Source: an uncultured Clostridia bacterium (GTDB lineage Bacteria; Bacillota; Clostridia; TANB77; CAG-508). Taken from it: 64,000 nt of DNA. The DNA is taken from assembly GCA_944389475.1 (NCBI GenBank), contig CALXMM010000001.1, positions 8,721-72,720 of the forward strand. Direction: 5' to 3'. Shown piece after piece: positions 1 through 64,000 of the stretch. Below the pieces are notes generated by a model. That model had not been told where the DNA came from. It saw only the letters and a program-made list of their open reading frames with translations, and made no database searches. Position 1 is the stretch's first letter, and every line of letters starts with the position of its first letter. A program made the position numbers and the translations under genes.

Positions 1-17
1 AAAATAGTACTTCAGAA

Positions 18-1022
18 ATGAATGAATTAATTAAGAATATTGCAACTTTAAAAGATGGATTATTTGCAGTAAAACAAGGAACTGAAACTTTATCTAATGG
101 TGTATCTACTTTGAAAAATGGAACAAATCAAGTACTAAATGGATCACAATCCTTAGAGCAAGGGCTTCAAACTTTGAGTAGTAGTTCTGGAAATGTAAAA
201 GAAGCTTTAAATCAATTAGATGAGGGAAGTAAATCAGCTGTTGATGGAAGTAAGAGACTTTTAGATGGTGTAAAAACGTTTAAGACCGAAATTAATAATG
301 GATTAGAAAAATCAAAAGTTGAATTATCAAAATTAAATGGTTTAAATGATTTTGTTTCTGAACCAGTTGTTATTAATGAAGAGCCTTATGGAGAGGTTGA
401 TTCATATGGTATTGCATTTACTCCATTGTTTTTATCTATAGGATTGTGGGTTGGAGCATTAATGTGTTATGTTGTTTTATATTATGATCAAAAACATAGA
501 TTTGGAAAATTTGATTATACTTATAAAAATAAATTAGCTCAAAACTTATTATATATTGCAATTGGCATTGTAGAAGGTATTGTCACTGGATTGTTATTAA
601 AATTGGGATTAGAATTTAATGTTGCTAATATGGGAATATATATAGCAGAATGTGCAATTGTTGGAGCTATATTTATGACTATTATACAATTTTTAATTAG
701 AAATTTTGGAGATATTGGTAAATTTTTAGCTTTAATTATATTAGTATTACAATTGGCTGCATCTGGTGGTACTTTCCCAGTTGAAACTATTGATAAAGGG
801 TTTAGATTTTTAAATCCATTACTACCTATGACATATAGTATTAAAATATTTAAAGAGTGTCTTGTTCAAACAAGTAATAACTTTATAGGAAAAAATACAT
901 TAATACTTGTATTAATCGGTTTAGCACTAGGAACAATTACTTTAATAGTTGAAATAGTAAAACATAAGGGAAATTCTAAAAAAGAAATTGAAAACAATAA
1001 TGAAAAAGTAACAGGAGCCTAA
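18..1022 (+). CDS. YhgE/Pip family membrane protein, C-terminal part (probably 5'-truncated by the window edge)
   Basis: Helical L-x-x-G-x-x-x-L repeats, then YGIAFTPLFLSIGLWVG and LQLAASGGTFP motifs with several TM helices. Confidence 0.85.
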   Translation: MNELIKNIATLKDGLFAVKQGTETLSNGVSTLKNGTNQVLNGSQSLEQGLQTLSSSSGNVKEALNQLDEGSKSAVDGSKRLLDGVKTFKTEINNGLEKSKVELSKLNGLNDFVSEPVVINEEPYGEVDSYGIAFTPLFLSIGLWVGALMCYVVLYYDQKHRFGKFDYTYKNKLAQNLLYIAIGIVEGIVTGLLLKLGLEFNVANMGIYIAECAIVGAIFMTIIQFLIRNFGDIGKFLALIILVLQLAASGGTFPVETIDKGFRFLNPLLPMTYSIKIFKECLVQTSNNFIGKNTLILVLIGLALGTITLIVEIVKHKGNSKKEIENNNEKVTGA

Positions 1023-1058
1023 GTAATTATCCCCCAGCTAAGCTGGGGGATAATTACT
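1022..1058 (+). terminator. Long perfect inverted repeat, probable terminator
   Basis: AGTAATTATCCCCCAGCT-A-AGCTGGGGGATAATTACT directly after the stop codon. Confidence 0.8.
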
Positions 1059-1269
1059 GTATAATAACGAAAATAGAAAAACTATAATATAGTTTTTTCA
1101 AATTTTGTTGGTTTCAAAGACAAAAAAATGATTGTGTGATATAATTCAATAGAAGACAATTTATCTAAACAATTAAAATTCATATTTTTACAACAAGACG
1201 ACAATTAAATAGATGGTAAAAAAATCAATCTAATAGAAAAATAGATTGTTAAATTATAAGGAGATTATT

Positions 1270-2367
1270 ATGGCAAATATAATTGATTATGTTGAATGGA
1301 GAGGAGATTTAAACTTAAATAAAACGGAGTTTAATGAAATAGATAGTTTAATATTAAATAGATTTTCGTATTTTCCGTTAGATAATCTAATAAACAAAAA
1401 TGAAATGGTATCAATAAAAGAATTAAGTGAAAGATTTAAAAAAGCAGATAAAAAGCAAATGAGAATTCTTTGGAAGGATGATGCAGATTTATTTCCAATA
1501 ATGGGCAATAGTAAAAGGTTTGGTGAAATGTTAGCTTTAGAATACATAAATAAAATAGATCCAGAACAAGAAAAACAATTTTCTGCTATTACAGTAATTT
1601 TACCTGATGATACACTTTATATTTCATATAGAGGAACTGACAATACATTAATTGGTTGGAAAGAAGATTTCAATATAAGCTTTAAAAGCCACATTGCATC
1701 ACAAATTTCTGCAAAAAAGTATTTGGAAAATATTGCAAAAAAATATCCATATAAAAAAATAAGAATAGGAGGCCATTCAAAAGGAGGAAATTTAGCAGTT
1801 TATGCTTCTGTTTTTGTTGATTCTGAAATACAAAAAAGAATTATTAATGTTTATAATAATGATGGTCCAGGTTTTCATGAAGATATAATAAATACTGAAG
1901 AATATAAGAGAGTAATTAATAAAGTAACAACATATATTCCACAAGATTCAATATTTGGAATGTTATTAAATCATGAGGAAAAATATACGATAGTTCAAAG
2001 TAATGAAAAAGGGTTAATGGAACATGATGCATATTCTTGGCAAGTATTAGGAAAAAAATTTGTTGTATTAAAGGAAGTTACAAATGAAAGTAAATTTATA
2101 GATAAGACAATTAAGAATTGGTTGAAAGATTTAGATATGGATACAAGGCAACAGGTGATAGACATTGTTTTTGAAATTCTTAATTCTACAAATTCAAAGA
2201 CAATACAAGATTTAAAATTTTCATTAGTAAAAAATGCAAGAATAATTTTATCTTCATATAAGCAAATAACCCCTGAGAATAAAAAAATGATAGAAGCTAC
2301 AGTAACTGCACTTCTTGGAATAGTTAAAGAAAATGTTAAAGCAGAATATAAAAAAATTAAATTTTAA
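1270..2367 (+). CDS. DUF2974 / Mbeg1-like alpha/beta hydrolase (lipase-like)
   Basis: MANIIDYVEWRGD N-terminus, YRGTD and GHSKGG nucleophile elbow; AAGGAG RBS before ATG 1270. Confidence 0.85.
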   Translation: MANIIDYVEWRGDLNLNKTEFNEIDSLILNRFSYFPLDNLINKNEMVSIKELSERFKKADKKQMRILWKDDADLFPIMGNSKRFGEMLALEYINKIDPEQEKQFSAITVILPDDTLYISYRGTDNTLIGWKEDFNISFKSHIASQISAKKYLENIAKKYPYKKIRIGGHSKGGNLAVYASVFVDSEIQKRIINVYNNDGPGFHEDIINTEEYKRVINKVTTYIPQDSIFGMLLNHEEKYTIVQSNEKGLMEHDAYSWQVLGKKFVVLKEVTNESKFIDKTIKNWLKDLDMDTRQQVIDIVFEILNSTNSKTIQDLKFSLVKNARIILSSYKQITPENKKMIEATVTALLGIVKENVKAEYKKIKF

Positions 2368-2451
2368 GTAAATAACAAATTACAAGTTGTAAAGAAAATC
2401 AAATTAATATAAATTTAAATAAATTAAAATTAAAAAAGAAGGAAATTTTAT

Positions 2452-2883
2452 TTGAATAATAGCTTGGATTTAAATTTTAATGAGATAGTCAATATGATAG
2501 AAACAAGAAGAAATAATACTTACAAAAAAGTTAATGAAGAATTAATTTCTTTATACTGGGACTTTGGAAAATATATCAGTGAAAAAGTTAATGATAATAA
2601 TTGGGGAGATAAAATTGTAGATAAATTAGCAGAATTTATGAAAAGAGAATATCCAACAATGAAGGGATTTAATCGTGCAGGAATTTATAGAATGAAACAA
2701 TTTTATGAAACTTATAAAGATAATGAAATTGTCGCTCCACTGGTGAGACAAATTAGTTGGACTAATAGTGTTTTAATATTAGGTGCTACAAAAACAATGG
2801 AAGAAAAAGAATTTTATATAAAAATGTGCATAAAAAATAATTATTCAAAAAGAGAATTTGATAGACAAAGTTCAAAAAGTTAA
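2452..2883 (+). pseudogene. Truncated DUF1016/YhcG family gene (N-terminal domain only, PD-(D/E)XK domain missing)
   Basis: LYWDFGKYI, WGDKIV, MKQFY and QISWT motifs; ORF stops at 143 aa just after running into a palindromic repeat remnant at 2866. Confidence 0.75.
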
Positions 2884-2921
2884 CGTAAAATTTGAACTTT
2901 AAGGTCCGTCCCTAAAGTTCA
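2866..2921. repeat. REP-like palindrome, 1.5 copies
   Basis: Half copy CAAAGTTCAAAAAGT (2866-2880) plus full copy TGAACTTT-AAGGTCCGTCCCT-AAAGTTCA (2893-2921), matching copies at 29395-29474. Confidence 0.8.
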
Positions 2922-3019
2922 CTATTGACAAAAAGGAGAATTAATAGTAAAATGTTAGCGAACGCTAACAATGATAAAAATAAGTAAAAAAATATATAGA
3001 CTTTGAGAAGGAGGAAAAT

Positions 3020-3739
3020 ATGTTAGAATTAAAAAATATTTGTTTTACAAGGGATAATAAAAAAATACTAGATAACATTAACTTAAAAATAGATAATAAT
3101 AAATTTATAGCAATAACAGGACCAAACGGTTCTGGTAAATCAACACTTGTAAAAATGATAATGGGAATAGAAAAACCTGATTCAGGAGAAATTTTCTTTG
3201 ATGGAAAAGATATTACTAATTTAGAAATAAATGAAAGAGCAAATTTAGGAATAAGCTTTGCTTTCCAACAACCAGTTAGGTTTAAAGGAATAACCGTGTA
3301 TGATTTGCTAAAAATTTCAGCTGGAAAACGTATTACTAAAAAAGAAGCTTGCGATGCTTTAGCACAAGTTGGTCTTTGTGCTAAAGAATATGTAGATAGA
3401 GAAGTAAGTGCATCTTTATCTGGAGGAGAATTGAAAAGAATAGAGATTGCAAGCGTAGTATTAAGAAAAACAAAATTAACTATTTTTGATGAGCCAGAAG
3501 CAGGAATAGATTTATGGAGCTTTAACAATTTAATAGAAGTATTCGAAAATCTATTAAAAACAGTTAAAGGAACTACAATAATAATCTCTCACCAAGAAAG
3601 AATATTAAGAATTGCAGATGAAATTATTTTAATGAAGAGAGGAAAAATTGACCAAATTGGAAGCAGTGAAGAGATTCTAGAAAAAACAATAAAACAAAAT
3701 ATAAAATGCTGTAAAAAATTGAAAGAAGGTGTAGAATAA
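3020..3739 (+). CDS. sufC: SufC-like Fe-S cluster assembly ABC ATPase
   Basis: GPNGSGKS, FAFQQPVRFKG, LSGGELKRIE, DEPEAGID; adjacent to a sufB/D-type gene. Confidence 0.85.
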   Translation: MLELKNICFTRDNKKILDNINLKIDNNKFIAITGPNGSGKSTLVKMIMGIEKPDSGEIFFDGKDITNLEINERANLGISFAFQQPVRFKGITVYDLLKISAGKRITKKEACDALAQVGLCAKEYVDREVSASLSGGELKRIEIASVVLRKTKLTIFDEPEAGIDLWSFNNLIEVFENLLKTVKGTTIIISHQERILRIADEIILMKRGKIDQIGSSEEILEKTIKQNIKCCKKLKEGVE

Positions 3740-4687
3740 ATGGCAGATACTAAATTACATGATGAATTGTTAAATAATGTGGATGAAAGCGTATTAGGCG
3801 AGATTACAAAATTAGATGAGCTAAAGACAGGAGCTTTTAATATAAGAAAAAATGGTAAAGGAATAGAAAGAGCAATAACAGAAAATGTTAATATAGTAAC
3901 CAAAACAGACAAACCAGGAATAGATATATATGTTAAGGAAAATACAAAGTTTGATATTGTTCATATTCCAGTAATAATTACAGAAAGTGGATTGAAGGAT
4001 GTTGTATATAATGATTTCTATATAGGAAAAAATGCAAAAGTATATATTGTTGCAGGTTGTGGAATTCACAATGACCACCATAAAGATTCACAACATGATG
4101 GAATTCATAGATTTTTCCTAGAAGAAGGAGCAAATGTAACTTATGTAGAGAAACATTATGGTGAAGGAGAAGGAACAGGAAAGAGAATTCTAAATCCGGT
4201 AACAGAAGTATATTTAAAAAAAGGTAGCCATATGGAAATGGAAAGTGTTCAAATAAAAGGTGTTGACTCTACAATAAGAGAAACCAAGGGTGTTTTAGAG
4301 GAAGATGCGAATTTTGTAGTTACTGAAAAAATAATGACACATGGGGAGCAATTTGCAAAAACTATATTTGATGTAGAATTAAATGGAAGTAATTCAAGTG
4401 CACATGTAACCTCAAGGTCTGTTGCACAAGGACATTCAAAACAATTTTTTATATCTAAAATATATGGAAATGCTAAGTGCTTTTCACATAGTGAATGTGA
4501 TGCTATTATTCAGGATAATGCGATAGTAACAGCAACTCCAGAAGTAACAGCAAATCATGTTGATGCAAACCTTATACATGAAGCAGCAATAGGAAAAATA
4601 GCAGGTGAACAAATTACAAAATTAATGACATTAGGTCTTACAGAAGAACAAGCAGAGCAAGAAATTATTAATGGATTTTTGAGGTAA
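3740..4687 (+). CDS. sufB: SufB/SufD family Fe-S scaffold protein
   Basis: VAGCGIH, HSECDAII and HEAAIGKIAGEQ motifs; starts directly after sufC. Confidence 0.85.
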   Translation: MADTKLHDELLNNVDESVLGEITKLDELKTGAFNIRKNGKGIERAITENVNIVTKTDKPGIDIYVKENTKFDIVHIPVIITESGLKDVVYNDFYIGKNAKVYIVAGCGIHNDHHKDSQHDGIHRFFLEEGANVTYVEKHYGEGEGTGKRILNPVTEVYLKKGSHMEMESVQIKGVDSTIRETKGVLEEDANFVVTEKIMTHGEQFAKTIFDVELNGSNSSAHVTSRSVAQGHSKQFFISKIYGNAKCFSHSECDAIIQDNAIVTATPEVTANHVDANLIHEAAIGKIAGEQITKLMTLGLTEEQAEQEIINGFLR

Positions 4688-4692
4688 TTATT

Positions 4693-4884
4693 ATGAGTTA
4701 TTTAATAAAAGATACTAGCAAAGAGGAAAGAAAGAAAATTGCTAAAGAAGCATTGGCAATTTCTGTGGCAAGTGATAAAATGCCATCTAAGAAAGTTATT
4801 GAATTAACAAAAGAATATATAAATGGTAAAATCGAATTAGATGAAATAAAAAGAAGAATAATAGAACATTATAGAAAGAGTTGA
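4693..4884 (+). CDS. Small helical protein, VbhA-like antitoxin candidate
   Basis: 63 aa with EYINGKIELDEI C-terminus; 3 nt upstream of a Fic gene. Confidence 0.6.
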   Translation: MSYLIKDTSKEERKKIAKEALAISVASDKMPSKKVIELTKEYINGKIELDEIKRRIIEHYRKS

Positions 4885-4887
4885 ATT

Positions 4888-5577
4888 ATGGATAGTATTT
4901 ATGAATTACCAAACGGAACATTAAAAAATCTATTAGGTATAACAGATTCTGAGGAATTAAAACAAGCAGAAGCAGATATGAGTTTTACAAATTTAATGTA
5001 TCTTCAAGAAGATTTGGCAAAAGAATGTGATGCAGAATTGCTAAAAAAAATAAATCAATGTCTTTTTGGTGATATTTACGAATGGGCAGGAGAATATAGA
5101 AAATATTCTGTTCGTAAAGAGGAAGATGTATTAAATGGAGATAGTGTTAGATATACTTTGCCAGAATCTATAGAGGATGAATTATATATTGTAACAGATG
5201 ATATGAATAATTATAATTGGAAAAATAAGAATATTGATGAAATTTCAGAAAAATTTGCTTATTACTTAGCAAAAATATGGAAAATACATCCTTTTAGAGA
5301 AGGTAATACAAGAACTGTTTTGGGATTTGCAGAAATATTTGCAAAAGAGCATGGATTTGAAATGGACTTGAGTAAAATGATAGATGATTTGGAAAGAATA
5401 GAAGATCCTGAAACAGGAGAAATTAAAAGATATGGACTACGAGATAAATTTGTTTTAGCAAGTTTGGATAATGAAGATGGTCCAGAGCCAGAACATTTAG
5501 AAAGAATAGTAAGAAAATCAATTGTAAGTGGAATAGAAAAAAAGATAGATGAATTAGAGGATTTATTGGATAGGTAA
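4888..5577 (+). CDS. Fic family protein
   Basis: LKNLLGITD N-terminus, LFGDIYEWAGEYR, active-site loop HPFREGNTRT. Confidence 0.9.
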   Translation: MDSIYELPNGTLKNLLGITDSEELKQAEADMSFTNLMYLQEDLAKECDAELLKKINQCLFGDIYEWAGEYRKYSVRKEEDVLNGDSVRYTLPESIEDELYIVTDDMNNYNWKNKNIDEISEKFAYYLAKIWKIHPFREGNTRTVLGFAEIFAKEHGFEMDLSKMIDDLERIEDPETGEIKRYGLRDKFVLASLDNEDGPEPEHLERIVRKSIVSGIEKKIDELEDLLDR

Positions 5578-5623
5578 AAGAAAAAATTGACACAAAATGT
5601 CGAAAAAAGTAAACAATATAAAT

Positions 5624-5652
5624 TTGACTAAAATGGAAATTTATGGTAGAAT
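5624..5652 (+). promoter_or_regulatory. Sigma-A promoter of cassette 1
   Basis: TTGACT-17 bp-TAGAAT with extended TG; perfect Spo0A-box TGTCGAA at 5598-5604 upstream. Confidence 0.7.
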
Positions 5653-5709
5653 AATTATGCATAAACCAAATGGTTTATTTAGTACAAAAGACTACAGAAA
5701 GGGGCTATT

Positions 5710-5937
5710 ATGCCTAGCACAGTGATTTATTCAGGTACTTTTCGTGACAACGAGGGTAATTACTCAGCAAAGGTTGCTGAGAATGGAGAGATTCATGGAC
5801 CCGATGGAACGAAGATGGGGCGAGTTAACAATGCCGGCATAGTTTTTGATGTCGAAGGAAAAAAGGTTGCTACCATCAATCGTTACGGTCGTGTCTTCAA
5901 CCTTCGTGGCCAGCAGATTGGTACTTTCCGCAATTAG
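5710..5937 (+). CDS. Small beta-hairpin-repeat protein (beta-flower-like), cassette 1
   Basis: 75 aa with repeated G-x-[IV]-x-[DG]-x-x-G units; AAAGGGG RBS; own promoter and terminator; GC-rich. Confidence 0.7.
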   Translation: MPSTVIYSGTFRDNEGNYSAKVAENGEIHGPDGTKMGRVNNAGIVFDVEGKKVATINRYGRVFNLRGQQIGTFRN

Positions 5938-5945
5938 TCAACGAT

Positions 5946-5999
5946 AAGAATCAAATTTGATTCTTAAAGGAACATGTTTTTTAAACATGTTCCTTTTTT
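5946..5999 (+). terminator. 20-bp palindrome plus intrinsic terminator
   Basis: AAGAATCAAATTTGATTCTT, then AAAGGAACATGTTT-TTT-AAACATGTTCCTTT and a T tail. Confidence 0.8.
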
Positions 6000-6055
6000 C
6001 CTGTTTTGGTGTTAAATTTAACCTTACACATACCTTTTTTAGGTAATATAATATC

Positions 6056-6084
6056 TTGACTAAATTGTTAATTTATGGTATTAT
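6056..6084 (+). promoter_or_regulatory. Sigma-A promoter of cassette 2
   Basis: TTGACT-17 bp-TATTAT with extended TG; homologous to 5624-5652. Confidence 0.7.
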
Positions 6085-6143
6085 AAATAGTGCATAAACC
6101 AAAAGGTTTATCATGTACAACAGACTATGGAAAGGATATTATT

Positions 6144-6386
6144 ATGCCTACGCGTACTGTGTTTGTTAAGGGTAAGGGCTACGATAGGGATGGCCAGCCT
6201 TGGTTTATTGCCGAGGGCCCCCATGGTGATGTGCTGGATTTCGATACCAAGCGACTTATCATGACTATCAATAACAAGTACGAGATCTTTGGCCTTGATG
6301 GTGCAAAGAGGTACGTTGTCCAGGATGGTGGTGCTATTATTGATCTCCGTAATGGTGGTCGGTGTGGCACCTTCCATAGGTGGTAG
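6144..6386 (+). CDS. Small beta-hairpin-repeat protein, cassette 2 (distant paralog of 5710-5937)
   Basis: 80 aa from ATG 6144 (GAAAGGA RBS); starts MP-[ST] and ends GTF-x like cassette 1; GC-rich. Confidence 0.7.
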   Translation: MPTRTVFVKGKGYDRDGQPWFIAEGPHGDVLDFDTKRLIMTINNKYEIFGLDGAKRYVVQDGGAIIDLRNGGRCGTFHRW

Positions 6387-6393
6387 TCAGAAC

Positions 6394-6449
6394 AAGAATC
6401 AGAATTGATTCTTTAAAGGAGTGTGTTATTTTTATAGCACACTCCATTT
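6394..6449 (+). terminator. Conserved hairpin plus terminator of cassette 2
   Basis: AAGAATCA-GAAT-TGATTCTT, then GGAGTGTGTTAT-TTTT-ATAGCACACTCC. Confidence 0.75.
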
Positions 6450-6596
6450 CTATTATATATTAAAATCTATTTAGAAAAGTTTAAATTTACTTTTCATCAT
6501 ATTATAGTAATATTTAAATTGGTATGATATAATTCTAATTAGTTTGAAAAAGTATATATTATATATTTTTAATCAGCTGGATAGGGTGAAAGATTT

Positions 6597-7550
6597 ATGA
6601 TAAATAAAAATATGGAAGAGAATTATATAAAGCAATATGAAGCAGACAAAGAAATACTTAATAATCAACTTAAAGACTATTATAAAAGAAATAATGAAGC
6701 AATTATAAAGTTTAACGATGCTAAGCAAAATTATGGAACTGAATCCAAAGAATTTAAGCAAGCGTCTGTAGAATTAAGAAAATGGAGTTTTTATATTAGC
6801 CAATCCAATCTGGCTTTAAGATTTATTAGACCAAATAATATAGATGATATAGAGTATAGAAATTACCAATATCAAGAATTTACTACAAGATTGCAATCAG
6901 TTACTTGTATGCCTTTGGATATAAGATATTATGGAGCTACAATTTATAATGCAGAGCAAATAATTAAAAGTAAAAGTATAAAACCTATGCCAGATAGTGA
7001 GAACGAGTATACACAATTTACTGATGTAAGTGGACAAATTCCTGCCTCAACTATACAAAATTTATATAAAATTATAGATTATCATTCAGACATAAAGGCA
7101 TATGAACGCTCATTGCCATGTGGATGTATTTTTGCAATATTTCCAAAAGGAATACAAGATTATCAATCACAGGATTATATAAATGCGGTTGATTTTGGGC
7201 AAAATCCTGAGCGATTATTTGGAATAATTACTACTCCAGAAAACAATGAGTTGGTAAAAAAATGGATGGAAGAAGAAAATTTAAATCCAGAACAGGTATA
7301 TACATTTGAGGAGTATATAAGTCTTGTTCAAGAAAGGTCAACAATATTAGGTGGAGAATTTCCAAAAATGGAAAATATAACAAGTAAAAGAGACAGAAAT
7401 TTTGGAAAAGATGAGATAAAAAAATTAAGTGAAGGAAGAAATATAGAAACTTTAGTAAGAACACAGCAAGACTTAAAACAGGCAATAGACAAAGGAAAAA
7501 ATAATTCAAGAGAGGAAAACGATGAATATGGAGAAACAAGAGATTTATAA
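6597..7550 (+). CDS. Hypothetical protein, possible degenerate ADP-ribosyltransferase-like domain
   Basis: 317-aa ORF with host codon usage; RYYGATIYNAEQIIKS resembles the YHGT...I strand-helix start of ART folds; charged C-terminal tail. Confidence 0.55.
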   Translation: MINKNMEENYIKQYEADKEILNNQLKDYYKRNNEAIIKFNDAKQNYGTESKEFKQASVELRKWSFYISQSNLALRFIRPNNIDDIEYRNYQYQEFTTRLQSVTCMPLDIRYYGATIYNAEQIIKSKSIKPMPDSENEYTQFTDVSGQIPASTIQNLYKIIDYHSDIKAYERSLPCGCIFAIFPKGIQDYQSQDYINAVDFGQNPERLFGIITTPENNELVKKWMEEENLNPEQVYTFEEYISLVQERSTILGGEFPKMENITSKRDRNFGKDEIKKLSEGRNIETLVRTQQDLKQAIDKGKNNSREENDEYGETRDL

Positions 7551-7833
7551 TGCTTCATTAGAAGTATTAAGAGTAATAGAATATTTTGAGCCAGATATCT
7601 CAATGAAAATTCCACAAGATTTTAAATTAAAATTAAAGGAATTAGCAAGTAAAGCTACTAATTATGTTGCAATAGATACAGAAAAAAGTTTAAGTGAACA
7701 AAATATATCTGAGATTGCTAAAGATTTAATTGCATTAATATACTATAGTTATATCGCAACAGACACTGAAAAAATAGCATTAAAAGAATGTTGGAATAAA
7801 AACAGATTAAGGAGCTTTAAATGGAAAAATTAG
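7522..7833 (+). CDS. Hypothetical helical protein
   Basis: 103 aa; AGAGG RBS; overlaps both neighbours. Confidence 0.65.
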   Translation: MNMEKQEIYNASLEVLRVIEYFEPDISMKIPQDFKLKLKELASKATNYVAIDTEKSLSEQNISEIAKDLIALIYYSYIATDTEKIALKECWNKNRLRSFKWKN

Positions 7834-10800
7834 ATTTACAAACATTTAGAAATCTAAAACAAGAAGTTATAAACTATGTAAACAGAATAGAAGAGATAGA
7901 TGAAAGCCTTGAAATTATTTCGGATGAGGAAAATGATAAATTATTGGCAAAATATAAAGAAATCATAGACTTTTTATCAAAACATGATTTAAGTGATATA
8001 GATTTTAAAGAATGGCAAGGAATGTTTCTTCAGGTAAGTGAAGAAGTACCAATGGATTTCTCAAAAACAAAAGCAAAATTGGACTTTTCTATAATTGATT
8101 ATGCTAGATTTGATGTTTTTCCAAATTTTAAGAATTGTGAAATAAGAAATTTTAATTTTAACCTTTATGAATATAGACCGGAAATGTTTGATGAAAAATT
8201 TATAAAAGAGAATCAAAAATATTTCTTAAGTGAAGAAGCACCTGAAAATCTAAAAAAAGACTATTATACACATTCTTTATCATTAAAAGTTTATAGTGAT
8301 AATTTAGAATATTTTAAAGGTAAAGCAGTTAGTAATAATTTTAATATATTCAATGAACAGACAAATCTATTTTATTTATATGGTGATGATATATATCAAT
8401 TATTTTCTAATTATAAACCCTTAATGGATAAAATAATAGATGATGAAAACACCGATTGGGGTATTTTGCGTAATCCAATGGATACAAATATAGAAACAGA
8501 AGAAGATAAAAAGAATCGCATGAAGAATTTGCTGGTATCATATTTTAAAGATCCAAATCAAATTGATGATTTCCAAATGCTTAAAATGATTTTAGATTTT
8601 GTACCACTTAATGAGTTACCTTTTTTTGATAAAGATAGAGAGATAATTGAAAAATATGGAATAGATAAATTATTAGAATATGGAATTAAAGACTTGAAAG
8701 AATTAGCTATTGTAACAAATGATTTATACGAAATTAGAGACTTAATGAAAACAATTCCACTTGATTTAATTAAAATTGGAATGGGAGCAAATTCTTTTAT
8801 AGAAATTCAGTTTATTCAAAAATATGGAATAGATAATATTATTAGATTGGATGAAGAAACAAATGGAATGTTCTCTCATAAAATATTTAATGACTCCGAT
8901 ATCTATCTATTGGCTTTTGCTTATGTAGATAGGAATTCACCTCAACAAAAACTAGATAGAGAACTAACTTATGATGAGTTTAAGAATAGAATGTACGAAC
9001 TTTTACTACATTCAAGAGATGAAGATGAAATTTTTGCAAATAGGGATTTTCCGGATTATGATTTTATCACTGGAAAATTTAGAAAAGAGCATCAGGATAT
9101 ATTTTTAGATGGTGATATTGACCCAGATATAAAGAGGAAGTTTTACAATGGAAGAATGACTGCAAACGATATTAGAGAACATCCAGAATTAATTAACTTA
9201 TTACAAGGAAAAGACCTTGGTGGAGTATTTCATGCTTTAATTTTTGTAGATTCTGGGCCAGAAATAGTGGATGAAAATGGAAATGTTAATCGAAATCCTA
9301 AAATGGTAAATTTAGCTAATTATTTTTCAAATAAACTTGGACAAGAAGAATTCTTGAAGATTTGTGCAACATATGGAGTTTGTTTCGACTCAGTTAGTTG
9401 GAGCACAAAGGATTTAGATTTTGAAAATATAAGAGAGTCAATAGAAGATAAAATATATAAAGATTTAAAAAGAAGAGCAATAACATATTTTGATGACTTA
9501 CCTTCTAGTTTTAAGGAAAAACATCCAGAACTATTTCTTCCTAAAAATGTTGATGAAGAATTTAGAAATAAATTTTATAGTGGTAGATTATCTTTTGAAG
9601 ATATAAGGGAAAATCCACAATTAAAAGAAGTACTAGTATCAAAAGATTTGAGTGTAGGATTTAGAGCAAGTTTCTCATATCAAATTAGTTTGTGGAACGA
9701 GTTATCTAACTCAGAAATATTGGATTTACTTGAAAAATATGGAAGATATCTAAGGATTATTGATTTAAAAATTTTACGAGATAGTAAAAATGTGCAAGAT
9801 AGAGATTTGGAAATAGAAACAAGTATAGAAAAATTAATATTGGATAAAAAGGTTCCATTTTTAGAAAATATTCCCAAATTTTTTAAGGATAAACATCCAG
9901 AGTTTGTTTTGGCAGATGATACACCCGAAGTATTAAAACAAGCATTTTATAGTGAATATGGTAATCAAGTAAAAAAAGAATCCATAGTAAATTTTATAGC
10001 TGAACATCCGGAAATGGAAGAAGTATTTTATGCTAGGCGTGGAGAATGTATTTTTCCGTTAATAAAAGAACATCCTGAATGGAGAGAATTTTTAAAGGGT
10101 AAAGATTTAAGATTGTCTTTTAGCAAAGATTATGATGAGCTATTTAAAAGACTTGATAATACTTCAATATTAAAGCTTGGAACTAGGGACCAAGAAACAA
10201 TTAGAAAAATGGTTGACAACCATAGAGAAAGTACTTTAGAAAATTGGTATAATGCAACAGGAAGAAAATTTGTTCCAAACTATATAGTTATGTTAAATTT
10301 TCCAGAAGATGAGATTGATAATTTCCTTGCAAATAGTAAGAAATGGAATCGATTAATGAAAATAGAGGGATATAATTCTAATGAAAATATGAAAACATCT
10401 ATTTTAAAAGCAGCATATAGTTTTGGAGTTTTTGAGGAGAATGACAAAGGTCTTCACGAAACAATTAAATTATTTACAGGGTTGCCAAAATATTTAACAC
10501 CTGAAGAATTTTCTAATATAAATGATTTTATACAATTTACATATGATTCAGATAAAAAAGAGATGTTTCAAAGAGCATATCAGTTAAGGGAAGATGGAAA
10601 ATATAGTTTAAGATTAAATGAACAAAAAGAAAAAAGAACAGCTAGAGAAATTAGAGATATTATGGAACAATCAGATTTTCCTAGAATTATAACTCCAGAA
10701 AAAGCTCATAAAATATTTGATTCTTTTTCGATGGACTATAATCCAAATTTTGTTAAATTCTTTAATGAAAATGCTAATGAAATAATAACAAATTCGGAAT

Positions 10801-12194
10801 GTACTAATGAAATTGCAAAAATACAAAGACAATTTAAAGAGATAGAGAGAATAAATGCTGGTAGAAGATTAACTATGGATTTGGCGAGGGATTACATTAG
10901 AACTATAGCTTACAGTAATATCGATATAGGAAATGAGCAAGTTGCAGAACAAGCTAAAATAGTTGGATATTCACAAGATGATTTCGAAGTAATACAAAGA
11001 TTATATAATGAAGGAGAAACAAGGGATTTTTCTAGTATTCCTAGAGTAACGGGAAAAGTAAAAGGATATACATACGAAATGCTTAGGTGTGATGACCCAT
11101 TAGCATTAACAATTGGGGACCTTACTGATTGTTGTCAAAAAATACATGGAGCAGGAAAAACTAGTATGGAACACAGTATGGTATCACCTGATGGAAGAGT
11201 TTTTTGTGTTAAAGATGAAGAAGGAATAGTTGTTGCACAAAGTTGGTTTTGGAGAAATAAATATACGGGATGTTTTGATAATATAGAAATTCCAGATAAA
11301 ATATTCGAAAAATACGAAAAAGACCATCCTAACGAGGGTAGGAAAGGATTAACAAAAGATGTGTTGGAAGTATATAAAAAGGCTGTAAGTGACTTAATGC
11401 AAGAAGATAAAAGAGTTTATGATGAATTGTTAAAAGAAGGGACTATAACTCAAGAACAATATGATGCCTTATTATTAGGAAAGGTTACAATCGGTTTAGG
11501 GTTTAACGATATTGCTCAAGCAATAGAGACAGATACAACTTTGCATATAGATGAAGAACCTGCAGATGTTATTTCTACACAAAGAGTGCCTTCTCCATAT
11601 ACTGATGCTTATGAACAATATGTGGTAGCAGAAAGGGATGGGATAGTAAAATCTGATTTAGATAATTTATATGTTCATCAAGATGATGTACCAGTATATG
11701 ATGGTAAAAATATGAATGAAAAGGTTTTGCTAACAATAAGAAGAATGGAACAATTTGGTAGAAATAATACACAATACTTATATCAAAAAAGGGAAAATGA
11801 AAACTTAGGAGATTCACAGATAATTATTAATGAAAAAGATGAAAACTCAAGAGATTCACAGATAATTATTAACGAATTGGCAGAAGAATATGGACTTAAT
11901 CCTAGTAGCACGAAGGTAATGGCTACAGCTAGGATGGCTCTTATATACAGTCAGGATAAAGATGAAATAAAAATTGGAGATGTATTATCAGCACCATTAA
12001 AAAAAGAATTAACACAAGAACAAAAGCAAAAGGCAAATAATCATATAAGAAATCAAGTAAAAAGAGCTTTACAACAAGTAGGAGTAGAAAGTAATAAAAT
12101 AGATATGTCATCATTGGATGAAGATAAACAGAAAATGTTACAATCTGTTATAGATGAAATAAAAAAAGAAAATAACAAAAGAGGTGAAAGATAA
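7821..12194 (+). CDS. Large hypothetical protein with internal repeats and a C-terminal G-x-x-T-x-CCQ / AQSW-x-W / DNIE domain
   Basis: 1457-aa uninterrupted ORF with AAGGAG RBS; about four F-x-x-x-HPE-x-FL...FY...KDL repeats. Confidence 0.75.
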   Translation: MEKLDLQTFRNLKQEVINYVNRIEEIDESLEIISDEENDKLLAKYKEIIDFLSKHDLSDIDFKEWQGMFLQVSEEVPMDFSKTKAKLDFSIIDYARFDVFPNFKNCEIRNFNFNLYEYRPEMFDEKFIKENQKYFLSEEAPENLKKDYYTHSLSLKVYSDNLEYFKGKAVSNNFNIFNEQTNLFYLYGDDIYQLFSNYKPLMDKIIDDENTDWGILRNPMDTNIETEEDKKNRMKNLLVSYFKDPNQIDDFQMLKMILDFVPLNELPFFDKDREIIEKYGIDKLLEYGIKDLKELAIVTNDLYEIRDLMKTIPLDLIKIGMGANSFIEIQFIQKYGIDNIIRLDEETNGMFSHKIFNDSDIYLLAFAYVDRNSPQQKLDRELTYDEFKNRMYELLLHSRDEDEIFANRDFPDYDFITGKFRKEHQDIFLDGDIDPDIKRKFYNGRMTANDIREHPELINLLQGKDLGGVFHALIFVDSGPEIVDENGNVNRNPKMVNLANYFSNKLGQEEFLKICATYGVCFDSVSWSTKDLDFENIRESIEDKIYKDLKRRAITYFDDLPSSFKEKHPELFLPKNVDEEFRNKFYSGRLSFEDIRENPQLKEVLVSKDLSVGFRASFSYQISLWNELSNSEILDLLEKYGRYLRIIDLKILRDSKNVQDRDLEIETSIEKLILDKKVPFLENIPKFFKDKHPEFVLADDTPEVLKQAFYSEYGNQVKKESIVNFIAEHPEMEEVFYARRGECIFPLIKEHPEWREFLKGKDLRLSFSKDYDELFKRLDNTSILKLGTRDQETIRKMVDNHRESTLENWYNATGRKFVPNYIVMLNFPEDEIDNFLANSKKWNRLMKIEGYNSNENMKTSILKAAYSFGVFEENDKGLHETIKLFTGLPKYLTPEEFSNINDFIQFTYDSDKKEMFQRAYQLREDGKYSLRLNEQKEKRTAREIRDIMEQSDFPRIITPEKAHKIFDSFSMDYNPNFVKFFNENANEIITNSECTNEIAKIQRQFKEIERINAGRRLTMDLARDYIRTIAYSNIDIGNEQVAEQAKIVGYSQDDFEVIQRLYNEGETRDFSSIPRVTGKVKGYTYEMLRCDDPLALTIGDLTDCCQKIHGAGKTSMEHSMVSPDGRVFCVKDEEGIVVAQSWFWRNKYTGCFDNIEIPDKIFEKYEKDHPNEGRKGLTKDVLEVYKKAVSDLMQEDKRVYDELLKEGTITQEQYDALLLGKVTIGLGFNDIAQAIETDTTLHIDEEPADVISTQRVPSPYTDAYEQYVVAERDGIVKSDLDNLYVHQDDVPVYDGKNMNEKVLLTIRRMEQFGRNNTQYLYQKRENENLGDSQIIINEKDENSRDSQIIINELAEEYGLNPSSTKVMATARMALIYSQDKDEIKIGDVLSAPLKKELTQEQKQKANNHIRNQVKRALQQVGVESNKIDMSSLDEDKQKMLQSVIDEIKKENNKRGER
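11797..11876 (+). repeat. In-frame 42-bp tandem duplication
   Basis: ENLGDSQIIINE / ENSRDSQIIINE encoded by near-identical DNA. Confidence 0.85.
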
Positions 12195-12195
12195 T

Positions 12196-13491
12196 ATGGA
12201 TAATATAAGAGAAATTTTAGGAAATTCAATAATGGCATATACTAATATGGATGTTAATGTGAATGGAAAAGAGATAGTCAAAAATATATTTGATATATTA
12301 AAAGAAGATTGGAAAAGTATACTTAAGGCTAATAAAATAGATGTAAAAAACGATAATGGTTTCAATATAGATGAAGAGTTAATAAATAAAATAAAAAACG
12401 AGATTGATGGCTTAGAAGATTCATATAGAAAAGTTATTTCTTTGCACAAGAATGAAAACAATTATTTAGAAGGCAAGCAGACAGATAATTTGGGAACAAT
12501 TTGCTTAGCCTATGATGGAAATACATATTGCTTATTAGAATCAATATTAAAATCCATTCTAACTCACAATTCTTTAATTATAACTAGTGAATCAAATTAT
12601 ATGAAAGCTACTAATGAATTAATAGTAATATTGGTTCAAAGAATATTGGAAGCATATAAAATAGATAAAAATTTAATACAGATATTATATACTAGTAGAT
12701 TAGAGGAATTGCTTTCTAATATCACTAGCATAAATAGAGTAATCGTTATAGGAAACAAAGACTTTCAAGAAAAAATAAAAAGAATATCTAAAATTGAAGT
12801 TTATACAAAAGGATATGATAATTTCGATATTTATATAGAAGATTTAACCCATCTTTCTTTTATAAAAAAGATTATAAATACAAAGAAAAATATGGACATA
12901 TATGTTAAAAGTGACTTAGAAGTTCCTTTTGATGATTATATTGAAGTAGCAGATATAGATGAAGCAATAGCACAAATAAATTTTAATACATCAGGATATA
13001 GTAGTAGTATTTTTACTAACAATAAACAAAATGCTTCACAATTTTTAAGAGAGGTAAAAACAGAAAATGTATCTGTTAATAGTAGTCCATTAATAAGAGA
13101 TATTGCAAATATAGATATAAAATTATTTTTAAGAAAAAAGAATATGTTTTATCCTAATCCTCTAAAAGAAGGAACCGAGGAAAGCAAATTTGAGTTCCCA
13201 ACAGCAAGAGCAATATTGGAGAAAAATAAAAAAAATGAAACTGAAGCTATGATTAATAAAATGAAAAAGGAAAATATGGAGCTAAAAGAAAACAACGAGA
13301 AACTTAAAAATCAAACTATGATGGAACTACATGAAAAAGAAAAAGAGGTAGATGAGTTAAAAAGACAATTAAGTGAATCTCAAAATATGGCTAATAAATA
13401 TATGGGAATTTTTAGAAAATCATTTTTTAGTAGATTTTTCGGTAAGATAAAAAAAGAAGATATAGAAAAAGATATAAAATCGATTTCTTAG
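12196..13491 (+). CDS. Degenerate ProA/aldehyde-dehydrogenase-fold protein with C-terminal coiled coil
   Basis: ILKANKID, LGTICLAYDG and IDEAIAQINFNTSGYSSSIFT...FLREV...VSVNSS match gamma-glutamyl phosphate reductase segments; no CNA catalytic motif; GAGGTG RBS. Confidence 0.65.
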   Translation: MDNIREILGNSIMAYTNMDVNVNGKEIVKNIFDILKEDWKSILKANKIDVKNDNGFNIDEELINKIKNEIDGLEDSYRKVISLHKNENNYLEGKQTDNLGTICLAYDGNTYCLLESILKSILTHNSLIITSESNYMKATNELIVILVQRILEAYKIDKNLIQILYTSRLEELLSNITSINRVIVIGNKDFQEKIKRISKIEVYTKGYDNFDIYIEDLTHLSFIKKIINTKKNMDIYVKSDLEVPFDDYIEVADIDEAIAQINFNTSGYSSSIFTNNKQNASQFLREVKTENVSVNSSPLIRDIANIDIKLFLRKKNMFYPNPLKEGTEESKFEFPTARAILEKNKKNETEAMINKMKKENMELKENNEKLKNQTMMELHEKEKEVDELKRQLSESQNMANKYMGIFRKSFFSRFFGKIKKEDIEKDIKSIS

Positions 13492-13603
13492 ATGGGACAA
13501 ATGTTATAGAACAAGTGATTTTAATAAAATGAAAATAATAAGTTAAGGCAGAATAGAATCAAATTGAAGGTTACAGAAAAATCAAATATAACATATAATA
13601 AGT

Positions 13604-13639
13604 AAAAAACTATATACTACGTAGTGTATATAGTTTTTT
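13604..13639 (+). terminator. Probable terminator
   Basis: AAAAAACTATATAC...GTATATAGTTTTTT inverted repeat. Confidence 0.55.
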
Positions 13640-13643
13640 CGAC

Positions 13644-14624
13644 ATGGGGGGAATGAAATTGGTGAAAAAGATAATTGGGAATACACCAATGATAAAAATA
13701 AATTATGAATTTAAAGGGAAAAAACAATATATTTATACAAAATTAGAATATTATAACTTAACTGGAAGTATAAAAGATAGAGTAGCATATTACATGATAA
13801 AAAATGCAATAGAAACAGGTGAATTAAAGGAAAATATGCCAATTATAGAGGCGACAAGTGGAAATACAGGTATTGCATTAGCTGCAATTGGTAGGTTATA
13901 TAATCATGAAGTATATATTTTTATGCCAGATTGGGTAAGCGAAGAAAGAATAAAATTAATGGAAAACTATGGTGCCAAGGTATTTCTATATTCAAAAGAA
14001 GACGGAGGATTTAAAAGATGTATTAATGAAGCAAAAAAACTGGCAAAAGAAAAGAATGGATTTTTAACAAATCAATTTTCTAATAAAAATAACTTTTTGG
14101 CACATTATGAAACGACAGGTGTTGAAATAATAAAACAAATTCCAGAGAAAGTTTATGGTTTTGTATCTGGAGTAGGTACAGGTGGAACTTTAATGGGAAT
14201 TGGTAAAAGGTTAAAAGAGAAATTTAATGAATTAAAAATAGTAGCAATAGAGCCGGATAATATGCCAATGCTTTCAAAAGGCATTATCTTAGGAGGACAT
14301 AAAATAGAAGGAATAGGAGATGAATTTATTCCAGAATTAATAGATGAAAATGCCATAGATGATATTATATTAGTAAATGATGAAGATTCCATAAACATGG
14401 CAAGAAGGTTATCTAGAGAATTAGGATTAGGAATTGGAATTTCATCTGGGGCAAATTTTTTAGGAAGCATTTTATTAAGTGAAAAAATAAATAAACCAAT
14501 AGTAACAGTATTTGCAGATGATAACAAAAAATATTTGTCAACAGATTTATTTAAAGAAATAGATAATAACAAAAACTTTATTTCTAATCAAGTAAAACTT
14601 ATTAATTGGGAAGAAGTGGAATAA
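13644..14624 (+). CDS. cysK: PLP-dependent cysteine synthase family protein (exact start uncertain)
   Basis: IGNTP, NLTGSIKDR, EATSGNTG, GVGTGGT, HKIEGIG motifs. Confidence 0.85.
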   Translation: MGGMKLVKKIIGNTPMIKINYEFKGKKQYIYTKLEYYNLTGSIKDRVAYYMIKNAIETGELKENMPIIEATSGNTGIALAAIGRLYNHEVYIFMPDWVSEERIKLMENYGAKVFLYSKEDGGFKRCINEAKKLAKEKNGFLTNQFSNKNNFLAHYETTGVEIIKQIPEKVYGFVSGVGTGGTLMGIGKRLKEKFNELKIVAIEPDNMPMLSKGIILGGHKIEGIGDEFIPELIDENAIDDIILVNDEDSINMARRLSRELGLGIGISSGANFLGSILLSEKINKPIVTVFADDNKKYLSTDLFKEIDNNKNFISNQVKLINWEEVE

Positions 14625-14668
14625 AGCTTTAAAAAAATTAAATAATGACTAAAAAATGTAAAAAAATA

Positions 14669-14698
14669 TTGACTTTATAGCACAATTTGATGTATATT
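14669..14698 (+). promoter_or_regulatory. Putative sigma-A promoter for the non-coding RNA
   Basis: TTGACT-18 bp-TATATT with no substantial ORF before the 14860 terminator. Confidence 0.5.
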
Positions 14699-14769
14699 AT
14701 TTATACAAAAAGAATAAATAATTATTCTTAAATAGTATTATTATATGTGTAGCTACATATAATATAAAT

Positions 14770-14857
14770 GAATTATTTAAGGATAGAAAGGCAGCTATCA
14801 TGCCAGTGATGGTCTAAAAAAGATGTGGGATACGCCGCCCCACTAAATAATTCACCA
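14770..14857 (+). ncRNA. Putative tRNA-like cloverleaf RNA with a 3' ACCA
   Basis: Perfect 10-bp closing stem 14770-14779/14844-14853, internal hairpins (one with a GNRA loop), ACCA at 14854-14857, local GC island, flanked by promoter and terminator. Confidence 0.65.
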
Positions 14858-14859
14858 AG

Positions 14860-14887
14860 AAGGAGACAGTACAAACTGTCTCCTTTC
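14860..14887. terminator. Terminator between the convergent ncRNA and nuclease gene
   Basis: AAGGAGACAGT-ACAA-ACTGTCTCCTT. Confidence 0.8.
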
Positions 14888-14915
14888 ATAAATAAATAAA
14901 ACTTAATTTATATCC

Positions 14916-15332
14916 TTATTTATATTTTTTATAGATTCCTATATTAATATTATGCTTTAATTTGCTTTCAGTTATTGGAAAGATAGTTCTAAAAAGTAAT
15001 CCATTATCATTAGAAGTAATTTTTATTCCAATTAAAGAAATATCTGAAAGTTTTTTAATATATTGGATATTTCCATTTTTTGAATTTATACCAATGTAAT
15101 CAGGTTCTTTAATAATTAAGGGAATATTTGTAATTGCTTCATTATATGCATATACAGAAGAATATTCCGTTTTATGTTTTTCACAATGCTCTTCTATTCT
15201 AGGTCCCCATAAATATATATTTTGTGGCTTTAAATCTAAATTTAATATTTTTATTGCTTGTGTAGAAAGTTCACCTATTTTAACATTTCCACTTTTACTT
15301 TTTTTAAATTTATTTAAGTTTAAATAATCCAT
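14916..15332 (-). CDS. PBECR-like (barnase/EndoU/colicin E5/D/RelE fold) putative ribonuclease
   Basis: 138 aa; IEEHCEKH...IPLIIKEPDYIG...IQYIKK...LFRTIFPI pattern; GAGG RBS. Confidence 0.7.
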   Translation of the reverse strand: MDYLNLNKFKKSKSGNVKIGELSTQAIKILNLDLKPQNIYLWGPRIEEHCEKHKTEYSSVYAYNEAITNIPLIIKEPDYIGINSKNGNIQYIKKLSDISLIGIKITSNDNGLLFRTIFPITESKLKHNINIGIYKKYK

Positions 15333-15358
15333 ATTGTAACCTCATAATTTTTTTATGC

Positions 15359-15387
15359 AGTATACCAGAAAATTAGAGCTTTTTCAA
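15359..15387 (-). promoter_or_regulatory. Sigma-A promoter of the PBECR-like gene
   Basis: Minus strand TTGAAA-17 bp-TATACT with extended TG. Confidence 0.7.
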
Positions 15388-15509
15388 TTAAAAATTAGAA
15401 AAAATTGGAAAACTTTTAAAATGTAAAGTTGAAAGGCTATAATTTGAGTTGAAAGAATCTTAAAAAAATGGTATAGTATAGTAGCTAAAAAAATTAACGA
15501 GGGATAAAA

Positions 15510-16544
15510 ATGGAAAAGATAGAAGGCAAAAGATTAAATAATTTAGATATATTAAAAGCAGTATGTGCATTTTTAGTTATATGTATACATATTTCATATA
15601 AAGCAAATTTAGGAGATATAATTACACCATTATGTAGGATTGCTGTTCCTATATTTTTTATGATAACTGGTTATTTTTATTATAGGACATCAAAAGCACC
15701 ATTAAAGCAAATAAAAAAGGTTTTGGTACTTATAATATTGGCAAATTTATTATATTTTGTATTTGGAATAATAATGGATGGAAAGCCAGAGATACCAAAT
15801 AAAGAAGATATTATGAATTGTGTTCTTTATAATAATTCGCCTTTTGCTTTTCCTCTATGGTACCTAAATGCACTTCTATATGTTCTTATAATTGCATATA
15901 TTGCGGATAAAGTAAATAAACGAAAATATTTATATTATTTAATACCTGTATTATTAGTAACTAATATAATATTTGGTGAATATTCAATAGCATTGCTAAA
16001 TAAGGATTTTGACCCTATATATATGAGGAATTTCCTTTTTATTGGATTGCCATATTTTTTAATAGGAAATTTGTTATATGAAAATAAAGAAAAATTAATT
16101 AAAAAGTTAACAATTAAAAGATTAGCAGTATTGATTCCTATATTTGCTTTAACAACTGTGTTAGAGGAACATTTTCTAACATTAGCACATAAGGATGCTA
16201 TAGGAGATTTGTACATTAGTACAACATTTTTGGCAATGGCAATATTCATATTTGCCATTCAAACAAGACAAGTAAGCGAAGAAAATGTATTAGCCATTAT
16301 AGGAAGAAAATATTCAATGTATATTTATGTGGTTCATTTGATTTTTATAGATTTATTTAACAAATATGTAACTGTTAGCAATAATATTTTAAATAATACA
16401 ATTCAAATTGGAATTTTTATTGCATCATTATTAATTGGTGTGCTATATGTTAAATTTAAGAGTAAATTTTTAATTGTATGGAAGAAATGCATTGAAATAG
16501 GAAATATTGTAAAATTAAAAATTTGGAGTGGTCAATCGGAGTAG
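15510..16544 (+). CDS. Acyltransferase family 3 membrane protein
   Basis: R-x-x-x-LDILK...VICIH, AVPIFFMITGYF, LWYL, SMYIYVVH; about 10 TM helices. Confidence 0.9.
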   Translation: MEKIEGKRLNNLDILKAVCAFLVICIHISYKANLGDIITPLCRIAVPIFFMITGYFYYRTSKAPLKQIKKVLVLIILANLLYFVFGIIMDGKPEIPNKEDIMNCVLYNNSPFAFPLWYLNALLYVLIIAYIADKVNKRKYLYYLIPVLLVTNIIFGEYSIALLNKDFDPIYMRNFLFIGLPYFLIGNLLYENKEKLIKKLTIKRLAVLIPIFALTTVLEEHFLTLAHKDAIGDLYISTTFLAMAIFIFAIQTRQVSEENVLAIIGRKYSMYIYVVHLIFIDLFNKYVTVSNNILNNTIQIGIFIASLLIGVLYVKFKSKFLIVWKKCIEIGNIVKLKIWSGQSE

Positions 16545-16553
16545 GAGGAAATA

Positions 16554-18110
16554 ATGGCACTATTAGAGGTAGAACATTTATCACATTCATTTGGAGAAAA
16601 AGTATTGTATAAAGACTCTTCTTTTGAATTATATAAAGGCGAACATATGGGAATTGTAGGTCAAAACGGAGCTGGAAAAAGTACATTAATAAAAATTTTA
16701 CTTGGCGAAATTTTACCGGATAAAGGTTCTGTAAAATGGCAAAATGGTGTAACTATTGGAAAATTGGACCAATATGCAATTGTTGATGAAGAGCAAACTA
16801 TTTTTGATTATTTGAGGACAGCATTTAAGGATTTATATAAAATAGAAGAAGATTTAAATAAATTATATGAAGAAATGGCGATAAATTATAATGAAAACAT
16901 CTTAAAAAAAGTTTCTAGATATCAAGAGTTACTGGAAGAAAGAAATTTTTATGCAATAGATAGCACTGTACATAAAGTTGCAAGTGGTTTAGGGATAACT
17001 GCATTGGGCTTGGATACTTCCTTAAAAAACTTGAGTGGAGGTCAAAGAGCAAAAGTAATTCTAGCCAAATTACTTTTGCAAAATCCTGAAGTTTTAGTTT
17101 TAGATGAACCAACCAATTTTTTGGATAAAGAGCATGTTGAATGGCTTTCTGAATATTTAACAAGCTTTAAAGGAGCTTTTATAATAGTATCCCATGATTT
17201 CGATTTTCTAGAAAAGGTAACAACCTGTATCTGCGATATAGAATTTAATAAAATAAAAAAATATAAAGGTTCATATTCTAGTTTTTTAAAACAAAAAGAA
17301 TTATTAAGAGAGGATTATATAAGACAATATAATTCACAGCAAAAAGAAATAAAGAAATTGGAAGATTATATAGCCAAAAATAAAGTTAGAGCATCAACTG
17401 CCCAAATGGCTAAAAGTAGAGAAAAGAAATTAGAAAAGATGGAAAAAATTGAAAAACCATCATTTACAAGTAAACCTCATTTCCGTTTTAGTTGTGTTCC
17501 TAGCACAGCACAAGTAATTTTAGAAGTGAAAGATTTAGAAGTAGGATATTATTATCCTTTACTTCCAAAAATGAAATTTGATGTTAGAAATGAAGAAAAA
17601 CTCGTAATAACAGGATTTAATGGAATAGGAAAATCTACATTATTAAAAACACTTATTGGTGAAATTCAACCTATTTCTGGAAGTTTTAAATTTTCTGAAA
17701 CCATTAAAAGTATAGGCTATTATGAACAAGATTTAAAATGGGAGAATCCAGAAGATATTCCTCTAAATATTATTTCAAGAGAATTTCCAAAATTAACACA
17801 AAAACAAGTTAGAAAACATTTGGCTGATTGTGGAATAAAAAAAGAACATGTTATGCAACCAATAGCAACTTTAAGTGGAGGAGAGCAAGCCAAAGTAAAA
17901 TTATGCAAAATAATTTTAAGACCTTGCAATTTATTAATTTTAGATGAACCAACAAATCACTTAGATGCAGACACAAAAGAAGAATTACAAAAGGCATTAA
18001 CTGAGTTTAATGGAACTGTTATTTTAGTTTCACACGAAGCAAGTTTTTATAAAGATTTAGCAACTAGAGTTGTAAATATAAAAGATTTATGTGTAAAGAA
18101 GATTAATTAA
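16554..18110 (+). CDS. ABC-F family ribosome-associated ATPase
   Basis: Two ABC domains (GQNGAGKS/LSGGQ/LDEPTNFLD and GFNGIGKS/LSGGE/LDEPTNHLD), no TM segments. Confidence 0.92.
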   Translation: MALLEVEHLSHSFGEKVLYKDSSFELYKGEHMGIVGQNGAGKSTLIKILLGEILPDKGSVKWQNGVTIGKLDQYAIVDEEQTIFDYLRTAFKDLYKIEEDLNKLYEEMAINYNENILKKVSRYQELLEERNFYAIDSTVHKVASGLGITALGLDTSLKNLSGGQRAKVILAKLLLQNPEVLVLDEPTNFLDKEHVEWLSEYLTSFKGAFIIVSHDFDFLEKVTTCICDIEFNKIKKYKGSYSSFLKQKELLREDYIRQYNSQQKEIKKLEDYIAKNKVRASTAQMAKSREKKLEKMEKIEKPSFTSKPHFRFSCVPSTAQVILEVKDLEVGYYYPLLPKMKFDVRNEEKLVITGFNGIGKSTLLKTLIGEIQPISGSFKFSETIKSIGYYEQDLKWENPEDIPLNIISREFPKLTQKQVRKHLADCGIKKEHVMQPIATLSGGEQAKVKLCKIILRPCNLLILDEPTNHLDADTKEELQKALTEFNGTVILVSHEASFYKDLATRVVNIKDLCVKKIN

Positions 18111-18261
18111 TGTTATATATTTGTGGCTAAAAGTTTAGTACTTTTTATTGTTACAATTGATAGCTAAAAGTTTATTACTTAATCTTGAATATTTATAGAA
18201 AAAATTATATGATTATAAAGAAAAAATTAAAGAAATATATTACAAAAGAATAGGAGAAAAC

Positions 18262-19770
18262 ATGAAAAATAGAACAAAAAATCTAATATTATTTTTTATT
18301 TTATTTGTAATAACTGGGGCTGTTTTTTGGAATTATGTATCAATGCATTATGCAACAGATACATATAATATAATGAATATAGGATATAGAACATATGCAA
18401 TAAATAATTCTTTAAGTGATGGAAGAATATTTATGTTTTTAATAGGGATGCTTGCAAATTATATAAACATTCCTATTAATGTTTATGTAATAACTTTAAC
18501 TGTTATAGCATTAGTAGTATCATGTATAGCAGTTTTAGTACTGAAAAATATGATAATGAAATTTTGTACTAAAAAAACAAAATTTCAAGAATTTGTGGCA
18601 ATCTTAATTTCATATTGTACAATATTTAATTTTATGTATGTAGAGAATTTATATTTTGTAGAATCAGCCGTGATGGCATTTAGTGTTTTATTTTATATAT
18701 TAGCAGTTAACCAAATTGTAAAGAAAAACGATTTCTACATTATAAAAGCTACTTTTTTAGCCTTATTAGCTACATTTTGCTATCAAGGAACAATAGGATT
18801 ATTTGCACTATATGGAGTAGCATTTTCTATTGCAAAAAATGGAAAAGAGATAAAAGAAAGTTTAAAAGATTTTGCTTTAATAATATGCATAACTTTATTT
18901 TCATTTTTAGCTAATTTAGTACAAATAAATGTTGCAACAGCAATAGCTGGAACTACTCAACAGAGATTAAATGGAGTAGAAAATTTATTAACTTATTTTG
19001 TTAGAATACTAGTTAATTTCAAAAAAATGGTATTTGATACTATTTTAGTTAATAATTGTGGATTATTCCCAAGTTATGTAATGATGATATTTGTGCTAGT
19101 TATAGCTTTACTTGCAGAAATTTATGGTATTAAAGTAAAAAGATATGGTTTAGTATTTAATATTGCTTTTATTTGTTTGGTAACAGTACTTATTACTTTT
19201 GCAATGTGTATTGTTAGTATTACAAGTTATGATACTGGAAGAATTCATGTGCCTGTAGGAGCTTTAGTTGGTATAATCTTTATACCTTTGTTCTGTAGTA
19301 CAAAGATATTCGAGGATGAAACAATTATAAAATATTTAATAGTTATTGCTTTAATTGCTTATAATTTAATTACTGTTGTAAATACTGTAGTTTTATTGTA
19401 TGAACATAAGCAAGTAAATAAATTAGAAAAAGACAAATGCGAAGGATTAGAAGCATATATAGAAAATTATGAAAAAGAAAATAATGTAAAGATTACAGAA
19501 GCAAGATATTTTAAATTATCCAACATGAAAAAATATGGATATTTTGACCAAATATCTAATCAATCTGTTTTGACATATGATGGAGTTGCTTGTACCTGGT
19601 CTGCAATAGGAACAATTAATTTTTATACTGGTAGAAATTTCGAGGACAATTTCTTAGAGGCATATCCTAATAGAACTCTATTCTATGCATATGCAGCTAA
19701 ACGAAAACTAGGATATGAAGGCAATTTTGTAATAATGGATGATATATTGTATTTTATGGCATATATTTAA
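18262..19770 (+). CDS. GtrII-like (GT-C) membrane glycosyltransferase
   Basis: HYATD...DGR loop, YQG motif, many TM helices, soluble C-terminal tail. Confidence 0.7.
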   Translation: MKNRTKNLILFFILFVITGAVFWNYVSMHYATDTYNIMNIGYRTYAINNSLSDGRIFMFLIGMLANYINIPINVYVITLTVIALVVSCIAVLVLKNMIMKFCTKKTKFQEFVAILISYCTIFNFMYVENLYFVESAVMAFSVLFYILAVNQIVKKNDFYIIKATFLALLATFCYQGTIGLFALYGVAFSIAKNGKEIKESLKDFALIICITLFSFLANLVQINVATAIAGTTQQRLNGVENLLTYFVRILVNFKKMVFDTILVNNCGLFPSYVMMIFVLVIALLAEIYGIKVKRYGLVFNIAFICLVTVLITFAMCIVSITSYDTGRIHVPVGALVGIIFIPLFCSTKIFEDETIIKYLIVIALIAYNLITVVNTVVLLYEHKQVNKLEKDKCEGLEAYIENYEKENNVKITEARYFKLSNMKKYGYFDQISNQSVLTYDGVACTWSAIGTINFYTGRNFEDNFLEAYPNRTLFYAYAAKRKLGYEGNFVIMDDILYFMAYI

Positions 19771-19838
19771 AATAAAAAAATAAAGTCCATGACTTTAATT
19801 CCTATATATGCCTTGGCAAGAAAGGAATTAAATTTAGT

Positions 19839-21338
19839 ATGAAAAAATTAAAAAAGGATTATTTTATCTTTTTTGGAATATTTATATTGGCAGTAATAAT
19901 GTATGTTGGTTGGATTTCCATGCATTATTCTGCTGATACATATAATATAATGAATGTTGGATATGAGAAATATGCTACTAATTGGTCTTTAAAAGATGGT
20001 AGGTTAGTAATGTATTTACTTACTATGATTTTTGCAAAATTAAATTTTCCAATTGAAGTATATGTAATAGGAACACTTGTAATAGCTATTCTTATTTCCT
20101 GTGCTTGTGTTATAAAATTAAAAAATATTATTTTAAAAAATACGGAAATAAATTTGAAAAAAGAATTAATAGTCACAATTGCTGTATTTTTTACTATATT
20201 TAATTTTATGTACATAGAAGATATGTATTTTGTAGAATCAATTGTAATGGCTTTAAGTTTATTGTTATTTACATATTCATCAGATTTAATTGTAAATAGT
20301 AAAAATCTTGGCAATAAATTTATAGCATTAATATTAACAATATTTGGTGTTATATCATATCAAGGGACTGCCGGATTTATAATAGTACTTACATTTTTTA
20401 TAAGTTTATTAAAAAATAAAATAGAACTTAATGGAAATGCAGATTTAATTAAGAAAAATATAAAGCAAATTTGTTTAGACACTTTAATTTCAGCATTTTT
20501 TGCACTTGTTGCAGTTGGTGCGAATATGCTTATAGTAAATATTATTGGAAATGTAACAGGACAAGTTCAAACAAGAGTTGGTGGAATATCATCAATATTT
20601 AGTAATTTACAATATATTATTAGAAATTTTTCTGTTATTTTAAAGGATAATATTGGATTATTTCCAACAAATCTTTTATATGTTTTTATAGCTATTTTAT
20701 TGGTGTGCTCACTTGCATGCGATATAAAAACGAAATGTCAAAGATTTTTAACGATTAAATCCATATGCATAATAGTTTTATGTATAATATGTGCTTTTGT
20801 AGTCTCATTAGGGACATTATCTAGTTTTTATACAGGGAGATTACATTATTGTATTGGATGTATAATTGGTTTTGTATTAATTTGTCTAATAATGGAAAAT
20901 AATGATGAAATTTTTATAAAAATATTTAATTTTATTTTAATAATTTATAGCATTGTTAGTATATATAATTGTATAATAGTTACATATGAACATAAATTAG
21001 TTAATGAATATGAAAAAGATGAAGTACAAGGTATTGATGAATATATAAATAATTATGAACAAATTAATAATGTTAATATTCAAAACATAGCTATATATAC
21101 AGTAAAAGGACAGGATTATAAAACTTATTTTGAAAATATTATACGTAAATCTGTAGTTACATATAATGCAGTAAGATGTGATTGGGCTGCAGATGGAGTT
21201 ATAAATTTTTATACTGGAAGAGATTTGCAAAAAGTTAATTTAACCACAAATATGTTAAAAGAATATCTTTCACAGGAAAATGAAGAAGGATATGGAATAG
21301 TAAATAATACATTAATAATAGAATGTTATATGTATTAA
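19839..21338 (+). CDS. GtrII-like (GT-C) membrane glycosyltransferase, tandem paralog
   Basis: Shares SMHY-x-x-DTYNIMN-x-GY, TIFNFMY-x-E-x-x-YFVES, YEHK and INFYTGR with the upstream gene. Confidence 0.7.
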   Translation: MKKLKKDYFIFFGIFILAVIMYVGWISMHYSADTYNIMNVGYEKYATNWSLKDGRLVMYLLTMIFAKLNFPIEVYVIGTLVIAILISCACVIKLKNIILKNTEINLKKELIVTIAVFFTIFNFMYIEDMYFVESIVMALSLLLFTYSSDLIVNSKNLGNKFIALILTIFGVISYQGTAGFIIVLTFFISLLKNKIELNGNADLIKKNIKQICLDTLISAFFALVAVGANMLIVNIIGNVTGQVQTRVGGISSIFSNLQYIIRNFSVILKDNIGLFPTNLLYVFIAILLVCSLACDIKTKCQRFLTIKSICIIVLCIICAFVVSLGTLSSFYTGRLHYCIGCIIGFVLICLIMENNDEIFIKIFNFILIIYSIVSIYNCIIVTYEHKLVNEYEKDEVQGIDEYINNYEQINNVNIQNIAIYTVKGQDYKTYFENIIRKSVVTYNAVRCDWAADGVINFYTGRDLQKVNLTTNMLKEYLSQENEEGYGIVNNTLIIECYMY

Positions 21339-21380
21339 TATGAATTTAGCATAAAAATTTTAAAATAGGGAAGTAAAATT

Positions 21381-22583
21381 ATGGCAAATGTTAATGAAAA
21401 TTTTTTGAATTTAAAAAAAGATTATTTATTCTCAGATATAACAAATAAGAAGAATGAATACGAAAGAATGAATCCGGACAAAAAGGTTATAAATTTAGGA
21501 ATCGGAGATGTTTCTTTGCCACTTGTACCAGTAGTTATAGAAGCAATGCATAAAGCTGTGGATGAGATGGCTAAAAAAGAAACTTTTAGAGGTTATGGGA
21601 TAGTACAAGGTTATGACTTTTTAATAGATAGAATTTTGGATGTAGAGTATGAAAAAAGAGGAGTTAAACTTGATAAAGATGAAGTATTTATTGCAGCAGG
21701 TAGTAAAGGTGATTTGGCAGGAATTGCGGAATTATTTTCTGAGGATAATATTGTAGCTTTAATGGATCCTGTTTATCCAGCATATAGGGATACAAATATA
21801 ATGCTTGGAAGAAATAATATAGTTTATTTGAAAGCAACAGAAGAGAATAATTTTATACCTAGTATTCCAGATGAACATGTAGATATTATATATTTATGCT
21901 CACCAAATAATCCAACAGGAACAGTTTTATCTAGGAAACAATTAGAAGAATGGGTTAAATACGCCAAAGAAAATAGAGCGGTAATATTTTTTGATTCTGT
22001 TTATGAAATATTTATTGATGATGAAAATATACCACATAGTATTTATGAAATAGATGGTGCAAAAGAAGTTGCGGTAGAATTTAGAAGCTATTCAAAACTT
22101 GCAGGTTTTACAGGAGTTAGATGTTCATTTGCAGTGGTTCCTAAGGAATTAAAAGCATATAGAAAAAATGGGGAGAAAATAGAATTAAATTCTTTATGGA
22201 GAAGAAGGCAGAGTACGAAATTTGGTGCAGCTGCATACATAACCCAAAGAGCTGCTGAAGCAGTATATACAGAATTAGGTCAAAAACAAATTAGAGAAAA
22301 TATTAAATATTATAAGGAAAATGCAAAATATATAAAAGAAGAGCTAGAGAAAGTTGGATTTACTGTTTATGGAGGAGTTAATTCACCATATATTTGGTTA
22401 AAAACTCCAAATGGCATGAAATCTTGGGATTTCTTTGATAAATTATTAAACGGAGCTGCAGTTGTTGGGACTCCTGGGGTTGGATTTGGAGAATGTGGAG
22501 AAGGATATTTTAGATTAACTGCATTTTCTAGCAAAGAAGACACTAAAGAAGCCGTGGATAGAATAATACAATTATTTAAATAG
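21381..22583 (+). CDS. dapL: LL-diaminopimelate aminotransferase
   Basis: NENFLNL..DYLF, LGIGDV, LCSPNNPTG, FRSYSKLAGFTGVRC, PGVGFG..GEGYFRL. Confidence 0.92.
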   Translation: MANVNENFLNLKKDYLFSDITNKKNEYERMNPDKKVINLGIGDVSLPLVPVVIEAMHKAVDEMAKKETFRGYGIVQGYDFLIDRILDVEYEKRGVKLDKDEVFIAAGSKGDLAGIAELFSEDNIVALMDPVYPAYRDTNIMLGRNNIVYLKATEENNFIPSIPDEHVDIIYLCSPNNPTGTVLSRKQLEEWVKYAKENRAVIFFDSVYEIFIDDENIPHSIYEIDGAKEVAVEFRSYSKLAGFTGVRCSFAVVPKELKAYRKNGEKIELNSLWRRRQSTKFGAAAYITQRAAEAVYTELGQKQIRENIKYYKENAKYIKEELEKVGFTVYGGVNSPYIWLKTPNGMKSWDFFDKLLNGAAVVGTPGVGFGECGEGYFRLTAFSSKEDTKEAVDRIIQLFK

Positions 22584-22684
22584 TTGAAGATATAATAAGA
22601 TATGGAAAGATTTTAATAGCTGAAAATGTTAGAGAAACAGTGAATAGATACAAAGTTATAAAATAAAGTAAGAAGGTAGTTTTT

Positions 22685-23815
22685 GTGAATATTGAGAAAA
22701 TAGTAACTGATTTAAAACCACAAATGAAAAAGGATAAAGAATATTTATGGAATCATCCAGAAAAAGGTTTATGCGAGTTTAAGACATCTGCATATATAAA
22801 GAAAAGATTGGAAGATATGGGATATCAAGATATAAATCAAAATATTTATGCAACAGGAATTATAGCTACGTTAAAAGGTAAAGAACCAGGACCTTGTATA
22901 ATGTTTAGAAGTGATATGGATGCTGTTATAATGGATGAAACAGGTAGAACTAAACATACGTGTGGTCATGATGCTCATATGACAATACTTTTATCACTTG
23001 CTAAAATATTAATGGATAATAAGGATAAGATAAAAGGAACAGTAAAATTACTCTTTGAGCCAGATGAAGAAGGAAATGCTGGAGCAAGTAAGATGGTCGA
23101 AAATGGAGCATTGGAAAATCCAAAAGTAGACAAGACTTTTGCAATACATGTTTGGAGTGAATTAAAAGAAGGTTCAATCGGAATAAAAGCGGGAACTGTA
23201 ATGGCTTCTTCTGACCCATATGATATTTATGTGTATGGTAAAGGTGGGCATGCAGCTATGCCAGAAAAATGTGTGGACCCAATTTATATAGCAAACAAAA
23301 TTGGAATTGCTCTAAAAGAAATGGCTAGGATAAACGTGGATATAGATGAAAAAGCTATTATGGGTGTAACCGCAATAAGTGGCGGAAAGACAAATAATGT
23401 TATACCCGACAAAGTATTTATGAAAGGTATTTGTAGAACTAATAATAATGAAGTTAGAAAAGAAATGAAGTCAAAATTAGTAGAAACAGTTGAGAACATA
23501 GCAAAAGAAATGGGTGGAAGAGCAGAAGTAAAATTTTTAGTACAATATCCAGTTACATCAAATTCTAAAGAAGAGGCTGAAGTAGTACAAGAATTGGCAA
23601 AAAAAGTCGTAGATAATGTAATTACAGATTATCAAACAACAACTTCTGAAGATTTTTCATATTATTTGGAAAAAGTGCCGGGTTGTATGATATTTGTTGG
23701 ATGTGGAGGGGATGTATATTATCCTCAACATAACGAAAACTTTACTGTTGGAGAAAAACCAATTTTAATAGGAACACAACTATTCTATGAAATAGCAAAA
23801 AAATATTTAATGTAG
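22685..23815 (+). CDS. M20D family amidohydrolase
   Basis: HPE, RSDMDA, HTCGHDAH, EEG, GKGGHAA, SEDF motifs. Confidence 0.88.
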   Translation: MNIEKIVTDLKPQMKKDKEYLWNHPEKGLCEFKTSAYIKKRLEDMGYQDINQNIYATGIIATLKGKEPGPCIMFRSDMDAVIMDETGRTKHTCGHDAHMTILLSLAKILMDNKDKIKGTVKLLFEPDEEGNAGASKMVENGALENPKVDKTFAIHVWSELKEGSIGIKAGTVMASSDPYDIYVYGKGGHAAMPEKCVDPIYIANKIGIALKEMARINVDIDEKAIMGVTAISGGKTNNVIPDKVFMKGICRTNNNEVRKEMKSKLVETVENIAKEMGGRAEVKFLVQYPVTSNSKEEAEVVQELAKKVVDNVITDYQTTTSEDFSYYLEKVPGCMIFVGCGGDVYYPQHNENFTVGEKPILIGTQLFYEIAKKYLM

Positions 23816-23885
23816 TAAAAAACTTAGTAATTGCAACGAGATGGGGCAAAGAAGTATATAAGTAAATTTAAAGGAGGAAAAACCT

Positions 23886-26591
23886 TTGAGTAAATTAGTA
23901 TTAATAGATGGTAATAGTATTTTAAACAGAGCTTTTTATGGTATAATGGGAAGTAAAATGCTTTCAACAAAGGATGGAACGCCTACAAATGCTGTATATG
24001 GCTTTTTAGCTATAATGTTTAAAATATTGGATGACATTAAGCCAGAATATTTGGTTGTGGCTTTTGACATGAAAGGTCCAACTAAAAGACATGCAATGTA
24101 TGATGGCTATAAAGCTAACAGAAAAGGAATGCCGGATGAATTAGCTGAGCAAATGCCAATTATAAAAAATGTTTTAAGAGCAATGAATATAGATATTGTA
24201 GAAAAAGAAGGCTATGAGGGTGATGATATTTTAGGAACATTATCTGTTTATGGAGAAAAGCAGGGATTGGATGTAACAATATTGTCAGGAGATAGGGATA
24301 CATTTCAACTTGCAACAGATAAGGTTACAATAAGAATACCGCATACAAAAGCAGGAAAAACCGAGGAAGATGACTATAATGCTGACAAAGTAAGAGAAAT
24401 TTATAATATAGAGCCAAAACAATTAATAGAGGTTAAAGGTTTACAAGGTGATTCTTCCGATAATATACCGGGAGTTCCTGGAATAGGTGAAAAAACAGCT
24501 TTAAAATTAATACAAGAATATAAAAATATAGATAATTTATATAAATTATTGGAAGAAGGAAAGGCTGAAGATGTTAAAGGAAAGACAAGAGAAAAAATAT
24601 TAGCCAATAAGGATTTAGCATTGCTTTCCAGAGAATTAGGTACTATAAATGTAAATTCCCCAATAGATGAAAATTTAGATGATTTTAAAGTGGAAGAATG
24701 GAATAAACCAGAAGTTTTAAAATTATTTAAAGAATTAAATTTTAATAGATATATAGAAAGATTTAATTTAGCATCAGGTGAAGAAATTAAAGAAGAAGAA
24801 ACCACAGAAAAATATGAAATTGAAGTAATAGATTTAAAGGAAGCTAAAGATATTATTTTAAAAAGTAAAGAATTGTTTTATTATTTCTCTACAAAAGAAG
24901 CAGACAAGCCAGAATATATTATAAAAAAGGAAATAACTACATTTTCTTTCTATGATAGCAAAGAAAACAAAGCATATTTTTCAATTGTTAAAGAAGAAGA
25001 TATAAATTATTTAAAAGAAATCTTCGAAAATAAAGATATAAAAAAATATGGATATAAAATTTCAGAAGACTATATCTTGCTAAAACAAATGGGGATAGCT
25101 CCACAGGATATTAGTTATGATGCAGAGATTGCAGTATATGATTTGGATGCAACAAATATGAAATACAAAATGCAGGATGTAGCATATCAGTATTTGGATT
25201 TTGATATGGATAAATATTTAAATTCATTGGGAATAAAGAAACAGGAGCAAATGAATTTATTCGAAGAAAATGCTGATAACAATGAATATGAAAAATATCT
25301 AAATACTTTATATGCATATTTGATATATAAATTATACAAAACAACAACGAAGAAATTAGCAGAATTAGAAGAAACAGAGTTATTTAAAAACATAGAAATG
25401 CCTTTAGTAGAGGTACTTTCTGAAATGCAATATGCGGGAATACAAATAGACAAGGATGAATTAGAAGAATTTGGAGTAAAATTAAAAGAAAATATTGCCA
25501 AACTAACACAGGAAATATATGACTTGAGTGGAACAGAATTTAATATAAATTCTACAAAACAATTAGGAGAAGTTCTATTCGAAAAATTAGAATTGCCAGT
25601 GTTAAAGAAGACAAAAACGGGTTATTCAACAGATGTGGATGTTTTGGAAAAATTAAAAAAGATACATCCGGTAGTAGAAAAAATATTGGAATATAGGAGT
25701 TTAACAAAATTAAATTCAACTTATGTAGAAGGATTGAAACCATACATAAATCCGGTAACAGGAAGAATTCACTCATATTTCCATCAAACAATAACCGCAA
25801 CAGGAAGAATAAGTTCTACGGAACCAAATCTACAAAATATTCCAACTAGGATAGAACTTGGAAAGCAATTAAGAAAAGCTTTTAAGCCAAAAGAAGGATA
25901 TTTGTTTATAGATGCGGACTACTCTCAAATTGAGCTTAGAGTACTTGCTCATATGTCAAATGATGAACATATGATACAAGCATTTAAGAACAATGAGGAT
26001 ATACATAAACAAGCTGCTGCAAGTGTATTTAATGTTTCAATAGATGAGGTAACAAAAGAACAAAGAAGTCATGCAAAAGCAGTTAATTTCGGAATAGTAT
26101 ATGGAATAAGTGATTTTGGTTTAGCAGAGCAAATCGGAGTATCTAGAAAGAAAGCAAAAGAATATATAGAGCAATATTTACAAAAATATAGTGGAATAAA
26201 ACAATATATGTCAGACATCGTAGAAGAGGCTAAAGAAAAGGGGTATGTAGAAACATTATTTAAGAGGAGAAGATATATACCAGAGCTTAAATCTAAGAAT
26301 TTTAATATTAGGCAATTTGGTTCTAGAGCTGCTATGAATACTCCTATACAGGGAACAGCAGCAGATATAATGAAAATTGCAATGATAGATGTTTTTAATA
26401 AATTAAAGGAAAGACATTTGCAATCTAAATTAATATTGCAAATACATGATGAGCTTTTAATTGAAACTAAGGAAGAGGAAAAAGAAGAGGTAAAGGAATT
26501 ATTAAAGACATCAATGGAAAATGCAGTAAAACTAAAAGTACCATTAAGAGCAGATGTTTCTGAAGCATATAATTGGTATGATTTAAAATAA
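23886..26591 (+). CDS. polA: DNA polymerase I
   Basis: 5'-3' exonuclease (LIDGNS, GDSSDNIPGV), polymerase motifs DYSQIELR, KAVNFGIVYG, QIHDEL; TTG start with AGGAGG. Confidence 0.97.
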   Translation: MSKLVLIDGNSILNRAFYGIMGSKMLSTKDGTPTNAVYGFLAIMFKILDDIKPEYLVVAFDMKGPTKRHAMYDGYKANRKGMPDELAEQMPIIKNVLRAMNIDIVEKEGYEGDDILGTLSVYGEKQGLDVTILSGDRDTFQLATDKVTIRIPHTKAGKTEEDDYNADKVREIYNIEPKQLIEVKGLQGDSSDNIPGVPGIGEKTALKLIQEYKNIDNLYKLLEEGKAEDVKGKTREKILANKDLALLSRELGTINVNSPIDENLDDFKVEEWNKPEVLKLFKELNFNRYIERFNLASGEEIKEEETTEKYEIEVIDLKEAKDIILKSKELFYYFSTKEADKPEYIIKKEITTFSFYDSKENKAYFSIVKEEDINYLKEIFENKDIKKYGYKISEDYILLKQMGIAPQDISYDAEIAVYDLDATNMKYKMQDVAYQYLDFDMDKYLNSLGIKKQEQMNLFEENADNNEYEKYLNTLYAYLIYKLYKTTTKKLAELEETELFKNIEMPLVEVLSEMQYAGIQIDKDELEEFGVKLKENIAKLTQEIYDLSGTEFNINSTKQLGEVLFEKLELPVLKKTKTGYSTDVDVLEKLKKIHPVVEKILEYRSLTKLNSTYVEGLKPYINPVTGRIHSYFHQTITATGRISSTEPNLQNIPTRIELGKQLRKAFKPKEGYLFIDADYSQIELRVLAHMSNDEHMIQAFKNNEDIHKQAAASVFNVSIDEVTKEQRSHAKAVNFGIVYGISDFGLAEQIGVSRKKAKEYIEQYLQKYSGIKQYMSDIVEEAKEKGYVETLFKRRRYIPELKSKNFNIRQFGSRAAMNTPIQGTAADIMKIAMIDVFNKLKERHLQSKLILQIHDELLIETKEEEKEEVKELLKTSMENAVKLKVPLRADVSEAYNWYDLK

Positions 26592-26718
26592 TAATTGTGA
26601 AAAAAAATTAAATTGTCAGGATTTAAGTGTTGCTTAAAGTTTTAAATGGTGTATACAGGAGTAAATTTAAAAGAAAGGAGAATATGATATATTAGCAAAA
26701 TATATCATATGGCTAGTT

Positions 26719-27288
26719 ATGGTAAAAAAATTACTAAAGATAATAGTTATTTTATTAATTATATGTGCTATAATGTATTTAGTTTTTGGTGTATTTAAAG
26801 TACATGAAATTATCATAAAACAAATTTATCCTCAAAAATATTCTGAATATGTAGAAAAGTATTCTAAAGAATATGGTGTGGATCCTTTATTGATATATGC
26901 CATGATTAAAGCTGAGAGCAATTTTAAACCTGATGTAGTTTCTAAAAGTGATGCAGTCGGTTTAATGCAACTAATGGATACAACAGCAGAAGATACTGCT
27001 AAAAAATTAGGAATGGAATACGAAAAAGATGAATTAAAAGACCCCGAAACAAATATTAAATTAGGAACTAAATATTTTTCTACATTATATGCAACATATA
27101 AAAGTGTTCCAATTGCTTTAACTGCATATAATGCAGGAAGTGGAAATGTAGATAAATGGTTACAAGATGAAACTATTTCAAAAGATGGTTCGGACATAGA
27201 AAATATTCCATTTAGAGAAACAAATAATTATGTAAGAAAAATTTTAAGAGATTATGAAATATATAAAAGAATATATCAAGAACAATAA
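26719..27288 (+). CDS. Lytic transglycosylase (SLT domain)
   Basis: N-terminal TM, IKAESNF, AVGLMQL, AYNAG, ETNNYV. Confidence 0.92.
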   Translation: MVKKLLKIIVILLIICAIMYLVFGVFKVHEIIIKQIYPQKYSEYVEKYSKEYGVDPLLIYAMIKAESNFKPDVVSKSDAVGLMQLMDTTAEDTAKKLGMEYEKDELKDPETNIKLGTKYFSTLYATYKSVPIALTAYNAGSGNVDKWLQDETISKDGSDIENIPFRETNNYVRKILRDYEIYKRIYQEQ

Positions 27289-27355
27289 AACAAAACTCTT
27301 GGTATTTATAAGAGTTATAGTATAAACAAATTTTAATATATGGGAGGTAAAAATT

Positions 27356-28360
27356 ATGTCAATTTTAGTTACTGGAGGAGCTGGATATATTGGTAGTCAT
27401 ACTGTTATAGAATTATTGAATGCAAATAGAGATGTTGTTATAATAGATGATTTTTCAAATAGTAAACCAGAGGTTTTAGATGCAATAAGAAAAATAACAA
27501 ATAAGGATTTTAAATTTTATAATATCAATTATGCAGATAGAGAAAAATTGGACAAGGTATTTAAGGAGAATGATATTGAAGCAGTAATAAATTTTGCAGG
27601 ATTTAAAGCTGTAGGGGAATCAGTTCAAAAACCAATAGAGTATTATACAAATAATGTTTCAGGAACATTAACATTATTAGATGTTATGAGAAAAAATAAT
27701 GTTAAGAAATTTGTATTTAGCTCATCTGCAACAGTATATGGAAAACCAGAAGTTGTTCCAATTACAGAAGATGCAAAAACAGGTGGAACAACAAATCCTT
27801 ATGGAACTAGTAAATTATTTATAGAGCAAATTCTAAAAGATGTTTATAAATCTGATAATACTTGGGATATTGTTATATTAAGATATTTTAATCCAATTGG
27901 AGCACATGAAAGTGGATTAATTGGAGAAGAACCTCAAGGTATTCCAAATAATTTAATGCCATATATTGTAAGGGTTGCAAATGGTACATTAAAAGAATTA
28001 TCTGTTTTTGGAAATGATTACGATACACCGGATGGAACAGGAGTAAGAGATTATATTCATGTTGTAGATTTGGCAAAAGGACATATTAATGCATTACAAA
28101 AACTAGAAAAAGAAGGACAAGGTTTGTTTATTTACAATCTAGGAACAGGTAAAGGATATAGTGTTTTAGACCTTGTAAAAACATTCGAAGAAGTAACTGG
28201 CAAAAAAGTACCATATAAAATAGCTCCAAGAAGAGAAGGAGATATAGATAAATGTTATTCTGATCCTACAAAGGCAAAAAATGAATTGGGTTGGGTCGCA
28301 GAAAAAGACCTAAAACAAATGTGTAAAGATTCATGGAATTATATTGTTAAACATAGTTAA
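27356..28360 (+). CDS. galE: UDP-glucose 4-epimerase
   Basis: TGGAGYIGSH, FSSSATVYG, YGTSK, LRYFNPIGAH. Confidence 0.95.
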   Translation: MSILVTGGAGYIGSHTVIELLNANRDVVIIDDFSNSKPEVLDAIRKITNKDFKFYNINYADREKLDKVFKENDIEAVINFAGFKAVGESVQKPIEYYTNNVSGTLTLLDVMRKNNVKKFVFSSSATVYGKPEVVPITEDAKTGGTTNPYGTSKLFIEQILKDVYKSDNTWDIVILRYFNPIGAHESGLIGEEPQGIPNNLMPYIVRVANGTLKELSVFGNDYDTPDGTGVRDYIHVVDLAKGHINALQKLEKEGQGLFIYNLGTGKGYSVLDLVKTFEEVTGKKVPYKIAPRREGDIDKCYSDPTKAKNELGWVAEKDLKQMCKDSWNYIVKHS

Positions 28361-28376
28361 AAAAATAATTAGTTAG

Positions 28377-29327
28377 GTGAGAATGGTGGAAAAAAAGGAA
28401 ACTAAACAGCAAGGCAATGAAGAAAATAAAAAGGTAAAAAGCCATAGCTATAGTAAAGAAAATAATAAAAAAGCGGAAGGAAGCCATAGCTATAGTAAAG
28501 AAGATAATAAAAAACAAGAAGGAAGTCATAGTAAAGAAAGTAGTAATAAAAAAATATTTATATATAGAATTGTGGTATCAATTATAATGATTGTTAGTAT
28601 AATATTAGTATATGTATTAAACAATTTAGGAAATAGTAAGGAAGTTGGTGCTATGACAAATAATATTTCAAATGAAACATTTGAAAATGCAATTCTTAGT
28701 ACTAATAGTGTTGATAATAACACTATTAGTACACAACATGTAACTTCTGAGGAAAGTTTACGAAAATTAAATGATTGGAGATTAATTTTAGTAAATTATG
28801 AAAATACAATGGCTGAAGACTATGTTCCACCACTTGCCAATATCGATAGTGCCAGACAATTTGATGCTAGAGCAATTGATAGTTTAACACAAATGATTCT
28901 AGATATGAAAGCAGTTGGAATAAAAAATATTTGGGCACAGTCTACATATAGAAGTCCTGAGAAACAAAAGCATTTAATAGATGAAAGTATACAGGAATAT
29001 TTAGCAGATGGAAAAACAGAAGAGGAAGCAAGAGCACTTACATTAAATGGAATAGAAGAACCATATAAAAGTGAACATAATTTAGGTTTAGCTGTTGACT
29101 TTAATAATGTTGATAATGCTTTCGAAAAAGAACCTGCATTCCCGTGGCTTGTAGAAAATGCAGCAAATTATGGATTTATACTTAGATATCCAAAAGACAA
29201 AGAAAATATAACACAAATAAAATATGAACCATGGCATTGGAGATATGTAGGTCCAGAATATGCTAAGGAAATGAAAAACTTAGGTCTTTGTTTAGAAGAA
29301 TATATAGAATATTTAAAAAATAATTAG
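28377..29327 (+). CDS. M15B (VanY-like) D-Ala-D-Ala carboxypeptidase, membrane anchored
   Basis: STYRS, SEHNLGLAVD, YGFILRYP, YEPWHWRYVG. Confidence 0.9.
   Translation: MRMVEKKETKQQGNEENKKVKSHSYSKENNKKAEGSHSYSKEDNKKQEGSHSKESSNKKIFIYRIVVSIIMIVSIILVYVLNNLGNSKEVGAMTNNISNETFENAILSTNSVDNNTISTQHVTSEESLRKLNDWRLILVNYENTMAEDYVPPLANIDSARQFDARAIDSLTQMILDMKAVGIKNIWAQSTYRSPEKQKHLIDESIQEYLADGKTEEEARALTLNGIEEPYKSEHNLGLAVDFNNVDNAFEKEPAFPWLVENAANYGFILRYPKDKENITQIKYEPWHWRYVGPEYAKEMKNLGLCLEEYIEYLKNN
28439..28551 (+). repeat. In-frame ~42-bp tandem repeat in the N-terminal tail
   Basis: SHSYSKENNKK / SHSYSKEDNKK / SHSKESSNKK. Confidence 0.8.
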
Positions 29328-29345
29328 GGATTTTAGACTGCCAAC

Positions 29346-29474
29346 AGGGATTTAGGGTCAGTCCTAGAATCCCTATTTTTTTATATAAATTTTTTGAACT
29401 TTAAGGTCAGTCCATAAAGTTCATTTCTTTATGTAAATCTTTTGAACTTTAAGGTCCGTCCCCAAAGTTCAAAA
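29346..29474. repeat. Cluster of three REP-like palindromes with a GGTC(A/C)GTCC core
   Basis: AGGGATTT-AGGGTCAGTCCTA-GAATCCCT; TGAACTTT-AAGGTCAGTCCAT-AAAGTTCA; TTTTGAACTTT-AAGGTCCGTCCCC-AAAGTTCAAAA. Confidence 0.8.
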
Positions 29475-29548
29475 AAGTATGGAAATAAAAAATAAATTGT
29501 GATAAAATAACCATTGTGCTAAAAAATGTGAAAGGAGAAATGAGAAAA

Positions 29549-31297
29549 ATGTTAAAAGAACTGTCAAAATACATCAAGCAGTACAAAAAATATGCAATTT
29601 TAACGCCTTTTATGGTAGTTTTAGAAATTGTAATGGAGGTAGTAATACCATATCTTATGGCCAAAATTATTGATGTAGGAATACAAAATAATGATTTGGA
29701 TTATATTATAAGAATTGGAATAATGCTAGTAATTTCAGCAATTATGTCATTAATATTTGGAGTACTTTCCGGAAGATTCGCAGCCATTGCTTCTGCAGGA
29801 TTTGCGAAGAATTTAAGACAAGGGATGTTTTATAATATTCAAAATTACTCTTTTTCAAATATAGATAAATTTTCTACATCAAGTTTAGTAACAAGATTAA
29901 CAACAGATGTAACTAATGTTCAAAATGCATTTCAAATGATAATAAGAGCATTAGTAAGAGCGCCTATAATGATTATTTTTGCATTATGTATGGCGTTTTC
30001 TATAAATAAAGAATTATCTTTTGTATATATTGCAACAATGATACCACTTGCATTAATTCTTGCATTTATATCAATTAAGGCTCATCCATATTTTGAGAAA
30101 GTTTTCAAAAAATATGATGATTTAAACAGAGTTGTAGGAGAAAACTTGAATGCAATTAGGGTTGTAAAATCTTTTGCAACAGAAGAAAATGAAGAGAAAA
30201 AATTTGGAGATGTAAACTCATTAGTTTATAAATTATTTAAGAAAGCTGAGAAAATAGTAACTTTCAATAGTCCAGTTATGCAAATTGCAATCTATACTTG
30301 TATATTATTCTTATCTTGGCTTGGAGCAAAGGCAATTGTAACAGGTGGAATGCAAACAGGACAACTTTCTAGTTTAATTACATATGCTTGGCAAATATTA
30401 TCTAGCTTAATGATGCTTTCTATGGTATTAGTTATGATAATTATTGCTCAATCATCTGCAGAAAGAATTTACGAGGTTTTAACAGAAGAGCCAACTATAA
30501 GAAATAAAGAAAAAACAGTAAAGGAAATAAAAGATGGAAGCATAGAATTTATAGATGTAGACTTCCAATATGATGATGCAAAAGCAAATGAAATGTTACC
30601 ACTAGAAGATATCAATTTAAAAATAAATTCTGGTGAAGTAATTGGAATTATAGGTGGAACTGGAAGTTCTAAGACTTCTTTGGTAAACTTAATTCCTAGA
30701 TTATATGATGTTAAATCCGGATTCGTTAAAGTTGGTGGCGTAGATGTTAGGGATTACGACCTAGAAACTTTAAGAAATGGAGTTGCAATGGTTCTTCAAA
30801 AGAACGTACTATTCTCTGGAACAATTGCAGAGAATTTAAGATGGGGTAATGCAAATGCAACTGATGAGGAATTAGTAGAAGCATGTAAATTAGCTCAAGC
30901 AGATGGATTTATTCAAGAATTCCCAGATAAATATAATACAGTATTGGACCAAGGTGGTACAAATGTATCTGGAGGTCAAAAACAAAGAATTTGTATAGCA
31001 AGAGCATTGCTTAAAAAACCAAAAATCTTAATATTGGATGATTCAACAAGTGCTGTAGATACAAAAACAGATGCACTTATAAGAAAAGCATTTAGAGAAG
31101 ATATTCCAAATACTACTAAAATAATTATTGCACAAAGAATTAGTTCAATTATAGATGCAGATAAAATAATAGTTATGGATAACGGTAGAATAGATGGAAT
31201 AGGAACATCTGATGAATTATTAAAAACAAATAAGATATACCAAGAAGTATATGAATCTCAAATGGGAGGAGTTGATAGTAATAATGAAGGAAAATAA
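29549..31297 (+). CDS. Heterodimeric ABC exporter subunit A (degenerate NBD); start uncertain
   Basis: TMD followed by GGTGSSKT, VSGGQKQR, LDDSTSAVD, IAQR. Confidence 0.9.
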   Translation: MLKELSKYIKQYKKYAILTPFMVVLEIVMEVVIPYLMAKIIDVGIQNNDLDYIIRIGIMLVISAIMSLIFGVLSGRFAAIASAGFAKNLRQGMFYNIQNYSFSNIDKFSTSSLVTRLTTDVTNVQNAFQMIIRALVRAPIMIIFALCMAFSINKELSFVYIATMIPLALILAFISIKAHPYFEKVFKKYDDLNRVVGENLNAIRVVKSFATEENEEKKFGDVNSLVYKLFKKAEKIVTFNSPVMQIAIYTCILFLSWLGAKAIVTGGMQTGQLSSLITYAWQILSSLMMLSMVLVMIIIAQSSAERIYEVLTEEPTIRNKEKTVKEIKDGSIEFIDVDFQYDDAKANEMLPLEDINLKINSGEVIGIIGGTGSSKTSLVNLIPRLYDVKSGFVKVGGVDVRDYDLETLRNGVAMVLQKNVLFSGTIAENLRWGNANATDEELVEACKLAQADGFIQEFPDKYNTVLDQGGTNVSGGQKQRICIARALLKKPKILILDDSTSAVDTKTDALIRKAFREDIPNTTKIIIAQRISSIIDADKIIVMDNGRIDGIGTSDELLKTNKIYQEVYESQMGGVDSNNEGK

Positions 31298-33179
31298 TAC
31301 AGATAAAATAAATAATAATACTAAAAAGAAAACTAAAAAATCTGGTACATTATTTAGATTATTAAAATATGCATTAAGTGATTATAAAGGACAATTTGCT
31401 GTAGTAGTAATTAGTATAATTGTAAGTGCAGCAGCTAATGTTATTGGTATACAATTTATTCAAACATTAATAGATAATTATATTACACCACTTATAGGAA
31501 ATCAAAATCCAAATTATGCTTCATTGTTACAAGCAATTCTTACTATGGGATTAGTATATCTTACAGGTGCAATAGCTACATATATATATAATAGATTAAT
31601 GATTAACATAACACAGGGAACTTTACAAAAAATAAGAAAAGAAATGTTTAATCATATGCAAAGATTACCAATAGGCTATTTTGACAGTCATAGCCATGGT
31701 GAAATAATGAGTACTTATACAAATGATGTTGACACATTAAGACAAGCATTAAGCCAAAGTATTCCTCAAGTATTTTCTGCAATAGTTACTATGGTTACAG
31801 TATTTATAGGAATGGTTACAACAAATATTTATTTAACATGTGTTGTAATTTTAATTGTTATAATAATGACATTTGTATCTAGATTCTTTGCTAAAAATAG
31901 TTCTAAATATTTCGTTGGTCAACAAGAGAGCATTGGAAAAGTTGATGGATACATAGAAGAAATGATGAATGGTCAAAAAGTTGTAAAAGTATTCTGTTAC
32001 GAAGAAAGATCAAAAGAAAGATTTGATAAATTAAACGAAGAGTTATTTAAAAGCAGTACGAAGGCTAATACATATGCTAATACATTAATGCCTTGTATAA
32101 TGAATATAGGAAATGTTGGATATGTTTTAGTTGCAGTAATTGGTGGTGTACTTGCAGTAAATGGTCTACTTACAATAGGTAGTATAGCGGCCTTCCTACA
32201 ATTTATAAAAGCATTCACAAACCCACTTGCTCAAGTTTCTCAACAATTAAACTTCGTTGCAATGGCATTAGCAGGTGCTGAAAGATTATTCAAATTAATG
32301 GATGAACCAGTAGAAGTAGATGATGGATATGTAACATTAGTAAATGCAAAAGAAGTTGATGGTAAATTAGAAGAAACAACAGAAAGAACAGGATTATGGG
32401 CTTGGAAACATCCACATAGTGATGGAACAACAACATATACAAAATTAACTGGAAATGTTGAGTTTGAACATGTAAGTTTTGGATATGTTCCAAATAAAGA
32501 GATTTTACATGATATAAGCTTGGTAGCAAAAGAAGGGCAAAAAGTTTCTTTTGTTGGACCTACAGGAGCTGGAAAAACTACAATTACAAACTTAATAAAT
32601 CGTTTCTATGATATTCAAAAAGGAAAAATAAGATATGATGGAATTAATATCCAAAAAATGAAAAAGAATGATTTAAGAAAATCATTAGGAATGGTTTTAC
32701 AAGATACACATTTATTTACAGGAACAATAAGAGATAACATTAGGTATGGAAATGTAAATGCAACAGAAGAACAAGTAATAGCTGCAGCTAAACTTGCAAA
32801 TGCTGATAGATTTATAAGACATTTACCACATGCATACGATACAATGATATCAGGTGATGGAGAAGGCTTATCACAAGGACAAAGACAATTGCTAGCAATA
32901 GCAAGAGCAGCACTATACAATCCACCAGTATTAATACTGGATGAGGCAACAAGCTCAATAGATACACGTACAGAAAAAATAGTTCAAGATGGTATGGATA
33001 AACTTATGAAAGGAAGAACAGTATTTGTTATAGCACATAGATTATCAACAATTAAAAACTCAGACTTAATAATGGTACTAGACCATGGAAACATTATAGA
33101 AAGAGGAAATCACGAAGAACTATTAAAGAAAAAAGGTATGTACTATGGATTATATACAGGTGCAATCGAAATAGAATAA
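31284..33179 (+). CDS. Heterodimeric ABC exporter subunit B
   Basis: TMD followed by GPTGAGKT, LSQGQRQL, LDEATSSID, IAHRL; GGAGG RBS. Confidence 0.9.
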   Translation: MKENNTDKINNNTKKKTKKSGTLFRLLKYALSDYKGQFAVVVISIIVSAAANVIGIQFIQTLIDNYITPLIGNQNPNYASLLQAILTMGLVYLTGAIATYIYNRLMINITQGTLQKIRKEMFNHMQRLPIGYFDSHSHGEIMSTYTNDVDTLRQALSQSIPQVFSAIVTMVTVFIGMVTTNIYLTCVVILIVIIMTFVSRFFAKNSSKYFVGQQESIGKVDGYIEEMMNGQKVVKVFCYEERSKERFDKLNEELFKSSTKANTYANTLMPCIMNIGNVGYVLVAVIGGVLAVNGLLTIGSIAAFLQFIKAFTNPLAQVSQQLNFVAMALAGAERLFKLMDEPVEVDDGYVTLVNAKEVDGKLEETTERTGLWAWKHPHSDGTTTYTKLTGNVEFEHVSFGYVPNKEILHDISLVAKEGQKVSFVGPTGAGKTTITNLINRFYDIQKGKIRYDGINIQKMKKNDLRKSLGMVLQDTHLFTGTIRDNIRYGNVNATEEQVIAAAKLANADRFIRHLPHAYDTMISGDGEGLSQGQRQLLAIARAALYNPPVLILDEATSSIDTRTEKIVQDGMDKLMKGRTVFVIAHRLSTIKNSDLIMVLDHGNIIERGNHEELLKKKGMYYGLYTGAIEIE

Positions 33180-33275
33180 TGAACTTTGACAAATTAAGTA
33201 ATTTAATATATTATAATAGTATACAGAATGAAAATAATCTTTATGAAGAAAAATATATAAAGGGAGGTTATTCTA

Positions 33276-33671
33276 ATGGATGAAGAAAAAGATGTAAATC
33301 AAGAAATTAATGTGGCAAATGATGTTGTCGCAACAATTGCTGGTATGGCAGTGGCTAAAGTTGATGGAGTTGCAAAAATGGCAGGAGGATTCACAGAAGG
33401 ATTAAAAGCTATTAGTGGAAAGAAACAAATGTCTAGAGGAATTAAAGTAGAATCAGATGGAGATAATGTCAAAATAGAAATTAACATTATAGTAAAATAT
33501 GGTGTAAACATAAGAGAAGTTGGAAAAAATATACAAGATAGAGTAAAAGAAGAAGTAGAAAATATGACAGGAAATAAAGTTGAAAGAGTTGTTGTAAACG
33601 TACAAGGAGTAAAAGTAGATGATGCTGAAGAAGAAAAAGCAGATGAAACTACAGATGGTACGGAGGAATAA
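33276..33671 (+). CDS. Asp23/Gls24 family protein
   Basis: VANDVVATIAG, RGIKVE, IQDRVKEEVENMTG. Confidence 0.92.
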   Translation: MDEEKDVNQEINVANDVVATIAGMAVAKVDGVAKMAGGFTEGLKAISGKKQMSRGIKVESDGDNVKIEINIIVKYGVNIREVGKNIQDRVKEEVENMTGNKVERVVVNVQGVKVDDAEEEKADETTDGTEE

Positions 33672-33675
33672 AATA

Positions 33676-34218
33676 ATGGATCCAATAAAAGATTTATTTA
33701 AAAAATCAGGAATGTCCAATCTTTTGGTATCAATAATCTTTGGACTTTTGGGAGTCATATTATGTGTTTTTCATGAAGGTGCTATAAAAGCAATCTCATG
33801 GCTAATTGGTTTATTATTTTTGGTAATAGGAATATCTAGAATAGTTACATATATACAAGGAAGAGGTAGAGGTGAATACTATAATTTTAACTTATTATCA
33901 GGATTACTATCTGTTCTTATTGGATTATTTGTAATTATTTTTGCAAATGCAATAGGTGCTGTAATAAGAATTATAATTGCACTTTGGATTTTATATAGCG
34001 GAATAAATAGAGCATATTTATCATTTAAATTGAAGGATTATAATACTTCAATTTGGATTTCTAGTTTAATTTTAGCTATTATAATGATAATACTTGGTAT
34101 ATACATTTTATTTAATAATGGTGCAATTATTTCTCTTATTGGTGGATTAATGATTGCATATGCAATAATAGATATTATAGAAAGCATATGTTTTATGAAA
34201 AATTTAAAACGTTTTTAA
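33676..34218 (+). CDS. DUF308/HdeD family membrane protein
   Basis: Six short TM helices in a HdeD-like pattern; GGAGG RBS before ATG 33676. Confidence 0.75.
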   Translation: MDPIKDLFKKSGMSNLLVSIIFGLLGVILCVFHEGAIKAISWLIGLLFLVIGISRIVTYIQGRGRGEYYNFNLLSGLLSVLIGLFVIIFANAIGAVIRIIIALWILYSGINRAYLSFKLKDYNTSIWISSLILAIIMIILGIYILFNNGAIISLIGGLMIAYAIIDIIESICFMKNLKRF

Positions 34219-34265
34219 AATTAATTTTAAGTGATTTTGCTAGTTTAACATAGCAAAAACAATGT

Positions 34266-34292
34266 AAAAGCCTCAGTTTATGGGGCTTTTAT
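34266..34292 (+). terminator. Intrinsic terminator
   Basis: AAAAGCCTCA-GTTTA-TGGGGCTTTT. Confidence 0.65.
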
Positions 34293-34467
34293 TAATTTAC
34301 AAATAAAACACATTTAGGGAATAATTTGGAAATAATTTATATATAAAATAATAGCATACTAAGAAGAAAGGAGTTGATGCTAAATAGAAAGTGAGCTGAT
34401 AAATATAGAAAGTGAAATTACACAAAATGAAAAATTAACAGTAAAAAGTGATGTCTTTGAGAAATTA

Positions 34468-35025
34468 ATGACAATATACTCACTTAGCATAGAAGAACTA
34501 AAAAATATTGTAAAAGACATGGAGGTGAAGTACCAAAATATAAATTTAATAGACCATGTTAAATCTAGATTAAAAAGTCCCAAAAGCATAATAAAAAAGA
34601 TGAAAAAGAAAAAATATAATTTAAATTATAAGGAATTAATAGAAAAAATTAACGATATTGCTGGAATAAGAATTATTTGCCCTTTTCAAGAAAACGTATA
34701 TATAGTAAGAGAATTATTAATGCAAAATCCTAAAATACAGGTAATAGAAGAAAAAGATTACATACAAAAACCTAAAAAAAGTGGATATGCTAGTTTGCAT
34801 TTAATAGTGGAAGTACCTGTAGAAACTGATATGGGTAAAGTATATGTAAAGGCAGAGATTCAAATAAGAACAATGGCAATGGACTTTTGGGCTAGTCTAG
34901 AACATGAACTAAAATATAAAAATAGTAATGTTACAAAGCAGACTTCTAAGAAATTATTAAAAGCTGCTAAAGTGATGAAAAAATTAGATTACGAAATGTC
35001 CGTGTTAGCAAACGAGACACGTTAA
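34468..35025 (+). CDS. Small alarmone (p)ppGpp synthetase, RelP/RelQ-like; true start may be upstream
   Basis: SRLKSPKSI, DIAGIRI, KDYI..PK.SGYASLH, EIQIRT..MDFWASLEH. Confidence 0.9.
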   Translation: MTIYSLSIEELKNIVKDMEVKYQNINLIDHVKSRLKSPKSIIKKMKKKKYNLNYKELIEKINDIAGIRIICPFQENVYIVRELLMQNPKIQVIEEKDYIQKPKKSGYASLHLIVEVPVETDMGKVYVKAEIQIRTMAMDFWASLEHELKYKNSNVTKQTSKKLLKAAKVMKKLDYEMSVLANETR

Positions 35026-35048
35026 ATTCCCCTTTTATTTTATATATA

Positions 35049-35083
35049 GAGCTATCAAAATTTTGATTTTGATAGCTCCTTTT
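35049..35083 (+). terminator. Intrinsic terminator
   Basis: GAGCTATCAAAA...TTTTGATAGCTC followed by CTTTT. Confidence 0.7.
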
Positions 35084-35237
35084 GCGTTTTTAGCTTTATT
35101 TGTCATTAAATGTTTAAAGAACTACAATGCGATTTAATAATAAAAAATATTTGAGTTGTTTTTTTTGAAATTATATAGTAATATATTATAGTGTGTGATA
35201 GAATACAAAAAATGCGAAAGAGAAGGAGTGTAATATT

Positions 35238-37580
35238 TTGGACAAGGAAGAATTAAATGGTTTAACAGACAAACAAGTTGAAAAAAGAATAGAATCAGGG
35301 AAAGTAAACAAAGTAGATGATGACAAAACTAGAACAAATTGGGAAATAATAAGGGATAATGTTTGCACTTTATTTAACTTATTTAATCTTTTGATTGCAA
35401 TAGCTTTAATTGCAGTAAAGGCATATACCAATTTGGCATATATGGTAATAATCATTATAAATATAGTTATTGGAATCGTACAAGAAATTCATGCAAGAAA
35501 TTTAGTACAAAAACTATCAGTATTAAAAATTTCAAAAGCCACAGTTGTTAGAAATGGCAAAGAAAAAGAAGTAAATATAGAAGAAATCGTATTAGATGAT
35601 GTAATAATTTTAAATTCTGGAAAACAAATTTGTGCGGATTCAGTTGTATTAGAAGGCGAAGTAGAAGTAAATGAATCTTTACTTACAGGTGAATCTGATA
35701 CAATATTAAAGAAAAAAGGTGATAAATTATTATCTGGAAGCTATGTAGTTAGTGGAAAATGTTATTCAAAAGTAGAAAAAGTTGGAAAAGACAATTTTGC
35801 AGCACAAATTACTAGTGAAACAAAGAAATATAAAAGAGCTGAGTCTGAACTAGTAAATTCAATGAGAAAAGTAACAAGATTTACTAGTTTCGTAATTATT
35901 CCAGTTGGTATAATTTTATTTGTTCAAGCTTATTTAGTAAGACATGTAGATATAACTAATTCTGTTGTTTCAACAGCTGCAGCATTATTGGGTATGTTGC
36001 CTAAGGGATTAATGTTACTTATAACAATATCTTTAGCAACAGGTGTTATTAAACTTGCTAAAAAAAGTGTTTTGGTTCAGGATTTATACAGTGTAGAAAC
36101 ATTGGCACATATAGATACATTATGCCTAGATAAAACAGGAACAATTACAGAAGGAAAGATGAAGGTTGCAGATATAGAGGTATATAACGAAAAATGCTTA
36201 CCACATCCTATGAAAACTTTAATGACAGCATTTGTAAATGAGATGACAGACAACAATGCTACATTTATGGCACTTAAAGATTATTTTAAGGGTGATGATA
36301 CTTTCGAAGTAGAGGACAATATGTCATTTTCATCAGAAAGAAAATGGAGTTCTATTAGTTTTAAAAGAATAGGTTCAATTGTTTTAGGAGCACCTGAAAG
36401 ACTTATAGAAAAAAGTGACATGGAAATGCCTGATAAAATATTAAAAGAACAAAAAGCTGGTAAAAGAATGTTATTTATAGCTTACACAAAAGAAGTTGTA
36501 AGTGATGAACATTTGCCAAAACTAGAAATTGTTGCAGCAATTACATTGGATGATCCACTTAGAAAAAATGCTAAAGAAATGTTAGGTTTCTTTAAGACAC
36601 AAAAAGTTGATATAAAAATAATTTCTGGGGATAATCCTTTAACTGTTTCAAGTATTGCTAAAAAAGCAGGGTTAGAATCTTATGATTCATATATAGATTT
36701 ATCTACTTTAGATTCTGATGATGAAATTCCAGAATTAGTAGATAAATATAGTGTTTTTGCAAGAGTTTTACCACATCAAAAGAGTTTAATAGTAAAAGCT
36801 TTACAAGCTAAAGGTCATTCAGTAGCAATGACTGGAGATGGAGTTAATGATGTTGTAGCATTAAAGCAAGCTGATTGTAGTATAACTTTACCAGAAGCTT
36901 CAGATATAGCAAGACAAGTATCTCAAATAGTATTATTGAATTCGGATTTTAGTGTACTTAAAGATGTACTAATGGAAGGTAGAAGAGTTGTAAATAATAT
37001 TACGAATGTAGCAAGAATTTTCTTTATAAAAACAATATATTCAATGCTACTATCATTGTTTAACATAATAACAAATACTGCATTCCCATTTATACCAGTC
37101 CAAATTACATTAATAGATTTAGTAATAGAAGGATATACATCATTCTTCTTATCATTCTTAGAAAACTCAAAACCAATAAGAGGTCGCTTCTTGAAAACGG
37201 TTCTAAGAAATGCAATGCCATATGCTTTAACCATAATAATTAGTATAATAATTTTAACATTTACGAGAGCAGGTCTTGGTTTAGAAGTGGAAGAATCACA
37301 AACTTTAATGTATCTAGTTATTGGTGGAGTTAGTATATTTGCAGTAATAGATGCTTGTAGACCATTTAATAGAATAAGTACATTCCTATGTACGACTACA
37401 GCAATAGGATTTTTCTTTGCAGTAATTTTATTTAGAAATTTCTTACATTTAACTCCTATAGATGGAGATGCATTAACAATCTTTGTAGCTAATTTAGTCT
37501 TAGCTTATATAGTTGTTACAGGTCTAAAGAGCCTTATAAATAATTTAAGTAAAGACCTAGAAAAAGCAAATGAAATTTAG
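35238..37580 (+). CDS. Cation-translocating P-type ATPase
   Basis: TGES, PKGL, DKTGTIT, SGDN, GDGVND. Confidence 0.92.
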   Translation: MDKEELNGLTDKQVEKRIESGKVNKVDDDKTRTNWEIIRDNVCTLFNLFNLLIAIALIAVKAYTNLAYMVIIIINIVIGIVQEIHARNLVQKLSVLKISKATVVRNGKEKEVNIEEIVLDDVIILNSGKQICADSVVLEGEVEVNESLLTGESDTILKKKGDKLLSGSYVVSGKCYSKVEKVGKDNFAAQITSETKKYKRAESELVNSMRKVTRFTSFVIIPVGIILFVQAYLVRHVDITNSVVSTAAALLGMLPKGLMLLITISLATGVIKLAKKSVLVQDLYSVETLAHIDTLCLDKTGTITEGKMKVADIEVYNEKCLPHPMKTLMTAFVNEMTDNNATFMALKDYFKGDDTFEVEDNMSFSSERKWSSISFKRIGSIVLGAPERLIEKSDMEMPDKILKEQKAGKRMLFIAYTKEVVSDEHLPKLEIVAAITLDDPLRKNAKEMLGFFKTQKVDIKIISGDNPLTVSSIAKKAGLESYDSYIDLSTLDSDDEIPELVDKYSVFARVLPHQKSLIVKALQAKGHSVAMTGDGVNDVVALKQADCSITLPEASDIARQVSQIVLLNSDFSVLKDVLMEGRRVVNNITNVARIFFIKTIYSMLLSLFNIITNTAFPFIPVQITLIDLVIEGYTSFFLSFLENSKPIRGRFLKTVLRNAMPYALTIIISIIILTFTRAGLGLEVEESQTLMYLVIGGVSIFAVIDACRPFNRISTFLCTTTAIGFFFAVILFRNFLHLTPIDGDALTIFVANLVLAYIVVTGLKSLINNLSKDLEKANEI

Positions 37581-37588
37581 GAGACATA

Positions 37589-38386
37589 ATGGAAAATATA
37601 TTTTTAAACATTTTTCTGTTTATTGGAATTTTATTAATATATAGTGGAATATCTGGAATGTTAACAGATATATGTAGAAAGAGGAGTATATATAAAAGAA
37701 AATATTTAATATTAGTATTAGGAATTATAGTTATTCTTCTTTCTATATTTCCACGTTTTTATGACAATAAATTAAGTACTTTTGTAAGATATATAACAAT
37801 CTATTTTTCTGCCATGTTTATTATTTTTTGCGTAGCTAGTATTTTAGTTAACTTAAAAATAAAAAGAAAAGAATATAGTGCTATAATAATATTGGGTGGA
37901 TATTTGGTATATGGAAATCAATTAACAAGGGCATTAAAAAAGAGATTAAATTTAGCCATAAGAATATATAAAAAGCAAAAAAACAAACCTAAGATTATTG
38001 TATCCGGAGGTAAAATAAGGCAGGAGACAATAACAGAAGCAGAAGCTATGTCAAAGTATTTGCTAGAAAATAATATACCGGAAGAAGATATTATAAAAGA
38101 AGATAAATCAAAAAATACTTTAGAAAATTTTAAATTCTCCAGAGAAAAGTTGGAAGAATTAAATATACATAAAAATATAGCTTTTGTAAGTAGTAATTTT
38201 CATATATTAAGAGCCAAAATATATGCTTCCAAATTTAAAATTAAAGCCAAGGGAGAAGGTTCGAAGACACTATGGTATTATTTCCCAGAGGCTTTTATAA
38301 ATGAATATTTGGCGATAATGGTTTTATATAAAAATATATTAATAATTTATTCTATTTTAGCATTAATTGCCATAATAATATTTTAG
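37589..38386 (+). CDS. YdcF/DUF218 family membrane protein
   Basis: IIILGG, VSGG, EAEAM, EDKSKNTLENF, SSNFHILRA. Confidence 0.88.
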   Translation: MENIFLNIFLFIGILLIYSGISGMLTDICRKRSIYKRKYLILVLGIIVILLSIFPRFYDNKLSTFVRYITIYFSAMFIIFCVASILVNLKIKRKEYSAIIILGGYLVYGNQLTRALKKRLNLAIRIYKKQKNKPKIIVSGGKIRQETITEAEAMSKYLLENNIPEEDIIKEDKSKNTLENFKFSREKLEELNIHKNIAFVSSNFHILRAKIYASKFKIKAKGEGSKTLWYYFPEAFINEYLAIMVLYKNILIIYSILALIAIIIF

Positions 38387-38473
38387 TCCACCAAGCGAAA
38401 TAAAATCTTTCGATGGTGGCTTGTTAATTGTGTAAATAAAACTAATTGTTCGAAGGAAGGAATGGAATACTAA

Positions 38474-39073
38474 ATGAAGAAGTATGGCTTTTTTGGTGGA
38501 AGCTTTAATCCGCCAACTATAGCTCACGAAAGATTAGCAGAAGAAATAGCCGAAAAATATAATTTAGATAAAGTATACTTTGTACCTGTTGGCAACTTTT
38601 ATAAAAAAGAAGGATTAGTTGATGAAAAAACTAGGTATGAAATGCTTACAAACATAAAAAATGATAAATTAGATGTTTTAGATATAGAACTAAATTCCAG
38701 TCAAAAATTATCTGCAGCTGATGCTTTTAAATTGATAAATAATAATTTTAAAACTTCAGAAAACTATTTCATTTTAGGAGGAGATAATTTAGAAAAATTA
38801 CCTAATTGGAAAAATGCAGAGACATGTTTAAATAATAATATTATAGCTATTCAAAGAGGTAATAATTTGGATACTATAATAGAAAATAATAATTTGTTAA
38901 AAAGCCATAAAAATAAAATATTTGAATTTAATACTAATAATTTGAATGATTATAGTTCTACTAAAGTAAGACAAGCATTGCAAAATGAAGATAAAGAAAT
39001 ACTAAGTAAGATGTTAAATAAAAAAGTTTATTTTTATATAGAAAAAAATAATTTATATATGCAAAAAATTTAA
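38474..39073 (+). CDS. nadD: Nicotinate-nucleotide adenylyltransferase
   Basis: GFFGGSFNPPTIAH, FILGGD, YSSTKVR. Confidence 0.85.
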   Translation: MKKYGFFGGSFNPPTIAHERLAEEIAEKYNLDKVYFVPVGNFYKKEGLVDEKTRYEMLTNIKNDKLDVLDIELNSSQKLSAADAFKLINNNFKTSENYFILGGDNLEKLPNWKNAETCLNNNIIAIQRGNNLDTIIENNNLLKSHKNKIFEFNTNNLNDYSSTKVRQALQNEDKEILSKMLNKKVYFYIEKNNLYMQKI

Positions 39074-39134
39074 AAAATGATAAAATTAATATAGTTATAT
39101 TAAAATATTTGAAGGTATAGAGGGGTATTAAAAA

Positions 39135-39821
39135 ATGAAATTAAAAGATACAATATTTAATTTTGTTGCAAATGTATTCTATTATAGCGTTGCAGTACCA
39201 GTAGTGTTTGCAATGGATAAATTATTTTTTGATTACAAGATAATGGGAAAAGAAAATATAAAGAAAGTTCCAGGTGGTAAAATTACTATTTCTAACCATA
39301 TACATTATCTAGATTGTACAATGAATGGGCTTGTAAACCTTCCGGATTATTCATATTTTATAACCTTGGAATCAAATTGTAATATACCAATAATAGGTGC
39401 TCTAGTTAAATTATTAAGAGGAATTCCTATTCCAACTAAAATAGAAGAGAAAAAGAAGTTTTACGAAAATATTTCTAAATTATTAAAGAATGGAGAAACT
39501 GTACATATATACCCAGAAGGGGTAATGAGATTATATGACCAAAATCTGCTAGAATTTAAAAAGGGTGCATTTGCAATGGCTGTTGAAAACAATGTACCCA
39601 TAATACCTAGTGTAATAATAACAAGGGAAAGAGATGGAATATATAAATATATAAAGAGTAAACCTTTAATAACTCAAGTAGTATTAGAGCCAATATATCC
39701 AAATTTGAATATAGAAAATAAATTAGAAAGAATAGAAAAATTAAAAGAAGAATCATATTATAGAATGTATGAAGTTCTAGAAAGAGCAAAAGAAACTTCT
39801 GAACAAACTGAAACTATATAA
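39135..39821 (+). CDS. PlsC-like lysophospholipid acyltransferase
   Basis: SNHIHYLD, IYPEG, FKKGAF, VPIIP. Confidence 0.85.
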   Translation: MKLKDTIFNFVANVFYYSVAVPVVFAMDKLFFDYKIMGKENIKKVPGGKITISNHIHYLDCTMNGLVNLPDYSYFITLESNCNIPIIGALVKLLRGIPIPTKIEEKKKFYENISKLLKNGETVHIYPEGVMRLYDQNLLEFKKGAFAMAVENNVPIIPSVIITRERDGIYKYIKSKPLITQVVLEPIYPNLNIENKLERIEKLKEESYYRMYEVLERAKETSEQTETI

Positions 39822-39869
39822 TGCTGATTAGAAAAAAATTAAATATTTAGTAAAATTTGATTAGTAAAG

Positions 39870-39901
39870 AAAGTGCAGACTTAATTGCTCTGCATTTTTT
39901 T
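39870..39901 (+). terminator. Intrinsic terminator
   Basis: AAAGTGCAGA...TCTGCATTTTTTT. Confidence 0.6.
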
Positions 39902-39966
39902 ATTGCAATATATATATTTTTATTATATAATAAGCACGGAAAATAGGATAGAATAGGGTGAATTTA

Positions 39967-41673
39967 ATGATAGATTTTAAAGAAAAAATAGCAGAAGAAA
40001 TAAATAAAGTTTTGGAGCTATCAAAAGATGAGGTGAAAAGCTTTTTAGAAATACCTAAAGATAAAAAAATGGGAGATTATGCACTTCCATGTTTTAAACT
40101 TGCAAAACAAATGAAGAAATCACCAGTAATAATTGCAGATGAAATTAAAGAAAAGATAGAAATGCCAAACGAGTATATTTCAAAAATAGAGAATGTAAAT
40201 GGTTTCTTAAATATATTCATAAATAATTATGTATTAATAAAAGATTTATTAGATGAAATGGACCAACAAAAAGAAAATTATGGTTCTTCAAAACTTGGTA
40301 ATGGGAAAAATATAGTAATAGATTACTCATCACCAAATATTGCAAAACAATTCCATATCGGTCATTTGAGAACCACAATAATAGGAAGAGCTTTATATAA
40401 TATGTATAAATTCCTTGGATATAATACTATAAGTATTAATCATTTAGGAGATTGGGGAACACAATTTGGAAAATTAATAGAAGGATATAAAAGGTTTGGA
40501 AACGAATATGATTTATCAGAAAAACCAATAGATAAGCTTACAGAGATATATGTAAGAATAAATGAATTATGTAAAGAAGATGAATCAGTCCTAGAAGATT
40601 GTAGAAATAATTTTAAAAAGCTAGAAGATGGAGACCCATATTGTGTGGAGATATGGCAAAAATTTAAAGACCTAAGTTTAAAAGAATTTGAAAGAGTATA
40701 TGATATATTAAATATAAAGTTTGATTATTACTTAGGAGAATCTTTTTATACGGATAAGATTCCAGAAGTAATAGAAATTTTAAGAAAGAACAACAAGTTA
40801 GAAGAATCACAAGGAGCAGAAATAGTAAATTTAGAGGACAAGAATATGCCACCTTTAATGGTGGTGAAGTCTAATGGTTCTACATCATATGCAGCACGTG
40901 ATTTAGCAGCTATACTATATAGGGTTAGAACATTTGATTTTGACAAATGTATATACGTAGTAGCATATGAACAAAATTTACATTTTAAACAAGTATTCGA
41001 AGTAGCAAAATATTTAGATTTAGATGAAAAATATACAAATGGTCTAATACATGTACCTTTTGGAATGGTACGTTTAAAAAGTGGTAAAATGTCAACAAGG
41101 GAAGGTACTGTAATAAAATTAGAGGATTTATTAAACGAATCAATTTCTAGAGCAAAAGAAGTAATAGAGCAAAAAAATCCTGAGTTAGAAAATAAGGAAG
41201 AAGTAGCAAAAAAAGTTGGTATTGGAGCTGTCATATTTAATGATTTATCTAATAATATGATAAAAGATGAAGTCTTTGATTGGGACATAATGCTTAACTT
41301 CCAAGGAGAAACAGGACCATATATTCAATACATGTATGTTAGAACAAAGAGTATATTGGATAAAGAAAATTATTCAATGGATAAAAATTTAGTTGATATA
41401 ACAGAATTAGAAGAACGTGGAATGGAATTAGTTAAAGAGCTATACATGTTTAATGATATAATTACTCAGGCAGTAGAAAAAAATGAGCCTTCAATTATTT
41501 CACGTTATTTAATAGAAATTGCTAAATTATATAGTAGTTTTTATAATGACAATAAAATTATTGTGGAAGATGAAAAGGTTAAAAACACAAGATTATGCTT
41601 AACATACATGGTTGGAAATGTTTTAAAAATAGGCGCAGGCCTACTTGGAATGGAAATGCCGGATAGAATGTAA
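39967..41673 (+). CDS. argS: Arginine--tRNA ligase
   Basis: DYSSPNIAK.FHIGHLR, NHLGDWGTQFG, KMSTR, GETGPYIQY. Confidence 0.97.
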   Translation: MIDFKEKIAEEINKVLELSKDEVKSFLEIPKDKKMGDYALPCFKLAKQMKKSPVIIADEIKEKIEMPNEYISKIENVNGFLNIFINNYVLIKDLLDEMDQQKENYGSSKLGNGKNIVIDYSSPNIAKQFHIGHLRTTIIGRALYNMYKFLGYNTISINHLGDWGTQFGKLIEGYKRFGNEYDLSEKPIDKLTEIYVRINELCKEDESVLEDCRNNFKKLEDGDPYCVEIWQKFKDLSLKEFERVYDILNIKFDYYLGESFYTDKIPEVIEILRKNNKLEESQGAEIVNLEDKNMPPLMVVKSNGSTSYAARDLAAILYRVRTFDFDKCIYVVAYEQNLHFKQVFEVAKYLDLDEKYTNGLIHVPFGMVRLKSGKMSTREGTVIKLEDLLNESISRAKEVIEQKNPELENKEEVAKKVGIGAVIFNDLSNNMIKDEVFDWDIMLNFQGETGPYIQYMYVRTKSILDKENYSMDKNLVDITELEERGMELVKELYMFNDIITQAVEKNEPSIISRYLIEIAKLYSSFYNDNKIIVEDEKVKNTRLCLTYMVGNVLKIGAGLLGMEMPDRM

Positions 41674-41695
41674 GAAAAGAAAGGAAAAGATAGAA

Positions 41696-43063
41696 ATGAG
41701 AAAATATTTTGGAACAGATGGAATTAGAAGAATTGCAAATACAGAATTAACACCAGAATTGGTATATAGAGTTGCAAAGGCAGGTGCATATGTTTTAGCT
41801 AAACATTCTGACCATAGCCCAACAATTTTAATTGGTAGAGATACTAGAATTTCTGGAACATTAATAGAAAGTGCTATGACAGCAGGTTTCTTAAGTTATG
41901 GAGCTAATGTTAAACAATTGGGAGTTTTACCAACACCAGCAGTTGCTTATTTAACAAGAAAATTAAAAGCAGATGCAAGTGTAGTAATTTCTGCTTCTCA
42001 TAATACTTATGAGTTTAATGGGGTAAAATACTTTAGTAATGAAGGAACTAAAATACCGGATGAACTAGAGGAAGAAATAGAAGAAGTTATGGATTCAGGC
42101 AAACTAGAAGAATTAACAGCTTGTAACGATAAAATAGGAATTGCTGAAGATGCCAGAGATTTAGTTGATGAGTACTTATACTTCTTTAGAAAGAATTTTG
42201 AGGAAATCATAGAAAAATATAATAGAGATGATTTTAAAGTTGTAATAGACACAGCAAATGGTGCAACATATCAAATAGCAGAAAAAGTATTTTCAAAACT
42301 AAAAATAAATCATAAAATTGTAAACAACACACCAAATGGAATTAATATAAATAAAAATTGTGGTTCAACACATCTAGAAATGCTACAAAAATATGTAGTA
42401 GAAAATGGATATGATTTAGGTGTTGCATATGATGGTGATGGAGATAGATGTTTATTAGTTGATGAAAAAGGAGAAGTAATTGATGGAGATAAAATTTTAG
42501 CCATTGCTTCTAATCATATGAAAGAAAATGGAACACTTAAGAAAGACACTTTAGTTGCTACAGTTATGAGTAATTTAGGATTAGATATATATGCAAAAGA
42601 CAATGGACTAAAATTAGTTAGAACAAAAGTTGGAGATAGATATGTTCTAGAAGAAATGAAAAAAGAAGGATATAACCTAGGTGGAGAACAATCTGGTCAT
42701 ATTATTTTCTTAGACTATAACCCTACTGGTGATGGAATTTTAACATCTTTAATGATTATCTCTATATTACTAGAAAAAGGTGGTAAAGCAAGCGATTTAG
42801 AGAAAATAATAAATATATATCCTCAAGTATTAGTTAATGCTCAAGTTTCTAATGACAAAAAATATGACTTTGATAAAGATGCAGTTATTAGAAATACAAT
42901 TGAACAAGTAGAAAAAGAATTTAAAGGAAATGGTAGAGTATTAATAAGAGCTTCAGGAACAGAACCTCTAGTAAGAGTTATGATTGAAGGAAAAGACCAA
43001 GAATATATAACGGAAAAAGCTAAATCTATTGCAGAATTAATAGAACAAAGATTAAGTGATTAA
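41696..43063 (+). CDS. glmM: Phosphoglucosamine mutase
   Basis: KYFGTDG, SASHN, DGDGDR, GGEQSGH, RASGTEP. Confidence 0.95.
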   Translation: MRKYFGTDGIRRIANTELTPELVYRVAKAGAYVLAKHSDHSPTILIGRDTRISGTLIESAMTAGFLSYGANVKQLGVLPTPAVAYLTRKLKADASVVISASHNTYEFNGVKYFSNEGTKIPDELEEEIEEVMDSGKLEELTACNDKIGIAEDARDLVDEYLYFFRKNFEEIIEKYNRDDFKVVIDTANGATYQIAEKVFSKLKINHKIVNNTPNGININKNCGSTHLEMLQKYVVENGYDLGVAYDGDGDRCLLVDEKGEVIDGDKILAIASNHMKENGTLKKDTLVATVMSNLGLDIYAKDNGLKLVRTKVGDRYVLEEMKKEGYNLGGEQSGHIIFLDYNPTGDGILTSLMIISILLEKGGKASDLEKIINIYPQVLVNAQVSNDKKYDFDKDAVIRNTIEQVEKEFKGNGRVLIRASGTEPLVRVMIEGKDQEYITEKAKSIAELIEQRLSD

Positions 43064-43083
43064 ATAAAAGGAAGATGATGTAA

Positions 43084-44670
<1,587 letters not shown>

Positions 44671-44707
44671 AAAATTAAATGAAAATATATAAAGGAGGAA
44701 AATTTAT

Positions 44708-45022
44708 TTGGAATTAAACCTATTAAACGAATTAAATAGGGGGCAAGAAGAAATTGATATAAATCAATTCCAGAGGGAGCTAACAAATAAATTGGAGGAA
44801 ATGGAAAACAAATTTACAGTTGATAGATTTGAAGGAGACATTGCAGTATTAGAAAATAGAGATACTGGAGAAATGATTAATATAAATAAAAATGAATTAC
44901 CTCAAGATGCAAAAGAGGGTTCCATATTAAAACTTAATAATAAAAAATACGAAATAGATATGGAAGAACAAAAAGAAGTGGAAAAAAGAATAAAAGATAA
45001 AATGAACAAATTATGGAAATAA
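44708..45022 (+). CDS. DUF3006 domain protein
   Basis: VDRFEGDIAVLE...LP..AKEG; AGGAGG with TTG start. Confidence 0.85.
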   Translation: MELNLLNELNRGQEEIDINQFQRELTNKLEEMENKFTVDRFEGDIAVLENRDTGEMININKNELPQDAKEGSILKLNNKKYEIDMEEQKEVEKRIKDKMNKLWK

Positions 45023-45071
45023 GAAATATATTTTTGCCAAATTTGTTTCACAAACACGGGGGTAAAATTTT

Positions 45072-46082
45072 ATGGGACAAAGGACTAATGAACCGAATTT
45101 ATGGGAAAAAGTAAAACAAGGTAAAAAAACAAAATATTATAAAAGAAGTAAATGGCTTAGTAGAATAGCATCACTTATAATTTTAATAGTGTTGTTGCTT
45201 CTTGGAAAATCATATTGGGATTCACATGATTTTAATAGCTATTTGCAAAATGCAGTAGGAAACAATGTAATTGTTGAAAATGCAATAACTCAAGATATTA
45301 CAAACACCGTAGAAAATCAAGCAGAAGTAGATGGAAATTTAAGAGTTTATTATCTAGATGTTGGCCAAGCGGATAGTATTCTAGTTATGGACAAGGATAA
45401 AACAATGCTGATTGATGCTGGAACAAATGAGGCAGGAAATACTGTAGTAAATTTCTTAAAGGAAAAAGGAATTACAAGAATCGATTATTTAGTTGGAACA
45501 CATCCACACGAAGACCATATTGGAGGATTGGATGATGTAATAAATAATTTTGATATTGGTACAATTTATATGCCAAAAATGCAAACAACAACCAAAACTT
45601 TTGAAGATGTTTTAGATGCTATATCAAATAAAGGATTACAAGTAACAACTCCAGTAGCAGGTGATGCATTTAAATTAACAAATGCTACTTGTACAATTAT
45701 GGCGACAGATACAGAAGATACGGAAGATAATTTAAATTTATCTTCTATAGTTATTAGAATGACATATGGTGGTAATAGTTTCTTATTTATGGGAGATGCA
45801 GAAGAAGAGGTGGAAGCATCTAGAAGTTGGTTACCTAGTGACGTACTAAAAGTTGGACATCATGGTTCTAAAACTTCATCATCACAAACTTTTATAAATC
45901 AAGTAATGCCAGCATATGCAATAATTCAAGTTGGAAAAGACAATTCATATAATTTACCTAACCAAGAGACTATAGATAAATTAGAAGCTATAGGAACAAA
46001 AATATATAGAACTGATAAAGATGGTAATATACTTGTAATTAGTGATGGAACTAATATTCAAGTTCAAACTAATGTAAAATAG
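45072..46082 (+). CDS. ComEC/Rec2-like metallo-beta-lactamase-fold hydrolase
   Basis: DVGQAD, THPHEDHIGG, MGDAE, HHGS, RTD. Confidence 0.9.
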   Translation: MGQRTNEPNLWEKVKQGKKTKYYKRSKWLSRIASLIILIVLLLLGKSYWDSHDFNSYLQNAVGNNVIVENAITQDITNTVENQAEVDGNLRVYYLDVGQADSILVMDKDKTMLIDAGTNEAGNTVVNFLKEKGITRIDYLVGTHPHEDHIGGLDDVINNFDIGTIYMPKMQTTTKTFEDVLDAISNKGLQVTTPVAGDAFKLTNATCTIMATDTEDTEDNLNLSSIVIRMTYGGNSFLFMGDAEEEVEASRSWLPSDVLKVGHHGSKTSSSQTFINQVMPAYAIIQVGKDNSYNLPNQETIDKLEAIGTKIYRTDKDGNILVISDGTNIQVQTNVK

Positions 46083-46115
46083 AATACTATAAAATAAACT
46101 AGAATGGAGATTATC

Positions 46116-47579
46116 ATGAAGAACTTTTTTGAAAAACATTTAAATAAAATAAATATAGGGCTTATTGTTTTAATAGCAATAGCCCCTCTTTTACTATGTT
46201 TTAATAGTAGCTTATGGTTTGATGAAGCATATTCAGTAGGAATTGCTAAACAGCCATGGGGAAATTTATTAGTATCAACTATAAATGATGTTCACCCGAT
46301 TTTATATTATGTATTATTAAAAATATATTCTTTAATATTTGGAACAAGTGTAATAGCATTAAGAATATTTTCTGTAATTCCAATTGTATTACTTGCAATT
46401 TTTTCTTTTGTAAAAATAAGAAAAGAATTTGGTGACAAAGTAAGTTTTTATTTTAACTTAGTATTGTTGTTGCTACCAGTTACAATGCATTATGGTTCAC
46501 AAATTAGAATGTATAGTTTAGCAATGTTATTTGTAACTATTACAGCGGTTTATGCATATTTAGCATATAAAAACAATAAAAAGAAAGATTGGGTAATCTT
46601 TGCTATAGCAAGTATTTGCAGTGCATATACACATTATTTTGCTCTATTCACTATAGGAATAATTAATATTATTTTATTATTCTTCATATTAAGAGAGGAA
46701 AAAGAAATTTTGAAAAAGTGGTTTATTTATGGTGCTATCCAAATTGTTTGTTATATACCTGGAGCAATAATCTTTTTATTCCAATCAACAAGAGTGGCTG
46801 GAGGATTTTGGATAAGCGTAAATTATCCGGACATTATAACTCAAATTATAGAATTTTTCTTCTTAGATAGTATAAATTCAGGATTACCATCTATATTTGG
46901 ATTATTTATTGTAATTTATATGATTTTAAGAGTACATAAATTATATTTGGAAGATAAGAAAAAAATAAGACCAGTAACAGTAGCACTTACAACATGTGGA
47001 CTAGTAATTCTTGTAACATTATTAATTTCATTTGTAAGAGCAGTATTTATCCCAAGATATATGTTACCAATGTTAGGATTATTTATATTTGCTTTAGCAT
47101 ATGTGCTATCTGTCGAAAAAAGTCGAATAATAAAAATAGTAATATTTGTTGGTTTAATAGCTTTAACAATTTGGAATGGTGTTACATTATGGAATAAATC
47201 TTATTCTAAAGATAATAATAAGCCAATAGAAGCAATACAAGCAGAAGTGCAACCAAATGATATATTTGTTTATACAACAATTGGACCAAGCAGTTCTATA
47301 GCAATAGACTTTAGCAATAATAAACAATATTTCTATAATAAAGATAATTGGACTGTAGAAAAAGCTTATGGAGCCTTTGCTCCACAAATGAAAGTTGTAA
47401 ACACATTGGATGAAATAGAAAATTATACTGGAAGAATATGGGTAATAGATGCCGGAGATACAAATATGTATGATTATATAAACGATATGGAAGGAACAAC
47501 TTGTATAAAAGAAAAGGAAAAATATTACCATCCTTTTAGTGGAGATACATTTGTTATATCTTTATTCGAAAAAAATTAA
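46116..47579 (+). CDS. GT-C / family 39-like membrane glycosyltransferase
   Basis: LWFDEAYS, DVHPILYY, IRMY, YTHYF; many TM helices. Confidence 0.85.
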   Translation: MKNFFEKHLNKINIGLIVLIAIAPLLLCFNSSLWFDEAYSVGIAKQPWGNLLVSTINDVHPILYYVLLKIYSLIFGTSVIALRIFSVIPIVLLAIFSFVKIRKEFGDKVSFYFNLVLLLLPVTMHYGSQIRMYSLAMLFVTITAVYAYLAYKNNKKKDWVIFAIASICSAYTHYFALFTIGIINIILLFFILREEKEILKKWFIYGAIQIVCYIPGAIIFLFQSTRVAGGFWISVNYPDIITQIIEFFFLDSINSGLPSIFGLFIVIYMILRVHKLYLEDKKKIRPVTVALTTCGLVILVTLLISFVRAVFIPRYMLPMLGLFIFALAYVLSVEKSRIIKIVIFVGLIALTIWNGVTLWNKSYSKDNNKPIEAIQAEVQPNDIFVYTTIGPSSSIAIDFSNNKQYFYNKDNWTVEKAYGAFAPQMKVVNTLDEIENYTGRIWVIDAGDTNMYDYINDMEGTTCIKEKEKYYHPFSGDTFVISLFEKN

Positions 47580-47586
47580 AGTTAAA

Positions 47587-47626
47587 ATGCAGAAAATTCT
47601 CTATCGAAGGAGAGTTTTCTGTATTT
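47587..47626 (+). terminator. Intrinsic terminator
   Basis: ATGCAGAAAATTCTCT...GGAGAGTTTTCTGTAT. Confidence 0.6.
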
Positions 47627-47664
47627 AATTGTTTAAAAATAAAAAAATTTAAAAAAATTTAATT

Positions 47665-47695
47665 TGTCGACAAGTTTCGACAAAAAATCTCGACA
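47665..47695. promoter_or_regulatory. Cluster of three Spo0A-box-like sites
   Basis: GTCGACA, TTCGACA (perfect reverse TGTCGAA) and CTCGACA just before TG-C-TATAAT (47701-47709). Confidence 0.65.
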
Positions 47696-47731
47696 GAATA
47701 TGCTATAATTTTAACATAGGAGGGATGCGAT

Positions 47732-47887
47732 ATGGATGTTACTTTTGCAATAAAGAAAAACAGAGCAAAACTTGAGCAAATGATTTTGGATAACGAAGAC
47801 TATGATAAGATACTAAAGCAAAGCCAGAAGTTAGACGAATACATAAATATCGCTATGAAAGAAATGGCTGAACGAAAAAAGAATTAA
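47732..47887 (+). CDS. Spo0E-family aspartyl-phosphate phosphatase (not in the ORF track)
   Basis: 51 aa MDVTFAIKKNRAKLEQMILDNEDYDKILKQSQKLDEYINIAMKEMAERKKN; SQKLD matches the SQELD signature; AGGAGG RBS. Confidence 0.85.
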   Translation: MDVTFAIKKNRAKLEQMILDNEDYDKILKQSQKLDEYINIAMKEMAERKKN

Positions 47888-47915
47888 AAATGCTATTCTT
47901 AGGAATAGCATTTTT
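47886..47915 (+). terminator. Intrinsic terminator
   Basis: AAAAATGCTATTC-TTAG-GAATAGCATTTTT. Confidence 0.75.
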
Positions 47916-48033
47916 GAGTTTATGTAATAATATAAATAGTAAGTAAAACAAATTTTAAACATTTATTGACATTAAAAAAAATAAGAAATAAAATAAAGGA
48001 GTAAAAAAGAATTATTTAAGGAAGGTGATTTTT

Positions 48034-48963
48034 ATGCCATTTGTAACAACAAAGGACATGTTTGAAAAATCTATGAAGGAGAAATTTGCAATTGGTGCAT
48101 TTAATATTAATAATATGGAATTTGTACAAGCAATAATGGATGCAGCAGCAAAGGAACATTCACCAGTTATATTACAAACTTCAGCAAGTGCAATAAAATA
48201 TGCAAGAATACCATATTTAAAGAAAATGATAGAAGCAGGACTAGAGGAACATGATATTCCAGTAGTATTACATTTAGACCATGGTCCAGATTTCGAAACA
48301 TGTAAATTATGTGTAGATAGTGGATATACTTCAGTTATGTTTGATGGTTCAAAATATGATTTCGAAACAAATGTAAAATTAACAAAAGAAGTTGTTGACT
48401 ATGCACATGCTCATGGAGTAGTTGTAGAAGCTGAACTTGGTAAATTAGCCGGAATCGAAGATGATGTTCATGTAGCAGAAGATGATGCAATGTTTACAGA
48501 CCCAGACCAAGCAAAAGAATTTGTAGAAAGAACAGGATGTGATTCTTTAGCTATTGCAATTGGAACAAGTCATGGAGCATATAAATTTAAAGGTGAAGCT
48601 AAATTAAGATTTGATATATTAGCAAAAGTTAAAGAAAAAATACCTAATACACCAATAGTATTACATGGTGCTTCAACAGTTGTACCAGAATTAGTTGCAA
48701 TTTGTAATAAATATGGAGGAAGTCTACCAGGAGCAAAAGGTGTTCCAGATGAAATGTTACATCAAGCAAGTATATCTGGAGTATCAAAAGTAAATGTAGA
48801 TACAGATTTAAGATTAGCTATGACAGCAGGAATAAGAGAAACAATGTCAGAAGATCCAACTATATTTGACCCAAGAAAATATTTAGGAAAAGGAAGAGAG
48901 TTAATAGAAGAAACAGTTGCTCATAAAATGAGAGATGTATTTGGTTCTAGCAATAAAGCATAA
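48034..48963 (+). CDS. fba: Class II fructose-1,6-bisphosphate aldolase
   Basis: AIGAFN, HLDHG, VEAELG, AIGTSHGAYK, VLHGAS, KVNVDTD. Confidence 0.95.
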   Translation: MPFVTTKDMFEKSMKEKFAIGAFNINNMEFVQAIMDAAAKEHSPVILQTSASAIKYARIPYLKKMIEAGLEEHDIPVVLHLDHGPDFETCKLCVDSGYTSVMFDGSKYDFETNVKLTKEVVDYAHAHGVVVEAELGKLAGIEDDVHVAEDDAMFTDPDQAKEFVERTGCDSLAIAIGTSHGAYKFKGEAKLRFDILAKVKEKIPNTPIVLHGASTVVPELVAICNKYGGSLPGAKGVPDEMLHQASISGVSKVNVDTDLRLAMTAGIRETMSEDPTIFDPRKYLGKGRELIEETVAHKMRDVFGSSNKA

Positions 48964-48985
48964 AACATGTTATTAGGAGAAAAAA

Positions 48986-49522
48986 ATGGAAACAAAGGTT
49001 ATATATTTCGTACATGGTACTACTTATGATAATGTTAATGGAAAATGTAGTGGATGGAAACAAGTAGAGTTAACAAAATTGGGCAAAGAAAGAGCAATCA
49101 AATTGGGAGAGACAAGAAAAAATACACATTTTGATATTATATTTACATCAGATTTAGTAAGAGCAATTGAATCTGCTAATTTGGCTTTCCCAAATGTTAA
49201 ACACATTCAAGATTCAAGATTAAGAGAATGTAATTATGGAAAACTAGATGGACAAGATAAATCTTTAGTAGTTTACGAAGAGCACATAGATAAGCCATTT
49301 CCAAATGGAGAAGCATTAAAAGATGTAGAAAAAAGGGTTAAAAGTTTTATAGAGTTTTTAAAAGAAAACTACCAAGGAGAAACAATTGGAATTGTTGCAC
49401 ATAGAGCTCCACAATTAGCTTTTGAGGTATTAACTAAAAATATATCATGGGAAGAAGCCATAAAAAAAGATTGGAGAAAAACAAAAGCATGGCAACCAGG
49501 ATGGGAATATGTAATAAAGTAA
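48986..49522 (+). CDS. Histidine phosphatase family protein
   Basis: VHGTT, TSDLVRA, LRECNYG, FPNGE, VAH. Confidence 0.85.
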   Translation: METKVIYFVHGTTYDNVNGKCSGWKQVELTKLGKERAIKLGETRKNTHFDIIFTSDLVRAIESANLAFPNVKHIQDSRLRECNYGKLDGQDKSLVVYEEHIDKPFPNGEALKDVEKRVKSFIEFLKENYQGETIGIVAHRAPQLAFEVLTKNISWEEAIKKDWRKTKAWQPGWEYVIK

Positions 49523-49553
49523 AAGAAAGCGAAATCTTAGATTTCGCTTTCTT
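49523..49553. terminator. Bidirectional terminator
   Basis: AAGAAAGCGAAATC-TTA-GATTTCGCTTTCTT between convergent genes. Confidence 0.85.
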
Positions 49554-49555
49554 CA

Positions 49556-50242
49556 TTAATCACCTTTATCTAGTTTTGGCTTATCATCAACATTCTTAAA
49601 ACTTAAGTACCATGACATACCATTTCTATTTTTTGCAATATTATTATTTCTTTCGCATAATTCTTTGAAGGTTTTTGGTGGAGGAATAAGCATAGGATTT
49701 CCAGGTACCCAATTTGCAGGTGTCATAGCACTATTTTTGTCAGCATATTGCAATGCAGTTACTGTTCTTAATATTTCTGGAATGTACCTACCGACATTCA
49801 TTGGATAAACAAAAATAGCCCTAATAATACCTTTATTATCAATAATAAATACATTTCTAACAGTTTCTGTTGAGCTTATATCATTTGTAATCATTCCATA
49901 TTTTCGTGCAATAACACCATTTAAATCTGCAATAATAGGAAAATTCACAATAATCCCAGTTTTTATATAAATATCATACAACCATGCTAGGTGAGAGTTT
50001 ATACTATCTACACTTATACCAATTAGCTCAGTATTAATTTTTTTAAAATATGTATCTGCTTTCGCAAGAGCAATTATTTCTGTTGTGCAAACAGGTGTGA
50101 AATCACCTGGATGGGAAAAGAACACAATCCATTTACCTTTATAACTAGAAAGAGAAATTTCACCGGTTGTAGAAATACCCTCAAAATCTGGAGCTTCCAT
50201 ACCAATTTTTAAATTATTATTCATCATTATTTCATAATCCAT
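49556..50242 (-). CDS. Peroxiredoxin (Prx6-like)
   Basis: FSHPGDFTPVCTTE, VRNVFIID, YPMNVGR, TPANW. Confidence 0.92.
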   Translation of the reverse strand: MDYEIMMNNNLKIGMEAPDFEGISTTGEISLSSYKGKWIVFFSHPGDFTPVCTTEIIALAKADTYFKKINTELIGISVDSINSHLAWLYDIYIKTGIIVNFPIIADLNGVIARKYGMITNDISSTETVRNVFIIDNKGIIRAIFVYPMNVGRYIPEILRTVTALQYADKNSAMTPANWVPGNPMLIPPPKTFKELCERNNNIAKNRNGMSWYLSFKNVDDKPKLDKGD

Positions 50243-50375
50243 AACAATAAACTCCTTTTTTATTTTGTTAATTTAGTATATGCAAAAAATTTAAAATTTG
50301 TTAATCATATAAATAATTTGATGGGGCTTTACTTTTTCGACATTAGTAAACTGAAAAGAAAAAAATATAGAAAAG

Positions 50376-50490
50376 CAGTCAAAAAGTGCACAACGAAGCA
50401 CTCGAAAGCTGCACAACAAAACAGTCTAAAATTGCACAACAAACTGGTCAAAAATTGCACAACAAAACAGTCAAAAAATGCACAATAAAT
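50376..50490. repeat. Five tandem 23-bp direct repeats
   Basis: Consensus CAGTCAAAAATTGCACAACAAAA with invariant TGCACAA, ending 1 bp before TTGAAA-17-TATTAT (50492-50520). Confidence 0.9.
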
Positions 50491-50614
50491 ATTGAAAATT
50501 ATAAAGGACTATGATATTATAAAAATAAATAAATGTTTAAAAATAAATTAATATTTTATTAATATATTTGAAATTATAATAATTAGTGTATGTATATAAG
50601 GAGGGTGAAAAATA

Positions 50615-51895
50615 TTGAAATTAACAAGAAAAGGTTATATTCCAAGATTAATAGATAATATTATAGAAGAAAATTTAAAGATTTTTGGAGCCATTAGTAT
50701 AGAAGGTCCAAAATGGTGTGGTAAAACTTGGACAGCTTTAAATCATTCTAAGAGTGTAACATATTTAAACAATACAGCTGATAATTTTAGAGAAAAGCAT
50801 TTAGCAGAAATGGATGTTAATTTAGTGCTAGACAAAGAAAAACCACAGCTCATTGATGAATGGCAAGAAGTTCCTGCAATATGGGATGCAGTTAGATTTA
50901 AATGCGACCAAGATAGTGAAAAGGGCAAATATATTTTAACGGGCTCAAGTGTTCCTGTAACTGATAAAATACATCATTCTGGAGCTGGAAGAATATGTAG
51001 AATGAATATGTACACAATGTCTTTATATGAATCACGAGATTCTAGTGGAGATGTGTCTTTAAAAGATTTATTTGAAAATAAAGTAAAAAATAAATTAGTA
51101 AATAAAGTTGAATTAAAAAGGCTTGCGGAATTAATTGTTAGAGGAGGATGGCCAGAAGCAATTAATATTAGTACAGCAGGAGCAATGAAAATAACTAGAA
51201 GTTATATTGATGCAGTATTGGATAAAGATATAGTTGAGATAGATGGTGTAAAAAGGGATAAAGAAAAAATGGAAATGCTTTTAAAATCACTTGCAAGAAA
51301 TGAAAGCACAATATCTAACAATAATGTTTTAATAAAAGATCTTTATGATAATATTACAGAAGATGATGTAACTATAAGTAGAAATACAATTACTGATTAT
51401 TTAGATGTATTAAATAGATTACACTTAATTGAAAATCAAAATTCTTTTATGTATAGAATACGTTCAAGATTAAATGTTGGAAAGAATCCTAAGAGACATT
51501 TTATAGACCCATCATTAGGATGTGCTGTTTTAAATATAACTCCTGAAAAATTAATTAATGATTTAGAAACATTTGGATTATATTTTGAAGCATTGTGTGA
51601 AAGAGATTTAAGAATTTATGCAGAGAGCATAGGTGCTAAATTGTATCATTATAGAGAAAATGATACAGGAATTGAAGTAGACAGTATAATCGAAATTGCA
51701 GATGGAGAATATGGTGCTATAGAAATAAAATTAGGTTCTAATAAAGAAGAAGAGGCTGCAGCTAGTTTAAAGAGATTTTATAATTTAGCAGAAGTTAAAC
51801 CTAAATTTATGTGTATAATTTGTGGTCTATATGATGCAGTCATAAAAAGACCTGATGGAATATATGTGTTACCAATTACTGCTTTAAAACCATAG
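50615..51895 (+). CDS. AAA_14 ATPase with DUF4143 C-terminal domain
   Basis: EGPKWCGKT, LIDEWQ, LTGS, HSGAGRI, RGGWP, KRHFIDPSL, EVD...AIEIK; GGAGGG with TTG start. Confidence 0.9.
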   Translation: MKLTRKGYIPRLIDNIIEENLKIFGAISIEGPKWCGKTWTALNHSKSVTYLNNTADNFREKHLAEMDVNLVLDKEKPQLIDEWQEVPAIWDAVRFKCDQDSEKGKYILTGSSVPVTDKIHHSGAGRICRMNMYTMSLYESRDSSGDVSLKDLFENKVKNKLVNKVELKRLAELIVRGGWPEAINISTAGAMKITRSYIDAVLDKDIVEIDGVKRDKEKMEMLLKSLARNESTISNNNVLIKDLYDNITEDDVTISRNTITDYLDVLNRLHLIENQNSFMYRIRSRLNVGKNPKRHFIDPSLGCAVLNITPEKLINDLETFGLYFEALCERDLRIYAESIGAKLYHYRENDTGIEVDSIIEIADGEYGAIEIKLGSNKEEEAAASLKRFYNLAEVKPKFMCIICGLYDAVIKRPDGIYVLPITALKP

Positions 51896-51966
51896 TGAAA
51901 AAAATTTGTTAATGAATAAAATCATCAAAACAGTTAACAATAAGAATAATGGGGAGGTTGATTATT

Positions 51967-52128
51967 ATGGAAATTAATCAAAAAATACATTGTTCTGTTG
52001 GTAGTTGCAAATATAATGACTTAACAACACAAGAATGTAAATTAAAAGCAATAAATGTTATGCCAAATGAAAATGTGCATACTGGAAACGCAAAAGAAAC
52101 TATGTGTGTTAGCTACAAAAAAGATTAA
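51967..52128 (+). CDS. DUF1540 family small Cys-rich protein (not in the ORF track)
   Basis: 53 aa NQKIHCSVGSCKYN...CKLKAINV...ETMCVSY; GGAGG RBS. Confidence 0.8.
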   Translation: MEINQKIHCSVGSCKYNDLTTQECKLKAINVMPNENVHTGNAKETMCVSYKKD

Positions 52129-52145
52129 TAGGGTTTAAAAGGAAA

Positions 52146-52175
52146 AAGACATTATCTAAAATTAGGTAATGTCTT
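52146..52175. terminator. Hairpin between convergent genes
   Basis: AAGACATTATCTAA-AA-TTAGGTAATGTCTT. Confidence 0.65.
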
Positions 52176-52629
52176 AAATATTTTTCTCTCTCAAATTTTT
52201 AGCTATTTGCTTATTTGCATCCTTTTTCTTTAAATCTTCTCTTTTATCATATAATTTTTTACCTTTACCAACACCTAGTTCAAGTTTCACAAAACTTCCT
52301 TTAAAATATATATTTAATGGAACTAAAGTATATCCTTTTTGCTTAATTTGACCATAAAGTTTTTGAATTTCTTTTTTATGTAATAATAATTTCTTAGGTC
52401 TTAAAGGGTCTTTATTATATATATTTCCATGCTCATATGGACTGATATGTAAATTATATACAAAGCATTCTCCATTTGAAATTGTTGCATAGCTATCTTT
52501 TAAATTAACTTTTCCAAGTCTTATAGATTTAATTTCTGTACCAGATAAAACAATTCCTGTTTCGTAGGTATCTATTATCTCATAGTTATGTCTTGCTGTA
52601 GGATTTTTTGCTATTAATTTAGTATTCAT
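52174..52629 (-). CDS. smpB: SsrA-binding protein
   Basis: ARHNY, ETGIVLSGTEIKSIR, HISPY, KLLLHKKEI, GKKLYDKRE. Confidence 0.97.
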   Translation of the reverse strand: MNTKLIAKNPTARHNYEIIDTYETGIVLSGTEIKSIRLGKVNLKDSYATISNGECFVYNLHISPYEHGNIYNKDPLRPKKLLLHKKEIQKLYGQIKQKGYTLVPLNIYFKGSFVKLELGVGKGKKLYDKREDLKKKDANKQIAKNLREKNI

Positions 52630-52768
52630 TTTTCACACTCCTTGACTTTGTTACATTTTTGCAAGTTAGCTATTTAGTATTATAACATGAATAATAGAAA
52701 AGTAAAGATTAAGCTGCTACAAAAAGTAACAGCTTAAATTAAAATACCCATAAAGGGTTTATCTGAAA

Positions 52769-53203
52769 TTATTCATCACGATTTCTTTTAACTAAATACC
52801 ATATAAGAAATGCAATACCCATAACAACTGCTACTACTATTATCCAAGACCATACTGTACCATTGGAAAAAGCTGAGGTAGCAGCATTCGTGGCGGTTCT
52901 AGTTGCATTATATGCACCATCTCTCATGTCTGTAGCAACTTCGCCAACACCATTTGTAAAATCTTTTGTCTGTTCTTTAGTTTTTGTAACAACATTATTA
53001 GACATATCTCTTATTGTGTTAGAAGTGTTCTGGACAGCGCCTGATACATCTTGCATGGCATTTTCTGTATGTCCAACACCGTTTTTGGTAGATTCTGCAG
53101 CCTTATGAATCATATCATTGTCAGCAAAAGAATTACCAGTTATAAAAATTACTATTACAGCAGAAAATATAATAAAAGAAATCTTTTTAGCTATATTAGC
53201 CAT
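52769..53203 (-). CDS. Hypothetical exported protein with a C-terminal membrane anchor
   Basis: Signal-peptide-like N-terminus, A/T/N-rich helical middle, C-terminal TM plus basic tail; AGGAGG RBS. Confidence 0.7.
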   Translation of the reverse strand: MANIAKKISFIIFSAVIVIFITGNSFADNDMIHKAAESTKNGVGHTENAMQDVSGAVQNTSNTIRDMSNNVVTKTKEQTKDFTNGVGEVATDMRDGAYNATRTATNAATSAFSNGTVWSWIIVVAVVMGIAFLIWYLVKRNRDE

Positions 53204-53315
53204 AATTTACCTCCTGCTAAATATTGAGGTTAAAAATACCTCAATATTATTTTTAGAAATTAACAAAAAAATATGCAAAAAAAATAAACCAATCTAGTTA
53301 AAGATTGGTAAAAAA

Positions 53316-53627
53316 TTAATGTTTTAATCTAATTAAAATGGCAATACTTAATAATATAAGTAAAATTCCAATAACAATTAATAAAATATTTAAAATATTA
53401 GAAATATCTAAACCACTACTACTAGAAGAAGTTGTTGTAGTAGAAGTAGTAGAATATGTTGATGGTGTACTTGTTTGGTATGTGTTTGCTGTACTATTAG
53501 AAGAAGTTCTATTAGCTGCAAGATTCATATCTATATCATCAGCTGATACTGCAAAAGCAGGTGCTATATTTACAAAAAATAAACTTAAGATTATTGCTGG
53601 CAATATTATTAAAATTTTTTTCATCAT
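53316..53627 (-). CDS. Hypothetical exported Ser/Thr-rich protein with C-terminal TM
   Basis: Signal peptide (AFA), S/T-rich linker, hydrophobic C-terminus; AGGAGG RBS. Confidence 0.7.
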   Translation of the reverse strand: MMKKILIILPAIILSLFFVNIAPAFAVSADDIDMNLAANRTSSNSTANTYQTSTPSTYSTTSTTTTSSSSSGLDISNILNILLIVIGILLILLSIAILIRLKH

Positions 53628-53846
53628 ATGTTTTAACCCTCCTAAAATGTCCCTTGTTTATATTATCTATTTTATATGCTATTATCATACACAAAAACTA
53701 AAAAAAAGTCCATACAAAACTAAAAAAAATTAAAAAATATTGACAATGGAAGATATTAAATGTATCTTAAAAACGAGAGAAATAAAGGTTAAAAAATTAA
53801 AATTTGTGATTTCCGCAGAAAAAGCAATAGCGGAGGTAAGGAAGGA

Positions 53847-56312
53847 ATGAGATTAAATATGAATGATTATTTACTAAAGATAGCTAATAGCAAAGAACTT
53901 GAATTATATAGAAACTTGGACAAAGCAACATTAAAGATTATTTTAATGTATTTAAAAAATAATTTAATAGAAATATATAAGCAAACAGAGCAAGAAGCTA
54001 AAAATAATGAAGTAAGATATGCAATAATAAAAAGTTGTATTCCATCAGAATATAATTATTTGGAATTTTTAATGGATTGTAGACACAAGATAGATTTAAA
54101 TACAGCAAGAACTGTATTCATAGAAAAAATCACAGAAAAAAAATTAAAATGTCCAAATTGCGAGCTTAAATACTGTATAAAATATTTAATAAGAAATTTA
54201 TTATATAAAATCACAATTCTACAAAATAGAGACCATTCTTTAATTAATATAATTGAATTAATTAATATCTATATAAATGAATATGAGGCTAAAGAATATG
54301 ATAACAAAACTATGGACTTCTCAAATATAGATACAGTAACATTAATGTATGTTGATATGATTCTTGAAAATAAATTTATCAAACTAGAGGATTTTAACAA
54401 AGAAACTGGTATAGCTAAATTTAATGTATTAAATTTGGTAAGATTGGAAAATTACATATATTACATTAATAAACTACATGCATATTATTCCGGAGCTTAT
54501 AAAAATGAGCTAGAGTTGAATATAAAGGACTTTGCAGATTCAATAGGAAACTCTAAATATGAAGAATTTGAGTATATATATAAATTAGCAGCTTACTACA
54601 CATATTTAATTGAATATGAAAACATTAATGTAATAAATCAATTAAGGAAATATTTACAAGAGCAAAATATCAATAAAATGAGTAATAGGAGCAAATATTT
54701 TAATAAACTATATTCGGACAAAGTTGACAAACTCTCATGCAATAAAGAAACAAAAACCAGGATAAAAAGCTTATTCAACTATGTTTTAAACTTTGATTAT
54801 AGTACACCAACACCATTTATTCCAATAAATATCGTAATGTATACAGAAGATAGAGAAATGGCTATAAATATTTCGGAATTGATAGGTGAATACATGTGGT
54901 TCTTCTTATATTTAAAAGATAGAACAAAATATTATGAATATTCCATGAACGAAATTATTTCGGATAAAAGAATAATAAATAACATGTATGTGGATGAGGT
55001 AGATGGAAAGCTAGTTTATAAATACGGAATTCTAAGAATTATGGATTTCCAAAATATAATTTATGCTTCTGATAAAGAGCAAAATATAATTTTAAATTTA
55101 TTGACCGAAAAAATATTAAAGAATAATTCTAGAATTGTTACTATGATTTATGGTAATAAAGATATTATTAAGGGAATTTTAGATAAACATCCAATTCTTG
55201 CTGAAAATTTATTTAATATAGAGCTAAATATTGATGAATTAAAAATAGATGAGGTTTACCAAATTGTTATAGAAAAATTAGCTTTAACAGAAAAATTAAC
55301 AGATGAAATAAAGCAGAAAATATATAATTACATAAAATTAAGTTATGGAAGTAGTGAAATAAAAAATACGGAATATGCAAAAGTGTTATTCAACAAAATT
55401 ATTTTAAATGCAAATAGAAATTTTAATACAAACCATAAACAAGAATTATCATTGGATGACATACCTAATTTATATAATGTAAGGGATTTACCAGAAATTT
55501 TATCAGATTTAAATAACTTAATAGGATTAGGAAAAATAAAGGAACAAATAAAGAATCTAGTTAGCTTATTAAAATTTAATAAAAAAGCAAATATAGATAT
55601 CTCTAAATTTAATTTGCATATGGTATTTACCGGAAATCCTGGAACTGGTAAAACAACAGTGGCAAGGCTTTTAAGTGATATTCTATACAACTTAGGATAT
55701 ACAAAGAAAAATAAACTTGTAGAAGTTTCAGCTAAAGATTTAATTGCAGAATATGTTGGTCAAACAGCAGGTAAAACATATAATGTTTTAAAATCAGCTT
55801 TTGGAGGAGTACTTTTTATAGATGAAGCATATTCAATTGTAGAAAATGGTTCCAATGCTTCTTTTGCAAGTGATTGTATGACAACTATTTTAAAAGTAAT
55901 GGAAGACCAAAGAGACAATTTAATAGTAATCTTTGCAGGATATGAAAAGCAAATGGAGAATTTTATAAAATTCAATCCGGGCTTAAAGTCTAGAATTGGA
56001 TATACAATAAAATTTGATGATTATACAAAACAGGAGTTATTAGATATATTCAAACAATTACTAGACAAAAACAATTTAAAAATTACAGATGGAGCATTAA
56101 ACAAAGTTGAGAATATTATAGAAGTTTCAAGTAAAATAGAAGACTTTGGTAATGCGAGATATATAAATCAAATATATCAAGATATTTTAATAGAACATTC
56201 AAAAAATGTAGAAAATATAGACAATAAGGAAAATCTAATGACAATTACAGAAGATGATATAGACACCGCAAAATTAGAGGTAAAGAATGATACAAGAAGG
56301 ATAGGGTTTTAG
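53847..56312 (+). CDS. SpoVK/CbbX-like AAA+ ATPase with long N-terminal extension
   Basis: HMVFTGNPGTGKTTVARL, YVGQTA, GGVLFIDEAYS, IFAGY, NPGLKSRI, FGNAR, C-terminal IGF. Confidence 0.85.
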   Translation: MRLNMNDYLLKIANSKELELYRNLDKATLKIILMYLKNNLIEIYKQTEQEAKNNEVRYAIIKSCIPSEYNYLEFLMDCRHKIDLNTARTVFIEKITEKKLKCPNCELKYCIKYLIRNLLYKITILQNRDHSLINIIELINIYINEYEAKEYDNKTMDFSNIDTVTLMYVDMILENKFIKLEDFNKETGIAKFNVLNLVRLENYIYYINKLHAYYSGAYKNELELNIKDFADSIGNSKYEEFEYIYKLAAYYTYLIEYENINVINQLRKYLQEQNINKMSNRSKYFNKLYSDKVDKLSCNKETKTRIKSLFNYVLNFDYSTPTPFIPINIVMYTEDREMAINISELIGEYMWFFLYLKDRTKYYEYSMNEIISDKRIINNMYVDEVDGKLVYKYGILRIMDFQNIIYASDKEQNIILNLLTEKILKNNSRIVTMIYGNKDIIKGILDKHPILAENLFNIELNIDELKIDEVYQIVIEKLALTEKLTDEIKQKIYNYIKLSYGSSEIKNTEYAKVLFNKIILNANRNFNTNHKQELSLDDIPNLYNVRDLPEILSDLNNLIGLGKIKEQIKNLVSLLKFNKKANIDISKFNLHMVFTGNPGTGKTTVARLLSDILYNLGYTKKNKLVEVSAKDLIAEYVGQTAGKTYNVLKSAFGGVLFIDEAYSIVENGSNASFASDCMTTILKVMEDQRDNLIVIFAGYEKQMENFIKFNPGLKSRIGYTIKFDDYTKQELLDIFKQLLDKNNLKITDGALNKVENIIEVSSKIEDFGNARYINQIYQDILIEHSKNVENIDNKENLMTITEDDIDTAKLEVKNDTRRIGF

Positions 56313-56446
56313 GAAAGATAGAATTCATCTAGTATTTATAAATAAGAAAAAGAATTTTAGGAGCATGTTAGAGAATAGTTTAAAACAAATTACTGTCATT
56401 GCTATGTGTGCCTTTAGAACGAAACGAGAAAGGAATGGAATTTAAT

Positions 56447-56953
56447 ATGGATAAAACAGCATTTTTTAAATTATCTTATGGTTTATACATAATAACTACA
56501 AAATATGAGGAACATTTTGCAGGATGTGTTGTAAATACTGTTGTACAAGCCACATCAGAAGATAGGCCAAAATTATTGGTTACTGTGAACAAAGAAAATG
56601 ATACAAATGTAACAATGAAAAAATCTAAGAAAGTAAATATATCAGTTTTATCACAAGAAGCAGATATGCTTTTGATTGGAAAATTTGGTTTTAGAAGTAG
56701 TAAAGATTTTAATAAATTAGATGGAACTGAGAATATAACTGGAGCAAATGGAATTCCAGTAGTTACACAAGCTACAGTTTCTTATATAGAAGCAAAGATA
56801 ATAAATGAAATAGATTGCGGAACTCACACAGTGTTTGTGTTAGAAGCAACAGAGGCTAAAAAATTAAATGATAAACCAGTTCTTACTTATGATTATTACC
56901 ACAATGTTATTAAAGGGAAGACACCACCAAAGGCTTCATCTTTTAGTGATTAA
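56447..56953 (+). CDS. Flavin reductase family protein
   Basis: LSYGLYII, FGFRS, CGTHTVF, TYDYYH..IKG.TP. Confidence 0.88.
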   Translation: MDKTAFFKLSYGLYIITTKYEEHFAGCVVNTVVQATSEDRPKLLVTVNKENDTNVTMKKSKKVNISVLSQEADMLLIGKFGFRSSKDFNKLDGTENITGANGIPVVTQATVSYIEAKIINEIDCGTHTVFVLEATEAKKLNDKPVLTYDYYHNVIKGKTPPKASSFSD

Positions 56954-57070
56954 CGGTTTTTATGGGACTTTTATAAATTGAAGAATTGGAATAGAAACTT
57001 TAATGGTGATTAACAGTTTTTAGGAGACAATGCTAAAAAGCTAGTGAGCTTATTAAGTGAGGTGGAAAAA

Positions 57071-57901
57071 ATGTTAAATATAGGATGCCATTTATCAATA
57101 TCTAAAGGCTATGAAAATATGGGAAAAGAAGCATTAAAGATAAATGCAAATACTTTTCAGTTTTTTACGCGTAATCCAAGGGGTGGGAAAATAAAAGAAT
57201 TAAACGAAGAGGACATAAATAAATTGTTAGAACTTATGAAAGAACATAATTTTCCAATTATTCTAGCACATGCGCCATATACAATGAATTTATGTTCAGA
57301 TAAAGCAGACATTAGAGATTTTGCTAAAAATATGATGAAAGAAGATTTGGATAGAATGGAATATTTGCCGGGAAATATGTATAATTTTCACCCGGGAAGT
57401 CATGTTGGACAAGGTGTAGAAGTTGGAATACAATATATTTCCGAAGCACTTAATGAAGTTCTAACAAAAGAGCAATCAACTACGGTTTTACTAGAGACAA
57501 TGGCAGGCAAAGGAACTGAAATAGGAAGAAGTTTTGAAGAATTAAAAATGATTATGGACAAGGTAGAACTAAAAGAAAAATTGGGTGTATGCTTAGATAC
57601 TTGTCACGTAAATGATGCAGGATATGACCTAAATAATTTGGATGTTCTTTTGAAACAATTTGATAAGATTATAGGATTAAAATATTTAAAAGCAATACAT
57701 TTAAATGATAGTATGAATGTAGTGGGAGCACATAAGGATAGACATCAAAAAATTGGAGAAGGAACAATTGGTATTGATGTGTTTGAAAAAATTATTAATC
57801 ATCCTAAATTAAGGAATTTGCCATTTTATTTGGAAACTCCAAATGACTTAAATGGATATGCAAAAGAAATAAAATTATTAAGAGGTTTGTATAAAGAATA
57901 G
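57071..57901 (+). CDS. nfo: Endonuclease IV
   Basis: [47 protein letters not shown]. Confidence 0.95.
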
Positions 57902-57978
57902 GGGAAAACAATAAAAAAGCTTTATAAAAAACTTAAAAATAGAAATAAAGACAATATATAAAGAATAGGAGTGAAAAA

Positions 57979-58923
57979 ATGCTTTCAGTAATGGAGGTAA
58001 AGAAAAAATTACCAAATGATTTTATAGAGAATTTATATAGTTTACATTCACCACTAGTAGCGGATAAGATATTAGCAGGTATGGCAGAAAAAAGAAATAC
58101 TACTTTGCGTGTAAATACCTTAAAATATAATATCCTAGATTTGATGAGATATTTTAGAGAGATAAATATAAAATTTGAAAGAGTACCTTTTTATGAAAAT
58201 GCATTAATATTAAAAAATGCAACAGAAAAAGATGTCCAAAAATTAGATATATATGAAAATGGATATATTTATTTGCAAAGTTTATCCAGTATGGTTCCAC
58301 CATTAGTTTTAGGTGCAAAAGAAAATGAAGAAGTGCTAGATATGGCTTCTGCACCTGGAAGTAAGACAACGCAAATATCTGCAATGATGAATAATACGGG
58401 ACATATTTTTGCAAATGAATTGGATAAAATAAGGTGTGAAAGATTAAAATTTAATTTGGAGAATCAAGGAGCTACAAATGTTGAAGTTATAAATGGCAGA
58501 GGGGAAAGTCTTGGAAACAAATATCCTGAAAAATTTGATAAAGTTTTATTAGATACTCCTTGTAGTGGAGAAGGGAGATTTATTGCTGAAATCCCTAGTA
58601 CATATAGAAATTGGTCAGAGCGAACAGTGAAAGATTTGGCTAAGCTACAAAAGAAATTAATAAAGAGCGGATATAATGCTCTAAAACCTAATGGAATTAT
58701 GGTTTATTCTACTTGTACTTTGAACTTGGAAGAGAATGAAAATATTTTATCTTGGGCTTTGGAAAATTTGAATTTGAAAATGCTTGATATTGATATAAAT
58801 ATAAAAAGTGCGATTAAAGGAGATAATACTGATACTTTTAAAGATATCGATAAGGCTATAAAGATTTTGCCTACTAGGGAGATGGAAGGATTCTTTGTGG
58901 CAAAGTTGAAAAAGGTTGTATAA
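57979..58923 (+). CDS. RsmB/NOP (RsmF-like) RNA m5C methyltransferase
   Basis: DMASAPGSKT, DTPCSGEG, YSTCT..EENE, EGFFVA. Confidence 0.92.
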   Translation: MLSVMEVKKKLPNDFIENLYSLHSPLVADKILAGMAEKRNTTLRVNTLKYNILDLMRYFREINIKFERVPFYENALILKNATEKDVQKLDIYENGYIYLQSLSSMVPPLVLGAKENEEVLDMASAPGSKTTQISAMMNNTGHIFANELDKIRCERLKFNLENQGATNVEVINGRGESLGNKYPEKFDKVLLDTPCSGEGRFIAEIPSTYRNWSERTVKDLAKLQKKLIKSGYNALKPNGIMVYSTCTLNLEENENILSWALENLNLKMLDIDINIKSAIKGDNTDTFKDIDKAIKILPTREMEGFFVAKLKKVV

Positions 58924-58978
58924 TATATAAATTGGTTGCAATAGCCATGAACGAAAATAAAGTGAATATTTTGTTTTT

Positions 58979-59019
58979 AAAATTAGTACTATTTTAAATA
59001 GATAGTGCTAATTTTTTTT
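58979..59019 (+). terminator. Intrinsic terminator
   Basis: AAAATTAGTACTAT...ATAGTGCTAATTTTTTTT. Confidence 0.6.
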
Positions 59020-59133
59020 GAAAATGTAAAAAAAAGGGATTTGTTATGCAAAAAAAATGACAAAAAAGGTAGAAATTTGTAGAAAATGTGTTATAATTGT
59101 AAGGCGACAAAAAAATAAAAGGGGAAGTATAAT

Positions 59134-59940
59134 ATGAAAAAGAAAAAAATATTAAAAAATATAATTAATTTAATTATATTATTTTTAAGTACGGAATTAA
59201 TAAATATTCTTTTAAAAGAAATTCCTGAGCTTAATAATATTGATCTTAGATTAGTATTTATATTCATAATTGCAAATTATATGGGAACAAAATATGGAGT
59301 TGTATCTGCTATATTAGCAAGTATAATATATATTTTGCAAAATTATAGTGGAGTTTTAGATGTAAGTATAATAATGTTAAATACAAACAATTGGTTACAG
59401 ATAGCCATTTATTTAGCTTTTGCAATCATAATAGGATTAAAACATGATAAAGATAATTTAAAAATAAATTCATTAAATAATTCTATTGATGAATATAAAG
59501 AAAAAGAAGAAGTTAATAATAAAAAAATACAAGCATATGAGGATGAATTAAAAGAATTTAATCAAGTATTATTAACTCATAAAAAAACTTATTTCCAAGT
59601 TTCAAATTTTTTACATCAAATAGATTTAGTAAAGTATGATAATAAAAAAATTAGTAATTATTTAAAAGATATTTTAGATAATGAAACCTGTGAATTTACT
59701 AATATACAATCAATAGAAAAATTCCTTGACAATAGAAGTATGACTACAGTTGGAGAAGAACATATATGGATAAATAAAGATTTAAGCGAAGAAAAGCCTT
59801 GCTATATAGTTCCTATATCAATTGAAAGTCAAGATTATGCTGTTGTAATTTGGAAGTGCAAATTTGAACAAATGAATACTGATTATAGAAATCAAATAAT
59901 AGGTATTGCTAAAATTATAAAATATGCATTATCACATTAG
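59134..59940 (+). CDS. Short PelD-like membrane protein (4 TM, coiled coil, GAF-like remnant)
   Basis: First gene of a pel-like operon; four N-terminal TM helices; C-terminal ..VVIW...FEQM.. segment; no GGDEF region. Confidence 0.55.
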   Translation: MKKKKILKNIINLIILFLSTELINILLKEIPELNNIDLRLVFIFIIANYMGTKYGVVSAILASIIYILQNYSGVLDVSIIMLNTNNWLQIAIYLAFAIIIGLKHDKDNLKINSLNNSIDEYKEKEEVNNKKIQAYEDELKEFNQVLLTHKKTYFQVSNFLHQIDLVKYDNKKISNYLKDILDNETCEFTNIQSIEKFLDNRSMTTVGEEHIWINKDLSEEKPCYIVPISIESQDYAVVIWKCKFEQMNTDYRNQIIGIAKIIKYALSH

Positions 59941-59955
59941 AAAGGAATTACCATA

Positions 59956-60813
59956 ATGTTATATAGAATAATAATAGTTTATTTAATTATTGTATTAGTT
60001 TATTTTAAAATTCATGGTGTAAAGAAAAACAAAATTGAAAAATTCATTTTTTCAATTTGTATACCAATCTTTGGACTTATAATTACCATATTATCAGAAA
60101 TTTCAGAAAATAAAAAAATAAGTACATCAAAAAATTATACAAATACATCCAAAAATAAAATTGAACAAAGCAAAGAGTTTCTTACTAATATACAAAGTTC
60201 TGTTATAGATGATTTAGATTTAAAAGATTATGTAAAAACAAGGGATATAATATTATCTATGCAAACATTGCCTTTAAAGAAACAATGTGAAATATGCCAA
60301 ATAACAATATGGTCAAAGAATGTAGAAATTTCACATATTTCCGCAGTTTCATTAATGAGAATAAAAACTTATTTTGAAAAGTTTTTTGTACATATGGAAA
60401 CATATATGGATTTATCCAAGATTGAAAATATAGAAAGATATATTAATGGATTAAATAATTATTTAGAATGTAAAATAGTATATGGTTCTTTAAGAGAGGA
60501 ATATGTTAACAAAATTATTTCTCTACTAAAAGAGTTATTAGAAAAAAAGAGTAATTGCGAAGAAAAATATTATCGTATGCTAATAAATAGATGTCTAGAA
60601 GCGAAAAAATATGATGAAGCTAAAAAACATGCAAAGATATTGTTAGATAAATTTGGAGTTAATGAAGAACGTTATAATGAGGTTTTAAAAGTATATTATG
60701 AGATTAAAGATGAAAATTCTTTAAAGGATATAATAAATAAATTAAAAGATATTCCAAAACTTACAAAAGAATCAAAAGAAATTGTAGAATTTTGGGAAGG
60801 GGAAAGGATGTAG
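59956..60813 (+). CDS. PelE-like protein
   Basis: Two TM helices ending CIPIFG, N.EISH.SA..L motif, TPR-like helical C-terminus; operon position. Confidence 0.6.
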   Translation: MLYRIIIVYLIIVLVYFKIHGVKKNKIEKFIFSICIPIFGLIITILSEISENKKISTSKNYTNTSKNKIEQSKEFLTNIQSSVIDDLDLKDYVKTRDIILSMQTLPLKKQCEICQITIWSKNVEISHISAVSLMRIKTYFEKFFVHMETYMDLSKIENIERYINGLNNYLECKIVYGSLREEYVNKIISLLKELLEKKSNCEEKYYRMLINRCLEAKKYDEAKKHAKILLDKFGVNEERYNEVLKVYYEIKDENSLKDIINKLKDIPKLTKESKEIVEFWEGERM

Positions 60814-60814
60814 A

Positions 60815-62665
60815 ATGAAAAAGGTAAAATTAGGTATATTACCTTATATAATAATATTATGTTGTTTGGCTTTTGTAATTGTAAAAGTAAGGGATACTCG
60901 TTTAGTAGATAGTTCAATACAATATACACCAAGTAATAACTTGCAATTAATAGGAAAAGATGAGTGGAATACATTACAACAAACAACAGAAAAGATAAAA
61001 AATGAAAAGTCTATATTAATATATGATGATACAAATGAAAATGGTGTTACTACTTTTCAAAATGTTCAATATGTTTTAAATTCCATGGGAGTAGATGTTG
61101 TACCAGTGAAAATAAGTGAACAGAGCCAATATAAAGATATTTCTGATTATGACACAATGGTAATCTGTTTGGAAAATTTAGAAAATTTAGCTTATTCAAG
61201 TAGTGAACTAGAAAATTGGGTAAGCAGTGGAAAAGGAATATATTTTACTCTACCTTTACAAAATGATGAATATCTTAAACCATATGCAGATTTATTAGGA
61301 ATAGAAGATCCAAATGATATTTCTACAATAGAATATAAAAATATGACATTTGCAGATGATTTTTTAATTGGAGCTAAGGGAAAAGAATTTTATGAAGACA
61401 CCATAAATGGTAGTGGTTTAAAAGTAAATTTAAAAGATGATGTTACAATCCATGTAACTGAAGCAGAAGATTCAGGTAATCCAATTTTATGGAATCTTCA
61501 ATATGGTGATGGCTTTGTATCTGTTTGTAATGCATATTTATTAGGAGATAAGGTAACAAGAGGATTAATTGCTGCTGGATATGCTGAACTACATAATTGC
61601 TATGCATATCCTGTTATTAATTCTTCAATGTACTGTATAGATGATATGCCATCACCAATTCCAACCGGATATAATGAAATAATAAATAAACAATATCATT
61701 GTAATATGGAAGACTTTTATTTTAATATTTGGTGGCCAAGAATGAAAAGTCTTACAGAAAAATATGGTATAAAGTATTCAGGATTTATAATACAGACATA
61801 TGAGGATAACACAGAACCACCATATGATAATAAAACTTATATGGAAACCTCAAAATATTATGCTAATTCATTGTTAGATTCTGGTGGCGAGCTTGGAATT
61901 CATGGATATAATCATCAATCCTTAGTTTTTGAAGGATTTGATTATAGGGATGATAAGGTTCATTATAAACCATGGAAGAATTTTAATGATATTGCTGAAG
62001 CTACTAGAGCTGTAATTGCTTTTGCAAAAGAGATAGCTCCAAATGCAAACATAACAACATATGTAGCACCTAGCAATATAATCAGCCAGTATGTATGGAA
62101 AGAGATGGAAAAAAACATACCAGAAATTAAAGTGTATGCAGGTGTTTACATAGGAAATGAAGCAGAGATGGTACAAGAATTTGAGGCAAAGGAAGATGGA
62201 ATAGTATATGTTCCAAGAACAGATTCTGGAATGGATTTAGATTTAGATGTACAAAGTGAATTCTTAATGTATAACGAATTAAGTTTTCATTATGTTCACT
62301 CCAACTTCCTTCATCCAGATGATGTAATCGATGTAGATAGAGGGGCAAATGAAGGTTTTGAAACATTATTTGGAAAATTTGAGAACATGGTAAAAACCTT
62401 AAATGCTTCAGGTATAAGAAATACAACAGTTTCTGAAGGAGGAGCTGCTGTTCAAAGATATTGTTTAACATCATGTAAGCAAAATTTTGATGATGGAACT
62501 TTAAAACTTGAAGTTAATGGAATAAAAGATGAAGTATATTATTTTGTTAGATTAAATAATGGAGAAAAAATCAAAAATATAGAAGGAGCAGAATATAAAA
62601 AAATTAATGATAACTACTATTTATTAAAAATAAATCAAAAAGATGTAGTTATAGAAATGGAATAG
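60815..62665 (+). CDS. DUF2194 / PelA deacetylase-like protein
   Basis: AYPVINSS..IDDMPSP, WWP, ELGIHGYNHQSL, YVAPSN, FLHPDD. Confidence 0.85.
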   Translation: MKKVKLGILPYIIILCCLAFVIVKVRDTRLVDSSIQYTPSNNLQLIGKDEWNTLQQTTEKIKNEKSILIYDDTNENGVTTFQNVQYVLNSMGVDVVPVKISEQSQYKDISDYDTMVICLENLENLAYSSSELENWVSSGKGIYFTLPLQNDEYLKPYADLLGIEDPNDISTIEYKNMTFADDFLIGAKGKEFYEDTINGSGLKVNLKDDVTIHVTEAEDSGNPILWNLQYGDGFVSVCNAYLLGDKVTRGLIAAGYAELHNCYAYPVINSSMYCIDDMPSPIPTGYNEIINKQYHCNMEDFYFNIWWPRMKSLTEKYGIKYSGFIIQTYEDNTEPPYDNKTYMETSKYYANSLLDSGGELGIHGYNHQSLVFEGFDYRDDKVHYKPWKNFNDIAEATRAVIAFAKEIAPNANITTYVAPSNIISQYVWKEMEKNIPEIKVYAGVYIGNEAEMVQEFEAKEDGIVYVPRTDSGMDLDLDVQSEFLMYNELSFHYVHSNFLHPDDVIDVDRGANEGFETLFGKFENMVKTLNASGIRNTTVSEGGAAVQRYCLTSCKQNFDDGTLKLEVNGIKDEVYYFVRLNNGEKIKNIEGAEYKKINDNYYLLKINQKDVVIEME

Positions 62666-62669
62666 AATT

Positions 62670-64000
62670 ATGAAGATTTGTTTTATATTAGAAGGATGTT
62701 ATCCATATGTTTATGGAGGAGTATCTACGTGGGTAAATCAATATATTTTGTCAAAACCAGAGCACGAATTTATACTATTAACAATTGGTGCCAATAAAAG
62801 AGATAGACATAAATTTGTATATGATATACCGAAAAATGTAATTAAAATAGAAGAAATATTTTTAGATGAAGATGTAGAGGTTAATTCAAAAGCAAATAAA
62901 TATATAAGCTCAGATATATTTTTAAAAGAAATAAAAAATCTTATTTTGGGCGAAAAGGTTAATTGGAAAAATATATTTGATGAAGTAAAAAATCCAAATT
63001 GGAATGATAATGACTTTTTTGAAGGAAAACAATATTTAAATATTATAAATGATATAGCAAAAAATGAACTTAAGGAAGATGGCTTTTTAGAAGTATTTTT
63101 TGGAATTAAGTCAATGCTAAAGCCATTATTACAATTATTAGCAATACCAATACCGGATGCAGATATTTATCATTCAGCTTCAACAGGATATGCAGGAATT
63201 TTAGGAGCGCTAGCAAAATATAAAACTAATAAACCATTTATCCTAACTGAGCATGGAATATATCCAAGAGAAAGAGAAGAAGAGTTGCTTGCTTGCGATT
63301 GGTTGGATGATTCAATGAAAAAAATTTGGATACAGTTCTTTTACAATATTTCGAGTATTGCGTATGAAAAAGCCACATTTGTAACATCTTTATTTGAGGC
63401 TTCTAAAGCAACTCAAATTGCTTTGGGATGTGATAAAGATAAATGTTATGTTATTCCAAATGGAATAAATTATAAACAATATGAAATAATGCCGGACAAA
63501 AAAGAAAATGGATTTACAGATATTGGAGCATTTATACGTTTTTCTAGAATTAAAGATGTAAAAACATTATTATATTCATTTTATGAAACGCATGCTAAAT
63601 GCAATAATGCAAGATTACATATTTTTGGTGCAACTAACGACAAGGAATATAAAAAAGAATGTTTAGAAATAATAGATTCTTTAGGACTAAAAGAATGTGT
63701 AACCGTTTATGGACAAATAAATCCTTTAGATTATATGCCACGTATGGATTTTACAATATTAACAAGCATTTCAGAAGGTCAACCACTTACGATACTGGAA
63801 TCATTTGCAGCTAGGAGACCTGTTGTATGCACGAATGTAGGATGTTGTAGGGAGCTAATAGAAGGAAATAACGATGGAATTGGAAAAGCAGGAATTTGTT
63901 GCACACCTATGGACATATCTGGAATAGCAAGGGCAATGATTACTTTATGTCAAGATAAAGATTTATGTAAAAAACTTGGTAGAAATGGTTTAGAAAGAGT
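62670..64000 (+). CDS. pelF: GT4 glycosyltransferase PelF (runs off the window end; not in the ORF track)
   Basis: MKICFILEGCYPYVYGGVSTW, HSASTGYAG, LTEHGIYPREREEE, IKDVKT, LTSISEGQPL. Confidence 0.92.
   Translation, partial: MKICFILEGCYPYVYGGVSTWVNQYILSKPEHEFILLTIGANKRDRHKFVYDIPKNVIKIEEIFLDEDVEVNSKANKYISSDIFLKEIKNLILGEKVNWKNIFDEVKNPNWNDNDFFEGKQYLNIINDIAKNELKEDGFLEVFFGIKSMLKPLLQLLAIPIPDADIYHSASTGYAGILGALAKYKTNKPFILTEHGIYPREREEELLACDWLDDSMKKIWIQFFYNISSIAYEKATFVTSLFEASKATQIALGCDKDKCYVIPNGINYKQYEIMPDKKENGFTDIGAFIRFSRIKDVKTLLYSFYETHAKCNNARLHIFGATNDKEYKKECLEIIDSLGLKECVTVYGQINPLDYMPRMDFTILTSISEGQPLTILESFAARRPVVCTNVGCCRELIEGNNDGIGKAGICCTPMDISGIARAMITLCQDKDLCKKLGRNGLER

Follow-up and report, generated by a model that had tools for sequence, protein, structure and literature searches.

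Three copies of a candidate moron-type module in a gut Clostridia bacterium, with a conserved expression frame around diverging small beta proteins

Why should the DNA around two neighboring small genes be better conserved than the genes themselves? This question is raised by two units, unit 1 (5624 to 6003) and unit 2 (6056 to 6449), that lie in tandem in a 64,000-nucleotide stretch of DNA (the window) from an uncultured Clostridia bacterium of the chicken gut, whose genome is 1.6 Mb in size, has a GC content of 27%, and is 98% complete. Noncoding frames that outdo their genes in conservation are rare in bacteria and in most cases point to a regulatory RNA. The reading that we favor, with a probability of about 0.55, is that these units and a third one elsewhere in the genome represent one accessory module, self-contained and of moron type, in which the frame would serve expression and mRNA control and the protein would be diversifying.

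The units and their common frame

A preliminary description of the locus had reported two units with a common noncoding frame, spaced 432 bp apart, and alignment bore this out, with TTGACT at 5624 and 6056 and an alignable stretch that runs from the -35 box through the terminator. Units 1 and 2 both begin with a promoter of the extended -10 type and a hairpin at the 5' terminus; the motif ACAA-N-AGACTA and a ribosome-binding site come next, and past the ORF there are a stop region reading TAGTCA, a second hairpin (the 3' hairpin), and a terminator. The frame could be aligned in all three units, of which unit 3 is on another contig. Identity between units 1 and 2 was 26/33 (79%) in the promoter, 40/50 (80%) in the 5'UTR, and 44/62 (71%) in the 3'UTR, versus 41% in the coding DNA and 28% in the protein (21/74; 23 to 28% across copies), so that noncoding conservation does exceed coding conservation, as had been claimed. 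The DNA flanking the two units on the outside was 48 to 49% identical, and there is an abrupt step in divergence where each coding sequence begins and ends. Third codon positions were 33 to 34% identical between units (34% for ORF1 versus ORF2), compared to 71 to 80% for the frames. This contrast, and the compensatory and G-U-compatible changes described below, suggest that the frame has been kept by selection rather than by recent copying, a view that is part of the favored reading and shares its probability.

All features described here are on the forward strand. The promoter of unit 1 (5624 to 5652) consists of TTGACT, a 17-nt spacer, and TG-n-TAGAAT and aligns with those of units 2 and 3; the promoter of unit 2 (6056 to 6084) has TTGACT, a 17-nt spacer, and TG-n-TATTAT. 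As judged from a consensus scan, each matches the sigma-70 consensus at 10/12 positions and has TG ahead of its -10 element. The 5'-terminal hairpin of unit 1 (5661 to 5678) has a 7-bp stem (ATAAACC/GGTTTAT) and a 4-nt loop and a predicted energy of -5.7 kcal/mol; its arms are invariant in all three units, and it begins about 1 to 3 nt past the transcription start predicted from the position of the -10 element. Its counterpart in unit 2 (6094 to 6111) was placed from the aligned frame and a fold prediction. A conserved leader follows at 5684 to 5704 in unit 1 (predicted to be single stranded; ACAA-N-AGACTA and then the Shine-Dalgarno sequence GAAAGGGG) and at 6117 to 6136 in unit 2 (ACAA-C-AGACTA and then GGAAAGGA).

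Downstream of the coding sequences, the 3' hairpin of unit 1 (5946 to 5965) is formed by AAGAATCA, a 4-nt loop, and TGATTCTT, with a predicted energy of -7.0 kcal/mol, and that of unit 2 (6394 to 6413) has the same arms around the loop GAAT. This hairpin is kept in all three units, the pairs of unit 3 surviving through two G-U-compatible changes. The intrinsic terminator has a 14-bp stem and a T-tract in unit 1 (5966 to 6003) and a 12-bp stem in unit 2 (6418 to 6449); compensatory double changes set three positions of the unit 1 stem apart from units 2 and 3. At neither locus did Rfam yield a match above threshold, and if the favored reading is right, the frame would represent a novel cis-acting mRNA element.

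The encoded proteins and their distant relatives

ORF1 (5710 to 5937; 75 amino acids [aa], GC 46%, GC3 0.42) and ORF2 (6144 to 6386; 80 aa, GC 49%, GC3 0.52) each encode four beta-hairpin repeats. The preliminary description held that the two share only end motifs and a periodicity. More than that is common to them: BLASTP matched ORF1 to ORF2 with an E value of 2e-4 and 26% identity over 78 columns, and the proteins are therefore homologous. A family hidden Markov model (HMM) recovered all three copies with E values of 3e-35 to 4e-29. When both proteins were folded with AlphaFold2, a check that had been proposed, the models reached a pLDDT of 88.5 for ORF1 and 90.4 for ORF2 and showed eight strands in four hairpins each. 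The payloads of all three units belong to a single family and are predicted to fold alike, with four hairpins and eight strands; they would be miniature beta-barrels. The best matches found by VIA-align were small eight-strand barrels with Z scores of 4 to 6 (top score, 6.0, for 2jmb), which is the tool's "common arrangement" range.

The only family signals were those for Bflower_2 (PF21785; 23.7 bits for ORF1 and 17.6 for ORF3 against a cutoff of 38, with ORF2 unmatched), Bflower (PF21784; 22.1 bits for ORF1 against a cutoff of 25), and DUF3659, all under the curated thresholds. ORF1 also matched phrog_18536 (E = 8.8e-8). An exhaustive protein search yielded 118 matches, and all 14 that were scanned against Pfam matched Bflower_2 at an E value of <= 0.01, 12 of them exceeding its cutoff and two (P0058 and P0084) falling below it. 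The small proteins had no match in NCBIfam or PADLOC, in a sequence search of the PDB, in Foldseek against the PDB at an E value of <= 0.001, or, for ORF1, in a word-based search. The best match in BFVD (E = 4e-3) was to uncharacterized phage proteins, and matches in the ESM Atlas, with scores below 0.9, were taken as leads only. A single weak match was obtained with ORF1 among 300 genomes of the order, inside a 257-aa frame, and likewise a single weak one with P0058 among 400 genomes of the class.

According to Durairaj et al. (2023; PMC10584680), beta-flower proteins carry the motif [DNEQ]xxG at their hairpin tips and have 4-, 5-, or 6-fold petals with 8, 10, or 12 strands. The cassette proteins resemble these families (PF21784/PF21785, clan CL0395) in their repeats of about 17 aa forming beta-hairpins with [DNEQ]xxG tips, which in the translations read DNEG, NNAG, DVEG, NRYG, and NLRG in ORF1 and DRDG and QDGG in ORF2; the four hairpins and eight strands of both models would correspond to the 4-fold petal count. 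They differ from beta-flowers in scoring under the Pfam gathering cutoffs, in lacking the signal peptide, lipoprotein motif, and C-terminal hydrophobic helix that many beta-flowers have, and in size, their 75 to 88 aa making them the shortest version of this fold. The product of the module would be a cytoplasmic protein of about 75 to 88 aa with four beta-hairpin repeats, predicted to form a small, eight-stranded all-beta domain that is distant kin to the uncharacterized beta-flower repeat families. A binding or inhibitor role may be proposed for this payload, and if the favored reading holds, the units would offer the first genetic context hinting at an arms-race role for the beta-flower fold.

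Predicted RNA pairings and codon use

In all three minimum free energy (MFE) folds, the leader is predicted to pair near the end of the coding sequence, and along each of the three transcripts the leader had its best duplex site at the ORF's 3' end. In the MFE fold of unit 1, GACUA and the Shine-Dalgarno flank are paired to the stop codon and the preceding end of the ORF, the partner (5924 to 5940) comprising CTTTCC in the last codons and the TAGTCA stop region. In unit 2, CUAUGGAA pairs with UUCCAUAG (6372 to 6379) at an ensemble probability of about 1.0; the partner region (6372 to 6389) comprises TTCCATAG in the last codons and the TAGTCA stop region. The ensemble probability of end pairing was about 0.1, 1.0, and 0.8 in units 1, 2, and 3, and the corresponding fractions among shuffled sequences were 0.24, 0.013, and 0.034. 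A duplex comparison between units found no cognate specificity of this pairing. An allelic G-to-A change at 6129 disrupts a G-C pair in the unit 2 helix, and protein-level data show no compensation. The role of the frame may be mRNA stabilization or translation coupling.

Stem-loops at the 5' terminus stabilize mRNAs in Gram-positive bacteria, as in the ermC and aprE leaders, and the cassettes resemble these in having a stable predicted hairpin a few nucleotides from the predicted 5' end, followed by a strong Shine-Dalgarno sequence. A second likeness is to the hbs mRNA of Bacillus subtilis, in which an interaction of the 5' UTR with the 3' UTR and a strong Shine-Dalgarno sequence link message stability to translation (Braun, Durand and Condon 2017; PMC5737220). 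The likeness lies in a short message (about 350 to 380 nt) for a small protein, with a strong Shine-Dalgarno sequence and a structured leader, and long-range pairing between leader and 3' end is predicted for the cassettes as well. However, the hbs pairing extends over 14 bp between the UTRs and is experimentally proven there, whereas the predicted cassette helices are 5 to 9 bp long, involve the last codons and stop codon, and are strong in two of the three units; homology is not implied.

The coding sequences stand out in composition. The count of 81 G+C in the 170 nt at 5761 to 5930 proved exact, and the reported absence of AGA was likewise confirmed (0/6 Arg codons in ORF1 and 0/7 in ORF2, versus 80% genome-wide). 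GC1/GC2/GC3 values were 0.54/0.41/0.42 for ORF1 and 0.56/0.41/0.52 for ORF2, compared to 0.39/0.30/0.14 for the genome; only 0.3% and 0.07% of length-matched windows reached the GC3 of ORF1 and ORF2, respectively, and the codon use of these two ORFs is the least host-like in the genome. ORF3, in the same type of frame, is only mildly enriched (GC3 of 0.27). Translational selection was rejected as the cause, because EF-Tu and EF-G have host-like codons (GC3 of 0.15 to 0.16, with AAA and GAA preferred) and high expression thus fails to explain the codon use of the ORFs. These GC-rich codons may stem from a horizontal origin. Against this, the island that carries units 1 and 2 is AT-rich, its Fic gene and the frames having a GC content of 25 to 30%, so that the ORFs deviate even from their own carrier, and the three ORFs are unlike one another in GC3 (0.42, 0.52, and 0.27). 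Contig C31 (about 50% GC) was considered as a source and rejected; it holds a sugar-utilization cluster and is probably misbinned.

A possible alternative to a GC-richer donor, although one that we consider distinctly less probable than the favored reading, is that codons rich in GC and poor in A are maintained by selection at the mRNA level, for example through resistance to AU-directed RNases or through a required fold. The frame and the recoded body would then form a hyperstable or structure-controlled message, an idea that does not conflict with the module reading; the two part only over what shaped the composition. The 5'-terminal hairpin, the strong Shine-Dalgarno sequence, the end pairing, and the double 3' hairpins would all suit mRNA protection, and whole transcripts folded better than shuffled sequences (z = -4.3, -5.4, and -5.5). 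The richness of the ORFs in GC even within an AT-rich island fits as well, as do other genes with AAG/GAG-rich, GC3-rich usage and an unrelated gene pair on contig C6, with conserved leaders and trailers and, in one copy, a GC3 of 0.62 beside GC1 and GC2 close to host values. Against it, the coding parts alone folded close to shuffled sequences (z = -2.3, -0.15, and -1.9), so that the folding excess sits in the hairpins, and a specially folded coding body was rejected on these values. Moreover, ORF1 and ORF2 show elevated GC1 and GC2, such as an ordinary gene would have in a genome of about 45 to 50% GC, ORF3 has a low GC3 despite the same frame, and modules that have recently arrived would be expected in any case to retain a donor composition that is not yet ameliorated.

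We also considered the possibility that the two palindromes are not RNA hairpins but DNA operators of shared regulators, which would make the three units a small regulon and protein binding the reason for the conservation of the frame. The inverted repeat (7-bp arms, 4-bp spacer), at about +2 to +19 and immediately downstream of the -10 element, is in the classic position for a repressor, and its arms are invariant in all three units without covariation. Yet the changes that were observed are G-U compatible on the sense strand only and would break the symmetry of a DNA site. Two of them fall in the unit 3 copy of the 3' hairpin, and the other is an allelic A-to-G change at 6098 (seen in two sequencing runs) that turns an A-U pair of the unit 2 5' hairpin into G-U. 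The 5' and 3' palindromes are also unlike in sequence, which would require two regulators, and a regulator gene was found beside the units at neither locus. We therefore regard operators as improbable.

Copies, strain variation, and origin

The proposed search for further cassettes turned up unit 3. The leader pattern occurs exactly three times genome-wide with up to three substitutions allowed, which excludes a chance repeat. Unit 3 lies between mutS and a ThiF-like gene, unlinked to units 1 and 2. In all 11 congeners this spacer is 46 to 186 nt long and free of a unit, compared to 623 nt here with unit 3; the junctions of unit 3 showed neither a target duplication nor a terminal repeat. Units 1 and 2 lie at one end of an island of about 15 kb, missing from the closest congener, that carries a tyrosine recombinase near its start, about 13 kb upstream of the units; the genome has five tyrosine recombinases, none adjacent to a unit. 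The family HMM matched none of 400 other genomes of the host's family, including 22 of the same genus, and the DNA of both units had no real match in 60 relatives. From these comparisons, the units look like lineage-specific insertions, recently gained.

The strict leader pattern matched once among the 400 other family genomes, within a membrane-protein ORF, and was absent from the viral_contigs collection. It gave three matches in genome_contigs and six in metagenome_contigs; these nine lacked the cassette ribosome-binding site and ATG and were therefore taken for chance. A looser pattern had no match in 380 other family genomes or in viral_contigs. Phage, plasmid, or viral relatives were not found when phages and plasmids were searched by tblastn, phages also by blastn, and viral contigs with the family alignment.

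According to PMC4378225, a moron is a single gene with its own promoter and terminator that is inserted between neighbors and has a deviant composition. The units are alike in that each has one ORF between a sigma-70 promoter, as called by the consensus scan, and an intrinsic terminator, in that they are present or absent between adjacent genes of close relatives, and in that their composition differs from that of their neighbors. A prophage was not recognized around them from PHROG matches of the neighboring genes, none of which was informative. They are unlike phage morons in that only the ORF, not the whole unit, deviates in composition, and in a frame conserved among diverged copies, which is foreign to the moron concept. 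If the module reading holds, promoter, gene, and terminator would arrive together as one unit. Expression would start at a near-consensus extended -10 promoter; the transcript would open directly with a stem-loop and carry a strong Shine-Dalgarno sequence; the leader (GACUA and the Shine-Dalgarno flank) would be able to pair with the last codons and stop codon of its own mRNA; and the transcript would end in a 3' stem-loop and then the intrinsic terminator. The units would then show accessory mini-genes bringing their own expression control into a genome.

That the payloads vary across strains was also confirmed. ORF2 occurs in three allele groups whose proteins are 71 to 79% identical (variants P0120 to P0122 and P0129 to P0135), and one allele, P0129, is a mosaic. 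ORF2 contains a hypervariable block at 6173 to 6264 (codons ~10 to 41). In contigs from runs X19 and X10, a diverged 90-nt block of equal length is found between flanks that differ at about 4% of positions (about 96% identical), and the window allele differs from P0122 at 15 of 30 residues of the block. At the loose ends of other contigs, the hairpin and AGACTATAGAAAGG are retained and different sequence follows. Parts of the stretch were without cover in runs X19 and X20, and this was not taken as absence. Purifying selection would maintain the signals of the frame, and the protein would have diverged to saturation of silent sites, with reshuffling between strains continuing.

The preliminary description had proposed a diversifying payload in a fixed expression frame. 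The fixed frame, the diverged and non-host-like ORFs, the extra copy, and the strain variation speak for it; the capture mechanism lacks support. A dedicated system, such as integron-like cassettes, a diversity-generating retroelement, or templated gene conversion, would account for the abrupt change in divergence at the start and stop codons, the equal-length replacement of a 90-nt block between strains, and the mosaic allele, and the units share with integron cassettes and such retroelements a repeated unit with conserved boundaries and variable content. However, reverse transcriptase (PF00078) was not found in this 98% complete genome, although control genomes matched, and own-genome searches with frame segments and the whole two-unit stretch found no template copy or template repeat of either ORF. 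Unlike integron cassettes, each unit has its own promoter, and an integrase or other recombinase is not found beside any of them. The payloads are mutually homologous and of one family and predicted fold, which argues against cassette capture, and the frame with another payload was not found in 380 other family genomes or in the genome, viral, and metagenome collections. We consider such a mechanism very unlikely.

Least probable of all is an old tandem duplication whose functionless ORFs decay neutrally while the frames remain similar by residue or gene conversion: the 23 to 28% protein identity and the absence of a family match above a curated threshold would fit, but the three ORFs and all 15 allelic or related variants retrieved are open, both models are confident with the same predicted secondary-structure pattern, frames diverged by 20 to 30% with compensatory changes are unlike leftovers of recent conversion, and the third copy is unlinked. 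A simple old duplication had been described as one with only two copies, no variation between strains, and ORFs no more diverged than their flanks; the third copy, the allelic variation, and the diverged ORFs speak otherwise.

The C6 gene pair consists of tandem genes of 142 and 147 aa with their own conserved leader and trailer, which carry a 9-nt complement. Homology to the cassette family was rejected (hhalign probability of 0.4%), as was the idea that the energy of its whole leader-trailer duplex is special, since it lay within that of shuffled sequences (fractions of 0.11 and 0.31). A wider and decidedly speculative reading would have gut Clostridia harbor a class of portable "closed-loop" shells, each combining a promoter with a 5' hairpin, a leader pairing to the 3' end of its own message, a 3' hairpin, and a terminator, and used by unrelated small-gene families with RNA-level selection for GC and fast binder evolution; in the host genome, the users would be the beta-flower-like cassettes and the C6 pair. 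Were this true, putative binder proteins could evolve and recombine very fast while their expression stays fixed. In one copy of the C6 pair, GC1/GC2/GC3 values are 0.44/0.34/0.62, with GC1 and GC2 near those of the host, and because the enrichment is mainly silent, selection on silent sites fits this pair better than import. With the C6 pair and other GC3-rich genes, the cassettes pose the question of why a few genes keep GC-rich codons at 27% GC. Several other genes of the genome also show AAG/GAG-rich, GC3-rich usage.

Three units with a common non-coding frame

The best-supported reading is that the units form a moron-like accessory module in which the non-coding frame bears expression and mRNA-control signals. 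Units 1 and 2 occupy positions 5624-6003 and 6056-6449, respectively, and both the extent of 5624-6449 and the 432-bp spacing in the preliminary description were correct. Each begins with a promoter (TTGACT and, after a 17-nt spacer, an extended -10 box; TG is present and 10 of the 12 consensus positions match), and a perfect 7-bp hairpin with a predicted energy of -5.7 kcal/mol lies a few nucleotides past the predicted start. ACAA-N-AGACTA, a strong Shine-Dalgarno (SD) sequence and ATGCCTA follow, and the ORFs, of 75 aa in unit 1 (ORF1) and 80 aa in unit 2 (ORF2), are succeeded by TAGTCA, an 8-bp hairpin and an intrinsic terminator. In the source genome, G000 (32 contigs, 1.6 Mb, 27.5% GC), the leader pattern occurred exactly three times, also when three substitutions were tolerated. 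The genome-wide count thus added one further cassette, unit 3, which lies outside the window between mutS and a ThiF-like gene on contig C2 (102,900-103,320; locus L048, 1300-1700). In alignments of the three units (A2 and A3), its 88-aa ORF (ORF3) was surrounded by a like promoter type, hairpin, ACAA-T-AGACTA, SD sequence, 3' hairpin and terminator; ORF3 ends inside this 3' hairpin because its stop codon is shifted.

The likeness of the frames exceeds what chance would give. Between units 1 and 2, identity was 79% in the promoter, 80% in the 5'UTR and 71% in the 3'UTR, compared to 48 to 49% in the DNA around the units. The coding DNA was 41% identical, third codon positions were 34% identical and the proteins were 28% identical. 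The first reading was right at its core: the frame is fixed, and the payload inside it diverges. The frames, 71 to 80% alike despite saturated silent sites, are kept by selection. Several changes preserved structure: compensatory double changes were present at three terminator stem positions in unit 1 versus units 2 and 3, two changes in the 3' hairpin of unit 3 kept pairing as G-U, and in the 5' hairpin an allelic A>G at 6098 replaced one A-U pair with G-U. These changes, although small in number, favour RNA hairpins over DNA operators. No Rfam family matched at the unit loci.

All three transcripts have minimum free energy folds in which GACUA and the SD flank are paired with the final codons and the region of the stop codon, and in each transcript, scanned along its length, the leader had its best duplex partner in this 3' region. 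The ensemble probabilities of the end pairing in units 1, 2 and 3 were about 0.1, 1.0 and 0.8, and the corresponding shuffle fractions were 0.24, 0.013 and 0.034. Pairing of the leader with the 3' end is plausible, with strong predictions in two of the three units, and if real it would explain the conservation of AGACTA and TAGTCA. Cognate specificity of the end pairing between units was not seen, and an allelic G>A at 6129 disrupts one of its pairs with no compensation visible. The coding bodies alone folded no better than shuffles (z = -2.3, -0.15 and -1.9). The closest precedent for the predicted pairing is the Bacillus subtilis hbs mRNA (PMC5737220).

Payload family, codon usage and strain variation

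ORF1 and ORF2 matched each other by BLASTP (E = 2e-4), a family profile recovered all three copies (E = 3e-35 to 4e-29), and the predicted folds of ORF1 and ORF2 both have eight strands in four hairpins (pLDDT of 88.5 and 90.4). These comparisons indicate that the payloads are homologues of one family, not unrelated genes that were captured, and the cassette capture proposed at the outset among the mechanisms was not borne out. The sole family signals were sub-threshold matches to Bflower_2, Bflower and DUF3659 and a match to phrog_18536, of unknown function. An exhaustive search gave 118 matches, mostly giant repeat proteins; all 14 of those scanned matched Bflower_2 at E <= 0.01, 12 of them above the cut-off. 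The nearest small relative was P0058 (79 aa, 38% identity). Across its records (P0058 and P0123 to P0126), this relative is almost invariant except for one N-terminal residue, at position 6, which is R, C, L or S. The beta-flower fold was described on the basis of AlphaFold models, and no function is known for it (PMC10584680). Many beta-flower members carry a signal peptide or a C-terminal hydrophobic helix, whereas the payload proteins have neither. Foldseek returned no solved relative at E <= 0.001, the best Z score in VIA-align was 6.0, with no solved structure a clear relative, and no defence-system match was found for the small proteins.

The 81 G+C in 170 nt counted by hand were confirmed, as was the lack of AGA among the Arg codons (0 of 6 in ORF1 and 0 of 7 in ORF2). 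GC1, GC2 and GC3 were 0.54, 0.41 and 0.42 in ORF1, 0.56, 0.41 and 0.52 in ORF2, and 0.44, 0.33 and 0.27 in ORF3, versus 0.39, 0.30 and 0.14 in the genome's ORFs; the frames have only 25 to 30% GC. Only 0.3%, 0.07% and 1.2% of length-matched windows of long ORFs reached the GC3 of ORF1, ORF2 and ORF3, respectively, and by synonymous-usage score only 1 of 892 long ORFs fell below ORF1 and none below ORF2. Translational selection does not account for this bias, because EF-Tu and EF-G favour two-fold codons ending in C yet keep AAA and GAA, with a GC3 of 0.15 to 0.16. The GC-rich codons may stem from import or from RNA-level selection. About ten more genes have GC3-rich (0.34 to 0.51), AAG/GAG-rich codon use, among them C5:36464-37207, C2:66239-66889, C4:79493-80440 and, on C9, 45443-45925 and 44777-45274; C9 contributes a further pair of neighbours whose small proteins look alike.

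As anticipated, the payloads vary between strains. ORF2 has at least three allele groups (71 to 79% protein identity), and in one allele, P0129, an N-terminal block typical of one group is combined with the C-terminal part of a different group. Contigs from public runs X19 and X10 carry an equal-length diverged block at 6173-6264 with flanks differing at about 4% of positions; outside the block, three codon changes are synonymous and four non-synonymous, one altering all three bases. An X14 contig with both units shows a single change in ORF1 (5801 C>A), and the spacer between its units is replaced. In further contigs, a leader hairpin match is followed by AGACTATAGAAAGG and differing sequence, so more members of the family exist in those samples. 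Such variation supports diversification by recombination, selection or both. Of the machinery raised earlier, no reverse transcriptase and no template copy of the payload ORFs were found in the genome and no recombinase adjoins the units; dedicated diversification machinery is absent.

Acquisition and genomic surroundings

Units 1 and 2 lie head to tail. Unit 1 is immediately preceded by a VbhA-like antitoxin and Fic toxin pair (4693-5577, plus strand), and beyond unit 2 comes a conserved 317-aa gene, at which synteny with the closest congener resumes. The two units stand at the end of a stretch of about 15 kb (C1:~300-15,300; window 1 to ~6600) that the congener lacks, having about 1.1 kb in its place; a tyrosine recombinase (C1:859-1311) lies near the start of the stretch. 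The stretch contains an ABC-2 transporter, an Mbeg1-like gene, a DUF1016 fragment, a SufC/SufBD-like pair, VbhA/Fic and units 1 and 2. At the unit 3 locus, the mutS-ThiF spacer is 46 to 186 nt, with the site empty, in 11 of 11 congeners versus 623 nt here, and the closest congener has about 13 nt in place of about 510 nt that include unit 3. The junctions of unit 3 showed neither terminal repeats nor a target duplication. The family profile had no matches in 400 other same-family genomes, 22 of them of the same genus, and leader patterns found nothing real in other same-family genomes or public collections. From these comparisons the units appear to have been acquired recently and patchily. 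The pattern fits the classical description of morons (PMC4378225), but no prophage is evident here. Public runs in which the stretch occurs, from 7 studies, were mostly chicken-gut, faeces and air metagenomes.

An unrelated tandem pair of self-contained units lies on the minus strand of contig C6 (23,900-25,200; locus L084, 698-2010). Over 170 nt its leaders agree at about 75% of positions, and in one conserved core segment they hardly differ; its trailers, also conserved, include 9 nt exactly complementary to the leader (TAGGCAATT / AATTGCCTA). The two proteins (142 and 147 aa) share 39% identity, and the GC3 values of the copies are 0.62 and 0.33. Pfam had no match for the 142-aa protein, and the energy of the whole leader-trailer duplex was within shuffles. 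Since this pair has the same design, the conserved-frame pattern may be more general in this organism.

Other features were noted. An 88-aa open frame antisense to ORF2 (6111-6377, minus strand), with no promoter-like site listed directly upstream, is most likely a by-product of GC-rich, stop-poor sequence. Further downstream, a 1457-aa protein (7821-12194, plus strand) had no match in Pfam, NCBIfam, PADLOC or PHROG and is partly kept in the closest congener, with DNA identity of 72% across about 2.1 kb. The sole above-threshold Rfam match in the window, the skipping-rope RNA RF02924 (14772-14851, plus strand; 68.6 bits versus a threshold of 36.7 bits), is at these positions, and a PBECR3 (Barnase/EndoU/RelE-like) nuclease gene (14916-15332, minus strand) is also located downstream of the units. 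Contig C31 (19.3 kb, locus L082; about 50% GC), which encodes an ABC sugar transporter with GH127, GH3, rhamnosidase and GH63-like enzymes, probably belongs to another organism and was mis-binned. A 27-nt palindromic repeat (8-bp arms around GGGACGGACC) has 51 genome copies, mostly just 3' of genes, and also occurs in congeners; window copies are at 2896-2918, 29398-29420 and 29446-29468, and one copy adjoins the insertion site of unit 3 on its left.
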